A DNA stretch of 64,000 nucleotides from Blasia pusilla. Lineage: Eukaryota. This document shows, in pieces, positions 1-64,000 of the stretch. Positions within the stretch are counted from its first letter, which is position 1. The number at the start of each line of letters is the position of its first letter. The position numbers were made by a program, and so were the translations under genes. The stretch is taken from the NCBI GenBank assembly GCA_050084515.1, contig CM114271.1, forward strand, positions 29,388,001 through 29,452,000, in the 5' to 3' direction. A model generated the notes under the pieces. The model searched no databases. It saw nothing but the letters and a program-made list of their open reading frames with translations, and had not been told where the DNA came from.

Positions 1-3000
1 ACTAAGTAGATAGGCCAGGTATGATAGTAATATATACAAGAGTGTTGTGGTGATCCGCAAATTTTTAAAATTCTAGTCTAGTCTTTCCGTTCCTCATTTA
101 ATTTTCTTCTCTTAACTTAACTCCCACTCCCTTCCTAATATAATTTTCTCCTCTTAATTTAACTCCCTCTCTTAAAATGCAAAAGCCATAACCATCTCAG
201 GACAGGATTTCATTACCCCCGGGTGATGAAGCAGCTTAATTACCGCTTAGTTTTGGCTCGTGTGTGAATTAGCTAGGTCTGTGGTAACGGAGACAAATGG
301 CGTTTCACGTTAGCATTTAGGAATTATTGGAGTCGGATGTACCTGGATATCCAACTCGGATATGCAGATTATTGAAACTTATATGCGCGCGGTCAAGGTG
401 AGCATGGAACGTCGTACGTGGGAGGGACATCATTATTCCAAGAGGGCGCGGTACCCAAAGTCGCGGATTCAAGAATACGATTCGAGCCAAGAAAGTTCAT
501 GGTTGGTTCGGGCGTGGTTAACCCTCTTGCGTATCACCGTTGCTGTAGTTAGATTGGTTTCATAATCAGCTTTGTCTCACCCTTGACCTGGATCAATCTC
601 AAGCTGATAGTGGCTGCTGTAGTACATTCGTTTCACCGTCAATCTGCTTTGTCACTTGCGGCGTCATAGGGAAGGTTTGTAGCACATAATTGGGAGGGAA
701 GTGGGTCCAGAAAGGAACTCCAAGTGGAGCCGCTTCGGAAATTTTTGAAGATTGCTGCATAGAGAGCCAAACATTTTGAGGAAGCTTTTTTTTCCTTGCA
801 GCGTTGTAGGTGTTTTGACTCTTACATGTTGAACAAGCAAACCTACGGCGATCGGGGAGCATTTCACATTAAGGAGCGAAGCCGCGGGTTTTTGGTATGT
901 TTCCCATGTTTGGCTATTAGGTAGGAATTAACTCGCTTGGTACATTTCCACACTACTTGATTATCTATGAATCATTCACAACTATGAGATTCAATGAGCC
1001 ATGGAGTCGATGCGCCTAATTTGCAATTTTTTTGTTGTCATGATTGCAATTCCTCACACCTTCCGAATCCTACACATTTTTCCTAGCATTCTTGTCTCCT
1101 TAAACCCTGAATCTTGGCAGTCGTTTAAGTGGTCACTTGTATGAAGACTTTTTGTGGATGTTTCCAAAGTTGCAAATCCCATCTATAAATACATGTATGG
1201 TTTGTATGTGTGCATTTTCACCACAATCCTTGTTGAAATGAAAACCAAATAAATGTACTCATTCAGCAGCAAAGCCACTACAGCTTCCACTCCCTCTCAT
1301 ACCAGCCTTGTAGACTCACAAGCAAAGAAAAGCTTTTAGGGGAAGTGGATGACATGTAAGTCTGAGATCAAGAATTCAGGTTAAGAACAACAACCCAGCC
1401 TTTATGAATTGTTTTAAACGGTGGACCAAAAGTGAATTGCCATGGACTGCAAGTTTGAAAAACTCTAAATGAATTTATCCTTCAACATTGCCATGGTCCT
1501 ATTCAGTGTCGAGTTTGATGCATAGACTAGGTTGAATAGATGGACCATGCACCATGTATGTGTGCAGCAAAATCCCTTGCCACCACATAACCATGAGTAT
1601 TTGGATATAGGTTTAGTCAGATACTTACAGGTCATGGCATAGGAAGGGTTGGTAAACATAAATACCAACCACTGATGTTGTCATGGAAAATGATACCTAC
1701 TTGTATAAATGCATATGGAATAGATTACACACTCAGATCCGACGCTAAATTCTCTTACTCTTGATGAATGTGTGGTAGTGTTCCTCGAGGGGTTCAATAG
1801 CATCCATTGTAGTTGTAGGGTGCATTGAGTAGGCTGTAGGGTGGCTATGGGCATCCCAACTACCAAAATTCTAGATGTAGGGCAATTTAGAGATCTACAG
1901 ATTGGGTTTAGGGGTTCGGAAAATATCAATAAATATTTGTATGGAAGGGCATGTAATGTTAATACGTGGGTGAACAACATATTCCACAGCAACGGTGACC
2001 CTGATTTTTACTTGAAGGATGTAATTCGTAAACGTAGTTATGGCCAGAATGTATCCTTCCTAGAAGACTCGATTTTTTCAGGGATCCCTTTAGGTGTGTA
2101 CGACTACTTGTACGCTACTACAGATAGACTTGGTTATCCAATAGAATTCTCGCCCAAGGCAAGAAAAGTTGGTAGCCATGTATGGCTGGATTTTTACATC
2201 TAGAAAAAACGTAAAGCAAATTTCATAGTTATTTCTGAAGAGAGAGGTTCATACAAAGCCACAATTATCCCACACATCAAGGAGGCCTTCAATGGGGTAG
2301 AGAAACTCTATGTAACCAAGGTGATTTGTTCGCTGAGTTTGAAAAGGAGGGTATTTCTGGGAGATTCTACAAGGTCACCACCGTGGGTGCTTGGGTTGAT
2401 ACCAAAAAATATATACCTTATTGAGGAAACTAACATTCACGAACGCATTGACAAGTTTGCTCCTCCCACAACATTGGACTTTGTTGGAGGTGATCACTTC
2501 CATGGCAATCATGAGGCTTGCAAGTAAGGTTGTGCATCCATTTTTTATTTTGCATGTCATTTAGGGCCATTTATATGTGGTTGATGACAAGTGATTCTAA
2601 CCCATGAGTCTGAGTTGTTGTCACACACATTCTTCTAGAGGGAAATTGGACTCCACCAATAACAAGTGTCGAGAAAGAATGTGACTAGACTCATACGTGT
2701 AGGTTAGAGTAGGCGGCCATAACGAGGCGGTGTCGCCTTCCGATGACTACTGTAGTTTAGTGCTTTCATTACTTAATTCAGTCTTTAAAATGTTTGCTTC
2801 CTTGTTGAAGAGCGGTCTTGGCTTTGACGATGTATATATCCCGCCAAGGAGACAACTCATTTTCCTCTCCGGTGGAGTGGAAAAAATTTTGTTACAATGC
2901 TGACCAGGACTAGTGGGTATGCTTAGGTCCTAACTGCATCGAATATGCACGCACACCTGAAGTTTTCAACTTGCACTTCGCACTCATTGCTTATTGCTGA

Positions 3001-5500
3001 TTTTTGTAAAGTACCCTTCATGCGTAGGTTTCCTGCCAAAGGATGCTAGAGATTTTTGCCCCCGCTAAAGAAAGAAAAAGTTGGTAAGTCTTCACAATCT
3101 GCATTACTAAGCAATCAATGCTTCCAAAAATGCTCGCCAAAATGCAAGCACATTCTAGAAAGCAAAGACCTGAAGCTAGGGATGAAAACCATTGGTTGGC
3201 TCAGCTCCTTGCTCCCTATGTTGGCCCCTAAGATAGGAATGGAAAGAGGCATGTTTTGGCATTTAGAAATTTCCATTGCCCACATGTTAGCCGTGTGGAC
3301 TCCCAACAAACTTGCACAGATATTTGGGAGGCAGGTGTAGAGACTAGAAAGGGTTTAGTAGATCATGTAGGATCATTTCAGGATGCCATGCGCTGCATTC
3401 AACAACATCATGCTTTTCTATGTGAGGACTTCTCGCAGACTCAATATGAGAGTGTATACAAGGCCTGGAGGAACACCCAAAAACATGTCATTCTTCAACG
3501 ACTCAAGATTGCCATGCAAAACATGTATATAGATGGCATGGGCCTTTCTATAAAGGAGGCATTAATCCTGGTATGTGGAACCTTACCTTGTTCACCCATT
3601 TCTCGATTTCATGACCCACTTTATAGCCAAATTGTGACAACAACTCACACATTTATTTTCCTATAAATTGTGTCAGGGAGGCTTGGACAAGGAAATTGTG
3701 GACTCTTCTGACAATGATAGAACAAGATCCTCGCCTCTAAAAACACCAAGGGTCCTAAGTAACAAGCAAAAAGAGAATCGAAAGGAGATCCCAATCATAT
3801 GCTTGAATGCCACATGCAGAGCCACCTCAACAAAAAAAAACCCAAAAAGGAAAGTAGCTCACCTTCCAAGAAAAGGTGAGCATGCGCAGACCCTCCATCT
3901 CTGGGCCGGAGGGTCTCTCGCAAGCTAGCCAGCAAGTGGCATATTCCACAAACTTAGAACCAAGAAGATCCCATATTACCTTGCACCCCTTCATCTCTCA
4001 TATTGTCTCCACCCAAAGTACCACCGCCAAGCAAGCCGCCAATCCCACTATGCCTAGCTAAAGTTCTTGTCAAGCTGGTGGTTCTTGGCATAAGGCACAT
4101 TGGGAGTGTGACCTATGGGAACCCATCTCCATAAGATAACCAGGTTTATTCTCTTAACCTTACAACCATATTGGTTCCTTTAAAACAATGGTTCGATAAT
4201 TTACACTCTCGCTTATTATGTTTATTTAATGTTATGCAGGTACTAGCTACTACACAGAAAATAATTCAAATGAGGAGTGTCAACCACCCTATCCACCAGG
4301 TTTGAGGATTGATAACCTGTCACATACACATATAATGTCATTTGAAATCTATCTTTTTGGGTTGAGTTACCAGCAAGGGTGGATTTTGTACCCATTGATT
4401 TTCTGCTTGTTTATAGGTTCTTGTTAATCTTTGGTGTCATACTTTCCTATTTGGTGCAGGAGATTCCCACAACAACTAGTAGGTAAGTACATGCTCAAGG
4501 TGGCTCAGATGCACCAATCTACGATGAGGATATCAACTCGACTCCTATGCAGGAGTTTAAGACGCCCAGTTGCCAAATGCTACCTTAGTCATGGTTGACG
4601 CCTTACGGTTACATGCAACCCCTGAATCCCACATGGTGCTCTTATGTATCAAAAGCCATCGGCTGTTGCCAGACATTTTCATCTTCCAAATTTTTCATAC
4701 ATGCATGTGCACGGTGCTAAGATGTGCACCTGCAATCTGGTTTCCTAACTACATACTAGATCTATAGCTAGGAGAAAGGCCCACCCATTTTCAGTCACCT
4801 AGTAATGTTTGTACTCAGGTTTTTCACTAAGGGGATATCTACGGCTGCTTTCAAATTGGAATTGAAGGGTAGAGTGTAAACCTGGTTGTTTTCTCACATC
4901 TGATGCTCGCCACCTCATATTGCATTATCATTTTTGAGCAGATCTCTTTGTCTATGTGCTCTTCCCGGGGTTCAGGTCTGAGATGTTGTTGTATCCATTG
5001 CAGTTCTTGGCCATCTTTGTCTGTCAATGGGTCATGCAAGTGTAGTCATACTCATGGCTGATTGTCATAGTTCCATTAGAGATGAGACAAACAGAGTTTT
5101 TGCCAACCTATGTGGTTGTTCCATGTGGTAGGATACTTTAACCTTCTCACACATTCGTCTTTTATTGAATCATATAGTGTGTTTGAAGTGGATTCCTAAA
5201 AGGTTGCTTTACAGATAGAGAATAAGGCTGGTTTAGGATATTCTTCGTGGTACGCTTCTTTGCAAATCTGAGAATTTGGATGGTTTTCGCCAGACTTGCA
5301 TAGATGTAGGCTATTTTAGAGATTTGAGTTTTTGGTTCATATACCCTCCTTACCATTTATCATTGAGTTATGGCAATGCAGGGTTGACAGCCTTGCATCC
5401 TCATATATAGGATTTTGGTAGAATTAAACTATGTGAATACGATAAGGATGCATGTTAGAGCTTCGCAATGAAGTGAGTGCGCGACACATTGCATGTACAC

Positions 5501-6027
5501 TCACGAACTCAATATATTTAGAGTTCAATACCGTTTCTCCTTGTCATTTTTTCTCTGCTATTTGGTAGGAAATATGACACGACCATTCACTCATGTAGAA
5601 GGTCTCCAACTATGGCGGGAGCCAAACCCTACTTGCCATTTCTGCCAAATACGCATGAAGAGGGGCAAGCCATTTGAGCCCGCTTGGGATCCCCTGGAAG
5701 ATGATTTCTTTTAGTTTTGATTATCTAACATAGCTTTGGTTATCGATGGGGCAACTTAAGTCGGCCGTCTCATGGAGTTCCTCCGATTTCGGGGCATGGC
5801 TTACCATGTGGGTTTAGGTGATGATGTTCATCGAACTAGAGTCATTGTTTACAATATCGTTTGCGATTGTGAGAAAGTCATGTGACTCCGCAACACGTCG
5901 CACGTACCCTCACGAACTCTATATATTTAGAGTTCACGAACTTTTCTCTCAGTCAGTTTTGCTCTGCTATTTGGTAGGAAATATAACATGACTATTACTA
6001 ATGTTGAAGGCCTCTACCTATGGCGGG
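5501..6027. repeat. ~409-bp tandem repeat array, left part (unit 1 and start of unit 2), interrupted by the retroelement at 6028
   Basis: TCACGAACTC(A/T)ATATATTTAGAGTTCA starts at 5501 and again at 5910. Unit 2 resumes at 16399 (AGCCAAACCCTACTTG), matching unit 1 at about 5620. Confidence 0.85.
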
Positions 6028-6543
6028 TGTCACGTCTTTTAGGATAGATCGGTGGGATCTAATAGAGCGCCTTCATGAGTAGTGGAGGACATGCCCAGTA
6101 GGTCGAGGGTGACCTGCTGAGGCCCTTGGAAACCTGAGATAACAAAGGTTTCCTTCTTCGTTCGGCTCATTTGGAGCCATATTGAGGAACTTACTATTTT
6201 AGGTAGGTACCATTTTGAGTATATGATCGACTTACTATTTTTGGTAAGTGGCCCTTGACCTCCTACATCAGGTCAAGAGCCAAGGAGGTGACTTGGGAGA
6301 ATAGGTTACCATGGAGAGAGCTTGGGAGAGGAGAGGGGTATACCTCAAGGAGAGAGAGCTTGAGAGCTCATTCTCTCTTTGTTGAACCTCTTGGCATGAG
6401 GCGGAGGAGCTATAGTACCTTGCCTTGTGAGTGTAACCCAAGCCTCTCATTAGGAGAGTGGGTTTGGTTTGACATGAGAGAGACTGCACACCTTTGAGAG
6501 CTATGGTGTGAGATGGTGGAGAGAGAGATTGGATCTTACTTTA
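6028..6543 (+). repeat. Split direct repeat A1 (~516 bp)
   Basis: Nearly identical to 15754-16267 (roughly a dozen differences by eye). Similarity ends after GGATCTTACTTTA. Confidence 0.95.
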
Positions 6544-8260
6544 CAAAGAGAGAATGAGAGAATGAGAGAGTAGAGAGCTTCATGGGGGAGCTCGCTGGTC
6601 ACTCGCTGTTTTTGCAGGTTGGGGACCGTGTTCCCCGTTCAGCGGCTCATGGGAGTGCTCACCGGAGCAAGGGCTGCTTTCATTACTCTTTGCATTTGCC
6701 GATTTTTCGTGTGGAAGAGTGGCGCGCGGAAGCGCTGCCCAATTTCTGATAGGGATTGAGTATGGGGGCGGGTTGCTCCATGCTGGTGCTCTCGGGAGCA
6801 TCATGTAACTTGCTGATTTGTATTTTTACAGATGTTACATTTTCGTTGGGAGAAATCAGCGCGGGAGCGCTGCCGAATTTTGTGTAGGAGAAAGAGACAT
6901 TGGGCTTTACGACAGTCCCTGTCAGTTTTTACTGAAATGTCCAATTCTAAATACTTTTTGATGGTAGCGTAGATCGTGAAGCTGTGCACGCTGTGCAACA
7001 AACAGTGCACAATTTGGAGTTGCGAGCAAAAAGTTATGGGCAATCTTGTAAAGCTGCCATTGCTAGGCGATTTTTAGGGTTAAATCGTGCAAACCCTAAA
7101 TCATTCGCCACACCGGCGGCGGCCGTCGCCATCATAGTCACCGTCACCGTCGACGGTCAACCTTCACCGTCATCGATTGGCCGTCACCATCAGCGGTCAA
7201 CCGTCACTGTCAAGGGTCCACCGTCCATTGTCCACCCTTTGGGTGCCATTGCCGCTATTACGGAGTGGAGGGTCTTCCATGACGTTCGTTGATTCCTTGA
7301 CTTGCGTCGCCACCACGTACTTTGTTTTGGCCGCCACCGTCATCGCAGTTTCTTCATCAACCAGTGAAGGAAGATGACCTCCGGTTATGGTGTTTGAGTT
7401 TTGATTTCATGCTGCTATGTTGAGATTGGTAGCCGCTCGACGACGATCGAGTATCGTGCCGTGATGCCCGTAGCCGCAACGCACCGCCGATTGCCGCGCC
7501 GTGCCGCTCATGGCCGCACCGCACCATCTCGATCGCGAAGCCGCACCGTCATTGTGGATCAGAGTGTGGGATTATTATTGATTGAGGAGGGTATGCCGCC
7601 GAGTGCCGCATCCCACCATCGAGGGCCGTGTCGTTCGTAGCCGTTCCGTGCCGCCTGCAACGCCGCACCGTTCCGCTGGGACCGCATCGTCTATCGAGGA
7701 GTTTTGAGCAAAGATCAGACGGGAGGAGTATGACTTGCTGATTGGAGGAGTTGTCTCCACGATCGAGTTGGGGTTAGATTTGCGATTCTTTGAGGAGCGA
7801 CATCGACATGTGTTCAGTTACCCATTCTCGGTCCTTTACCCCGCACGTGTGAGGGATTTCGGGATTTATTTGGGGATATTGGGTGTGTGGATGCTTTGAG
7901 AGAATCATTTATGTATGTGGTTTAGGGACATAGACCTGTGTGGGATGTCCGGAGTTGAGGGTAGGTTGTCGATGAGATGATAGCCTGGTCGATTTTCCGC
8001 ACCACGCCCGCGTGTTGCCGTGACGTTACACGTCTCGGGGAGAGAGTGTAGATCGAGTGCCGCATGTTTGGGATGAGTGATTGAGGGATTCCTCACGAGG
8101 TTCAGAGTGATCGGGTGAGAGGGGCACGAGGGTCATCACGGAGTCTGTTCGGGACTTTGAGAGGCGAGGTGGTGAACCCGAGAGTAGCTCTAGAGGTTTT
8201 ACGCGGAGTGGCGCGAGGTTTCGAGGGTCTCCACGTGAGGGACCACCTCGACCTCCTTCT

Positions 8261-9624
8261 ATGTCATCGTCAGACAAGGGGGAGGGTGTAGAGGAGTTTG
8301 TGAGCACATCGCCACACATTGTGAGTGGTCCAACCAGTTGGGCGTACGAGATGGACGACCGGGGTAGAGGACCGCATAGGTTTTCAGGTGCAGTAGGCAC
8401 GATTGAGTTGCACGATCTTATAGCAGAGTTTAGGAGTTGGTGCGACTCCCAACGGGCCAGGAACTCTAGAGAGTTTAACCCGTTTACAGCATGGAACGGT
8501 ATCTTCCAGCATTTAGAGGGGGCGCCCATGGACGATTACCATGAGTTCTCTTAGAAATATGCATGTGAGATCGAGGTGTGGAGGCTCTACTATGACCCAC
8601 ATTATGTGTCATGGACGGAGCCATTCCCAGATGAGGAGGAGGAGTCAAGAGAGGCTACTGCCTCTTCCACTAGTGACGTTTTAGGAGGGGTCACTCATGA
8701 CGGGAGCGATTGCACCGTCTAGTCGGGTTCGTCCCAGGTTCAACCCTGTGGTTGAGTTCTTTGCTGAGTTGAGGGCGAGCTACCAGGGGGTACGGACGGA
8801 GAAGTTGCGGAGCATCCACGACTTCCAGAGGCGCTTGGGTGAGAGTTTGCGTGAGGCTTACACTCGCTTGCGCCGGTTGATCAACGTCACTCAGGGGGTG
8901 ACAGAGGCTCAGGCTATCCAATCATGGTATGCGATGCTGGACCGGACCCTGCGGACACGGGTGCGGGAGGGGGTGCTTCTTATGAACACCTCCCCTACGT
9001 TGAGAGATGTTTTTAGGACCGCCGAGAACATTGAGCGCAACATGGCGGAGGAGAGCGTAGCCACCATGGGTTCTGGCGAGAGCGATCCACGATTGTATGC
9101 ACCACCGTGCAAAGAACGTGACTCGAGATAGGTTGACTGTGGCACCACGAGCTCAGGAAGGATGCCGAGAGGCCGTGCCACAGAGACCTGCTCCTTCATA
9201 TGCAGCTCAGCAGCAGCCGCCTACTATTACTTGTTGGTCATGTGGTGGCGCCCATCATCAGCGTGATTGCACTCGTCAGGGTCATGGACGTGTGCCTCAG
9301 CATGGAGGAGGAGATGGTGCTGCACCAGGAGGTTATCAGTGTGACTATTGTCAGAGGTATGGTCATACATGCGCCAGGTGTTTTAGTTTACATCATGAGT
9401 TACGTCTGGACCAAGGGCCAGAGAAGGCACCAGAGCGAGTAGTCGGTCCGGGTGGGCCTAGAGATCGTGCTCCAGGTGGTCCCGTTGGGGGACGAGGAGC
9501 TGGAGTTTCCCGACAGGGTGGTGGAGCTGCCCATGGAGGAGGTAGAGTACCACCACCTAGACGCGCTGAGGGAGATGCCGGACGTGAGGCTGGGATGGTC
9601 GCTTTCCGATACAACAAACTATAG
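8261..9624 (+). pseudogene. Retroelement gag with two CCHC zinc knuckles (in-frame stops)
   Basis: Segments FQRRLGESLREAYTRLRRL, CWSCGGAHHQRDC and CDYCQRYGHTCARC. Homologous to the minus-strand gag at about 62250-63250. Confidence 0.85.
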
Positions 9625-10264
9625 GAGCAGATTGCCGCTATGGCATTGAGGTTACCCGATGCCGATCCGTGGCATCGACATCATATGGAGCGACCCACAG
9701 ATCTGGAGGATCCTGGATGGATGTGCGGGTTGCCCAGATGGAGGCCGCCGCGAGACGCAGACGCGTGGAGCAGCCGCAGAGTTGGATCCACAAACGAGGG
9801 GAAGCCAAGAGAGCAGACTAGGCTTCCTCAATCTTTCACGTTGTCCCGGCGATGAGGACCCCATCGATGGGTCCTCATCAAAGTTCCTGGAGAGTTGGTA
9901 ATGTTGTTGGTGTGCAAGCACGGAGGGTGATGGGAGAAGCGAGTGCGACGACTCTTATTGTTGATGCTCAGGAGGGGCATGTGTCGAGCACGTTGTTGGG
10001 GGCGGCCACCGTTGTGTACCACACTCCTTTATTTTCTGCTTCCGATGTTGTGACGTTGGGAGGTACGCCCGCCGAGGCTTTTCGGCTGGCCGCTTCACTA
10101 TGTGAGCGCGGAGTTGGAGTTCCTGCATCACGTTCAGAGGTGATTGTAGAGGAGGTGATGGACGTGCCCTTGGAGCGGATGCTCGGGCCATCCACGTCAG
10201 ATTCATGGCAGGCTGCGGCTGCTAGGATGGCGGAGATGCCCGCTAGACCGCGATAGAGCGTGCC

Positions 10265-10717
10265 ATGGCTTCTCCTGGTGTTGTGTTGCTGGATAACCGA
10301 GGAGAGGTCTTCCAGTTGGTGAGTCCTGGAGGTAGAGCTTTTAGTCCACAGCGCGTCTTGTTGGATTCAGGAGCGCAACCCTTGATGTTGGGGAAAGCGT
10401 CATTCAGAGGATTGGGCTTGACGAGAGCCGATGTGGAGTGTTGTCCATTTCGGATACATACATCCTTGGGTGGAGTGAGTACCACACAGTATATCACCCG
10501 ACAGGAGGTCGTGGTGAGGATTCGCCCGGGACATCCTACAGATGAGTCCGTGGTGTGCGCCAAGGCGATAGTGACTGATGCTGAGTCCTACGACGTCTTG
10601 GTTGGTGGAGCAGTGTTATACCCGATGGGGTTTTCCCTAGATTATTGGGAGGAGTCAGCGTCCTACAGACTAGGATGGCAGTCAGGTGATGGGCGCCTTA
10701 GCTCATTACCCGTTTGA
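10265..10717 (+). pseudogene. Retroviral-type aspartic protease domain
   Basis: RVLLDSGAQP active-site motif and downstream YDVLVG motif. Confidence 0.85.
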
Positions 10718-11070
10718 TTCACAGGTGCAGTGATCGAGCAACGGCCAGGAGAGATGGCGACCTTAGCAGCATTTAGCAATGCCATTACTTGGCCTAGTGA
10801 TTTGATTGAGGGACATGTCCATGCAGAGGATACTCCCGTTCCTGACATTTCTATGGAGAGGAGTGTTATGGTAGCTGCATCATTCCGTGGAGGAGAGGTG
10901 CCGCTGTGGGGCTCGGACCGAGAGCTTCAACGATTGCGGATCGCACGCGTGCAGGCCGTGTGGAGCGAGGCGTTGCACAGGCGTGGTCTGAGGAACCCGA
11001 GGTAGCGGGGAGTGCTACGATGAAACCCTTGGATACTACACCCATTGTGTGGTGTACCCCGGAGGAGGGT

Positions 11071-12010
11071 ATTCGAGTGTTAGATCTCTTTGGAGGGATT
11101 AGCACCGGGTTAGCTGTTGTTTTGCAGGCAGGAGTGCGAGTACAGCAGTACTTGTATGTGGAGAGTGATGATGTTGCGAGGCGCGTCTCACTACGACATG
11201 TGGCGCAATTACGCCTATGTTTTCCCGACTTATTGTCTGCGTCCGCAATACAGGGGTACCAGAGTTCCCTACCGAGGGATATTTTGTTGTTGGGGGCGCA
11301 GGACTTAGAGCGGGTAGGGACCATTGATTTGGTCATTGCCGGTTGGCCATGTCAGGGCCAATCGAGTGCTGGACGAGGCAGCGGGTTGGCTGACACTCGG
11401 TCCAGGTTGTTTTGGGAGATGTTGAGGGTCTGACGGTAGTTGCAGGAGCACCAGTCTTGTTCTCCAGCCTACATTCTGGAGAATGTGCCGATCTTAGGAG
11501 ACTCCAGGTCACGGGTCGTGACGAGTGCTCATCAGGTGCGTGCATGGATCGGCCCTGCAGTGTTCTTGGATGCGGCGAGTGTAGGTTCTAGAGCCCATCG
11601 CCCGCGTCTATGGTGGACCAACTTGGTGCCCCATGCGGTGTTATGGAGGGCATATGCGAGACTAGAGCGCCCCTCCCCTTTGTTAGTGGATTCCATTCTG
11701 GATCCAGGTCGTCGATCACAGGCAGTGAGGCACAATGATCGACCACCGCTGACTGTGGTCAACAAGGTAGGCAGGCCGCGGGCAGCCTTGCCCACGTTTG
11801 TGAGTTTTCCCGCTTCCTATGCATACAAGGAGGCCGGTCCTGGCTTGGTTTGGGATAACCAGGTTCAGCGGTTGGTGGAGCCCAAGGCCGACGAGAGAGA
11901 GCGAGCGATGGGATTTCCCACAGGAGTGACGACAGTACCATCAGTGTCAGAGGCATCACGACGCCATGTCTTGGGTCAGGCGATGGACCTGAACTGCTTG
12001 ACATGGATCC
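11071..12010 (+). pseudogene. C5-cytosine DNA methyltransferase domain (DNMT3/DRM-like signatures, canonical motif order) embedded in pol; two in-frame stops at 11431-11439
   Basis: Motif I IRVLDLFGGIS, motif II YVE, motif IV IDLVIAGWPCQ, LFWE, motif VI YILENV, motif VIII AHRPRLWWTN, motif IX ERERAMGFP, motif X LGQAM. ORFs 10906-11433 and 11440-12318 share one frame. Confidence 0.92.
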
Positions 12011-12599
12011 TCAGCTTGGGAGTGGATGAGCAGCGTCGTATGAGATCGCGACAGATCACAGCGGTTGCGTTGGTGAGCCCCATGCCTACCGAGACGATGG
12101 AGGCAATAGCTGGGGGCGAGACCCGAGGAGATCTACGCACCAGGGGAGATCGGGAGAGACACCCTTGGACTTCTTGGGATGTTTTGAAGGTACGCAAGGA
12201 GATGATAGCCACAACATCGAGCGTGGTTTCGGGCACTGCACGTGGAGGAGATCAGAGTTTGCAGTTGGCTGCAGGAGAGCGGCCGAGTGTTGTTGTTCGA
12301 GACGGGGTTGCACCATAGCAACCACCGATACCCGCGCCGGAGAGTCCTACCGTAGTCACGATGGAGACTTGGGAGCCAGATATGGGCCCTAAGTTGACAG
12401 GAGGAGAGCGGCGCCGAATACATCAGCTCCTCAGGAGTTATAGGAGCTGCTTTGCGTTTAGCATGGAGGATTTGGGTACGCTCAAGGGACCGGGGATCCG
12501 CATTGAGTTGTCGAGTGATATGCCGATCTTCCGCGACCCCTGGTGCTGATGATATGGAGAGGGCTCTGATTGAGTAGGAGCCAAGACTTGGTCGGAGCA

Positions 12600-13820
12600 G
12601 GACTAGTGGAGATGTCGCATGGGGAGTATGCACCGCCACCTTTGTCATGCCCGCCAAGAAGGATGTGCATGGCAAATCGGACGGATAGGCGGATGTGTGG
12701 GGATTACCGACCTATCAATCGGCATTTAAGTCCGATAGGTATGCCATGCCCACCCTTGAGGAGATCTTTGATGCGATTGGTCACGCAAAGGTCTTGATTC
12801 ATTGATTTGCGAGTGGATACCATCACCTGCCTATCGATTGGAGGACACGCAGAAGACGGCATTTTGGGGCATCGATCCTCGGGAAGGATTGTTTGTACCG
12901 GTGGCGGTTCTTACCATTTGGGTTAAAGAACGCCCGGCTGAGTTTCGAGGGTCATGGATAGGATCTTGGCTGGTCTGGATTTTGCTAGGTGTTATATTGA
13001 TGACATCGTAGTCTTTAGCGCCACGGTTGAGGAGCATGAGCAACATCTAGAGGAGGTATTTCGGACGATTGCAATTACATGGGCTGAAGCTACATCCAGG
13101 CAAGTGCAAGTTCTTCTCGACCAGATTGAGTACTTGGGTCATACGATATACCGGGGCCTTGGTGTTCAGCAGACAAAGGTAGAGGCTATCTCACGCATTC
13201 CACCCCCTACAGATGTGAGCCGTGTTCGCGCATTCATGGATTGGCGAACTTCTATCGGCGATACGTCAAGGGATTGATTCGATTGGAAGCTGACCTTGCT
13301 CACCAAGGTGGATCACGAGTGGCACTGGGGGGATGAGCAGGAGCGAGCATTTCAGTTGCTCAAGGACAGGTTGACGTCCGCACCCATCTTGAGGAGACCG
13401 ATCAGGGGGCGTCCTTTCCAGTTGCACACAGATTGGAGCATGTTTTTGTCCTTTCCAGTTGCACACAGATTGGGGCATGTTGGGGCTTGGAGTGGTGCTC
13501 ACCCAGCATGATGATGAGGGTAGAGAGTTTGTGGTGGCTTACGCTAGCCGCTCGAACAACGCTGCAGAGGCGAAGTACAACTCGTATGAGGGTGAGTGCT
13601 TGGCTGCGGTGTGGGCTGTCGTGCATTTCAGGTGTTACTTATTCGGCAACCCCTTTACCATCATCACTAATCATCAACCACTGAAGTGGTTGATGGAGTG
13701 CGACAAGCTTACAGGGAAGCTTGCGAGATGGGCTCTGTTGTTGCAGGAGTATGATTTTCAGGTTGTACATAGACCTGGAACGCTGAACCAGGATGCAGAT
13801 GGGTTGAGTCGTAACCCATG
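12600..13820 (+). pseudogene. Reverse transcriptase and RNase H (frameshifted)
   Basis: RMCGDYRPIN, KTAFW, CYIDDIVVFS, IEYLGH, FQLHTDW, VAYASRSNNAAEAKYNSYEGECLAAVWA, ITNHQPLKWL, NQDADGLSR. Confidence 0.93.
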
Positions 13821-14199
13821 CCCGAGTCAGCAAGATGCGACTGGAGCTCGATGGCATGGAGAGAGTGATGAGGAGTCGGTGCCAAGATGGCACGCGTCAG
13901 CCTATTTAGGCATGTTGGCTATGGAGAGCCAGAGTGTGGAGACTTCGATGGCGAGGTCTAGTGGAGAGTCTTTGGATCCCGAGGCCAGTGAGGACACGAC
14001 AAGTGGCCGAGATATTCATGATGATGGAGTAGTCTTAGAGTACCTTCGTACTGGCAGCCTTGCGAGCACCATGGATGCTAGAGAGCGGGATCGGATCCTA
14101 CAGCGGGCGAGACGGTTCCGTTGGGAGGGGACACATGTTTTGAGGGTTTGGGAGGATGGTAGAGTACGCGTAGTGCCGCATCCTTTGCAGAGAGCACGA

Positions 14200-15110
14200 C
14201 TAGTGCAGCATGCCCACGAGGAGTTGGGTCACTTTGGGGTGAAGCGGACGTATAGCTTGCTCCAGATTCAGTATTGGTGGCGAGGCATGCAGATTGACGT
14301 TCAGCAGTTTGTTGCCAAGTGCATGGTGTGTGATCGGGTCCGAGCATCGTTCAATGCTCCGACTCCACAGTTGCATCCATTACCGATCATGGGCTTAGGG
14401 TATAGATGGAGTTTGGATTTTGCAGGACCTTTGCCCTTGACAGAGCGTCACAGTCGTTATGTGTTGGTGATGGTCGAGCACTTCTCGAAGTGGATCGAGT
14501 TGGTTGCATTGCCTGACAAAGCAAGTGAGGGAGTAGCTTATGCCTTCCTTGAGTCTTTGAGTCATTATGGCGCACAGGTGAGGTGTTGATGCACCAGGAT
14601 ACCGAAGTTTAGCGGTGAGTTCCAGGCCTTGTGTGATCAGGGGACGATCGACCCCGCACGAGTTCGCGAGATCATCCTGGCGGATGGATTAGCGGAGAGA
14701 GTTTGTGAGGCGGTGAAGAGGGGTTTACGCAAGTATGGCTTGCAGAGAGGTCACCTAGGAGATTGGGACCTCCGTTGCCATGGTTGGCGATGGGATACTG
14801 ATTCAAGACGGGCATCCTTAGCGTCTTTTTCACCGTATTTGCTACTTTATGGCGAGAGCCGATTTACCCACGGCCATTCGTCGAGAGATCTTTGGTGAGG
14901 TCTTTGAACCTTGATGACCCAGATGTATGGGTGCGAGCATGTTCTCGAGGGCTGAGTTATTTCGGAGAGTGATGCCCATGGCGTTCGAGAACTTGGCGAT
15001 TGCACAGCATCGGGATACGTTGAGGTATGCGACTATTCGAGGTGGTGGTTATCGACCAACTACTCGGAGGTTTCATCAGGGAGATTATGTCTATTTGCAG
15101 CAGACGGCAC
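14200..15110 (+). pseudogene. DDE integrase (HHCC zinc-binding domain and rve core)
   Basis: HEELGHFGVKRT...CMVC, WSLDFAGPLP, YVLVMVEHFSKW, GLAERV, FSPYLLLYG, FHQGDYVYL. Confidence 0.92.
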
Positions 15111-15297
15111 CGACGACGTTGGATGTGATTGAGGGCGCACTATCCTGAGAGTACGTGACATTTTGCCATCGGGTGTTCTCTTGCTGGAGGGACGCGATGG
15201 TATGGTATGGAAGGACCATGTGCGTAATTGTGCGCCATGTCACCTTCCTAACATTGATGGTACAGTAGATCCGAGCTTAGTAGTAGTTCCTGTAGGC

Positions 15298-15444
15298 TTG
15301 CGTTGTATGTTGTGTGGTTCTGCCCGTGGTGCGGCCACGATGCTAGTCTGTGATGGGTGTTCGAGAGGATGGCATATGACATGTTTGACGCCACCTCTCA
15401 CTAGGGTTCCTCAGGGAGGATGGATGTGTCCCAGATGTACATAG
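15298..15444 (+). pseudogene. C-terminal PHD finger of pol
   Basis: CMLC...MLVCDGCSRGWHMTCLTPPLTRVPQGGWMCPRC fits the C4HC3 spacing. Confidence 0.9.
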
Positions 15445-15624
15445 AGAAGGTAGTTCTACATTCCGACTTGTGTCTATGACATGGATGACAAGGAGGCGAC
15501 TAACGATGGGGCCACATGAGCACCCGGCCTTCTTGCTCTTAGCGTCCGAGAGATGTATGTCATGGTAGGTAGGGATTGATGGCTATCTGGAGTTAGAGGA
15601 CCTAACCACCAGCTAGGGGGGCGA

Positions 15625-15751
15625 TTGGAGATATTTTGGTTCTTCTTGTCTTGTTGTTTGGATGCCATGAGTTAGCATGGGATCATGCGTGTTTGTGTGT
15701 GTGTTCGGTGACAGCGATGTATGTTGTGTAGCGATGTGTATGCGCACGATA
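15625..15751 (+). repeat. Split direct repeat B1 (127 bp), preceded by purine tract AGGGGGGCGA (15615-15624)
   Basis: Matches 16268-16394 almost exactly. Confidence 0.95.
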
Positions 15752-15753
15752 AC

Positions 15754-16394
15754 TGTCACGTCTTTTAGGATAGATCGGTGGGATCTAATAGAGCGCCTTC
15801 ATGAGTAGTGGAGGACACGCCCAGTAGGTCGAGGGTGACCTGTCGAGGCCCTTGGAAACCTGAGATAGCAGGTTTGCCTTTCGTTTCGGCTCATTTGGAG
15901 CCATATTGAGGAACTTACTATTTTAGGTAAGTACCATTTTGAGTATATGATCGACTTACTATTTTTGGTAAGTGGCCCTTGACCTCCTACATCAGGTCAA
16001 GAGCCAAGGAGGTGACTTGGGAGAATAGGTTACCATGGAGAGAGCTTGGGAGAGGAGAGGGGTATACCTCAAGGAGAGAGAACTTGAGAGCTCATTCTCT
16101 CTTTGTTGAACCTCTTGGCATGAGGCGGCGGAGCTATAGTACTTTGCCTTGTGAGTGTAACCCAAGCCTTTCATTAGGAGAGTGGGTTTGGTTTGACATG
16201 AGAGAGACTGCACACCTTTGAGAGCTATGGTGTGAGATGGTGGAGAGAGAGATTGGATCTTACTTTATTGGAGATATTTTGGTTCTTCTTGTCTCGTTGT
16301 TTGGATGCCATGAGTTAGCATGGGATCATGCGTGTTTGTGTGTGTGTTCGGTGACAGCGATGTATGTTGTGTAGCGATGTGTATGCGCACGACA
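15754..16394 (+). repeat. Split direct repeats A2 (15754-16267) and B2 (16268-16394)
   Basis: A2 matches A1 and B2 matches B1. Ends GACA. Confidence 0.95.
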
Positions 16395-16800
16395 CAAGAG
16401 CCAAACCCTACTTGACACTTTTGCCAGATGCATATGAAGAGGGGCAAGCCATTTGGGCCGGCTTCGGACCCCCTCAAAGACAATTTCTTTAAGTTATGAC
16501 TATCTAACATAGCTATGGCTATCAATGGGGTAACTTCAGCGGTCATATGGAGTTCCTCCGATTCCTCGGCATGGCTTATCATGTGGGTTTACGTGGTGAT
16601 GTTCATCGAATTGTAGTTGTTGTTTACAGCGTCGCTTGTGACTATGACAAAGTTATGTGACTCCGCAAGACGTCGCATGTACCCCCGCAAACTCTATATA
16701 TTTAGAGTTCATGACTGTTTCTCTCAATTAGTTTTGCTCCGCTATAAGGTAGGAAATATAACACGACCATTCCCTAATGTAGAAGGTCTCCAACTATGGC
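16395..16800. repeat. ~409-bp tandem repeat array, right part (rest of unit 2, start of unit 3)
   Basis: Colinear with 5620-6027. A third AACTCTATATATTTAGAGTTCA occurs at about 16690. Confidence 0.85.
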
Positions 16801-18342
16801 AACTATGGCACCAGAGGCTGACCTTTTTCATTAAACGCATACAAGAAAGTTATTTTAAAGGTACGTGAAGCAGGTTTGTTCATCATATTAGAAGTTGAAA
16901 TAAGAACACCATGGTTGGGAAAGTCCAATCATTTGAACCTGATTCATAACTTGCCAATGCATATGCATCAAATTCTAACAAAATCACAATATATGTTGAT
17001 TACTCGGTAGTAAGACTTGGTGATTCGCTGTCTTGCCTATCTCTGATTCAAGTCTTTATATTTAACTTTCTGCTTATGGTTGAAAGGGGGCAATGTCTCA
17101 CGGGCCACTGTGTTTTGAATGTTCATGGGATGCTTTCAATACTTTTTGTGTAAAGCTTCAACCCATTCCATCTTGCATCTCAGAGATCGGCCAAGTGGCC
17201 TATCTTCATTGAATGTTTCCCTTGGTCTCGCCCTTGGTTGCATTGGAGTTGGAAGCACTCCAACGTTGCAATCAAGCCTTGCCTTCAAAGTCAACAAGGA
17301 CTCATACATGCATGTGACTTACTACAGAGTATGGTCTTGCAAAATTTGGTTTGAGTTGGTGTCTTTGATGATAAACACTTCATTTCACATGCTTTCAATA
17401 GCTCGCAAAGATTCCTAAGGGTTTTCGAATTTAGAAGCATCTTGATTGGTCTGGTTATATGGAAATATGGGTTCAATCTCCTCTCCATCAATTCTATGGC
17501 TTTCAGGTCTAAGGGCAAGGGCTAATGTGCATGCTTTGGAATTTGTAAGACCCTTAAGACCTCCACATGCATCTACTTCTAAACTGTGGAGCGAGGAATA
17601 AAAGAATCTCCACCTTTGTGCTCCTAGACAACAACCAACAATTTTCCTATTTCAATGGGAGATGAAGTGAGAAAATGTGCTCCGCATGAGCATCTTATCT
17701 ATGCTGTTATGGGAGAGTGTCTTCTTGATTTGCAAACACCTCTATGTTTGACACATGACAATTGGGCAGCAAGAAAATATTTCACATACTACGGGCAGCA
17801 AGAAAAAATTGGAATTTATGTGCAACATCATTAATCTCTTCTTTTCATAGCCTTTACACTAGTTCTTCAAACACTTTTTTATTTCGCGTGGATCGCTCGA
17901 ACACCTTATCTATATTATTATATTATTATGGGAGAGTGTCTTCTTGATTTGCAAACACTTTTCTATTTCAACATCAAAATCAACTTTGGCGCATGTAAGA
18001 AGCATACGTCTATTCGTAGAGTGTAAACGCTCATTTGCACCCACATAGTCATTAATCTATTTGCTTCACGATCTGTTCACGAGGCTCTTCAAACACTTTT
18101 TTTATTTTTTTCTAAACCTTCTACTAGTGTAAGTAACATATGAATCCTTAGAAGCAAACTGAACTTCTAATCCCATGTTTGGTTAACTTATCCATTCAAG
18201 AGGACTCCGTTCATTCGCGTTCCCATTTTCGAAGGCCGTGGTATTTCCACGTTACAACAGGATTGTGGCTATGGTGGCAGGAGCGCGCACGGGGACTGCC
18301 TAACAGAGGAGCACGACGACCGCGACAGCATTTCCAAGCACA

Positions 18343-20370
18343 ATGGCACAATCTCTTCTTCTTCCCTTGCAGCGGGCGGTGACAGTGGGCTCCATGGCAC
18401 TACCGTTTTCTGGCAGTGCTTCCATGCGCTTGGTGCCCGCATCGCCGGTGGCAGTTTGCGCATCTCGTACCCCACACGCCCAGTTTCGGCTGAATGCGGC
18501 TCCAGGGGGAGTGCTGGGCGTCGAACCGGACCTGGACGAGGAGCAGAGGGACATCTGGATGACTGCCGGCGAGGACATGGTGGGTTTCTACCCTCGCAAT
18601 GTCCATTTATGTGATTTAGATTTCGTGTTGACTTCAATCCTCTGAGCCCGCAAATGAATTTGTGGAAGTACTCGCTGGAAATGGCTCATGGTCGCCCGAG
18701 TTGCTCTTAATTTCTTTCGTAGTTTATCTGTCTGATGTTCATGGTGTAGAGCTGTGGAGGTGGAGGCTAGTGGCGAAGTGTAGTGGAGTAAATAGTCCGA
18801 AACTGGCAAGTAGGTGAGGGAAGAATTGCTCAATTACTTGTGTTGGTATGGAAAGGAGTTGAGATTTGTGACATGAGATTCAAGTGAATTTGATCGATAA
18901 GCGAGTCATTGGTTTCGTCTCAGGCCTGTCTTTAAAATCAGTGTAGCTTCGTAGACGCGAGGGATGAGCCGAGAGTGATCGAATTGAACTGGCAGCTACA
19001 GAGGGGCACAAGCAAAAAATCGGCTGACTGGATCTTTTATGACAATTACGATGTTCACCTTGTGATGTGACAATTAAAGCGGGAAAACGGACTTTCTTTT
19101 GTGCAGGAGGAAGAATTTTTCCCTTACGGAAAAGCCGATGGAGCTCATACATGGCACAAGGGCGACGATGAAGGTTAGCTGATGCGTCCACAGCTTTGTT
19201 TTCGATTGTTTTCGATTTGCCTTAGTATCCCTTCAATGAACCCATTTGGGAGTCATTTGTTCCTTTAGGACCTCTTCATCACCGGAAACATGGTACCGTA
19301 GGATGCGATGGAATTGGTGCCTCAGTTTTGGGTTTATTAAGCTGTACCAATTCATTTTCATTTTTTTGCATCATAATGCCTGATAATGGATTGAGGTTTT
19401 TCGTTTTGAGTAGGTGGTTTCATTGAACCCATACTCAAGCAGATCGAAGAGTCAGGAGGACCGGCTACACATCCCGGACAAAGTACGTCAGACTGAACTT
19501 CTCGACTCATCCGTATGACCATGACACTCGCAAGTCCAGAAAGGAATGTGTTGAAAGTGCCAAATGCGGCACTAGTCTGCTTAAATCGGGGGGTTTGCTG
19601 AGTCGTACATGATTCTAGCCGAAGTGAGTGAAATTGGACTCGACGTCAGTGCTGTAGTCACAATTGTTGTTAGCCAATCACCTTTGGAGAAACTCCAATT
19701 TTGTTGATTTAGTTGATTATCCAAAGCTCGACATTGGAGCTCTTTGAACAACATAGGCCAAGGCTCTGTGATTAGTAATCAAAGAGACTTCATAGCCCTC
19801 TCTCCTGGATACGACAGTAACTTTCACATGTCGTGCAGATGTTATTTCGTGGCTCTTCCTGCCAGGAATCTTCAGCGGAATGGCTTTTGGTATTCAGGTA
19901 TGAGATGCTCTTTCACCCCTCACCGCTCCTACGGTGCATTGGCTCTCAAAACGGTGGTTTTTTAGGGTTTAGAAATTCTTTCAAACTGGGCAGGTTGAAT
20001 CGAATCCGTGCACTTGTTTGCTGAACAAACGGCCTTTGCTGGCGGTCTCCCATAATCTATCAGTGGCTTGGGCTGTTGAGTTTCTGCAGATCTCACATGA
20101 TTTCAATTGTCCGGATACTAAGGCTCCTACCTTTGAGGCGGCCTTCATCCTCTATGAGTTTCCCTCTTTAACAATCCTATTGCATTCACTGATCGGTCCT
20201 TGCAGTCGGAGTATCTGTACCTTGCGTGCGTGCTGTTCATCTTTGCCTTCATAGGCATTGAGATGGCCAAGCCAGACAAGCCAAGCAACTTCGAACCTGA
20301 GATCTCCCGGCTTGATCGCGTCTACGACAAGGGATACAAGCCGAGTGCTAGACAAGGTCAGGGTAACTAA
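18343..20370 (+). CDS. PnsB5: Chloroplast NDH complex subcomplex B subunit PnsB5/NDH18-like; join(18343-18579,19226-19292,19414-19482,19839-19897,20206-20370), ~198 aa
   Basis: Transit-peptide-like N-terminus, then VEPDLDEE, VISWLFLPGIFSGMAF and EYLYLACVLFIFAFIGIEMAKPDKPSNFEPEI, recognised as PnsB5-like. GT-AG introns are phase-consistent. Confidence 0.8.
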
Positions 20371-23289
20371 TTGTTGGACATAATGGCGAGAAAGCTGTCG
20401 AACTGCTCACGAACACCCTTTCCGGGAAGAAGGCACTTTATTGTAGTCCTCAAAGTAGTCACACTAAGCCTAAGATAGTCTTGACCTCAACATAGAGTGG
20501 TTTGTGAGCGATAGGTCGGCTTCCAGGCAACTATGGCTGGCAGCAGGGCAGTGACAGCCCAATCTAAAGCCTACCCACTCGCTGCCTTACTCATGTTGTC
20601 TTGTACTTGTACCGTGATTATTTGGAACCCATGCAGCTTGAGCATGTTCGCTATGGACGGGAGGAGCCATAGAACTGCGAGCGCTACCTTGGGCGCGTGT
20701 ATATCAATGAGAACCTGCTTTACTCCTTCCAGCAACCTCACAGTCTTACATGCGCTGGATTGAGTTTCACTCCAGCCCTTGAGATCGCCTCTGCTTGGCA
20801 TGTCTATATTTTATGATTGTGCAACCGGACGAATCCGCATCGGAGAGTAACATGTGCATCATGTTCACGCACTCCGGGCTTACAGCTAGTTTATGCCAAA
20901 ATTGGAAGTGGAAGTGTTGGGCATGTGTGAGGTGAGCACTTATTGGAAAGGAAAGCCTGCAGAAAAGGGGTGATGGGGAACCTGTCGAACTCACAAAAGA
21001 AGGGGGAGCAATGGGACCCAAACGTCCAATTGAGTGTTAGTAACGGCGACCGACCAAGTGTTTTTTAATCAGATTTTGAATTATATTGGCATGCAATGGT
21101 CATGTGTGTTCACTAGCAATGGGCATCGTACTTGGGGGTGCAATACCCATGGGAAAATTCTACGGCGGCAGTCATGACCCATACATCAATCTTGACCCGT
21201 AGTACGTTCTACACATTTACACCAGTGTGCAGATCCCTCTGTGCGGTTTCTTGATCACATATTTTCTATGTTTCCATATATCGTGGCATTTAGTGGGCAA
21301 GAGTTGAGAGCAAGATCCATTACCGAACATTTCCTACCCTGCCAGTACATTTTCCACTTCGTTGAAAGGACAATTTGTTCTCAAGCCCCACCATGTGCCT
21401 TCGAAGATATCCTATACCAGATTATGGCGAACGTCGCAACGTTCATATTAGTACATAGCACGGAACTAACTGTCATGTGTCAAGAAGAATTTGAATTTCA
21501 AAGAAAAGTTATCCTGTAATAATTTAGACTAAGTATGAAGTCACCGATCAATTAAGTTTATGTGGTCTAATTTTATGGGTAGACAAATCATTTTCTTGTT
21601 GTCCCGTAACAGCCTGTCAATCGAGACTTGTTTGAAAATAAAAAAAATAGAGATGTATGATTTATACCCATATATGGGCAATTTCCAATAGAGTGCTATA
21701 AAAAGAACACCCACACCGTTTTATGCCAGTTTCAATCACTTGAATATTAATTATGATAGTAAAATTCAATAAGAGGAGAGTGAGTGAAATCCCATGATGT
21801 TAAACGTATCATTAATAAAGCTAACGCCTTGTTGGGAAGTCTAAATAACGCTTTAAAAAGCCAAAATGTGCAACAAGGCTTTTAATATGGCTAGGTGATT
21901 TTTTATTTTAAAAGAGTATCCACGCTCACATGTAAATGATTCAAATAGCTTGATAAAAGATTATCACTATCATCATTAATTATCACTACTAAAAATCTAT
22001 CCGTCTTGCAAAAAATTAATCCTTTGTCGGAAAGTCATAAAATGCATGCATGCAATAGTGTCTAGGTGAAGATTTTTATTTTTCTTACACATGAGAATAA
22101 CCCCATCATGGAAAAGAAAATATAAAAGACACCAAAGACCCCAAGCAAAGAAATTATAAAGAAATCACAAACTAGTGCAACCCCAAAGTTACTTTGAGTA
22201 GAATTTTTTTTTTAAAACAAGGGGATAGATAAACCTCTCCATAGGTACTTTTTGGTTTTACTAAAATAATTAATTGATTGTGAAAACCTAAACATACTAA
22301 AGATGTAGAGGAGCCAAGTCTATCATGAGACACATATCATGATTTTAGATTGCATATTACAAAATAGCCCAAGAAGAGAGGTGATAATCTATTTGGGGCT
22401 CATAATAGTGATGGTAAATAACAAGGCTATCCTCACCACAATCCTCATTAGTTGGGCTACATGATCTAGAAGCTTTACTCTTTACCCATGATGTAACTAT
22501 TCAATTGAAAGCTACAAGCCTCTAATTAGAAAAGCATTCAATTATTCCACATCTTCATATACATGTCCATTTCACCAAATCTTTCTTAAAGATAGTGTTA
22601 AATAAACTTGTAATTAAGTTTCCTTAATTAAAAGTGGAAACTTAATCGATAAGAAATTTCACTATCTTAGGATTCTTAATTAATAATACGAATATTTTGA
22701 TAAATTAAATAAATATGAAAATAAGAGATATTTATTTCTAGTTTAAAATTCTTTTAAGGCTAATTAAACTTACAAATCTTATGTGATTATAGGCACAAAA
22801 GATATAATGAACCAAAAATTTTCTCAAAGAGGGAATTAATAACATAAATATATCTATAAAGATATTAGTAGTAATTGTAAAGATGTTTCTTGACGTTCAT
22901 ACTACGTTATTTTTGTGTATAAATATATAAGAACTGAGAGATTTCTTTTTCTTTAAAGATTGGCGACAAAAAATTAAATACTACCACAACTCTCCATTGT
23001 AGTATATCGCATCTTCTTGTGCCACAAAAGGATCACACAAATATTTTTTTGGAGATTGATAATGAATTAATCCTCCAATAGAGATGGGTGGCCCCTCCGT
23101 TGATACTCCCTCCTCACGATCATCACCGTTACCTTCTCAATGGAGACAATCAAATTCTTCCATCACTAAGGGAAAAAAAAACTTAAGCCTCATATCTTTC
23201 TCTAATTTTACAAAGAATTAATTTTTTTCTCATAAAAAAATTTCCTGAGTTTTCAAATCAAATTTTCCCAACTATGTGTAGAAAGTACT

Positions 23290-23900
23290 AACTAAATGTG
23301 CGAAACCTACACTCACACACAAGGAAGAGCTAGCTTACATAAAAGGAAAGAGTGAGAATGTGCACAAAGAGAAGTTTAGAGAACGAATATCTCATCTCTC
23401 TTTGTAGATATAGGTATGAATAGGGAATGCTTCCCCTACAATCTACACAAACGAATTCTCACTTTGTTTTTTATGGCGACCTTTGTACACAAGTCACTTT
23501 AAGACCTATCACTCTAAATGTCACAATACTAAACTACAAGAGTTTTCTTTGGGCTTGGACACATATTAGTTATCCTCCTCAAGATCAATCCTATATCCTT
23601 TACACATGAATTGAATCTAATGAAGTCAAACTTATCTTTGTATAGCACCTTGGTGAAGATGTTAGCCAATTGCTAATATGTAAGTCCTACTTTACTTTCT
23701 AAAACTTTCTTTCTCTATCAAATGATAATGCATCTCCATGTGTTTTGTTCTTCCATGAAACATAGGACCATTTTTCAAATCAACATTCTTGATGTTCTCT
23801 ACATACATGAGAGTTGGGTCTTAACATTCTAGACCTATATCTACAAGTAGATATTTCAATGACATTGATTCATATGTTGTTATGGTTGCTCCTCTATATT
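23290..23900 (-). mobile_element. Ty1/copia remnant: RNase H C-terminus, PPT-like tract and LTR fragment
   Basis: Minus strand reads PMFHGRTKHMEMHYH and QLANIFTKVL, followed by purine tract TTGAGGAGGA (about 23573-23582). 23310-23430 resembles 30880-30985 in inverted orientation. Confidence 0.7.
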
Positions 23901-25926
23901 CAACTTCAAGCAAAGAATTATCAAGGTGTGGGGACCAACAAGTTGAAGAGGCTAGAGTATTGTCTTTGAGAGGAATTCACACGCATAAGACGGTTAATTA
24001 TCATTACTCACGGAGGGATATAGATATACGCCATCTAATTGATACAAGGTTTTGGATCGAGAACTTCCACCGAGAGTTTGGCATACAATGTTACTAGACA
24101 CCACAAAGCCTATCTTGAAGGTGATCTTCAAGTTATATGAGCAGATTGAACTCAATATGAATGAGGGGTAGGTTTTGACCACAAGACTTTTGTGAGTGTT
24201 AGTAGCTCTACACGTGCCCAAATATGCATTAGTACCATATGAGAGGGCTGGCTTGTCTGGAGAGCATGGTAGGTATAGCAAGTGTATGAGACAATGACCA
24301 CATATGTTGGCACGTAAGGACTATTTTTTGTTTGTTGGATGTATAGTGGGACTAAACGTACATTGTCAAATGGAGTGTGGATAGTAGGGTGGAGGATAGA
24401 GCATAGAGGATCCCCCACCTTGATTAGGAGCTACTTCATATGGCACCATCACAATCACAATGTGACGATTGTCATAGATACAATCAATACTAGGATTTTT
24501 TAGCTTTACCATGAGATACACCAAGAGGGAGGCCAAGGAGCTAGGGGAACATTAGATGGAGATCGAGGAGATTTTGGATGTGGTGGACAAGCTCAACCAA
24601 ATGCTAGAGGGGATGGAGGACATACACCTGATGCACCCACATAGATCAATTAGAGCAACAAATTGTTGATAAGACAATGGCACAACCAACGATACATATG
24701 AAGTCATTGAGAGTATCCACATGAGCTTCAACTTCCACCTCCTATTAGGATAGGTCAGTGGGTTTTACTAGTATGGGATTTATATGCAACACGACACAAC
24801 TTCAGATTTTTGGAATGGTACTTGAGGCATTGCAAACCAAACCATAGTATCATGGGGTTGAGTCACATAAGGGGACTCATATACAATCAACCATAATTCC
24901 CCATTTATGCACGTTATTTTAGTAATTCCACATTCCCCATTTATGCATTTAAGGCACTCCACACGTAATTGATGGAGCTTACATGATCGATTTGTGCCTA
25001 TTAGTAATATGGGTACATTAACATAATGAGGAGTTGGAGAGAAGATTCCTCATATGTAACCAATACAAAGAACATTTTTGGAGATAAGGGATACATTTAG
25101 ATCTTGATTGGGACAAAAAATATTCTTAATTTCTGCGAGATGTTGAGTCATATGCTCATAATACACAATTATGGTGGAAAAACCTTTTACAATCATAAAT
25201 ACTAACACCCACCAAGCAGGCAATACCAATTTATGTTCTCCCTTGGTTTTAGACATGCATCCACATCTGACAGTGATTATTCCCCCCCATGTGGTCTTCA
25301 TAGTGATAGCTTTTGAAGGGATTACATCATCCATTAATTGCGTGTAACCTTTGAATTTACTCTTAAAACTCTCCTTTTCGTATATTTGTACTTGCATCCG
25401 CTTTTAATTCAAGTCAGGTATCATTATTTATTAACTTTAACAAACACAATAAAAGGGAGATTTTGACCTAAGATTCAAAAGAGGGCCACTTGATTGTGAA
25501 ATGCTGTGAAAGCCTTATGTGTTGTTCGAGAAAGTGCCCATTCGCATCCTAGGCACGCACACTCTTGCGCCCATTTGTTTCACATAGTATCCTAGTCTTG
25601 TGACTACTCCAGGAAAATAGCACTGTATTCAGAGCCTTAGCTAATCTAGTTCAGATACCTCCCTTGTGAATCATTTCCACCCAAAGAAAGCATTCTCATG
25701 TCCATCCTCTAGCAGCAAACAACCACTTACACAACTTTAGGGAAGGTTCAGACCATACTTTAAGTCAAGAAAAATGTGGTTACGTAACTATGATCTGTCA
25801 TCACGTTATCTGCTTCAACTTTTCATTCGATTCAGAAGTTTGTTTCATTAAGTTGCATATTTTACAGTATAAGTGGCGTATAAAATACAAGAAGGTTGCA
25901 CATCCTCCTTATCATTTATGAATGGT

Positions 25927-28543
25927 TCAAGCAGCAAATGACTTCCCGCAACCACAGGTTGAGGTAGCATTTGGGTTGCTGAACGAAAATCCACCCCCAA
26001 TCAAGGCTTCACTGTAATCTAGCTGCATTCCAAATAGGAAGAGCAAACTCTTTGGATCACAAACTGCACACAGAGACAAGAGCTTCATTGTTAGGTATGA
26101 AAAAGCGATTTGAGGTACTCTACATGAATGCACACTACGAAGGGTTTGGATGGGCACAAGGCAATAACAAAAATCCCAGACACCAGCTTGCACACCAGAA
26201 ATAATATCCCAGTAAAATACACTAAACCATGTAATCAAACATCAGAGTATATAAAATTCCTGACGAGCCTCCAGTACATGAATCCAAGCTGGGAATCTAG
26301 GCGGTAATGTGGGATTGAATGCACAGTTTGTGGTGCTACGAACATTGGGACCGCTAATGCCAGGGCATTTGCGGGAGAAATAAAAGGCACTAAAAGGCAC
26401 CACGCGGTTGCAATTCATTCAGTAACCTAGCTTGTAGGTTTCCAACTTGAAGCAACCCATAAGAGGGCACAGAGCAATGTGAGTGTTACCATCCCTGCAC
26501 TTGCCCGCGCACTCAAAATGAAGCTAAAATCTACATCTTAGATTTTAGGGTGGGAAGGTCCTTGATATGTTTTGTTCAAGGGAAGCAATTTGTCTGTGTA
26601 TTCTTCGCCACAAATACTAGCGTGTCTTTGTAATTCTACTGCCACATCAGCTCTATTTATGGAAACACCTGATTTAAGCCCATTAGCTTGTCAGACACTT
26701 GCACTGGATGCAAGTGTCTGATCAAGACATACTATCCGTGGTCTTGGTGCCACTCAGTTGAACATGTTTCCAGCAGTCATTCAGTAGGGAAAAACTGTCG
26801 TGCTAAGGTCCCCGTGGAGGGTAGGATCAGATTATGTGGGGAGTGATACACAGCCAGGATTAAGGTCTCCCTGGAGAGTTGGATAGGATTCTGTTCGCAG
26901 TGTTCACGGGCTGGATACGGGGAACCTCTGCATTTAACTGTTATCCAAGTTAAAGGCACAGGACGCGGTCAGGGTACAGGCAACATTTCCAGGTAACTAA
27001 CCATGGCGAGAGTTTAGAATTCAAAGCCATTTTCTTTATCTCCAGAGGGTAATAAAAGTACCAAAGCACTCATCAAGTAGAAAAAAACAAGAAGGAATCA
27101 AAATACGATCCAAGGCCTCAACCTTCCAAGAGGTGCCATATGGCCAAGTGGTGCCTGAGAGAAGGACGGTGTGGTCAGCTGATCCAAGGCCACAACTAAA
27201 TCCAATCGTGCCTAAGAGAACCATGGTATTACCAGATTTTTCTCATACCCCGAACCACAGGCAGCCCATACCTGCCCACGAATGTCCTACTGGGATCACA
27301 TCCCCGACGATGCTGCTACTGGTACCTCATCCATGTCAGTGGAAAGCAATTCCTGTTGTCCTATATCCAGGTAGGGTTTTGACACACCTAGTATATTCTT
27401 GCTCTACCATCTACTTTCATAGCGATATAATTAGCTGTTGATCAATGAGTCTAGTGGCTTTAAACGTTCATCTGATCCTACGAAGTTGTAATCAAAAAGT
27501 CACAATCAAATTCCTCGACTGATGAGTTTACTGGAAGGTCTTTTCCACCTCATCACTGCAATGAACAACAAACTGCTCTTGCACAATAGTGCCAGAAATT
27601 CTACATATCATCCATTAAAGAATGAAGAATACAGGAACGAATTGTTCTTACCCAAAGTGATACCATCGGCTTCAATTTTGGAGTCATCAGCGCGGATTTT
27701 AGATGCATCTTCAAAGTCCATCACATACGACATTCCTGAGCAACCGCCCTGCCTTACTCCGACTCGTAAGTATAAAGAATCCTTGTCAGCTTTCAACCTT
27801 TTCAAATGAGTTGTAGCGTTCTCTGTCAGCACAATTGCAGGGGCAATTTGCTGCGGTGCAGCCGTGGCTGCGACGAAACAGCACATAAAAGGTCAGCCAT
27901 GGAATCAAGACGACGAGGTTAACGGCTTTCTTCACGAACTGCCAGTTTGCTTCTCAGAACCTCATTTATCACTTCGGCATAGCAACCCTGAGAATTCCAC
28001 TAGTTGTACTCCAGAATTTGAATATCATCTCGGAGACCAAAGCCCACTTTCTCCACCAATTCTCTATCAGAGACCATGGTCCTGGATTGACTACACCGTC
28101 TCTTGGCCATCCTAAACGCACTACTTGGGGACGACCACCTCCGTTACCTCCGATACTTTCCCGTCTGCAGGGTTTGGTGATAACATAGAATAACACGGAA
28201 AGACCAATGCCTGTCTTAGATGCTTGACTTCGCAGGTTGGATGCGCCCATGTAACTTCGTGAGGAGCTCCCTTGCTGAATGTAGATGTCTTATTACTAAT
28301 CATACAATCATACACAGCAGCACGAGAAACTTGCTACGCGCTCAAGGTCATACCTGTGTCTGATGCCCGGACATGGAAACCCTGGGGTCTTCGAGTCTGC
28401 TTGCTGAAGAGCGTCAACCGGACGGGCTGCTGCACAAGACTAGTGGAGAGAGAGACTTGGGGCCGAATCGCCATCCTGTTCCCAATCACCACACACCTCC
28501 CACATGATGCTGGCGAGTTGCCAACGCTTAGAGCTCGCATCAT
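25927..28543 (-). CDS. cpIscA: Plastid A-type iron-sulfur cluster carrier IscA/SufA; complement(join(25927-26063,27652-27867,28354-28543)); start could be the downstream MAIRPQ ATG
   Basis: [19 protein letters not shown] and [42 protein letters not shown]. Transit-peptide-like exon 1 and phase-consistent GT-AG introns. Confidence 0.93.
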
Positions 28544-29879
28544 AGTGATTTCAGACACAAATCGTAGAACGCTCCGACCAGAAGAAATCAAGCAGTCTTT
28601 CGAATTCCGAATCCACACAAGCCTGAACTGATAACCAGCAGCAAATCGTCCCTCAGTCGGTCAGCTCATGAATGATTCTACAATACCGATAAGAAGTGAC
28701 AGGATGGCCCTTCGCAGACGGCAGCGAGATTCCCTAGAGATATTTGTCCATACGTCTTACTAATCTTGCCTGTTGCAGCCCATAAGTTACCAATAGCCTC
28801 TACCCCTTCCTCCTCCCCGCCGCCGGAAGGAGCGGCCGACCGGTTCCGACTTAACACGACACGCATCCACAAGCTTCACTGGACGGTTCATTCCGCAAAG
28901 CCCTCTAAGCATACTATTAGGGCCGCTCATTTCCTCCCGACGGGGAACAAATACGGGGACGGAGGAAATTCTCGTGTATTCCACCCGAATGGACTTTACT
29001 GAATAATAATAATAACTTTTTTATAAATAATAATTTAAAAATTGGTATCGTCCGGAAGAGGACAAAAATTTTTTCGGACGCCCCTAAAAATTTCCGTTCC
29101 CAGAAACGGGAGCCATGTGTAGGTACCCGTTTCTTCAAACGGGCATTGGTCGTTGCCACCACTCCCGCGGGCCTTCCAACTCCGGCAGTGAATGGCCCTA
29201 TTATTTCGTTTACCTACCAAACATGGCAAGGATGCACCTCTCCAAAGAGACACTCTTTTTTATTTTTATTTATCCTATGTTCAGCTGGACAAATATGGGG
29301 CCGGTGCGCTCAAAGGGATAACCCGTATGTATGCAGTTTTGGGGTTTTTAAATCAAAACCATTGCATTTTAACAAGTATTTTTTTAACACGGCATACTAA
29401 AAATATTAGTGGTCCGCAAAATATTACACGGGGATATACGGAAAGCAATAACACTAACACGAGAAGTAATACGGCGCGGAGAAATGAGCAAAGAGAGTGA
29501 GTGAATCCAAATGTTTTTATTACGATTTGCATTTCTATTCACATCCAACTCATATTTCTATTCACATTTGAGAATTAATTTGCAGAATAACTTGCATTGT
29601 ACGGCCTCTGCACTTGGAAACAAGTACTAGTACCTGTAATTACTAGAAAATAATGTTGGAGTGTGTACTTATTATATTCATGCAGGTGTAGAATTGTTGC
29701 ATCCGGAGTGTCTAAAAGACTTGAACGTATTGCGATAGGAAGAGAATTGTGAATGCCAAATGCATGCCAAAAATTGACTCACAAAAGATAAAAATGACTT
29801 GCTCTTGTAAGCACTTCCTTAAGCCAGCGGATGGGGAACACAACCCCAAACTTGCAAAACCAACGATCAATCAACTAGT

Positions 29880-29950
29880 GAGCTCTCAATCCTTCATTCT
29901 CTCTTTGTAAATCAATATCTCTTAAAGCTCTCACACAATTTCCATCTCTC

Positions 29951-30006
<56 letters not shown>

Positions 30007-30418
30007 GTCAAACCAAACTCATTCTCCTAATGAGAGGTTGGGATTAGCTACAAGACGTAGAGGACCATAGCTCCGCCATCTCATACCAAGAGGTTCAACA
30101 AAGAGAGAATGAGTTCCAAAGCTCCCTTTCTTTGGGTATATCCCCTTCCCTCTCCTAAGCTATGTCCATGGTAACCTATGCTCACAAGTTACCTTCTTGG
30201 CTCCTGACATATTGTAGGGGATCAAGGGCCACTTCTTCAAGTGAAAAGTCAACTATGCTCCTAATTAGAACTTACCCTAAATAATAAGTTGCTCAATATA
30301 GCTCCAAATGAGCCAAAATGAATGGAAACCCTGCTCTCTTAGGTTACCCCAGGCCTCAACACATCCTCCTGAAAGGCACCCTACGGATACTCATCAATCT
30401 ATCCTAAAAGACGTGACA
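29880..30418 (-). mobile_element. Truncated 5' end (repeat A plus first internal bases) of the split-repeat retroelement family, with expanded (GA)n
   Basis: Reverse complement starts TGTCACGTCTTTTAGGATAGAT at 30418. It continues into TTTACAAAGAGAGAATGA as A1 does at about 6540, not into B. Confidence 0.85.
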
Positions 30419-31646
30419 ACTAACACTAAGCTCAAATATGTTGCATTTCAACAAATTTCTTCAATTCATAATTGAGTTGATTTTGTTTCAAGAATCATAT
30501 ATGTTGCCTGATTTACTCTACCTTTGTCATCTCCTCTAAGGTATTAGGTTACAATAAGCACTTTAAAGGAACTTTCTAAGCCTTGATATAAAATGTTGCC
30601 TACCTAGCCATAATCATCATAAATTGGTCAATCGACATATGGGGCTCTAGTCTGCCCATACATCACACACTTAGCACATAGGATTTACATGGTATTCCAC
30701 AACCAATATAAGAAATTCTTAGTTTTCTAAACGGATTCTATTACTCACATAAGTTATGTATGATAATCCATAAGTGTTAAAATGAGTAGTTACTTTCTAA
30801 GCTACAAAATTCAAGTCATTCCTCCCAAATGGTTGGGACATGGTTTAATGATAAAGAATACAAAGGCAAGCCCTTCTTATCCCTACCTTTATACATAACG
30901 AGAGGGATGAGAGAATCTCATTCTTTCTATGCATATTAATTCTCACTCTTTCCTTTTATTCAAGTTAGCTCTTTTTTGTGTGTAGAGGGGGAAGCAAATT
31001 TGTTGAGGTAGTTGTTTCTAAATAGGATCATAGCTTTGAAGAGTGTGAAGAATTATATGATAAGTAGGAGATTTGCAAGGAGAGAAAGAGAAATTTGATC
31101 CATTGAGATAGAAATTCACACAATCCACTTTGAGTAATAGAAATGTTTGTTCCAAGGCCAAGACAATCTTAGAAGGTTGAAACCAAATTAATCGAATGCA
31201 TAATTTATCTAAGCCAAATTCACTATATACTTGAAGGTAATCTCAAAATATCCACTTTCAAGTATATATTGAAATTTGTGAGCATTGCACTAGTATAGTT
31301 TAATATAGTGACATTTAGAAGGATTGGTCAAAGAATACCTTATGTGCACATATCACCATCTAAGATAAGCCTTTTGTGTGGATTCTAAGACAAACACTCC
31401 TGTTTGATCGAAGAAAAACTTTTCTTTGATCAATGTAAGGTTATTCTTACGTCTTATCTCTGAATTATTGTGACTTTAAAAGGAACTTATTAGGAATACT
31501 CAAATGAGTGTTATCTTGCATCATTATGATTTATGCATTGAGGTTATTAAAAAAATTCAGATGTGACTAGAGATGGCTATTCTTATCATTATGGTACTGG
31601 TTGGGATCCAACTCCGTTTACAACAAATGTTGATAAAAAAATAAAG

Positions 31647-31890
31647 CCATCTAATACCAAGTAACTCTTCTTTCCCTTAAGTCTCTTAGACTTTCCTTGA
31701 ATAAAATGAAAATGTGTTTAGCATACGCCTTACAACTACTTAGAGGATTTAAGGATGCTTTTGAAAGTGTAAAGTAGAGAATTTGGTTTCCACGTGGTTT
31801 GATGAAGTTGAAAGTCTTCACAAGTAGCCTACAATCTATACTATTAATGGAGAGTGCCTCCTCATTTCGCAAACACTCCAGAGTGTGACA
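31647..31890 (-). mobile_element. Possible old LTR with degenerate tRNA-iMet PBS
   Basis: Minus strand starts TGTCAC at 31890 and has TGGTATTAGATGGC at about 31659-31646, resembling TGGTATCAGAGC. No partner LTR identified. Confidence 0.3.
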
Positions 31891-33427
31891 CGTGGCCTTT
31901 TCAGCCACTCATGGTTGTTCACGCGTTCATGAATTAGAGCTGCCTTTTGGTTCCCTTGGGGATATTTTAGGGTTTCAATCTGATCGTCCGATTATAACGG
32001 TTTTTCTTAGAGTGGTATATTTCAAATTATGTACTTGAGACTGTTACGATTGCGAAGAGACATCCGATCCCTCAAAGACTCATCGAAACGTAGTTCTCAG
32101 TCTTCCCGTCATTGTATTTAAATGTTTTCCAAATTTAAAAACTCCGATCAGATAGAGCTCAGTGCACACAACCATTTCACCATTCAGAGTTAATGCAAAG
32201 TTTTATTCCACAGTGCACACATTGACACGTCTCTCGTCTTTGTGTGCACAGATCCGCATCGGATCACTAATAAGAATAGTCTAGGTAAGATACAACTTTG
32301 CTCTTTCGATTAAGCTTCATGAACTAGGCGCCATCCGGCTTTACTCTAACACATTCTACATGTTGCTATTTGAATGCAGGTTTTTCATAGAACTGAGTCC
32401 TCATTGGAGTCAACATTCTAAGCAGCGGCGTGTTGTAGTTCGGGTGGTGAAGAAGATCCAGTCATCTCCGGTTCAGCTCCCCAAGCTCAGCTCCCGTGGT
32501 TTAGCTCCCAAGGTTCAGCACCCAAAGCTCAGCTCACGACCTCAGCTCCTCTTTGTTGTTCTTGGGAGAACTCCACTCTGCAAACATTCATTCAGCCAAC
32601 AGACGGATCGAGGGTGCATAGTACTATGACAACCAGAATAACAGCAAAGAAATCGACATAGGGGAAAGGAAAGAGTGTTGCCAATGATGCTTCGAAAAAG
32701 CATTATGGTGTAAAGACTCCGGATCCCCAACTACTTGAGAGTCCCAAGTGGTCTCCCATATCTCATGAGGATTCCATCCGACTGAGTAAGTGGAAGAAGT
32801 CGCATTTTGGTGTAAGCCCTCCTTGGGGGAAAAAGCTCACCCCCGAGCATGCCTCAGGCTTCAAGAATGTCATAAAGGATTCTCTCCCGAATCCGAGAGA
32901 GCCATCACTGTCAAATAGAGAATACATTCCAAACGAGTGGAGGGCTTGGAAAGAGGGACCCCTGAGTATCGCCTTTGGACGCCCAACAAAAAAAGAGCAC
33001 ACATATCTGAAGGTGACTCTATGAAAAAACCTTTGAAGACGCCAGGGCCCAACGTGCAAGACGCTTGCTCATTGTCTCAAAGGACTTCCTCAGGAATCCC
33101 TCGGGAATACTCTACACCACATCCAAATGTGACTATTAAGACCCCTAAAGGAGGGAAAAAACCAAAGGATGTGATAGTCAATATTAATTTTGTGCTCTAA
33201 AGCAAAGTAGAGTAGGCAGATCAGGCAATGTGTAAAGCATCTCACGCTACGCTTATCAAGGGAATAAAGTGTTGCTTTGGAATCAGATCTTTTGTGTCAA
33301 TCTACCAGATTTGCTTCACGTAGTCCAGAAGTACTTAGCTCAAGTACTCTGAGACAAGAGAGAAGGACGTTGTCAAATCTTTCGGGTCAAACTGCCCAAA
33401 CCCGCTTCTCGAGAGTGCAATCGCTGT

Positions 33428-34061
33428 TGTCACGTCCTTTAGGATAGATCGGTGAGATCTAGTAGAGCGTCTTCAAGAGTGGTGGAGGATAGGCCTAGGA
33501 GGTGGAGGATGACTTGTTGAGGCCCCGGTAAACCTGAGAGAGCAGGTTTTCCCTTCATTTTGGCTCATTTGGAGCCATATTGAGGAACTTACTATTTTAG
33601 GTAAGTACCATTTTGAGTATATGATCAACTTTCTATTTTTGGTAAGTGGCTCTTGACCTCCTACATTAGGTCAAGAGCCAAGGAGGTGACTTGGGAGAAT
33701 AGGTTACCATGGAGAGAGCTTGGGAGAGGGGAGGGGTATATATCCCAAGGAGAGAGAGCTTGAGAGCTCATTCTCTCTTTGTTGAACCTCTTGGCATGAG
33801 GCGGCCGAGCTATGGTCCCTTGCCTTGTGAGTGTAACCCAAGCCTCTCATTAGGAGAGTGGGTTTGGTTTGACATGAGAGAGAGTGCACACCTTTGAGAG
33901 CTATGGTGTGAGATTGTGTAGAGAGAGATTGGATCTTATTTTAATTGGAGATATTTTGGTACTTCTTGTCTTGTTGTTTGGATGCCATGAATTAGCATGG
34001 GATCGTGCGTGATTGTGTATGTGTTCGATGACATCGATGTATGTTGTGTATGCGCACGACA
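33428..34061 (+). mobile_element. Solo A-B unit of the split-repeat retroelement, with perfect 4-bp TSD CTGT
   Basis: CTGT|TGTCACG...CACGACA|CTGT. Colinear with 15754-16394. Confidence 0.95.
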
Positions 34062-34169
34062 CTGTCGACAGCAACGTGTGATAAAAAAAAGACAGGGACA
34101 GCAAGGTGCGGGCGATAAAAAGAGAGGCGATCGCTTTCTGAATAGATAGAGTTCACCCAGTCCAGAAGT

Positions 34170-34950
34170 ACACTCATATATATCCACTCAACTGAATTTT
34201 TAAATACATGCTTGCCTTCTGGACTACCTCCGCACCATTTGTGCTTGAAGATTGGTGCACCAATAATGCTCTTACGGAACAATAATGCTCTTACCAAACA
34301 TGAATGGCTTACATGGACAAACAAATGGAACTAGATTAACTATTCGTGGATTTGTGCAACATTGCATGGATGCCAAAATCATCACAGGGAAGAATCTTGG
34401 AGATCGAGGTTTTATTCCACGTATCCCATTGATTGCATCCGACTCTGGTTTGCCATTTGATTTACATAGGTTTCAATTCCCTATTCGGCCAGCTTTTGCT
34501 ATGACAGTTAATAAGTCTCAAGGTCAAAATTTGCAAAAGGTTGGCATTTACTTGCCTATTCATGTATCTTCTCATGATCAATTGTACGTAGCATTATCTA
34601 GAGTAGGGAAGAGAAGTTCCATCCACATTAGGATGGGAAGTAATGAACATTCAAATATACACGAAATGGAGTGTATAAAGAAATATTTGGATGAAATGAA
34701 TATTTTTTACATCTCACCATTTGATGGACTACCATCTCACCATTATTTTTGCATTACCATCTCACCATTTGTTACCAACTTTACAAAGAAAACGTTAATC
34801 CTATGGAGCAACGTTCATTCACCTTACCAACCGATGCATTGACAGATGATTTTGATGAAATAGTATGCAAAATCATCGGTCCCTTCATTTAAAACTTGTA
34901 AAATATTAAAAATTATTTATTTCCCGTGCATCTCACGACACCTTACTAAT
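34170..34950 (+). mobile_element. Helitron 3' remnant: PIF1-type helicase C-terminus plus decayed terminal hairpin and CTRR
   Basis: [27 protein letters not shown] and [20 protein letters not shown]...[27 protein letters not shown] at 34923 is followed by CTAAT at 34946. Confidence 0.85.
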
Positions 34951-35310
34951 GTACCTCTAAAACAACTTAGGAGCTTGAGAAGGCCTAAACTTTGATAAAA
35001 ACTACTGTCCTATCAACCATAGATTTCAAGTCGACGACCATATTATTGAGGCGAAATTAGTGTGGGTTTCGCTAAGCCGATCTATTAGGGTATCTCGTAA
35101 TTCTCTTGCACATTGAGTCCGTACAGTCTCCCCATGCAATCAAAGGACGATTTGATTCGGTCCATTGGAAGGCAGGGGAGAACGGACCAGAGAGGGGAAA
35201 GAGTGCACGCCATCCATCCCACAAAGGGCAAAGAAAGAACAGGCAACCACGGCATCCCACGTTCCGATTCAATTTAGTTTAGTTTCATTTCATTTCACAG
35301 TAAGTAAATA

Positions 35311-35455
35311 AAGAAATAAATCCGAAGAGAGAGAGGGAGTAAGAAATAAATCCGAAGAGACAGAGTAAGAAATAAAGCCGAAGAGAGAGGAGTAAGAAAT
35401 AAATCCGAAGCGAGAGAGAGAGAGTAAGAAATAAATCCGAAGAGAGAGAGAGTAA
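35311..35455. repeat. Minisatellite, 5 copies of ~26-32 bp AAGAAATAAATCCGAA(GA)nGT, upstream of the DUF1997 gene
   Basis: Directly visible. Confidence 0.9.
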
Positions 35456-35706
35456 CGGGGGCCTCGCGGTCGTCTCAGGGGGATGGTGGCATGAGCGAAT
35501 GCAATAGGAAGAACAAAGAGAGAGAGAGAGAGAGAGAGAGAAGGGGGTGGAAACCGATCTGCTGGAAACGAAATGAAAAGCGAAGAGGATCGGGGAAGGA
35601 AAGAGATCAAGCGATCATCACAGTGTCGTCGTGCGCGGGGACCAAGCACGAAAGGGGATCAGCGAGCCTCGCCTGAGCACGCGATCGGGCAGGCAGATTG
35701 GCAGCC

Positions 35707-38410
35707 ATGGCGCTGCGACTGCCTGCTGCTCCAGCGGTGGTCGGTTCGTGGAGAGACACGGTTGGGTTCTCTAGTTTGAGGTCCTGGCCAGAGTTGCGGA
35801 CGAAGACTTTTGCTCGCCCGAAGGGCTGCAGCTGGAAATTGGTGCGAGCCGTGGTGGATAAGAGCAAAAATGTGGAGCAGAAACAGCGAGCCACGCTCGC
35901 TGCCCACCGGGTGGAGATTCATGTCATCAAGGAGGCGGAGCGCCCTTTGGGTAAGTGTGCATTTCTAGCATGGAATCTTCGTCTACCCAATTCGTTAGTT
36001 TTTTTTCGATAGTTGGGACCAGATGGTTTTTAAATTTTCTTTGTGATACTTTGGGCTAGGGTGTACCTCACAGCCATCCATGAGGCTTCTGTGCGGGATT
36101 GCCTTTGTTTAAATTGGTTCGGGATGTGGGTCACGCTGGACGGGCTGACTGACGCTGTAAGGTTACACCCATGAGGCTTTTGACAGAGAACTCCAATGCC
36201 TGAATGGTGGGGCTACTCAGTGGGCTTGCGGGTGGTTGGGCGCGAGAGCAGACTCCGAGTGTTGCGATTTCTTCGGAGAACAGTCTTTTTAATGGTCGCA
36301 TTCTAGACTTTTGCCGATGGCGAGTGGTCAAGAGGTGCGACTGCAGACGTATAATTGCGAAATTTGTGTTCGGGGGAGTGAGTCTGCGAAATTGTTGGGA
36401 TCTAGAGTATGCGGGCTTGAGTGAAAGACTCTGTATCTAAGTCTGAATGGGTGGTGCGTACAGGGGAGTATATGAGGCTGCCTGCAAGTCAATACTCTGT
36501 TCTGGACGCAGAGCGCATCGAGCGCGTGGATGAATCTTCGTTTCGTTGTTATGCGCCTCGTCTGAAGTTCTTCTCTTTCGAAGTGGGACCTGTGCTGTTG
36601 GTGCGTGTGGACGAACAGCCGGACGGCTGTTGCATAAGGCTTCTGTCTTGTACTGTAAGTCTCCTGTGGTTGATTACCTGTGCAAGGATTCTCCAGAGAC
36701 CTGAGCCGGGTCACACCCAGACAATTGCCGTTGTTGCTGTTAGCTAGAACTGGTGAAGCAGAAATTGAGTATGAATCATGTTGTATATCCTGGCTGTCTC
36801 CATTATCTTCCTGTTGATGGGAGAGGGAAATGCTTAATGGATGTTAATGTATAACGTATGGTACGTAGTCATGGATACATCTTCTATTCAGATGTTCCGG
36901 GTTTTGATCAAGTGGTATGTGTCTCAAGGTTTTGAGTTTCGTGTTTAGCTTGGCCAAAGATGAGATGATTGCTTAGGTGCCAAAGATGAGACGATTGCTT
37001 AGGTAATGTCATGAATGGACGCATGTAAAAAGTATGGTTCTGAATACCTTTTTGTGACCACAGCTTGAAGGATCTCCGATTGTCGTTGCACAGAACAAGA
37101 AGTTCACAGGTATTCTTGGGTGTCTTGCATTTCTTTCTTCACAGGGACCGTAGTATTACTGTGTGAGAAGGGTGCCAGTTTATCGGTTGCGCTATCTTTA
37201 ACCCATATTAAACGCTCACACCATTCTGAATGATATCCAACCTAGGCAGAAGGGAAGGCAGGTAATGATGAGTGAGTGTGATTTGTCCGGCTCTAATTTC
37301 TGTGCATTCTCTCCATTGAGGAGGGCTTGTGAAGGGTCATGCCCATTCTTTTTTATCCTGCACTCAAGCGTCACGGTATTGCAGAGTGTCTGAAGATCTT
37401 GCTCAGACCTTGTCGATACTGATCTCACACCTGAATGGACCGATCACCTTTGCAGCGTCGATGGTGAATAAGGTTTCTTGGCGAGACACAGAGGAGTCGT
37501 CATCAGATAAGGAGCTGATTTCAGATACAACAATTGAGGTAAGTTTCTGTCTGCATAGTTCAGGTTTTATTACGGTTAAGATTATGAACTGACTGTTTCC
37601 CCACTGATTTTAGTGGCTCTCTTAATGGAAAAGGATTCAAACAAGTGGTAAACCTCAGTCCATGGGAATGATAGTAACCCTGAATACCCATGTTGGTGGA
37701 AGAGAAGCCATGGTTTATGCAGCTAGGAAGTGTAGGTCTAAAGATTGTGTGTGGATATCACTATTTTCCGGCCAACTTTCTGTGAGAGTTGGTAACTCTT
37801 GAGGTATAATGCACGGTCACAAATTTGAAAAATGGTTCTTTTTTAGTCCATGCCTCCGAGATAGTGACGATGACCTTACTAGGTTGTATGTGAGTCTGAA
37901 ATCGTGACCAAATGAGTTACGAGTTGTCAGGTAGAACTTTTTGTCTTTGATTGATGTCAAGCAATCATGTGGATGTTTGGAGACCCATACATCAAGTTCA
38001 GTGTGAATGTCGAGAACTATTATTTCCCTCCGGGAAAAAGCCAAAAAATTTACTGCGACTGCTCTGAGTTTTTTGGTGTCAGGTAACACTTGAGATTCCT
38101 GGAGCTGTTAGAGCAATTCCAGTGGAAGCCATAGAAGGAACAGGAAGCCAAGTGCTAGGCCAAGTTTTAAAAGTAATGCTGCCTCGGTTTCTCACCCAGG
38201 TATGATAAATGTCTCCGCTTTCAAGTATAGCAAATTGTCCTGCTGCTACTTTGTCTCCAATTAGGATTGTAATGAAAGCTTGTGTTAGCTGCCTTGTGCC
38301 TATATGTAATACATGGTACTAACTGTTACTGCTTGCAGCTAGGTAAAGATTATCATGCTTGGGCCTGTGGCGACTCCTCTCGCAAGCCACTAGGAACTGG
38401 GGAACTTTGA
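35707..38410 (+). CDS. DUF1997 family protein, probably plastid-targeted; join(35707-35950,36464-36654,37064-37109,37456-37538,38083-38199,38339-38410)
   Basis: EYMRLPASQYSVLDAERIERVDESSFRCY, LEGSPIVVAQN, MLPRFLTQLGKDYHAWACGD. Six phase-consistent GT-AG exons. Confidence 0.88.
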
Positions 38411-39536
38411 TCACCATCCTTCAATTTTTAGTTGTATGGTCCATTACTGGGATTGCATCCTTCCCACCATGGAATTAATTGAGACTTTGTTTCTCTTGAT
38501 CTACTGCCAATCAACTGCTCACATGTACAAAAATTTCCAACCCATTGAAAATATTTGGATATATTCTCAAATTGAATCTCTGATTATAAGTTCACAATAT
38601 GGTGATGAGACGAATTGCAAAGTTACCCACAACTTAAGTTCCAAGAGCTATTCTTGAATCCCATTCGGAGGAACTCATGCACTAACTTTTGAGAATTAAC
38701 GGGGTTGTGGAAAAAGCGACGGACAGTTGGATTTCGCTTCGAATCATGAGGTTTCGGCTATGAGGACGTTGTGTACATAACTGGGCCTCTAAGGGGCTTA
38801 TCTCCCCTATTATAGCCAACCAGTGAGACCCTATGCCCAGGGGAAGAATTTTTTAAAAAGAATCTGGTTCCTCCTCTCCTCGCCCATTGTTAACCTCTCC
38901 CCTAATCTGCCCTTCTTCTCCTTAGGACCGGTGTTAACAACAGTTGGCTGATTCCAGAAATGGCCTTCTAATTGTTTCACTGAAAACTACACAACTGGGC
39001 ATACAAAGAGGCTTATCTCCCTCATTATAGCCAACACGTTTAAGTTTCGTAGGGACGAGACGGGGCATTTCTATTTTAATGTTCATCACTTATTTTATGG
39101 GATCCCGTGCAACTATTTTCCACTTATCACGAAGTGGAAGCTGGCGCATTTTATCCTCATATTAACAAACGGCACGCGGAACGCCACTGGAATCACAATA
39201 GAGAAATCGGTGACACGCTCGCAATGAAGTGCCGGTCGTTGGCCGGGAAGATAATAGGCGACCAGGAAATGAATTAGGTGATCTGGATCTGAAGTCACAA
39301 AATGCCGGTAGAGCGGCACAAGTCGCTGGTTTATTTACAAAGCTCACTGCCGCAGATCATGGCGACGGTATTGATCTCGCATTTCAGAAAGAGGCGTTCT
39401 GCACTGTAGCCCAGTTCAGAGACGCAGTGAGTACAACATGTGGTTAAGTGGTCGTTAACGTCATCGATCACTAAGCCATCGCTGCGTCGAGTCGAGTAGT
39501 AAAAGCCTAGCCAAGAGCGGAAAACATGAGACTCAC

Positions 39537-41543
39537 CTGCCGAAGATCTGAAAACTTATGATCGATGATGTCCTCGTTTAGAGTACCAGCGGGAGCATAT
39601 ACTGCAGGGCCCAGAGGAACCCTCGTTGGGCGAAACACGTCGGTTTCTGGCAACAATCCAGATATAGGGTTTCTATCTGCAGCTGCAATGACGAATTCGG
39701 CGTGGTGAAGGTTTCATTCCATAGGCAGGAAGGGAAAAGGCGAAGAGCGAATAGGCAATTGAAAGTTCACTACATCGTTTAGATCAGTGAGGATTGTCGA
39801 TGTGGCTCGACGTACCTGTCTCATGGTATGGACCAGAGGCATTTCGATTTCTCAATGTCCTCTTCTCGGTTGTACCAGGTTTGCAAATACAACACTGCAA
39901 GATCATAAATGAATGAAACAGGAGGGAATCAGCAGACTTAGCAGTGTCATAACTTCGATTAGGTCTCCACGACGTAAGTCGTTTCAACAACTGCTTTCCT
40001 CTTATAGCGCAAAGGAAGCATTGACTCGCGTATCACTCGATGGGCTCATCTGAATGGTTCGATATTAGCCACACCAGACACCCTACAATGCTCGAACTAT
40101 CACCATATGCGTCCACGACAGTGGAGTCCAACGAGACAGAACTGCTGGAGAGGAGGGCAATTGCAATGCTCGGAATACATGGTTGCCAGAGACAATTATT
40201 GAGCTGGTTGGGTTGTCTTTTGGTATACCTTATCCGTCTCAAAATGGCTCAAATGGCCCTCCGGAATGATTTTCCTCAAACTACGCGATTCTGTCGTAGC
40301 CACACAGGCCCACAAACCAGGATGGAGCAACTCATCAGCTGCGATGTCTCTGTTTAACAACCGTATCATATTCTGCGATCAGCTTATAAGGAGAGGAGCT
40401 TATCTTAACAATCACGCTGTGCACATGCAGAGATCGTGGCGTTGCTGAGGTAGGTGCATACCATCTGTAGGAAGGATCTGGCAAGCGTAAGGGCCTACGC
40501 AAGCAATCGCGCCCCCTGCATAAATTTTCCACGCTACCAGAATGAGTCAGAGTCACTCTTATCTGTGTGATGGATCAAAACAAATGAACTCCTGTCATAA
40601 AACGGTGCTGTGGAGCAAGTACAATGATTGGACGACCAACTCGTGACGACAGTATTAAACGTTTCCTCCTGTGGGTGGGAATAACCATCCACCGGCCAGT
40701 CCTAAACTACTACCAGTCAAAGCTGACGAGGGCATCTTAGAGATGCCCTCGTCAGCCTTTCTTTCGAGACTGGAAGATCTGAGAAGTAGTCAGTACGAGA
40801 AGACCTGAACATGCAGTAGACGGTCTTCCGGGCAGGTCTGGAGTATCCCAAGCAAGAGAAATGGCTGGGTGCTGTAGCTTGTAATCATCGACCCTCTGTC
40901 TACCAAGCAGGCGCTGCAAGTTCGAAGGGGAAACATCAAGGACCAGGGTTTTCTATTCAGCAAGGAAGCAAACTGCAAGTCGGTCGTGTCGGTGGTTAAG
41001 CTGAACACGGTGAACTACTACGGCACGCTTGGACTGTGTTATGACTGGCTCATGCGGAATGCCTTTCTAATTTAAGTCTACTGCAACTCTGAAGTCACAT
41101 CTTTTTGGACGGATTGAAAAGTGGGAGAACATGGGACCGGCGATGTATACCTTGGGAGCACTGTTATAGTCTTCTCCTTCAGTCCTGAAAGGTGGAACCC
41201 ATTCGTTCACACTCTGAATGTGCCTTCTCTGGGGCCAACCCAACTCTCGTTTAAGAGGAGTGTAAGGTAGGATGGGTCGTCTTCCAGGCTTGAAAATGGC
41301 CTGGTTACTCTCGAGATTTCGGTTAACTGGATCCGGCCGAATTTGTGGTCTGTAATCCTCCTCATAACCCTTTTTGTGAGGGTAATGAGTTCTCACTGAC
41401 GATCTCCATAGGATGTCTTTGCTACGACCACCATCCATGTATCTCCGCGAGGCCCTCCACTTTTCGCTCCATGCACCGGTGCCAGGGTTGATATACTTGG
41501 ACGAAGATCTGAACTGCTCATGAGTAGCAACACACATATCCAT
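39537..41543 (-). CDS. Uncharacterised multi-exon gene; predicted exons 41543-41082, 40913-40797, 40494-40462, 40372-40229, 39894-39816, 39682-39537; last exon unresolved
   Basis: 154-codon first exon followed by five stop-free AG/GT-bounded exons whose phases agree (0,0,0,0,1,0). No family recognised. Confidence 0.5.
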
Positions 41544-44500
41544 CAGCCTCAAAGATTGGGATCCACCGTTACCATCTTCAGATTATTATTATTACAGCCG
41601 CAACTGCAACGCACTCCACAAGAGCTCGTGCTTCTCGTCCAAGATGAGGTTTGAAATTCTCTGAAGCGAATCCTGGAGCAAGAGAGGCCTCTCTCTCTCT
41701 CTCAATTCTGGTAACACCAGAATTGTTCAACAGTCAGTAGCCTTGATTCATTGCCCAAAGCTGCTGCACTGGTAAGTAATGTCTATTGGGGATCCCAATC
41801 AGGTAAAGTAATGGTGTGGTGAAGAGTTTCTTGGTTGATATTTGGAAGCTCCGCACCAACACGTTGTTTGGTCAACACTCACACTATGTGAGAGTGTCTC
41901 CCTCCCCTCACATGGTACCTTCTTCACTTGCTCTCTGTACAGCCATCCCAGTCTCGAGCACCGTCCAACCGGGGTGTATGGTCGCAAGGCTACGACAGGC
42001 TCTACTTAACGAGTACAGTCTCTCTCCTAACACCGTAGAACTAGGGCCCAAGGTCTATGGCACTACGACTACAGTCTCTCTTTCCCAACGATGTATTGCA
42101 CCGTACCAGATTGTCAATACAACTCACGATAGCCTCTGCATAGTTCGTATGGAGTCCTCGATTTTAGCGCTTCTTCAGAAGAAAGGAACGACTAATCAAC
42201 GCTGGCTCGCTCTTTGTCGTCTCCAATGTGGCTTGGTAGGTGGAGGAATGGGCACACGAAGGCCCTTCAGAGAATTTTACGGAGCTCTATACACGGGGAT
42301 GGTGAGATCCTCTGGTGAAGCGATTATACAAGTACCTTGTTAGCGTTTCATGCGTGTGAAGCATCCAAATTTCGGATACTGTGGATAGAGTACCTGTGAA
42401 GTCGAAGGACAGACTGTACAGGGATCCATGATGTCTTTGACAGGAATAGGAGTTCTGCAAGGGCGCCATGTTGCTTGATAACCATACTCCACCACAGGCT
42501 TGACGGCCTTCGATGACGAGCTCCACTAGAACACCCATACAACCCAATCAGCCCCACTTGTCGCATCATAGCAATTGCAGTTTTAGTCTTCTCCACTTCT
42601 GAGCAATTTAGAGGAAGCTTCAACGGCTCGTTGCACAGTGAAGCAAGCATTCAGCAGTTTACATAGCCTTTTACCGTAATGCCAACTCCGATCAGCAAGT
42701 ACCACAGTGTATTTGACCCACATAGAGCTTGCATGAGAGTAAATGAAGAGTACCTCGACCAAAGAATCCAATGTATCCTCCACCGGAAATTGGCCACCGG
42801 TTGGAATATCAACATGAGTTTTGCAACAAGCTCTTCCATGACCACCCCTAGCCGGTAATGGAGTCCTTGGAGAGTTACAATAAGGACTTTTGCCTTCGTT
42901 TTTCCACTCGTCTGGAGCGTAATGACCTCCATACTTCGCGTTGGGAGCCATGTCTTGAGGAGAGTCTCGTGTGTGTTTCGAAGGTTCAATTCACGTGGCC
43001 AAATCGTAGATTAGCCAGCCACTCCCGGATCCGAGTCGGGTCTTGCCCCCGCTCCCGAGGCACAGACATCATTTTGCCTCTCAATTCTTAGGAAATCTTT
43101 CCTTAACGAGAGTTCAAGAAGGTTTAGCTGAAGTAATCGACACAACTTCTCTGTTTCTCGAAATTTCCTTTAGGCAGTTTGTGCGACTCGAGGTCACGCT
43201 TAAAGAGAAATCAGCGTCCGAAGAACCAGGGCAAGAGAGGCAGAATAGACAACGACTCCAGGGAACTCCCACATGATCGAATAGAAGCACATCTGACGCG
43301 CCTTACGCCCAACACGGCTACGTCCACAGGACACCGACTCTGCAGATCAGGATGAGAGGAGCACCTCAGGGAGGATGCCGCAGTGTAAGTTTCAAATCCA
43401 GGAGGAATAATCATCGGGAAGATTGCCAGCAGCGATGACGAAAAGTCGCTGTTTGCGTTTGTGACAAGAGCGAGGCTACCTGGTCCGGCACCATTGCAGG
43501 ACTCGTAGGGCACCGACAGAAATGCACGAGAATGCCGCAGTGGGAGGATGCTCCCCTGAGGGAGCCCGTGCAGCCCCGCTCGGATCTCCATCACCGGCTC
43601 GCTCCCCTTGTGCTTCGTTCATTCAGGCTTCCAACGTAGCTCATACCATCAGCGAGGCCGTCGGATTGTAATCGACGACAGGAAACCTGACCGAGGCCTC
43701 TATCGCAGGCATCGTCAATATGTCTACCGCGATCTCAGATGCTCGGCAGTCAGTCCAATGTAATAACCATTTAGAGCCGCCGGATTCTAGATCGAACGTT
43801 CTGAAGTCGAGGTCATGACGGTGTGCTGGGATTTGCGCACGCGTAGATTCCGGATTTGCGAGCGAAGCAGCTGCGAGGCGCGTTTCGTTTAGTGGTTTAG
43901 TGAGGGAGACGGGTGATATGGGATCTCCTTTCTCAATCTCGACCTTTCTCAGGCCGATCGTTAGCGTATGTGGGGTGTTGACGCAGAGCCTGTGAGTTGA
44001 GAGTATGTGTAGTGATGGTTGTTGCATTTCTGGGGTTTCGATCGACAGCGGTTGCAGGAAATTGTGGATCGTAGCGTAGGAAAATCTTTCAGAGAAATGG
44101 CAGTTAGACTAACCGGTATGTGAACGGTATGTAGCTTAGATATATGAGCACCGGTAATGCATCGAGGTCTACTGCAAGCATTAAAGGCGATCGTTCGCGC
44201 AATCGCTAAAGAGAATTTTGCTGTTCTCCTGATGTCTTGAAATTGCGATTGTATGTGCATCGAGTGTTTGTTTGAAAAAAGGTCTGACAATCGTCAGATC
44301 TGACTTGGTATGCGACTTAAAACAGCGAAATCTTGGACATTGTGATCAACCGGTGGACTGACAACTGTGCAGCAATAGACGATACAGTAATTGACAGATT
44401 TGAGCATCTAACCTTCAATTTCCTCTTGCGTTTTAATCCGAGACCGTCAACCTTGGGATAGCTAAATGCCTCAGAAGCTTGTCGAAGGTAGTTGTTCAGT

Positions 44501-46974
44501 CACAGACGAGCAATTGGAGATCGGTCGCGCCTCGCTGTCGATTCGTGGGTGTGTGAAGGTTGATCCGCTTACGAATCAACTATCGACTAGTTTGATTGTC
44601 AGCCGTAGAAGCTTTTGACGTACTGCACTTTCGGTTTCACATAATCTATTCGCGTTCATTCGAATTATCAAGCGACGGCTCCCTGAAGTTGCTTCGTCCA
44701 GGGACTGTTAATACGGCTTGCGAGTGTTCCATGGACTCATGAAATCAGTGTGTCCAGGGGGGAACAGTTGAGACAGAAGGAATACTTAATCCAATGATAA
44801 TACCACACGAGTTCTGCAGATAATTTTGGAACATCTTGCAGCTAATTAGGTCTCGGCCTTTCAGCGGGCATGTCACCGGCCATACCGGGATCCACAAAAC
44901 AGCAGCCAAGTGCAACGAGTCCTACGTAAGGCCGGTGTACATAAGTAGGACTTCCGAGATCCGGGTGTTCTGAGAGATCCTGTCATGTTTGAGTCTGCAG
45001 TTCGAAGAGAGTGGATATTCAGACAATCTCAGACCGTGATTCGTGCTTGCCAATGCCTTAAGGAAAAATATCTCTAAGGTTAGAATGTATCCGCGTCCGG
45101 CATTCTTGCTAAGAAACATCCGCTACGATGTCCGGGGAGAACCGGGGTTACGTGCTGACCAAGCCGGAAGAAATTTAGAATTTCCGACCCAGATTTCCAG
45201 CCACCGGCATATAAGGTTCTCCTTTGTATTTGTATCTCTTTAGCAGGATTCAAGAAAATTTCAAAATTTACTGTTCTCGTCTGTAGAGACCCGCAATGTA
45301 CTTGTTCTCGCCAAAAAAAACTACCCGGACCTTGATCCGCTATGCATTTGGGTAACACCCGCGACGATAGCCTATAGATTGTTACCAACTCCAAATGAAA
45401 AGCTAACGAAAACAAAAGTCACAAAGTTGTAGGATGATCTTCAATTCTGTCCGAGGGTCCATGGAGGCGCGCGGGGTATTAGCTGTTCAGGAACAACATT
45501 AGTTCTACCCAAGGGTGCTACATCAGAACTAATTATGATGTAGCTTAGATATGGATATTAGTTGGATCTTTGAACGATCGTCAACTTCCAAGTCCGGCCA
45601 CATGTTCATGCTTTATCTCCTTAACAACATTCAATTGTGTCTACAGTCAAGTGATTGTCGCAATATTTGTACATATGAAATAGTCTATGCAACGTTGTCG
45701 TATAGTAAAATCAACCAGTGTGTAAACTCCTTCGTCATTAAGTGTTAGATAGAGTTTCATTAGTATTAAGTAAATTGGCTTAGAAAAAGGAGATTCTTAT
45801 GTTTAAACCTTTTTATGGTGCCTCTTTTATGCGGGCCCAACTTTAGGAAAAGGAGGTAATAAATAAAAGATGACTTTATAAAAGTAAAGTAGTTGCTTTA
45901 ATGAAAAGCAAAAGTAGTCTTGGTTGGTGGTTAGGTTAGTTGGGGTAATTTGGAAAATATCATGTGGGTAAAAGAGGATATTTTGGAAGAGATAAGAGGA
46001 AATCTACTTGTGTCAAAATGTGATTGGCTAAGCCTTGAGAGGAAGCCATGTGGCACAAGATAAGATAAGCTCTATTTCGTACTCTTGTGGATCCCTTGTG
46101 AGTATATAAAGAGGAGGGACCTTCAAGGGTTCATCACCTTCTATTCCACATCTTGAGACTCTCGTGTCTCGCTTGAGTGTATGGCTTTGGGATTGCTTGC
46201 TCTTCCAATGAGAGTGGATCACCCCTCTTGGAAGAGTAACCTGATCATGGTCTATTCTTCAAGAGGTTTCTAGAGTGTGGTGTGTGTGTGTGGGGGGGAT
46301 GAGAGGTTTGTCACCGTAGAGGAGTTTAGTCATACTAAAATAGCGGATGTTTTGGCTTGTTACTTTCCCAATGAGAGTGGATTACCCCTCTTGGGAGAAT
46401 AACTCCGCCAAAACCCATTCTTGAGGAGAGTAGAGAATGTCTGTCAAGCATGGATAGCGGTGGAGCACGAGCTGTGCCCGACTTTCCTTTCCTCAATCCT
46501 TACCATGTCAAGGTACTCTTTGTAGATAGGCACTGGTTCACTCGCTATTTAGTTTATCACTTTGGGGAGGCGTTCATGAACCAGGTCATGCAATCTCCAA
46601 CTCCGGTGATTCTTCCTATCGTCACATATGGAAGGACATGGGATTGTACTTTGTATGTCCTTATATAGCGATCCATGGATGTCAATAGGTGTGGTCAAGT
46701 AGGGTTTAACACTAGTTGTGCTATCTTCCTCGTGTACAAACGTAAAATAGTTTATAGGGATTTTATAGTTAGGAATTTCGGGGTCCGATGTTACGAAGAA
46801 GTGATCGCCTCGACACTTCCATTTGTGATACTTGTCGTGAGAGAATGGAGAGTGTACATCATAATTTTGTATTGAAAAAGGAGAACTTATTAGAGAGTTC
46901 ACCTTGCATCAACCGCATCTACCGCAACTAGAAGGCCCGCCCTTGCTCGAAGAAAGATTCTCGACACGACAAAA

Positions 46975-46992
46975 TGGTGCTTCCACTGAGAG
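46975..46992 (+). promoter_or_regulatory. Primer-binding site TGGTGCTTCCACTGAGAG, probably tRNA-Thr
   Basis: Starts with TGG 3 nt after the LTR end. Its complement CUCUCAGUGGAAGCACCA resembles plant tRNA-Thr 3' ends (recalled, not searched). Confidence 0.7.
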
Positions 46993-47038
46993 CTCTTTGA
47001 GGCGGTAGTTTGTGTTTGCAAGTTGGAGTCTTAACAAG

Positions 47039-48736
47039 ATGACTACTTTTGGAAGTACTTCATCAATGGGAACTGAGGGAGCTGAGGATCTTCTCCGAAC
47101 TTTGACAACACTGCTGAGCCAACAAGGAGGAGTTCACATCGGAGAGCAAAGATCAACAAGGGCTCTCCAAGCGATTGTAAAGAAGTTGGGGAGATTTGAT
47201 GGGAGGAACATCACCAAGTATGTTCGAGAGTACGTCTGTGAGATGGAGGTAAACCGTGTACCCGAAGGTGATATGGTGTCAAGTTTTGAGTTAGCTATAA
47301 TACTAGAGATCCGTAGTCAAGTAAAGAAGTTGAGAGCAGAAAATCCAACCTCATGGGAGGAGTACGAACAGTTGCTGAAAGGAGAATTCTTTGATGATGA
47401 TGTGGATCGGGTGACTAAGAGGAGTTTTCTAGAATGGATAGAGCAACGTCCAGGGAAGGGAATGACTCCAAATGAGTTGTTGCGTGAGTTTGAGAAGCGG
47501 TTTTTTCAGCTTTCTCCTTCTAAAAGGGCAACTCTAGACTTGAGGAAAACCGAGTTATTCCTTGAGGCGGCAGATGAGAACTTGGAGGACAAGCTTTTCA
47601 TAATGTTGGCGGACAAGAATGAAGAAGGAGGTGTCAGCACTAATTGGAAGAAAGTGGAAGAAGTTGTTGCTATCCTCACAAAGCAAAGTCGAAGTAGAGG
47701 TAGAACCGCAGTATTCAAGTCGGAGGTACCAATTTCAAATCCATGGCCTAAGCCCATGCCAGCAAAGCTTGAAGATTCTACCATTGATGAGTTGGTGAAA
47801 GGTTTGAGAGAGTTGAGAGTAGAAATGGCTGAGCTTAAACTTGATAGAAATCCTAGTGTTGGTGCTCCTTCAACAAGTAAGAACTTTGTGAGAAGATGTA
47901 TATGGTGTGATAGTGTTGAGCATCAACGTCGAGAATGTGAGGAATTTTCAGAAGCTCTTAGAAATGGAATAGTAAACTTCAAAGATGGGAAGATTCATTC
48001 AACGCAGACTGGTATGCCGTTGAATACCAACTTTGGTAGAGGAGGTATGAAAGGCTTAGTGAGAAGTCAAGTAGGAGTTGCCACTACGACATTAGATTCT
48101 GATACCTTTGCAGTAAAAATAGAAGCGCCTATTGTATCTGTAGCTAAAAGTGAATCATTAGAATTTCCTCGAGAAGTGATGATACGAGGGGCAGAGACTA
48201 TCCGTCATCTGACTGCATGGGATGATCCAGTGGAAGCTGGGTGTGTTAAAACATACCTAGCACAAGAGAAACATGTGAGTTGGCAAGATGCTAGTGTGGA
48301 GGAGAAGAGGAGATGCGACAATGATGGTGCTGATCTCGAGGAATCTGCAAGAAGAGCGAGGACCGTAAGAAGGAAAGGGCAACTAGAGGCGCAATCGTCA
48401 AGAGAAGAAGGGCCTTCTACATCTGAATCTATGATGGATTCTCAAATGAAAGAAGGTGGAATGAAGGAGAAAGAATCAAGGTCTTCCCAGAAGACCAAGG
48501 GTAAGACTCCTACATACAAGTTGCAGTCTGATATAGAGACAAGCACGAATTTAAAGGAGATTCTTGAGGAGAGGATTTTGGATGCGAAAATAGAGTTTTC
48601 TTTGAGGGAAGTCTTGGGCATAGCCAAACGTGACTTTCATGAGTTGATCATAGATGTGATCAAAAGGAAGAGGCGGATGATCGCACATATGGTGATGGTG
48701 AGAGCTTTGATCCGACATCACAGAAGAAGAAGATGA
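47039..48736 (+). pseudogene. Gag of the deleted gypsy element; protease relic at ~48900-49150 and pol linker ORF at 49414-50151
   Basis: Long ORF with FDGRNITKY and CIWCDSVEHQRREC knuckle. Frameshifted VDHGS-EINIM downstream. KYKTVARKVKP and APMVIFTVPHVPW are typical pre-RT segments. Confidence 0.85.
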
Positions 48737-51423
48737 AGAGCTTTGCCAAGTGTTTGGACAAAAGCTTGACTTACGGGGAAAAGAGGCGAGAGTAGGAGAA
48801 GCCTTGACAGAACGAAGTGAAGAAAGGCATAATGGTGGACACTATTCTCGATCATATTGGGCGCGTGCAACGACGGAGGCTAGAGTTCGACTTGGCTCTC
48901 TTCAAGAGTCGATTCGCTCTCGTTGATCATGGTTCGAGATCAACATCATGTCGCAAGTGTGTACGACAAAGGGATGTGGCCAATTGATACAGAGGGCATG
49001 GATGGGTACTACGAGCGACTAACAACCAAAAAGGTGAACTCTATGGTGCTTGTCCATCCGTCAAAACTCAGATCGGAGATGTGTTGATTGAGCAAAATTT
49101 CTTTGTTCGAATGGAGCCGCTTATCCTGTGATTCTTGGGCAACCTTACATCACAAAGATCTAGAATGGAGACCAAAGTCATGGATGATGGGTCTCATTTT
49201 GCCCGTATTAGAAGTCGAGGATGGAACAAGATCAGTTCAATTCCTTCTTTGCATTTGAGTAGGTCATGAAAGGAATAGAGAGAAGTTGAGAGATGGTCCT
49301 ATGAAGGTAGAGAAAGAGTTTTCCGATTTTTAGTTAGCACTCCTATAGAGCGGGAATATGGGGGTGCAGAGAAAAGAAAGAGTCTTCCGCTAGTAGAGGG
49401 GGAAGAATCATATATGTTTAGGTGTGGGTTTTCTCAATGTTTTTCTTCGTGGTCTAGTAGATTCCAAATGATGAAAGAAATGAATGAAAAGAAAAGACGT
49501 TTTATGAAAAAAAAGGAGGGTTTGTTAAAATGTGAGGGTATTCTATTAGATGAAGAGTTCATTAGTGGGATGTATGAAGAAGAGGGTTTTGGAGATAGTC
49601 TTGAAGAGGTGTTTACCCAGATGAACACCGATTCGCTGGATACAAGTGTGATTACAATTCACTCGCGTGAGTTGCATGAAGAGATATCAAGGTTCATGGA
49701 AGGAGGAAATGAAGATGAATCTACGGAGAAGGAAGCGGATGGGCACGGGTTTGAGTCTGACGAACATCCCATGGAGGCACAAGTGCACACAAAATACAAG
49801 ACAGTGGCCCGGAAGGTGAAACCAATGGCTACTCAACTACCAGAGGGTTGTGGGAGACAAGTAGAACGTGCATCAATGGAGCCAAGTTTGCGGGATGTCA
49901 AGAAGATAGGACACAAGTTCACAGAAGAGACGCTAGATCGTCTGCAAATCGGAGGGGATGAGTTTCTCACAGAAATTGAAAGAAAATGCTTTCAGGAGAT
50001 GTTAAGGAGACATGGTAAGGCTTTCTCTTTTACTACACAAAAAATTGGTTGTGTAGACACGAGTGTGGTGGCACCGATGGTAATTTTCACAGTTCCACAT
50101 GTGCCTTGGGATTTGAAACCCATACCAGTACCACGAGCTAGATGGCTCTAAGATACCCATCTAGGCACTGGTTCACTCGCTATTTAGTTTATCACTTTGG
50201 GGAGGCGTTCATAAACCAGGTGATGCAATCTCCAACTCCGGTGATTCTTCCTATCGTCACATATGGAAGGACATGGGATTGTACTTTGTATGTCCTTATA
50301 TAGCGATCCATGGATGTCAATAGGTGTGGTCAAGTAGGGTTTAACACTAGTTGTGCTATCTTCCTCGTGTACAAGCGTAAAATAGTTTATAGGGATTTTA
50401 TAGTTAGGAATTTCGGGGTCCGATGTTACGAAGAAGTGATCGCCTCGACACTTCCATTTGTGATACTTGTCGTGAGAGAATGGAGAGTGTACATCATAAT
50501 TTTGTATTGAAAAAGGAGAACTTATTAGAGAGTTCACCTTGCATCAACCGCATCTACCGCAACTAGAAGGCCCGCCCTTGCTCGAAGAAAGATTCTCGAC
50601 ACGACAACGTGTCAATAAAACAAAAAGCACGGGATCGAGAAATTGTCGCAGGTGTAATTGCGCAGGTATATTCTAAACTGAAAATTCAAACCACAAGTAA
50701 GTTTGATCATCTAAATCAAGACTTGTAGCCTTGGAAGTTTAAACTCTCGTTAGGAAAGTCGTAGTAAAGATTGACGAGCACTTCATGTAATACTTACAGG
50801 GAAACTATTAGAGTTATCTAAGAAAAAGTATGAAGGTTACACTCCCGTGAAAGAAAAAAATATTTCTAAAGTTAAAAGGGAAAGAAGATAGAAGGTGGAA
50901 GTTAATCACGAGGAGCTGCCGTCCAAAAAGTAACGGTGTCGTTGGTATCTTGTCGACGGCCAAAGAATCTTGGTAAAGATTTGGTCAAGAGTAAATCTCA
51001 ATGAAAGACAATATAATACCTTGAATTAAATTGGCAAGGTATCAAGGTCGACCAATGATGAATGGAAAAGTCTCTACCATTCAAAGGTAATCAAATGGCA
51101 AAAGCTCACTAGAAGTGATTTGGAAGGATAAGTTAAGGGAGAGTAAAACACGTTTAGGAAGAGCAAATGGAAAGCATTCTAGGACATCAAGGATGCGTTG
51201 GAAAGCCAAGAAAGAGAAATTTTCAGGACATAAGATTTTAGAGCGCAATCCAAAACAGAAAGCACAAAAGGAGTGATGAAGTGAATGGGATATAAGAATT
51301 CTCCTATAGAAAGTTGGAGAAGATGTTTTAGAGTTTTGTGGTAATTTTATCAATGAAAGCAAGGAGATTGAGGCATAATTGAAAATTTTGGAAGATGTGC
51401 GTTTCTAGAAGTTTAATCTCATC

Positions 51424-51519
51424 AAGATCATTTCTACATCTCTCAAAAAGATCATTTCTACATCTCTCAAAAAGATCATTTCTACATCTCTCAAAAAGAT
51501 CATTTCTACATCTCTAAAA
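51424..51519. repeat. Tandem repeat, 4 x 24 bp AAGATCATTTCTACATCTCTCAAA
   Basis: Units start at 51424, 51448, 51472 and 51496. Confidence 0.95.
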
Positions 51520-52199
51520 AATTGAGACTAAGTGCGCAAGGGTGATGCGGAAAAGTTTGATTGCTAATTGAAGGTGTTTGAAGTCAAGAGAGACCAAGGA
51601 GGAGTTTGAAGGAAGAAATTGCTCTCAGCTTGGAGAATTTGGAGACTTGAGAAGATAAGCTCAATGCCTCACTTAGTTTTCAAAGTAATTGTTATTGAGA
51701 TTGGAAGAAGAGAGAAAGAGAAACAAGTCTTTAGCGCTTGTAGACTACCATACGGGTTTGATAACTGGATTTTGAGTCATGGGTCTTGATCTTTGGTGAT
51801 CACAATCAGTGGTCTTCTTATTACCAAGAACTTCTCCCTTAATTCTTTATCTGAGAGTTCAGATGTATAGTTAAAAGTGTTTTGAGTGGCAAGTGGCGTC
51901 TGGAAAAGTTCTTTATTACCAAAAGTTCAATTTTGTTAATAGTGGTGACATGGTTTTGGCATTTAGTAGTATTTTTCCACCACAATGAGTGTACAAAGAA
52001 TAAACATTGATGTAGATATCCATATCTAGATACCACTTGCAATTGGATCTCAGAAATGATCATCAGCTTGAAAGTCGTGCCACATAGCTAAACATTAAAT
52101 CCGCTCAACCATATATACTTAATCGAGGAGATTCTTGACGGATGAATCGTTCCACCGTTAGCACGAGATCCGAATCCTCTTTCCTTGGTGCTAAGAATC

Positions 52200-54692
52200 C
52201 TACCAACTAACCCTCGATCCTATAGGCCCAAGTGACTCCACACAAGGATGGGAGGATCAACCTCTCCAAGGTTGCCACTCCTCATAAAGGAAGGGTGACC
52301 TACACTCGTAGATCACCTCCTAAGAGTAGGTCACATATGAGATCTCAAAATAAGGAATTACATGACCTCTCTAAGGCCTTGATACTATCTCACCCTACGT
52401 TCCATCTATCATGACAGTTTTCATGCAAATAGACATCGCTGCCACCATACATCGACTGTCATGCACACAACTCTAAGATCCATCTAGCTATGAATCCTAC
52501 TATATCTACATAGGAACAACTAGACAACCCAAATCACCCCCCTAGCTGGTGGTTAGGTCCCTGTAACTCCAAATAGCCTACAAAATAAGTTTAAATACCA
52601 TGCACCTTTTTTTATTTAAGATCAAGAGGTCGAGTGCTATGTCGCCCCATCATTAGTCACCTTCCTATAATCCATAACATCAAGAGTCATCTTGCGATCT
52701 ACCTATCACACCTACATACATCTGGGATAGATCCAATGTACTTGAGGAACCAAATCGAGAGGCAACATCAAACACAACATATGCCATCCTCGAGAAGACC
52801 CATTATAGACTAGCATTGTGGTTGCTCCTCTAGTAGACCCACACAACATGCATCTCAAGCCTGCAAGAACAAATACCAAGCTTGGATCAATACTCCCATC
52901 TACATTCAGAAGATGATTTGGCGCACACTTACGCACATGATCTTTCCAAACGGTACCATCACAGCCCTCTAAAATAAGGACTCTTGAAGCTAGTTTGAAG
53001 GTAAAATCTCTCACACTCACATAATAATGCGTCCCGTCGTTACGTCCAACATCTTTGGCGCCGTCTGTTGTAGATAAACATAATCACAATACTGGAATCC
53101 CCAAATCCCTGGTCGATAGCCCACTTTGATCCATGCGTAGTCTCGTATCTCAAAGTATCGCGATGTTGAGCGATAGCCAGGTTCTCAGATGCCATAGGCA
53201 TCTCCAAAAGAGCTATGCCCTCTGAGAATACGCTCACTCCCATAGATTGTCGAGGTAAAGAACCTCAACCACATCTCATCGAATAGTTGACAATGAAAAT
53301 GATGCCAAGGATGTTTGTCGACTAAAGAAATAACCCATCGCCAAGCACGGAAATTGTAGGTCCCAATCTCCTAAGTGTCCCCTCTACAATCTATACTTGC
53401 GCAATCCTCTTTTCACTATCTATAAAACTCTCTCTGCCAAACAATATGCCTACGGATGATCTCGAGAAGTCGTACGATGATCTATTAGCGCATGATCACA
53501 CAAGGGGTGAAAGTCAGCCCTAGACTCCCTTTTCTGTCAACACCTATGTTGATGCACTCAAATGTCTAAGCACTCCATGAAGAGATGCATAAGCCACTCC
53601 CTCATTCAACTTTTCTGGAAACGCTCCCAACTCAATCCCCTTGGAGAAGTGCTCCACCATAACCAACACATACCAAATATGGCGTCTTGTCAATGGTAAA
53701 GGCCCTGCAAAGTCTAAAATCCAACAATACCATAATCTCATGATCGGTAAAGGATTGAGCGATGCGCGCACCCTATCACATACAATGCATCTGGCTATAA
53801 AATGCTAAACATCAATCTCCATATCATGCCATAAATATTGAATCTGAAGCAATCTATATGTACGCTTGACTCCAAAATGATCCAACTCCTCGTGAGCATG
53901 TCCCATGACTCGTGCTTGTTGCAAAGGATACGGCACCATCCGCAATTGTCCATCCTTCCAAACTCAAAACACCTACGTCCCCTTCCACCTAAACCTCCTA
54001 GTTCACTGTAGGATCCAATCCCACTCTCTAGCACCTACCGTGCTTGCTAAGACACAAGTGCGCAAGGATTCCAAGACCATCTCATCATCATGGATGTCTC
54101 GAGTCCCTATCAACTCCTCACGAGGACTGAGGACTCACCATCCAACCTCTCTCTTGGAGTGGATGCCTCCTATCGACTTGACATTGCCAAAAAACACAAA
54201 TACGAAAATTCGTGCCAACCTCAAACCATCTCCTTATCACTTTCACCATGCCACCTAGCTCCAATTGCATCACTCTGGCTCGTGTAGGGGTTACTGCTCA
54301 ACCCGTCCACATCCAAGTTCAAATGTCTTGGGTGATGGACAACCTGAAAATTATACTCCTACAACAAGAGTGCACATATGGCAAGCTTCCCTTTGAGCTT
54401 GTCAGACTCCATCAACCATCTGAGTGGCTAATGATCAATAATGAGTGTGAAAGGGTTCTCGAACAAATAACATCTGAAATGGGTCATTGCCCACAATACA
54501 GCTAAGCACTCCCCCTCATAAGAACTTTACTTCACCTCTACAATTTTGTTGTAGTGGCTAACATATGCCACTACGAACTCCATTCCCTCATCATCTCGTT
54601 GAGTGCGCACCGTTCCTAACCCCAACATACTCTAGTCTGTATGTAACTAGAACAGATGACTACGCATGGATCTTCTCAAAATGGGCGAGGAC
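52200..54692 (-). mobile_element. 3' fragment of a second split-repeat subfamily: RNase H-integrase-PHD, purine tract, presumed B1 (~52533-52419) and start of A2 (from 52416 leftwards); left edge approximate
   Basis: WILDFAGPLP, YVLVMVEHFSK and LRCMLCGS...GWHMLCL. Shares GGACCTAACCACCAGCTAGGGGGG with the full copy. Junction GAAA-AC-TGTCATG. B and A are assigned by position only, because no second copy is in the window. Confidence 0.85.
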
Positions 54693-54699
54693 GTCAACA

Positions 54700-55060
54700 T
54701 GTCCATGAGCTCTTGAAATGCTTGCTCTTGATCATGGCCTTGAAGGTAAACTCCCATGATCCCCGTAGCTTCCTCACATCATAGAGCTTTACACCATGCC
54801 GTAACTCCTTAAATTCCTCCACAAATGGGGCAAGATAAATTTTCATGTTACCTCCATGAACCTCGCCATGAACACTCTCCTTCCATTGAAAAGGAGGGCA
54901 AGCATAACAAAAAAATTCTTTGTTTGCAACCAAGGAGGTAAGTTATAGATTACTAGTGATATTGGCCATGTTGATCAAGAACTATATTTGTCTAAAAGTG
55001 GGATCACTCCATAAAGAGCTAACTCGAATCTACAAATTCTCTTTTCTTCTCTGTCTTGGA
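54700..55060 (-). mobile_element. CACTA/En-Spm transposase (Transposase_21-like) fragment
   Basis: Minus strand reads STWPISLVIYNLPPWL and NMKIYLAPFVEEFKELRHGVKLYDV...FTFKA. Confidence 0.8.
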
Positions 55061-55589
55061 ATGCTCAGGAATCCATGATTCACCCGCCTCATCTCCCACT
55101 CACTTCTCCACCATGGTTTTTTGCGTTTGGATCATAGAAGATAGAGATGGGTAAATTAGAATTTGTGTTCCGTTACCTGGCCACACCAAAAGAGACCTCC
55201 TTAGGAAAGCAAGGATGATAGATGCAATGGGAACTTGGGTTTTGATTTCTTATTGCACTACGTTGATTTGCCAACTTGTCGAAAAACTTGGGCGCAAAAT
55301 CCTTCACACGAAAGAGCGCCAAACTTGGAACTTGAGTTTTAGTTGCTCACTACTCACTCCTTCCTTTCTGACCACAAAGAAGAGTGATGGAATTGGAATA
55401 TAAGTTTTGATTGCTCATTCCTTTCTCTCTATGCTACAAGTTGCGCTCCACATGAAAGAGCTGCATAATACAAATTTGAGTTCCGATTCCTCCCTCCTTC
55501 CTCTCTATACCATGCCACAATTATAGAGCCTCGTTGACCTTACCTTGAAGATTTATGCTAGAGTAGAATTGGAACTCAAGTCCCAATTT

Positions 55590-56169
55590 TGTCGTGCGAA
55601 TCCACATCGTCATACAACATACATCGTTGACATACCATACTCACATACATACATAACATAGACGAGAGTATCCACAAACACAAGTGTACCACAACTGAAA
55701 TCCGTGAAAGACCTACTGTCATAAAACACGTTTACAATCACATACAATCGAGCCAAACCCACTCCACGATGGGAGAATCCAGGTCGAAGCTTGCGGGAAA
55801 CACCCTAGCCAAGAGCTCTACTCACTACCAAGGCTAGCTCCCAACGCAACAGGCTCAACTCAAAGAACTGACTATTCTTTGAGTGCACTCCACCTTATAT
55901 CCTCCAACCTAAGAGCGGGCCCTACTGGGAAAGTCACCCCAACCGAGTAACCCCAACCCTATGTATGGAACCGCATCTCTACCAATCCACTACGGTCCTA
56001 CATAAGGAATGGCCTCTACTAGCACACCATACTCTACGACATAATCCATATGGTCATGACAAATGTCGTATAATCCACATCGTCATACAACATACATCGC
56101 CGACATACCATACTCACATACATACATAACATAGACGAGAGTATCCACAAACACAAGTGTACCACAACT
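55590..56169 (-). repeat. B1-A2-B2 terminal block (B ~107 bp twice, 365-bp spacer starting TGTCATG)
   Basis: 55590-55696 matches 56064-56169. Minus-strand junction is GACA-TT-TGTC. Confidence 0.92.
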
Positions 56170-59100
56170 CGCCCCCTAATCGGTTAGGTCCTCTAACTCC
56201 TGGTAGCCCTATACATCTACTACATGCTATACACCTTCTTGGGTGCCCAATCGAAGGCCGGGTGCTAGGTTGCCCCATCGTTAGTCGCACATCCGTAATC
56301 CATATCATGCAAAGATCAAGTCATCTACCTCTCCTAAGTACATCGAGACAAACCCACCTTCCAAAGAGGAACAACATCCAAACGTGAGTCAAACACATCA
56401 TGTGCCAACCCTAGAACACCGATCACACACCAACATACGGCCGCGTTACACAGCAGACCCACACAACATGCACCTCAAGCTAGCACGTATCATGGCTAAG
56501 CTTGGGTCAAGATACCATCCACATTTGGAAGATGACATGGCGCACAATTACGCACATGGTCCTTCCAAACAACTCCATCACGACCCTCCAACATGAGAAC
56601 TCCGAAGCTAACACCTCACGCACTCAGTAAAATAGTGCGGCCCGGCCGTCACATCCAACGTTGTCGGGCATCGCTGCAAATAGACATAGTCCCCACATGG
56701 AACCTACTGAATCGATGGTCGATAACCTCCACTCGAATGGTTGCATACCGCAACGTATCCCCTGTGTTGAGCAATGGCAAGATTCTCAAAGGTGTTGGCA
56801 TAACTCTCCGAAAGAGCTCCGCTCGCTGAGAACACACCTCATCCACATCTCTCGGGTCATCAAGGTTCACCACCTCACTAGACTCCCGACAATTCTTTTT
56901 TGCCGGCAAGTCCGATCTCGGCCGTATAACAGAAAATAAGGTGAGAAGGAAGCCAAGGATGCTTGGCGATCGAACCTATACCCCATGGCTAACCATGGCA
57001 ACCGAATATCCGGTCTCCAAGATGCCCCTTCAGAGGCCATACTTGCGCAATGCCCTCTTCACTGCCTCGAACCACACGCCAGCCAAACCATCCGCCTGGA
57101 TGATCTCGAGACGTGGTCCGATGATCAATCAACGCCTTGTCACACAAGACCTGAAACTCACCTCAAACTCAGACTCGGTCGGTCAAGACTTCACCAGTGG
57201 TGCACCAAAATGACTAAGCACTCTATCCGAAACATACGCCGTTCCTCACTCGCTTTGTCCGTAATGCCACCAACTCAATCTACTTGGAGAAGTGCTCCAC
57301 CATCACCAACACATATCGATGATGTCGCATACCAACGGTAACGGTCCCGCAAAGTCCACACTCCAACGGTAACCCAACCCCATAATAGGCAAGGGGTGTA
57401 ATTGTGGTGTAGGGGCATTAAATGATGCCTCACCCGGTCACAAACCATACAACGTGACACCAATGCTGCACTGAGTATGCATGCCACGCCACCAATATCG
57501 CCAAGGAGTAAGCTATACGACGCTTTACCCCAAAATGTCCCAACTCCTCATGGGCATGTCGCACAATGCGCTCTCTCTGAGCCAAATGTGGCACTACTCG
57601 TACTCTACCATCCTCCCACACGCGGAGAATATGTGTTCCCTCCAATCGATACCTATTAGCACGTTGAAGAACACGGTCTCGCTCCTTGGCACTCACTATG
57701 CCTGGCACCCTACTGGTCCGTAGGAACTCCAACACCAACGCATCATCATGAATATCACGCTGATCCGTACCACCATCTCCAACCTTAGGATCTGAAGGCT
57801 GGCCATCTACCCTCTGACTAGAGTAAGATATCACGTGGTCCTCCATACTAGAGTCCACCCCTAACCAACATAAAAAGGCGGATGCATGCCAACCTGGCAC
57901 CATCTCCTCATCAACCTCGCCATGCCATCTAGCCCCTGTTGTATCCTCTTGGCTAGTATATGGGTTCCTACTCAACCCATCAGCATGAAGGTTGGCAACT
58001 CCAGGACTATGTACCACCTGGAAGTCATACTCCTGTAAGATAAGAGCCCACCGTGCAAGCTTCCCCGTAAGCTTGTCCGACTCCATCAACCACTTGAGCG
58101 GTTGGTGATCAATAACAAGGGTAAACGGGTGCCAAACAAGTAACACCTAAAGTGTGCCCTGACCCACACTATCGCCAAGCACTCTCCCTCATATGAACTA
58201 TAGCGCGACTCCATTTGCATTATTCGAACGACTTGCATAGGCCACCACAAACTCCATGTGCTCATCATCATGTTGTGTCAACACCGCTCCAAGTCCCAAC
58301 CTACTCCAATCGTGTGTAATCGAATGGGCGCCCTCGATAGGTCTCTCAAGATAGGCGCCGCCACCAACTGGGCCTTAAGCTCCACAAAAGCTCTCTCCGA
58401 TCATCTCCCAGTGCCACTCTTGATCTGATTTCAGCAATTGGTTCAAAGGCTTTGCCATAGCACTAAATCCCTTCACATACCTCCGATAGTAGTTCCCCAA
58501 TCCCATGAATGCTCGAACTCTACTCACATCTACCAGACGCGGAATAAGTGCAATAGCCTCCACCTTTGCTTGCTGAACTCCCAAACCACCTGGATAGATC
58601 ACATGACCCAAGTACTCAACATCCTCATGGAAGAACTTACACTTTCCTAGATGCAACGTAGACCATGAGCTTTCAACCGCTCAAACACCATCTGCAAATA
58701 TATCGATGCTCCTCCACCGTGTTCTTGAACACCAAGATATCATCAATGTAACACCGAACAAAATCCAACCTCGCTAGGATCCCGTCCATCACTCTGAAAC
58801 TCGGCGGTGCATTCTTCAACCCAAAGGGTAAGAATTTCCACCTGGTACAAACAATCCTTGCCATGAGAGTTGACGCCCAAAATGTTGTCTTGGCCTTGTC
58901 ACTCTCCCGAATCGAAATTGATGGTATCTCGCCGAAGATCCAAAGTACTGAAAATCTTTGCCTGTCCCACCACATCAAAGATCTCTCAGGTGTAGGCATG
59001 GCATACCTATCGGCCTTGGTTTGCCGATTGATAGACGGTAATCTCCACACATCCGCCTATCCGTGTAGTTGCCATGCATATCCTTTTAGCAGCATGGCGT

Positions 59101-59679
59101 GGGCGATGCATACTCTCCATGCGACAACTCCACTAATCCAGCCTCCAAAAGGTCCAACGTCCTACTCGAATCAAGTCCTCTCCATATCACTATATCGGTA
59201 GGGACGACGGAAGATTGGCGTATCACTAGCCAAATCAATCCGTATACCGGGTCCAACCAGAGAACCCAACTCCTTCATGCTAAAGGCAAAACAACTCCTA
59301 TAAGCACGTAGGAACCGTGTCAGCGCCGTTTCTCACCTCCCGTAAGCTTGGGCCCAAGTAATGGCTCCCAAGTCTCCTCCTTTGGCACACTAGAGGGAGA
59401 GGGCGATGCCATTGGTCGCACGCAACCCCCTCACAAGATGGTGCACCCTTAGCTACACCATCATCTCGAACAAATAACTCCTCCACCAAAGATGAGCAAC
59501 CAACTCCACATGCCACCATTACATCCCATTTACTCCAAGGATGCAAAATACTACTCTCCTCGCTTCACCGATGCCTCTACCGCCCCGGTAGCCATCGAAG
59601 CTCATTACAAGGGGTCAAAGACCCAGACATAGTCCGAGGTCGACGCCGCTGCCGGCCATACCAAGACTCAAAATCCAAG

Positions 59680-60605
59680 TCAAACAATTCAGGTCCATGG
59701 CCGACCCAACACATGACATCGTGAAGCCTCGTAAATAGAAGCAACCATTTGTCACACCAAGAGCAAATCCCATCGCATGCTCTCTCTCATCAGCGTTAGG
59801 CTCCACCAACCGCCGCACATGAGAATCCCATACAAGCCCGAGACCACCTTCCTCGTAGGCATGTGACGCGGGAAAACTCACAAATGTGGGTACGCCATCC
59901 TAGGTCGCCCACACGGTTCACCAACGCCATGGGTGACCGATCAATAACCCTCACCACTTGAGAAAGTTGCCCAAGATTCAAGATACTATCCACCGTAAGG
60001 CAAGGATCCCGGGCCAGACCGCATCATATGCTCAACGAGAACCTCCTAGGCAACAAGTTTGTCCACCACACGTGGGCGATGTGCACGCGAGCCAACTCGC
60101 GCTACATCCAACAACACCGCTGGTCCAATCCAAGACCGCACCTCATGAACACTCGCCATCATCCGGTCCGAGTGTCACCCAACAATGGAACATTCTCCAG
60201 AATGTAAGCTAGAGCACGTGCCTGATGGACCTAAAGATGTCGTAACACCCGTAACATCTCCCGAAACAATCGAGACCTAGGGTCATATAATCCCTCACCA
60301 CGACCAGCACATGTATGACCCTGACATGGCCATCCAGCAATCACCAAATCCATAGGACCAACCCTCTCAAGGTCCCGCGCCCAACAATGCAATGTGTGAT
60401 GGTAAAGCACGCTGGTACCCACGAATAGCGATGGCGGCAACAACTCGGGTATCTCGCATCAATCGACCAATATGTCGAGATGAGACTCTCTGGGCCGTCT
60501 CATCTTGCTCCACATACACGTATCTCCGCACAGGAATACCGGCCTGCAACACTGCAGACCAAACCCGGTGCTAATCCCACCAAAGAGATCTAACACACAA
60601 ATACC
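59680..60605 (-). pseudogene. C5-cytosine DNA methyltransferase domain in second pol copy (frameshifted)
   Basis: VLDLFGGIS, RRYVYVEQD, MDLVIAGWPCQG, LFREMLRV, YILENVP, ADEREHAMGF, AMDLNCL. Confidence 0.9.
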
Positions 60606-63600
60606 CTCCGGCGGATACTTCGCCATACAATGGGTGTAGTATCCAAAGGGGATAACCTAATGGACAGAAGTAGGAGTCCGCCGTGGGGCCTCCTCTTCCT
60701 CGTGAGGTATAACAACCTCACACCAAGCCTCTGCACTAGGCGTCGCCTCCTGCCGTAGTGCACCGCCTGAACTCCAAAGTGGCACATCCAACGATGAGGA
60801 TGCCACTGCTGCAAAAATAGGGACCTCTTCTACCTCCTCATGCGCAGGAGAATCCATAGCATAAACATTACCCTCCAAAAAGTCTCCTGGCCAAGTGACT
60901 ACTCCACTAAAACCAGCCACAGATGCTAACACTGTTGGGGAAGACCCTCTTGGTCGAGCCCCAGAAATAAATCTCACAGGAACTTGGCTCATACGTCCAT
61001 CCCGGACGCCAACCAGGTCCAGAAGATTTGTCTCACCCAAGAATCCATCTAAAAACCCATCGGGTACAATACTGCTCCTCCAACTAGTACATCATACGAC
61101 TCGGCTGATGTGACTACCGCAGATACTCCCAACTAGGAGCTATCAGTCGCATGATCTGGTCTCAACTGTACAGAAAACTTTTCCCGTGTCATGAATTGAG
61201 ACCTATCATTGGCTCCTCCAAGTGATGTTTGAATCTAGAATGGGCAAGGCTCAAGCTCTGACCTCCGAATACCCAAACCAATACATGCCGCCTTTCCCAA
61301 CATCAAGGTTGGACACCGAGTCTAACAAGACTCTATCTGGTCTATACACACTGTCCCAGAGGGACTCACCAATCGGAAGATCCCACTCCGGTTGTCCAAC
61401 ATACATACACCAGGTGTAAGCCTCTCACGATCAATGGCTGGCCGGGCCTGGTAATGCATCCATCTTCGCCGCCGCCGCCAAGTAGCACCGGGTACTCAAT
61501 GCTACTCGACATAGAGGGTCGCTCCACCGCAACACCCTCATCCACCTCAACACGTAGCAATAACACTCCCACGTTCACACAACGTGGTCGCTAATCAAAT
61601 ACTGAGCTAAGTCAACTCCTAAAGCCATCGCCCGTGGCGAAAACAATGGGGATCCCAACACCGGTTGCCATCCGCAATATTGCATTGATCTTTGCATCCG
61701 TGTCTACTACACGCGATGTAGATGCCTCGATCCCCACTATCGGCTCAATAAGTCGCGAGGAACCATGGATGGAGTCCTAAGCACCTCAGACAACAAGAAT
61801 GATGGGAAGCCTAGCTTAGCCTCGCCTCACCCCTCTGTGGGTCCAACTCCTGAGAGCACCACGTGGCTCGACGCTCGAGTGGCTCCTCTCAGAATCGCAC
61901 GGTGATGCCTCAACTCTTTGTCGCACTCGCCATATAAGAGAGATCATCCCCTCCATAAGAGGTGGAAGCCCCTGCTCCCGAACTGATCTATCTTTGGATA
62001 CAGACCATAGTAGCCAACTCTCGCTCCAATCTGCTCAATCTCGGCGACCATAGGCGACTGTCAGTAGTGGTAGGGGTAGCCACCGAGGCTCTCCAACCAT
62101 TGGTCCACCTCTACCACCCCTACCACCTCTAGCACCTCGGCCTCTCTGAGCTACTCCACCACGGCCACGGCCTGATCTCAACTCTGGATGAAGATCAAAG
62201 CAACGCTCTCGAGGATGACCTAGTCTCCCTTAATGATCACACTGAGTTGGGGCCGACGAGGCCCATCCTCCAAAGTCCGTCTCCCATCCTCTTGGGGACA
62301 AAACTTCCTAACATGATCACCTCCACATGTCCAACATGATCGCCCTGCTGCCGCAGGCAGCAAATGAAGGCAATGGTCTCTGCACAAATGTCCCTCTAGG
62401 ACTTGATCGAGGTCGCGTGTACCCCACGACTCCCACCACTACTACCACCACCACTACTACGAGATTGTGAGGGTGGGGGCTGAACACTAGAAGTAGTAGT
62501 TGTATCCCCTCTTGAATGCGGATGTCACCACTCTTTTCTTCACCATGTTAAGCTCAATCTTCTCAGATAGAGCAAACACATGGGTCAATGTGGGTGAATC
62601 ATCACTCATAAGAGTAGCATCACGCACCCTACGGCGCAAATCTCTGTCCAAGATCCCATACTAAAATCGATCGCATGATCCTCGGTCACACCCTGGGTAA
62701 TGAAATCAAGCGTCGCCGATACGAGTGTATATATGCCTCACAAAGACTCTCACCAGTCTTTCGGTCAAAGTCTGAAGATTCCTCAACTTCTCCGTCTTCA
62801 CTCCTCGATAGTTCTTCTTCAACCTCTTGAAGAACTCGCAACTGGCTGAACGATGGTGGGGCACTAGTACCTCCACTAGTACCCCCACTAGTACCTCCAC
62901 CGGTACCCCCACTGCTCGCACTGCACCACTCAACGTCGGGTCGGGTGGCATAGTAGGAGCACTACTACCAATACCACCATGGGTGATAGACACATAGCCT
63001 GGAGACCAATATTGTCTCCATGCCTCAATCTCAAACAACATGGTCCTTCCTAAACTCATGGTAATCATCCATGGTGGTCCTTCCAAGTCTTTGAAACAAC
63101 CCTTCCAAGCCAAGAAGGGTGTAAATAACGTATGCGTTCGCAACATGTGCATATCACACCACATATCAAACTCTTGCATGAAGTCCTCCAACTCAATGGT
63201 GCCCATGCACCGAGTATCGTCGTGGGCCCTTCATAGCCCCATATCCACCGTCCATGTCCCAAATCAATGGAGCCGCAACACTCGATAACAACGAGAAGAC
63301 TCGGTGTTTGGAACACCCTGGTCCTCCTCTTCATCAATCGTTGGAAGTGGAAAAGGTAGCCGATACCTAAATCCACTCGTGTGAAACCACCACCGCCCGC
63401 ACTACGTCCCCAACCAGACCACCCGACACTCTGTGATGACCAACGCCGATGCCGCACCACCACCAAATTACCCAAGTGACGTCGATGTCGCTCTACTATT
63501 GTAGCTCTACTAGCTATGGGTGTAGGCAATCTAACCTCTCATCACCACAAGAAGTCTCCCCACGTCTCATGGTCATCACTCCACCTCACTATCGAGTAGC

Positions 63601-64000
63601 ACACAGGAGTAACACTACTCGAAATCAGCGTCAACCCTAACAATGGGCGCAAGCAAGCAAAAGCACGATGGAGGGGATCCGGACATAGGAAGTCCAACGA
63701 CAACCCTCCAACCGCAAATGGAAATCAAGGTAACACAATCCACCAAACGTGGTGCCCCCCGAATCCACAAAACCCACCACACAATTTCTAACGCAATAGC
63801 TACTCCGCCATGGTCGATGACGTGCTAGTCGCAAAGACTGAAAATATCACTTGCATGGAGAGGGCACAAGATACTATGCGCTAGAGGTACATCAAAGAAA
63901 CCTGAGATGCATAAAGCGCCTAACACATCTCCGAACAACACCAAATGAGCTACAACATCAGACACTGGCATAGTTAAGAACTCAGATTAAGCGCCCCTCA

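Follow-up and report, generated by a model that had tools for sequence, protein, structure and literature searches.

Split direct repeats in an integrase-encoding, DNA methyltransferase-carrying Ty3/gypsy-type retroelement of a liverwort, and a proposed route to its layout

The retroelements PAT, TOC1 and Ngaro, which have the DIRS order of split direct repeats (A1–internal–B1-A2-B2), encode a tyrosine recombinase and usually leave no target-site duplication (TSD), and the split-repeat layout has previously been tied to that class of enzyme. The one earlier mention of A...B-A-B repeats together with Gypsy domains concerns an alga and comes without an explanation: the legend of Fig. 4c in de Mendoza et al. 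(2018; PMC5890265) describes the repeats of KnitGypsy-Dnmt3 of Klebsormidium nitens as DIRS-like and its domains as Gypsy, and the section of that paper on the element gives no TSD, termini, primer-binding site (PBS), polypurine tract (PPT) or mechanism. The same sort of asymmetry, in miniature, appears in the legend of Fig. 6 of Craig et al. (2022; PMC9940879), according to which the left and right repeats of Gypsy-7a_cRei of Chlamydomonas differ by an 8-bp piece; the missing piece measures 113–129 bp in the element discussed here, and no DNMT is listed for the Chlamydomonas one. The first-pass annotation of this locus had brought up, for verification, the name Troyka, which also denotes LTR retroelements that encode a DDE integrase and have atypical termini. 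The name does not fit: Troyka elements occur in animals, produce TSDs of 3 bp and have CG...CG ends, and the abstract that describes them does not mention split repeats (Kojima, 2025; PMC12440569), whereas 4-bp TSDs, TG...CA ends and a plant host are found here, and the identity was rejected on the TSD length and the termini.

The element occupies positions 6028–16394 of the window (the whole 64,000-nucleotide stretch of DNA that was analysed), measures 10.4 kb and has the order A1–internal–PPT–B1–2 nt–A2–B2; its features lie on the plus strand. A1 (6028–6542), which begins TGTCACG, is the sole repeat at the 5' end and is followed by a PBS-like motif; B was looked for after A1 and none was found. 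At the 3' end, a conserved polypurine-tract-like AGGGGGG(CG) (15615–15623) adjoins B1 (15624–15751), a repeat of the terminal segment inside the element, with TA in place of its last CA, and a 2-nt spacer AC (15752–15753) leads to A2 (15754–16266) and to B2 (16267–16394), the right terminus, which ends in CGCACGACA. A1 and A2 are 97.1% identical (517 aligned bases) and B1 and B2 99.2% (126 aligned bases), which confirms the split repeat that had been read from the letters of this locus. Two equal long terminal repeats are therefore not what this family carries, as all five complete copies begin with A alone and finish with B-nn-A-B.

The termini, TGTCACG... on the left and ...CGCACGACA on the right, have the TG...CA form seen throughout the copies of the family. 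The insertion site is a satellite of approximately 409 bp, and because the flanks read CGGG on the left (6024–6027) and CAAG on the right (16395–16398; two G>A differences from the left copy), the 4-bp TSD is inexact. An empty satellite monomer has CGGG only once, so there are four extra bases at the element, and dropping them raises the satellite alignment score from 91 to 97. A solo A-B repeat elsewhere in the window (33428–34072, plus strand, 92% identical to A2-B2) is flanked by an exact duplication, CTGT/CTGT, and among the complete metagenome copies (TCTC, AAGG, AATC, AACA/AATA) the 4-bp TSD is exact in three of four, with three of four bases agreeing in the fourth. Of the earlier statement on TG...CA ends and a 4-bp TSD, the ends and the four added bases thus hold, while the duplication at this particular copy is imperfect. 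Both properties belong to the Ty3/gypsy pattern of TG...CA termini with a TSD of 4–6 bp.

The order of the coding region is gag–PR–C5 DNA methyltransferase–RT–RNase H–DDE integrase–PHD. The gag-like region (8685–9624) has broken frames and no Pfam match in this copy, and is recognised by two CCHC zinc knuckles (CX2CX4HX4C motifs in the ORF translations). It is followed by an aspartic protease-like region with the motif LLDSGAQ (10247–10717), at the position where the intact relatives P0158 and P0168 have a gag-asp_proteas domain. The methyltransferase domain (10846–12318; PF00145, 4.5e-8) retains PCQ and ENV motifs and is interrupted by one stop codon; against the DNMT portion of polyprotein P0155 from Klebsormidium, identities are 54% and 45%. 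The C-terminal part of the reverse transcriptase is readable (12942–13277; PF00078, 3.2e-7), and the following segment (13393–14898, with a frame break at 14589) holds RNase H (PF17917, 1.3e-32), the integrase zinc-binding domain (PF17921, Integrase_H2C2, 1.5e-16) and the DDE integrase core (PF00665, rve, 1.2e-4), with 48% identity to P0155 over RNase H–integrase. A PHD finger (15133–15444; PF00628, 5e-12) stands at the C-terminus, where no chromodomain was matched. The gag with CCHC knuckles and a Pol arranged as PR–RT–RNase H–integrase are those of Ty3/gypsy elements, and 6028–16394 is a decayed Ty3/gypsy-type copy of a PR–DNMT–RT–RNase H–integrase–PHD lineage. Neither the window nor the three complete loci for which ORFs were listed showed an intact copy. 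The first-pass annotation had noted the rve integrase and the lack of a tyrosine recombinase, and both readings agree with the domain searches: Pfam found no tyrosine recombinase family in 24 ORFs taken from both strands of the element, and there is no Phage_integrase or other tyrosine recombinase in the Pfam lists among the 240 homologues listed. The repeats are thus those of the DIRS order, A1...B1-A2-B2, with rve and Integrase_H2C2 in place of its tyrosine recombinase.

In KnitGypsy-Dnmt3, a Gypsy-type Pol likewise carries a Dnmt3-like C5 methyltransferase between PR and RT, and, judging by the PF00145 homology and by the position of the domain in P0155, the present element has a C5 methyltransferase, putatively Dnmt3-like, in the same place. 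DIRS-like repeats combined with Gypsy domains are found in the window and metagenome copies and, on the Klebsormidium side, in the printed legend. The hosts differ, an alga there and a liverwort-like host here, but the element belongs with KnitGypsy-Dnmt3, and a liverwort member of that kind is new. The methyltransferase, the PHD finger and the link to KnitGypsy-Dnmt3 had been missed in the first annotation. Also new are a conserved PPT at B1, a covarying putative self-priming site of 15–17 nt at A1 and the [B-nn-A] scheme proposed from the two.

Further copies establish that the layout is not peculiar to one locus. A second copy (55590–64000, minus strand), of an approximately 70% identical family, runs off the window, and its 3' end reads PPT, B1' (56169–56064), tt, A' (56061–55697) and B2' (55696–55590), with B1' and B2' 98% identical; the block that ends this copy at 55590–56169, noticed earlier as B-spacer-B with different sequences, is accordingly B-tt-A-B. 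A third, truncated copy (52100–54735, minus strand) has the PPT, B'' (52534–52419), the spacer ac and A'' from 52416, and the stretch read, 51700–52720, showed no further B. The three copies are approximately 70% identical to one another. A truncated 5' fragment contributes an A (29909–30418, minus strand) that is followed, from 29908 downwards, by the PBS-like motif and not by B.

PPT-B-nn-A is present at all three 3' ends in the window, PPT-B1-nn-A2-B2 at 17 metagenome loci (13 unique) and A...B-nn-A-B in five of five complete copies. AGGGGGG(CG) directly precedes B1 at every 3' end read, and the metagenome loci and all three copies of the window conserve both the tract and some 20 bases upstream of it. 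The spacer between B and A is always 2 nt (AC, GC, AT, GT or TT) in the three window copies and the 17 loci. B follows A1 at none of 20 5' ends, which disposes of the case named beforehand as fatal to the reading, namely that most copies would have B after A1. The split repeats are the way in which this family is built and not a chance rearrangement. There are also insertions of the form A–internal–B, which have TSDs but no repeats; their terminal branches (median 0.064) are longer than those of B-A-B copies (0.048), though not significantly so (p = 0.14), and these insertions could have originated later by recombination between B1 and B2, or through collapse in short-read assembly.

Among the joints listed from DNA contigs and RNA reads, with 167 more beyond the listing, the best supported are A end–B start and B end–A start. 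Most copies have one and the same joint at A2|B2; locus L002 has one extra base, on the PPT side, and L014/L016 have CG plus 17 inserted bases, which is the pattern expected for joined cDNA ends. At L048, B-nn-A is followed by an inverted copy of bases 1–176 of A (166/176 identical) that stops exactly at the start of A, a structure that would match snapped-back plus-strand strong-stop DNA cut at an internal junction.

In Tf1/sushi elements the PBS pairs with the 5' end of the element's own RNA, which takes the place of a tRNA. Self-priming Ty3/gypsy elements of the Tcn1 type have been described in plants (Neumann et al., 2019; PMC6317226), and, as in both groups, the site after the upstream repeat is here complementary to the predicted RNA 5' end and not to a tRNA; the difference is that those groups have ordinary LTRs, and that a PHD finger is found here where chromoviruses have a chromodomain. 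The predicted transcript start and self-primer, CTCATTCTCTCTTTGT (6367–6382), lies 28 nt downstream of a TATA-like box, TATACC (6339–6344), and is the exact reverse complement of the putative self-priming PBS directly 3' of A1 (6543–6558). This 16/16 match was reached by none of 200 control 16-mers, and in the predicted fold, MFE as well as centroid, this pairing forms the closing stem. The exact reverse complement after A measures 16 nt in the window, 16–17 nt in L033/L035 and 15 nt in L001/L079, and its counterpart within A is located before the A end by 176 nt in the window, 174 nt in L033/L035 and 138 nt in L079; three families thus show the pairing with three different sequences, that is, with covariation. 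At 10 of 18 5'-end rows the observed match was reached by none of 200 control 16-mers, while at seven of 18, including the most diverged complete copies (L016 and L052), complementarity is no better than in the controls. The TATA-like box recurs 27–31 nt upstream of the motif in four A copies of the window, in the second copy and in L079, with no match to the pattern in two L035-family rows. The read-start table has no pile-up at 6367. RNA reads that cross A2|B2 (10 in X22, 7 in X23) fit read-through or solo repeats, and a poly(A) site in B may be another source of them.

Starting from the anatomy, TSDs, conservation and complementarity observed in the copies, we infer an RNA start, a priming step, a form of the cDNA and a joining of its ends which, together with an assumed bias toward the left junction, give a somewhat favoured account of the A...B-A-B layout through reverse transcription and an internal junction. 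Transcription would begin inside A, approximately 175 nt ahead of its end and some 28 nt past the TATA-like box; the first 16 nt or so of the RNA would pair with the site after A1 and prime the minus strand, as in Tf1, and plus-strand synthesis would start from the PPT. Since the PPT adjoins B1 and the self-priming site adjoins A1, reverse transcription would build repeats of the form [B-nn-A] and a cDNA [B-nn-A]–internal–[B-nn-A]. The ends recognised by the integrase, TGTCA... and ...ACGACA, would then face each other across 2 nt within every repeat unit instead of forming the physical ends of the cDNA. Cutting of both strands at the junction of the left unit would yield two 3'-processed ends, and the physical ends (A end and B start) would be joined before or after the cut, A2|B2 being that joint; the predicted product, flanked by a 4-bp TSD, is A–internal–B-nn-A|B, and cutting at both junctions would give A–internal–B. 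That the DDE integrase cuts the abutted internal junction, that the cDNA ends are joined (in a circle, in a concatemer or after insertion) and that A–internal–B is a regular by-product is a tentative combination, held with rather less confidence than the general account. Random cutting at either junction predicts the mirror form A-B-nn-A–internal–B, and the absence of this form among the 17 metagenome 5' ends counts against the model.

Formally, both this element and PAT, TOC1 and Ngaro can be written as a circle in which two [B-A] units stand in tandem and which is opened at one of its B|A joints. The circle junctions of the IS3 and IS30 families have two inverted ends with a spacer of 2–3 bp, both strands of which are cut by a DDE enzyme, and an old and discarded model of retroviral integration used two-LTR circles. 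Both resemble the present junction in that inverted ends are abutted with a short spacer; they are, however, DNA transposons in the one case and an abandoned model in the other, while here the junction would be copied into every repeat unit by reverse transcription and its cutting is a proposed step.

A circular precursor may also be dispensable. In a less likely but still credible alternative, an intasome formed on the left [B-nn-A] junction of linear cDNA inserts both cut ends, and the free A end and free B start are linked by host end joining or by an end-to-end template jump of the reverse transcriptase. The product and the variable A2|B2 joint would be identical, and the present data are equally compatible with joining before and after cutting. 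In the standard scheme of reverse transcription the left repeat is the first to become double-stranded, and this might account for the exclusive use of the left junction (no mirror forms at 17 5' ends); against this, concerted integration of two fragments in vivo is undocumented for the family. Much less probable is a route like that of DIRS, Ngaro and PAT, with circular or single-stranded cDNA, a tyrosine recombinase acting in trans and the integrase as a relic: the layout is that of PAT and Ngaro, as the legend of Fig. 4c in de Mendoza et al. (2018) noted of the algal element, but complete copies have TG...CA inverted ends and 4-bp TSDs (inexact in the focal copy and in one metagenome copy), intact relatives of 1783–1946 aa retain integrase and PHD, and no Phage_integrase domain is present in the 24 ORFs or among the 240 homologues listed. 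An ordinary AB...AB element that lost its 5' B and gained another by rearrangement or mis-assembly is the least credible reading, and the copy census refutes AB...AB as the ancestral form of this copy: the solo A-B repeat flanked by a TSD does suggest that A-B may act as a block, but recombination between A1 and A2 of an A...B-A-B copy would yield it too, the same layout recurs in the three diverged copies of the window and, with a separate TSD each time, in 13 unique metagenome loci, and the 20 5' ends are without B.

The non-standard replication route suggested by the first-pass annotation is therefore plausible, and its warning about LTR-finding software is borne out, as such programs would pair A1 with A2 and leave B2 in the flank, so that the TSD test fails and the element is mis-delimited. 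The lineage, with its repeat-less copies, will be under-called in the genomes of bryophytes and streptophyte algae. Because split repeats occur here with the hallmarks of an integrase, the layout belongs to the scheme of reverse transcription and not to the enzyme of insertion, and the internal-junction model offers a concrete and testable account of how ends are rebuilt in both the integrase and the tyrosine-recombinase groups. If it is true, this lineage would be the integrase-bearing counterpart of Ngaro, PAT and TOC1, and perhaps an ancestor-like form of them.

Capture of the methylase was earlier reported for one alga (de Mendoza et al., 2018). The DNMT-carrying lineage is present in Klebsormidium, Closterium and liverworts, and the capture is therefore old or has spread among streptophytes; among the matches listed, the best homologues of the element are from Riccia sorocarpa (76%), followed by Calypogeia and Marchantia.

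The Gypsy-type retrotransposon at 6028-16394 of the window is delimited by two repeat segments, A and B, that are distributed unevenly between its ends. A repeat finder and blastn, applied to positions 5000-17500, place A1 at 6028-6542 and its partner A2 at 15754-16266 (97.1% identity over 517 aligned bases), and B1 at 15624-15751 and its partner B2 at 16267-16394 (99.2% identity over 126), all on the forward strand; only 2 bases separate B1 from A2, and the same searches found no B-like sequence 3' of A1. The element begins with TGTCACG... and ends with ...CGCACGACA. It lies in a satellite with a period of approximately 409 bp (monomers 69-84% alike, at 5473-6027 and 16398-16800), which it splits, and this insertion explains why the sequences at 5619-6024 and 16398-16800 are 82% alike. 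A satellite monomer served as the empty-site control: CGGG is present once in the monomer, and the element is flanked by CGGG on its left and CAAG on its right, which means that the occupied site has four extra bases, two of them with a G>A change. The 4-bp target site duplication (TSD) attributed to this copy in the first-pass annotation is genuine in its length, but its sequence is inexact.

Other copies in the window show the same distribution. A second copy, of a family approximately 70% identical, runs on the minus strand from the window edge to 55590 and ends in polypurine tract (PPT)–B1'–tt–A'–B2', with B1' and B2' 98% identical, in agreement with the B-spacer-B block first noticed there. 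A third copy, truncated and also on the minus strand, shows PPT–B''–ac–A''; a truncated 5' fragment on that strand (A at 30418-29909) has a PBS-like motif after A and lacks B; and at 33428-34072 there is a solo A-B unit between CTGT flanks. Taken by ends, B precedes A2 in 3/3 of the window 3' ends and is missing from 2/2 of the 5' ends. Within the A of the truncated 5' fragment there is a GA microsatellite expansion of about 60 nt (29950-30010, minus strand).

The copy counts draw on three sources: the window, 80 metagenome loci (L001-L080) obtained by a protein-guided scan of metagenome contigs, and one read mapping. The four complete metagenome copies all have the layout A...B-nn-A-B, where nn is a 2-nt spacer, and TSDs of 4 bp (L016, TCTC; L035, AAGG; L052, AACA/AATA; L054, AATC). 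The 3' arrangement PPT–B1–nn–A2–B2 is found in 17 metagenome loci, or 13 unique ones once L014/L016, L043/L044, L068/L069 and L004/L066 are merged, and the spacer is 2 nt (AC, GC, AT or GT) in all 17. At the opposite end, the PBS-like motif stands directly 3' of A in 18/18 rows of 5' ends, and Blast with A and B located no B on the 5' side of the integrase match at any locus. The first-pass annotation had allowed that ordinary repeats, with B after A1 in most copies, would speak against its reading; this arrangement is seen in 0/20 5' ends (the 18 rows, L001 and the truncated window fragment), and the split layout that it described is confirmed as a trait of the family. Among the rearranged loci, L073 and L075 are one internally deleted copy (L073:9321-9700), with A–PBS fused to pol approximately 680 nt before the integrase match, and L015:3300-3602 is a deletion derivative in which the PHD region runs directly into the second half of A, with B after it.

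The coding region was scanned with Pfam by separate ORFs. Gag with two CCHC knuckles, a protease-like LLDSGAQ motif and a reverse transcriptase can be read from the broken frames of the element, together with an RNase H (1.3e-32), an integrase zinc domain (1.5e-16) with part of the rve core, and a PHD finger at the C-terminus (5e-12). The element also encodes a C5 DNA methyltransferase (DNMT; PF00145, with PCQ and ENV motifs), which had been missed initially. As first reported, a tyrosine recombinase is not part of this repertoire: none of 24 ORFs on both strands matches one, and the Phage_integrase family is absent among the 240 homologues listed. The closest relatives among these homologues are from liverworts, namely Riccia sorocarpa (76%), followed by Calypogeia fissa and Marchantia polymorpha. 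The order PR–DNMT–RT–RNase H–IN–PHD is kept in the longer relatives (P0158 and P0168, 1783-1946 aa), and two further polyproteins, P0155 (1575 aa, Klebsormidium nitens) and P0195 (Closterium), have the DNMT and no PHD match. The DNMT of the focal element is 45-54% identical to that part of the Klebsormidium protein and occupies the same place in Pol. None of L035, L052 and L054 proved intact when its ORFs were scanned.

The name Troyka, which had been tentatively suggested for this type of element, is ruled out by the printed definition of that group, which describes elements of animals with CG...CG ends and TSDs of 3 bp (Kojima, 2025; PMC12440569). A closer precedent is KnitGypsy-Dnmt3 of Klebsormidium, for which the legend of Figure 4c gives a DIRS repeat structure with Gypsy domains, and the section devoted to it does not give TSDs, termini or a mechanism (de Mendoza, 2018; PMC5890265). 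Since this kind of element is already in print, the focal element is a new liverwort member of it. In another PHD-bearing element, the active Gypsy-7a_cRei, the left LTR is described as lacking the final 8 bp of its right counterpart (Craig, 2022; PMC9940879). KnitGypsy-Dnmt3 was found in the literature only in the 2018 paper, and a search for split direct repeats together with an integrase among LTR retrotransposons returned no Gypsy element, as judged by titles and the beginnings of abstracts. Searches on PHD fingers in Chlamyvir elements and on DNMT3 in Gypsy retrotransposons of Marchantia and Klebsormidium yielded nothing of use and no paper, respectively. No mechanism for a split-repeat Gypsy layout was found in a literature search that stopped short of subscription journals, figures and supplements. 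The reverse-transcription frame, the junction of abutted ends, the census of TSDs and the insertions without repeats described here appear to be new and testable.

Two signals would define that frame. The first is the PPT-like AGGGGGG(CG), which, with a conserved stretch of approximately 20 nt upstream, adjoins B1 in every 3' end read. The second is the sequence directly 3' of A1, which is the exact reverse complement of a site within A. The pairing extends over 16 nt in the window, over 16-17 nt in L033 and L035, and over 15 nt in L001-L079, where it spans two contigs that are 98% alike over 61 shared bases; the site lies 176 nt before the end of A in the window, 174 nt in L033/L035 and 138 nt in L079. 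The paired sequences themselves differ, with three families having three sequences. In 10/18 rows the observed match is unreached by any of 200 control 16-mers, in one more it is reached by 2/200, and in 7/18, including the diverged copies L016 and L052, it is no better than the controls. In the Tf1 scheme, the self-primer is copied into its own binding site. The two bases that distinguish L031 from L035 are changed alike in both partners of the pairing, exactly what self-priming with a copied primer would produce. In 6/8 copies tested, a TATA-like box precedes the motif by 27-31 nt (the two rows of the L035 family have TATGAA there). The pairing also closes the predicted fold in both MFE and centroid structures; since the folds were begun at the motif by choice, they show no more than the persistence of this pairing in the centroid structure.

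The non-standard replication route suggested in the first-pass annotation is plausible, and the following scheme is proposed for it. If plus-strand synthesis started at B1 and minus-strand synthesis after A, the reverse-transcribed unit would be [B-nn-A], and the cDNA would be [B-nn-A]–internal–[B-nn-A], with the start of B and the end of A as its physical ends. Neither of these is TG or CA, and inserted copies have their TSDs next to the start of A and the end of B. In the proposed cDNA, these two would be abutted 2 nt apart, forming the near-palindrome CGCACGACA-nn-TGTCATGAC, where 3' processing by one cut in each strand would produce a pair of recessed CA-3'OH ends, each with a 2-nt overhang. 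Such ends are the normal substrate of an integrase. The product A–internal–B-nn-A|B would result if the left unit were cut at its junction and the physical ends were joined (A|B). Most copies share a uniform A2|B2 joint; L002 has one extra PPT-side base and L014/L016 have CG plus a 17-nt insert, and these variants fit the kind of variation seen at joined ends. At L048:3244-3878, B-nn-A is followed by bases 1-176 of A in inverted orientation (166/176 identical), which stop exactly at the start of A and give way to unrelated flank. This locus looks like an inserted, snapped-back plus-strand strong-stop DNA, self-primed through the same complementarity and cut at its internal junction.

Cutting both junctions would leave a copy without A2 and B2, and A–internal–B loci fit this outcome. 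There are 21 of them, which become 19 when L025/L058 and L078/L080 are each counted once (L003, L005, L008, L009, L013, L017, L025, L028-L031, L037, L042, L059, L070, L072, L073, L077 and L078), and in these the ...ACGACA end of B adjoins unique flank. Five contain both ends, and exact 4-bp TSDs are present in three (L008, ATTA; L009, TACA; L031, TACA), with GGTA/AGTA in L029 and an ambiguous case in L030. Such copies could instead have arisen by deletion through recombination between B1 and B2, or they could reflect collapse in short-read assembly. They are dispersed among the B-A-B copies in the tree, and L003 is 99.3% identical to L002, a B-A-B copy at a different site. Once seven duplicate rows were dropped, the median terminal branch was 0.048 for B-A-B copies (n=13) and 0.064 for B-only copies (n=19), a difference that is not significant (Mann-Whitney p = 0.14); a value of p = 0.019, from the tree with duplicates kept, was discarded as biased. 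For the scheme of junction cutting, a single cut at either junction would predict a mirror form, A-B-nn-A–internal–B, which is seen in 0/17 metagenome 5' ends, so that a preference for the left junction must be assumed.

Two runs of DNA contigs and two of raw RNA reads from the same organism were aligned to 5900-15760, which contains one A and one B. Among the 15 joints listed, 11 lead from the last 60 or so bases of A (6483-6546) to the start of B (15618-15627) and 2 from the end of B to the start of A, both kinds being found in the DNA contigs as well as the RNA reads; the list also includes 2 internal skips and one joint within A (6221 to 6542). Joints from the end of B to 6544, or from the PPT to the start of A, are not among these 15 (there are 167 further joints). 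The RNA reads are of the sense strand and cover the entire element, and no pile-up of read starts is listed at 6367, the position of the putative self-primer motif. Most reads are only 90-95% alike to the focal copy (3397/4115 in RNA set X22, 3451/4138 in X23); they derive from relatives of this copy. A 1089-base skip (12482 to 13572) occurs in RNA reads only (12 in X22, 21 in X23) and in no DNA contig; a 37-base skip (13437 to 13475) occurs in the DNA contigs of set X5 and in RNA, which indicates that the focal copy has 37 extra bases relative to its relatives. In set X1, the focal copy differs from the reads by C>T at 307 places and G>A at 320, with 16-109 for other types of change; this excess suggests deamination of methylated cytosines in the repeat family, a decay that also fits the right TSD of the focal copy with its two G>A changes.

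Since no pol is seen in it, a separate element of 4.08 kb at 46527-50607 may be a non-autonomous element of LTR type. It is bounded by 446-bp direct repeats that are 99.3% identical and has an ORF of 575 aa, with a weak match to DUF4100, and another of 290 aa.

What the first reader, a model, noticed from the sequence alone, without database searches (positions are those of the whole stretch)
11071..12010. A cytosine-5 DNA methyltransferase built into a retrotransposon polyprotein between protease and RT
Seen: a full set of C5-MTase motifs (FGG, PCQ, ENV, RxRLWW, ERxMGFP, LGQAM) sits between protease and RT. It occupies the same slot in a diverged second subfamily (59680-60605 -) whose terminal repeats differ, so it is a fixed part of the family rather than a one-off capture. 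Established: PCQ and ENV are the catalytic motifs, and RxRxxWxN plus ERxxGFP resemble DNMT3/DRM enzymes. The motif order here is canonical, not permuted as in DRM. From memory, DNMT-carrying retrotransposons have been reported in dinoflagellates and the charophyte Klebsormidium, so the concept is not new; a land-plant family with this whole architecture may be. Inference: the enzyme is cleaved from pol, packaged, and methylates the cDNA or insertion site (self-silencing, camouflage or copy-number control).
Basis: partly seen in the sequence, partly recalled or inferred. Interest (0 to 1): 0.92.

Follow-up and report, generated by a model that had tools for sequence, protein, structure and literature searches.

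The report
Retrotransposon carrying a DNMT3-type methyltransferase
This is a decayed copy of a plant jumping gene whose protein chain includes a DNA-methylating enzyme of the DNMT3 type, a kind first described in a green alga in 2018 and seen here in what looks like a moss or liverwort relative.

Summary
Window 11071-12010 encodes all six C5-methyltransferase motifs in canonical order. It matches PF00145 and is closest to DNMT3A/3B/3C among solved structures. It lies between a retropepsin and the RT of a Ty3/Gypsy-type element ending in integrase plus a PHD finger. A second copy, 70-74% identical, has the same order. Both copies are dead.

The kind is known: KnitGypsy-Dnmt3 of Klebsormidium (PMC5890265) shares the Gypsy pol, the unrearranged DNMT3 and the odd A-coding-B-A-B repeats, which both copies here show.

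New here:
- Named relatives occur in Marchantia, Calypogeia, Riccia and Sphagnum.
- A conserved in-frame UAG in a CARYYA leaky-stop context separates Gag-PR-DNMT from RT-RH-INT-PHD.
- Chlorophyte relatives carry the DNMT between RNase H and integrase instead.
- Sister copies are transcribed in sense.
- The domain is under purifying selection, dN/dS 0.10-0.13.

Catalytic activity and function remain untested. An earlier scan note (e1-2850094) describes a dead DNMT-like fold in a diatom Gypsy element, on other DNA.

The parts
6028..6543 (+). Terminal repeat A1 of copy 1. It begins TGTCAC and is not followed by a B unit.
   Evidence: 97.1% identical to 15754-16267, with 11 mismatches and 3 gaps in 517 columns. 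The start is aligned and the end.
6544..8362 (+). Long leader between A1 and gag, with a 20-nt tandem repeat at 7139-7225.
   Evidence: No protein match before 8363. Tandem repeat found. RNA reads cover it.
8363..10246 (+). gag-like region, broken by frameshifts (frames 2, 3, 1, 2, 3).
   Evidence: tblastn of Marchantia gene models P0003, P0004 and P0006 gives 35-64% identity in pieces. Those models have weak Retrotrans_gag hits.
10247..10972 (+). Retropepsin-like protease region. DSG at 10364-10372; in-frame stop at 10715.
   Evidence: Pfam hits are weak (E 0.04-0.1). The homologous stretch in P0029 and L061 hits PF13650. tblastn map.
10963..12189 (+). In-frame stops at 11431 and 11437.
   Evidence: PF00145. 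DNMT3A is the best solved relative at E 5e-13. 61% identical to a Marchantia model over 421 residues. Motif coordinates.
12316..12324 (+). Conserved in-frame TAG followed by CAACCA, a candidate leaky stop between Gag-PR-DNMT and RT-RH-INT-PHD.
   Evidence: The same frame continues on both sides. A stop sits at the homologous codon in 57 of 61 related loci. The type I motif UAG-CARYYA is taken from PMC5382211.
12361..13439 (+). Reverse transcriptase, frameshifted.
   Evidence: RVT_1 E 3.2e-7 in 12942-13274. tblastn of P0029. Reads of sister copies differ by several 1-2 nt indels here.
13411..13481 (+). 37-nt tandem duplication private to this copy or to few copies.
   Evidence: Found. RNA reads skip 13437-13475 (32, 14 and 32 reads in the three runs).
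13450..14586 (+). RNase H, integrase zinc-binding domain and start of the integrase core.
   Evidence: RT_RNaseH E 1.3e-32, Integrase_H2C2 E 1.5e-16, rve E 1.2e-4.
15304..15438 (+). PHD finger at the C-terminal end of the integrase reading frame.
   Evidence: PF00628 E 5e-12. Nearest solved fingers are CHD4, PHF12, KDM5 PHD1, DPF3, PHF21A, AIRE and UHRF1.
15624..15749 (+). Repeat B1, directly before A2 and preceded by a purine run (polypurine-tract-like).
   Evidence: 125 of 126 bases identical to 16267-16392. Purine run shown.
15754..16267 (+). Terminal repeat A2.
16267..16394 (+). Repeat B2, ending ...CGACA. A2+B2 together have TG...CA ends.
33428..34070 (+). Solo A+B unit of the same family, flanked by CTGT on both sides (4-bp target duplication).
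   Evidence: 91-92% identical to A and to A2+B2. Ends aligned.
56182..63255 (-). Copy 2 of a diverged subfamily: gag, PR, DNMT (about 60650-59643), RT, RH, INT, PHD. Heavily decayed. Its 5' repeat would lie beyond the window.
   Evidence: 70-74% nucleotide identity to copy 1. tblastn map. 8 stops in the DNMT frame.
55599..56169 (-). B-A-B at the 3' end of copy 2: 98-nt repeats at 56072-56169 and 55599-55696.
   Evidence: 98% identical, spacing 473.
52718..54748 (-). Third, 5'-truncated copy (RNase H, integrase, PHD only).
   Evidence: tblastn of P0029. 72-73% nucleotide identity to copy 1.

Best explanation
What it is. Copy 1 (6028-16394, + strand) and copy 2 (- strand) are dead members of a lineage of Ty3/Gypsy-type retrotransposons of green plants. 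These elements carry a DNMT3-type cytosine-5 DNA methyltransferase as a standing, selected part of their own polyprotein. This is the kind published as Gypsy-DNMT3 (KnitGypsy-Dnmt3).

Shown here:
- The gene order is Gag, protease, DNMT3-like domain, in-frame stop, RT, RNase H, DDE integrase, PHD finger.
- The repeats are laid out A ... B-A-B.
- The catalytic motifs are conserved and under purifying selection in relatives.
- Sister copies in the same organism are transcribed in sense.

Inferred, with my odds:
- The UAG in a CARYYA context is a leaky stop (about 0.7). Most ribosomes would then make Gag-PR-DNMT and a minority the full chain with RT, integrase and PHD. The methyltransferase would be made in Gag-like amounts.
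- The protease frees the DNMT (about 0.5).
- The DNMT methylates the element's newly made double-stranded cDNA or the fresh insertion, probably at CG by analogy with SymbioDIRS-Dnmt3 (about 0.35).
- The PHD finger ties the integrase to H3 tails unmethylated at K4, steering insertion away from active promoters (about 0.4).
For: Identity of the domain:
- PF00145 hits.
- The first 29 solved relatives are all DNMT3A/3B/3C, followed by DRM and M.HhaI.
- An AlphaFold model of homolog P0062 (69% identical to the window's domain; pLDDT 90.1) has DNMT3A/3B/3C as every Foldseek hit listed down to rank 50, with target-normalised TM of 0.77-0.84 against the isolated catalytic-domain chains.

Fixed part of the element:
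- The same order is seen in copy 2.
- It is seen in P0029, a single 2358-aa ORF.
- It is seen in L061: a 1369-aa ORF with PR and DNMT, then TAG, then a 1047-aa ORF in the same frame with RT, RH, INT and PHD.
- 58 of 242 related proteins show this order.

Selection:
- In 88 aligned domains, the C of PC is kept in 83, the E of ENV in 88, its N in 79, and RxR in 82.
- dN/dS is 0.13, 0.12 and 0.10 among the intact L061, L062 and L063.
- dN/dS is 0.25 between the two window copies, like PR (0.17) and RH-INT-PHD (0.20).

The stop:
- Of 61 related loci that hold the conserved block after it, 54 have TAG or TAA plus CAR-YYN at the same codon. Three more have the TAG followed by a second stop.
- Three lineages keep it in an otherwise unconserved linker: the window, the L001 group and L061-63.
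- Predicted Gag-PR-DNMT proteins of several sublineages end 56-167 residues after the domain.
- Among the listed RNA joints, none spans it.

Repeats like KnitGypsy-Dnmt3: against PMC5890265, legends of Fig. 1e and Fig. 4c.

Transcription: 4084, 4075 and 4259 RNA reads were laid over the whole element, roughly 10-40 times more on one strand. 83% are only 90-95% alike, so they come from sister copies.
Against: - No activity is shown. The isolated KnitGypsy-Dnmt3 domain gave no methylation in yeast, which the authors call inconclusive (PMC5890265, section 10).
- Both window copies are broken. Copy 1 has at least 8 frame changes, 2 stops in the DNMT and 1 in PR.
- Pfam sees only the N-terminal third of the domain.
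- I could not compare with the Klebsormidium sequences themselves or with host plant DNMT3. Membership of that family therefore rests on shared features, not on a tree.
- Most of the 61 loci come from a few metagenome records and are probably close kin, so the count of conserved stops overstates independence.
- 47 of the 61 read CAACCC, which misses the last A of CARYYA. Strict TAG-CARYYA is met in 4 of 61 plus the window.
- More distant members (P0029, P0153, P0146, P0036, P0038) have no stop there.
- In copy 2 the site has decayed to non-stop codons.
- Copy 1 has no clean target duplication, and I found no primer binding site.
Confidence: 0.85

Rival explanations
1. The domain is kept, but not as a DNA methyltransferase. 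It would serve as a structural or DNA-binding module, or act on RNA or on the RNA:DNA hybrid.
For: The Klebsormidium domain gave no methylation in yeast (PMC5890265, section 10). The same paper raises RNA methylation for SymbioLINE-Dnmt (section 11, passage read). An earlier scan note (e1-2850094, unchecked) reports a catalytically dead DNMT-like fold in a diatom Gypsy element.
Against: The catalytic PC, ENV and RxR and the SAM-binding motif I are kept in 79-88 of 88 domains. dN/dS is 0.10-0.13. The fold and nearest relatives are DNA-acting DNMT3 enzymes, not DNMT2.
Confidence: 0.1
2. The enzyme is active, but its target is the host chromatin at or around the insertion, or old copies of the family, rather than the cDNA. 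This would be self-limitation that keeps copy number tolerable, or marking of the new site as heterochromatin.
For: The PHD finger resembles readers of the unmodified H3 tail (the binding specificities are recalled). This parallels the ADD reader of animal DNMT3. KnitGypsy-Dnmt3 copies carry CHG and CHH methylation in the host (PMC5890265, section 9).
Against: PHD and DNMT lie on opposite sides of the stop. They share a chain only in the readthrough product and would be separated if the protease cuts. Nothing here distinguishes cDNA from chromatin as the substrate.
Confidence: 0.25
3. The conserved stop is not read through. RT-RH-INT-PHD would be made another way (splicing as in Ogre elements, reinitiation or a subgenomic RNA). 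Or elements with the stop depend on others in trans.
For: 47 of 61 loci read CAACCC, not the strict CARYYA. More distant members have one open frame. Only the best-supported RNA joints were listed (37 more were not shown). The Ogre splicing case is recalled.
Against: ORF2 follows in the same frame with no start context needed. L061 has 1369 and 1047 open codons on the two sides of a single TAG. Stop, CAR and YY are conserved while the linker around them is not. No listed RNA joint spans 12316.
Confidence: 0.2
4. Chance juxtaposition: a host DNMT3 pseudogene, or a one-off capture lying inside a nested transposon.
For: Both copies are decayed and lie in a transposon-rich stretch.
Against: The same order appears in two subfamilies in the window. 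It appears in continuous ORFs elsewhere and in 58 of 242 relatives. 269 cluster representatives match at E 1e-30 or better.
Confidence: 0.01

Closest known systems
KnitGypsy-Dnmt3 of Klebsormidium nitens (de Mendoza et al. 2018, PMC5890265; called 'streptophytes (Gypsy-DNMT3)' in preprint 10.64898/2026.05.21.726589)
   Same: An LTR Gypsy pol with an unrearranged Dnmt3-type domain. Repeats laid out A-coding-B-A-B as in DIRS elements. Key residues conserved. Purifying selection (they report Ka/Ks below 0.2; here 0.10-0.25).
   Different: The host here is not named. The nearest named relatives are liverworts and Sphagnum mosses, not a charophyte alga. The text I could read does not give the slot of the DNMT, a stop between DNMT and RT, or a PHD finger ('PHD' occurs 0 times). 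Fig. 4c and the supplements were not visible. No Klebsormidium sequence was at hand for a direct comparison.
Chlorophyte Gypsy elements with RT-RH-DNMT-INT-PHD (Scenedesmus sp. PABB004 'pol', Monoraphidium neglectum, Chromochloris zofingiensis, Cymbomonas tetramitiformis; database entries)
   Same: The backbone is colinear: RT-RH 43% and INT-PHD 39% identical to L061. The DNMT3-like domain is 34-40% identical. The C-terminal PHD finger is shared.
   Different: The DNMT sits between RNase H and integrase. One branch of the DNMT tree (support 96) separates the 78 rows of this type from the 43 rows of the window's type.
SymbioDIRS-Dnmt3 of Symbiodinium (PMC5890265)
   Same: A Dnmt3-type domain inside the Pol chain of a retrotransposon. 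A-coding-B-A-B repeats. Domain order differs between subfamilies. This one was shown to methylate CG de novo in yeast.
   Different: It is a DIRS element with a tyrosine recombinase. Here a DDE integrase is present (Integrase_H2C2 and rve), with TG...CA ends and a 4-bp target duplication at the solo unit.
Animal DNMT3A/3B/3C catalytic domains and plant DRM2
   Same: Best sequence matches (E 5e-13) and best fold matches. Motifs I, IV, VI, VIII, IX and X are present.
   Different: About 20-23% identity in the fold alignment. No PWWP or ADD domain in the same chain. Unlike DRM, the motifs are not permuted: DRM2 aligns only its C-terminal part to the N-terminal motifs.
Chromoviruses (Gypsy elements with a chromodomain after the integrase)
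   Same: [quoted passage not shown]
   Different: Its target mark is inferred from the nearest solved fingers only.
Type I readthrough of tobamoviruses (UAG-CARYYA; PMC5382211, sections 14 and 17) and Gag-Pol readthrough of gammaretroviruses (recalled)
   Same: An in-frame UAG followed by CAA CCA in the window, CAG TTA in L061 and L062, and CAA TCA in L063. It lies between an abundant upstream product and the polymerase.
   Different: Readthrough is not tested here. The commonest relative context, CAACCC, misses the last base of the consensus.

Membership tests
C5 cytosine DNA methyltransferase (PF00145) | Significant match to the family profile | tested here: met
   E 4.5e-8 (33.3 bits, cut-off 22) on the natural ORF. 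E 9.9e-11 on the read-through. Only profile positions 57-120 of 324 are covered.
C5 cytosine DNA methyltransferase (PF00145) | Motifs I (FxGxG), IV (PC), VI (ENV), VIII (RxR), IX and X, in canonical order | tested here: met
   Coordinates. Conservation in 88 domains. In the window copy the frame is broken by two stops between motifs IV and VI.
DNMT3 subfamily | Closest solved relatives, by sequence and by fold, are DNMT3 enzymes | tested here: met
   the first 29 sequences are all DNMT3A/3B/3C; every listed fold hit of the model of homolog P0062 down to rank 50 is DNMT3A/3B/3C. The model is of a homolog 69% identical to the window's domain, not of the window's own broken frame.
DNMT3 subfamily | Falls inside the DNMT3 clade in a tree with DNMT1, CMT, DRM, DNMT5 and bacterial enzymes | not tested
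   No host DNMT3, DRM, MET1 or CMT sequences came back. All listed hits are of the transposon type.
Ty3/Gypsy LTR retrotransposon | Pol order PR, RT, RNase H, DDE integrase | tested here: met
Ty3/Gypsy LTR retrotransposon | Two full long terminal repeats with TG...CA ends, and a short target duplication | tested here: inconclusive
   The A+B unit has TG...CA ends, and the solo unit has a 4-bp duplication. The 5' repeat of copy 1 lacks B, and a B lies before A2. Copy 1 has no clean duplication.
Gypsy-DNMT3 (KnitGypsy-Dnmt3) | Unrearranged Dnmt3-type domain within the polyprotein of a Gypsy element | tested here: met
   against PMC5890265 section 9.
Gypsy-DNMT3 (KnitGypsy-Dnmt3) | Repeats laid out A-coding-B-A-B | tested here: met
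   Copy 1. The 3' end of copy 2. Compared with the legends of Fig. 1e and Fig. 4c of PMC5890265.
Gypsy-DNMT3 (KnitGypsy-Dnmt3) | Sequence kinship with the Klebsormidium elements | not testable with these tools
   No hit named Klebsormidium. The library has no names. Figures and supplements were not held.
DIRS-like retrotransposons | Tyrosine recombinase instead of a DDE integrase | tested here: not met
   Integrase_H2C2 and rve are present. No phage-integrase hit in the Pfam scans of the polyproteins.
Type I programmed readthrough | UAG followed by CARYYA | tested here: met
   Window 12316-12324. L061, L062, L063 and L006 also fit. 47 of 61 loci read CAACCC, which misses the last base.
Type I programmed readthrough | Measurable readthrough product | not testable with these tools
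   Needs a reporter assay, proteomics or ribosome profiling.

The most novel reading that the evidence does not exclude
The DNMT3-carrying Gypsy lineage is not a private acquisition of Klebsormidium. It is an old lineage spanning the green plants, with one backbone (integrase plus PHD reader).
- In chlorophytes the methyltransferase sits between RNase H and integrase.
- In streptophytes, including at least four bryophyte genera and the genetic model Marchantia polymorpha, it sits between protease and RT.
- In the bryophyte clade a conserved tobamovirus-type leaky UAG puts the DNMT on the Gag side, so it is made in capsid-like amounts.
- Sister copies are still transcribed.

None of the land-plant presence, the chlorophyte architecture, the stop or the PHD finger turned up in my literature searches.
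Probability: 0.45. Interest if true: 0.65.

Novelty: new member of a known kind. Interest (0 to 1): 0.5.

Why it matters
What retrotransposon-encoded cytosine methyltransferases do is still open. The 2018 paper showed activity only for the dinoflagellate DIRS enzymes and got no answer for the streptophyte one. If the family is present and transcribed in bryophytes, and annotated in Marchantia polymorpha, the question can be put to a land plant. Marchantia has transformation, gene editing and methylome maps.

The conserved stop adds a concrete, testable point about dosage: the DNMT is made like Gag, not like Pol. The two slots of the domain on one backbone show that it has been moved or re-acquired within a single lineage. 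For this window alone the matter is modest, because both copies are dead relics of a published kind.

Tried and rejected
- Whole-genome search: no genome is held for this window.
- Organism name:
  - The exact look-up of two intact ORFs of a neighbouring young element found nothing.
  - Sequencing-run names are coded. No listed holder is on record as RNA. Air-metagenome rows hold 0.22-0.40 of the words, but I did not lay them, so I draw nothing from them.
- Earlier scan notes: none for this place or sequence.
With homolog P0062 it only returned generic DNA-methylase clusters.
- Repeat layout in relatives: self-comparison of 14 long metagenome loci gave no clear A...B-A-B. Most are decayed or cut by contig ends. 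L004 has a 307-nt pair cut by the contig end. L038 has a possible B pair.
- Tandem array around copy 1: Tandem Repeats Finder saw nothing there. The ~407-bp periodicity rests on pairwise alignments at 69-84%.
- Primer binding site: I found none after A1 by eye.
- Chance juxtaposition was considered and rejected (see the rival explanations).
- DIRS membership was considered and rejected, because there is no tyrosine recombinase.
- Literature: searches for land-plant, Marchantia, chlorophyte or PHD-bearing DNMT retrotransposons found only the 2018 paper and later citations of it. I checked passages in PMC11982613, PMC12344493, PMC6453930, PMC5784723, PMC10952607 and PMC9998398. PMC12344493 refers to the streptophyte case as 'LTR Copia', apparently a slip.
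Full report
1. THE OBSERVATION

Translating 11071-12010 on the + strand gives FGG, PCQ, ENV, RPRLWWTN, ERERAMGFP and LGQAM in that order. Their coordinates are 11089-11097, 11347-11355, 11479-11487, 11599-11622, 11893-11919 and 11971-11985. The frame has two stops, at 11431 and 11437, between motifs IV and VI.

Pfam's DNA_methylase profile matches the natural ORF 10846-11430 at E 4.5e-8. It matches the frame read with X at the stops at E 9.9e-11. Only about positions 57-120 of the 324-position profile are covered. Against solved structures, the first 29 distinct sequences are all DNMT3A, 3B or 3C (best E 5e-13). DRM enzymes and M.HhaI follow. DRM2 aligns only its C-terminal part to the window's N-terminal motifs, as expected if DRM is permuted and this domain is not.

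I modelled a natural homolog, P0062 (69% identical to the window's domain), with a 30-row alignment. It folds confidently (pLDDT 90.1, pTM 0.89). Every Foldseek hit listed down to rank 50 is DNMT3A/3B/3C. Target-normalised TM is 0.77-0.84 against the isolated catalytic-domain chains.

2. THE SURROUNDINGS

Self-comparison and protein mapping define copy 1 as 6028-16394. Its parts, in order:
- Repeat A1, then a 1.8-kb leader.
- A gag-like region from about 8363.
- A retropepsin-like stretch with DSG at 10364-10372. Its Pfam hits are weak, but the homologous stretch in P0029 and L061 hits PF13650.
- The DNMT domain.
- RT (RVT_1), RNase H, integrase zinc domain and core.
- A PHD finger at 15304-15438.

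The copy is dead. The protein map changes frame at least eight times. There is a stop in the protease region and two in the DNMT. A 37-nt duplication lies at 13411-13481.

Copy 2 lies on the - strand, about 63255-56182. It is 70-74% identical in nucleotides and has the same order PR, DNMT, RT, RH, INT, PHD. A third, 5'-truncated copy lies at 54748-52718.

3. THE REPEATS

- A1 (6028-6543) and A2 (15754-16267) are 97.1% identical.
- A 126-nt unit B occurs directly before A2 (15624-15749) and directly after it (16267-16392). 125 of its 126 bases are identical between the two.
- A1 is not followed by B.
- A begins TGTCAC and B ends CGACA. A+B therefore looks like one long terminal repeat with TG...CA ends.
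- A solo A+B unit at 33428-34070 is flanked by CTGT on both sides.
- Copy 2 shows the same B-A-B at its 3' end: 98-nt repeats, 98% identical, 473 apart.

This A-coding-B-A-B layout is what de Mendoza et al. give for SymbioDIRS-Dnmt3. [quoted passage not shown] 1e and 4c).

How a DDE-integrase element renews such ends I cannot say. RNA reads join the end of B to the start of A with two letters between (15, 18 and 17 reads). This is most simply the B1-A2 junction of sister copies. Copy 1 sits in a roughly 407-bp periodic repeat and has no clean target duplication.

4. RELATIVES

The word-indexed protein search found 60 longer and 145 similar-length relatives of the DNMT stretch. The best are 65-74% identical. 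The named ones are:
- 19 cluster representatives from Marchantia polymorpha.
- 4 from Calypogeia fissa.
- 5 from four Sphagnum species.
- 1 from Riccia sorocarpa.
- 1 from Closterium.
- 1 from Chromochloris.

Nothing is closer than 74%. The host of the window is therefore either not in the collection, or these copies are old. Its name stayed coded.

A full scan of 1.84 billion representatives with P0062 gave 269 proteins at E 1e-30 or better. Many of them are 1000-3456 residues long. I found no paper that names land-plant or chlorophyte members. Later papers cite the case as 'streptophytes (Gypsy-DNMT3)' or as previously reported in streptophytes. Figures and supplements of the 2018 paper were not visible and may bear on this.

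5. A FIXED, SELECTED PART

In 88 aligned full-length domains (87 of the 180 proteins then in hand, plus the window):
- The catalytic C is kept in 83.
- The E of ENV is kept in 88 and its N in 79.
- Both arginines of RxR are kept in 82.
- The ERE of motif IX is kept in 84-86.

Nei-Gojobori estimates support selection:
- Among three loci with intact domains, dN/dS is 0.13 (dS 0.26), 0.12 and 0.10.
- A pair of decaying near-copies gives 0.89, as expected after insertion.
- Between the two window copies dN/dS is 0.25 for the DNMT, against 0.17 for PR, 0.20 for RH-INT-PHD and 0.44 for RT. Here dS is saturated and the alignments come from tblastn pieces, so these values are rough.

In copy 1 the DNMT frame runs on to a TAG at 12316. 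The same frame then continues into the RT side. The six bases after the stop are CAACCA. This fits the type I readthrough context UAG-CARYYA of tobamoviruses (PMC5382211, sections 14 and 17).

Of 80 related metagenome loci, 61 hold the conserved block that follows the stop. In those 61:
- The first in-frame stop upstream sits exactly 14 codons away in 51 and 21 codons away in 3.
- 54 read TAG (39) or TAA (15) followed by CAR-YYN.
- 3 more have the TAG followed by a second stop.
- 4 do not fit.

Most of these loci come from a few records and are kin. The independent support is therefore the agreement of three lineages, whose linker is otherwise unconserved:
- The window: CAA CCA.
- The L001 group: CAA CCC.
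- L061-63: CAG TTA and CAA TCA.

L061 is the cleanest case. It has 1369 open codons with PR and DNMT, one TAG, then 1047 open codons in the same frame with RT, RH, INT and PHD.

Further points:
- Predicted Gag-PR-DNMT proteins of several sublineages, the Marchantia models among them, end 56-167 residues after the domain.
- Eukaryotic gene models that cross the place do so by deleting it.
- More distant members such as P0029 have one continuous frame.
- In copy 2 the site has decayed.

I read this as a leaky stop (odds about 0.7). The DNMT would then be made with Gag and protease, and RT, integrase and PHD only in the readthrough fraction.

7. TWO SLOTS ON ONE BACKBONE

I placed the domains in the 242 proteins that hit a DNMT profile:
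- 58 have the window's order, with the DNMT after PR or before RT.
- 79 have the DNMT after RT-RH and before the integrase.
- 104 hold the DNMT alone.
- 1 is odd.

A FastTree of 121 near-complete domains separates the two orders by one branch with support 96. Rows without a scorable order or full coverage were left out. The named hosts sort accordingly:
- Marchantia, Calypogeia, Sphagnum and Closterium have the window's order.
- Chromochloris, Scenedesmus, Monoraphidium and Cymbomonas have the other.

The backbones are colinear and as similar as the DNMTs. RT-RH is 43% and INT-PHD 39% identical between L061 and P0052, which has about 500 extra residues holding the DNMT. This fits one old lineage in which the domain moved once. 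It does not exclude two captures of related genes, since I had no host DNMT3 to root the tree.

8. EXPRESSION

Three RNA runs of the same coded organism lay 4084, 4075 and 4259 reads over the whole of 6000-16400. Roughly 10-40 times more have the first mate on the - strand. In the usual stranded library that means sense RNA. 83% of the reads are only 90-95% alike, so they come from sister copies.

Those reads also show which defects are particular to this copy:
- All reads across the first DNMT stop carry another letter there: 32 of 32, 29 of 29 and 29 of 29 among reads with the first mate on the - strand.
- They lack many of this copy's 1-2 nt indels.
- They lack the 37-nt duplication.

No listed RNA joint spans the stop at 12316, though 37 joints were not shown. 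A joint that skips 12482-13572, without intron-like ends, points to transcribed RT-less derivatives.

9. THE PHD FINGER

It matches PF00628 at E 5e-12. It is closest to CHD4, PHF12, KDM5 PHD1, DPF3, PHF21A, AIRE and UHRF1. By my recall these mostly read the H3 tail unmethylated at K4. I infer a tethering role like the chromodomain of chromoviruses. This is not tested.

10. VERDICT

It is a member of a published kind, so the score of 0.92 is too high. The land-plant range, the stop, the PHD finger and the second slot in chlorophytes are worthwhile additions that I could not find in print. What the enzyme does remains open.

Noticed in passing
window 46527-50607: A young, internally deleted LTR element. 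Its 446-nt repeats are 99.3% identical. It has an intact 565-aa ORF with a DUF4100 match (E 3.5e-7) and a second ORF that stops at the start of pol. The exact proteins are not in the 15-billion collection.
   Followed up: partly
window 34267-34839: A fragment of a Pif1/Helitron-type helicase (weak Pfam hits), right after the solo A+B unit.
   Followed up: no
window 23913-24294 and 29996-30369: Further debris of the same family: a gag fragment matched by the Marchantia models, and an inverted A-like repeat 79-82% identical.
   Followed up: no
window 5473-6025 and 16398-16800: Copy 1 is flanked by units of a roughly 407-bp periodic repeat (69-84% alike). The undisturbed unit junction reads straight across the insertion point. 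Tandem Repeats Finder did not call it.
   Followed up: partly
window 12482-13572 (RNA joint) and 16394 to 6028 (RNA joint): RNA reads of sister copies skip the whole RT without intron-like ends (12, 21 and 6 reads). Others join the end of B to the start of A with two letters between (15, 18 and 17 reads). How an integrase-bearing element maintains A...B-A-B ends is unexplained.
   Followed up: no
protein P0080: A 455-aa relative, 50% identical, is filed in NCBI as a DNA cytosine methyltransferase of a Candidatus Obscuribacterales metagenome-assembled genome. It is most likely a plant or algal transposon contig binned with a bacterium.
   Followed up: no
proteins P0044, P0052, P0228, P0235 and others: A large set of chlorophyte and environmental Gypsy polyproteins carries the DNMT3-like domain between RNase H and integrase, again with a C-terminal PHD finger. 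An earlier scan note (e1-2850094) reports a dead DNMT-like fold in that same slot in a diatom.
   Followed up: partly
window 22001-24000: The lowest G+C of the window (0.316, against 0.51-0.56 inside the DNMT elements).
   Followed up: no
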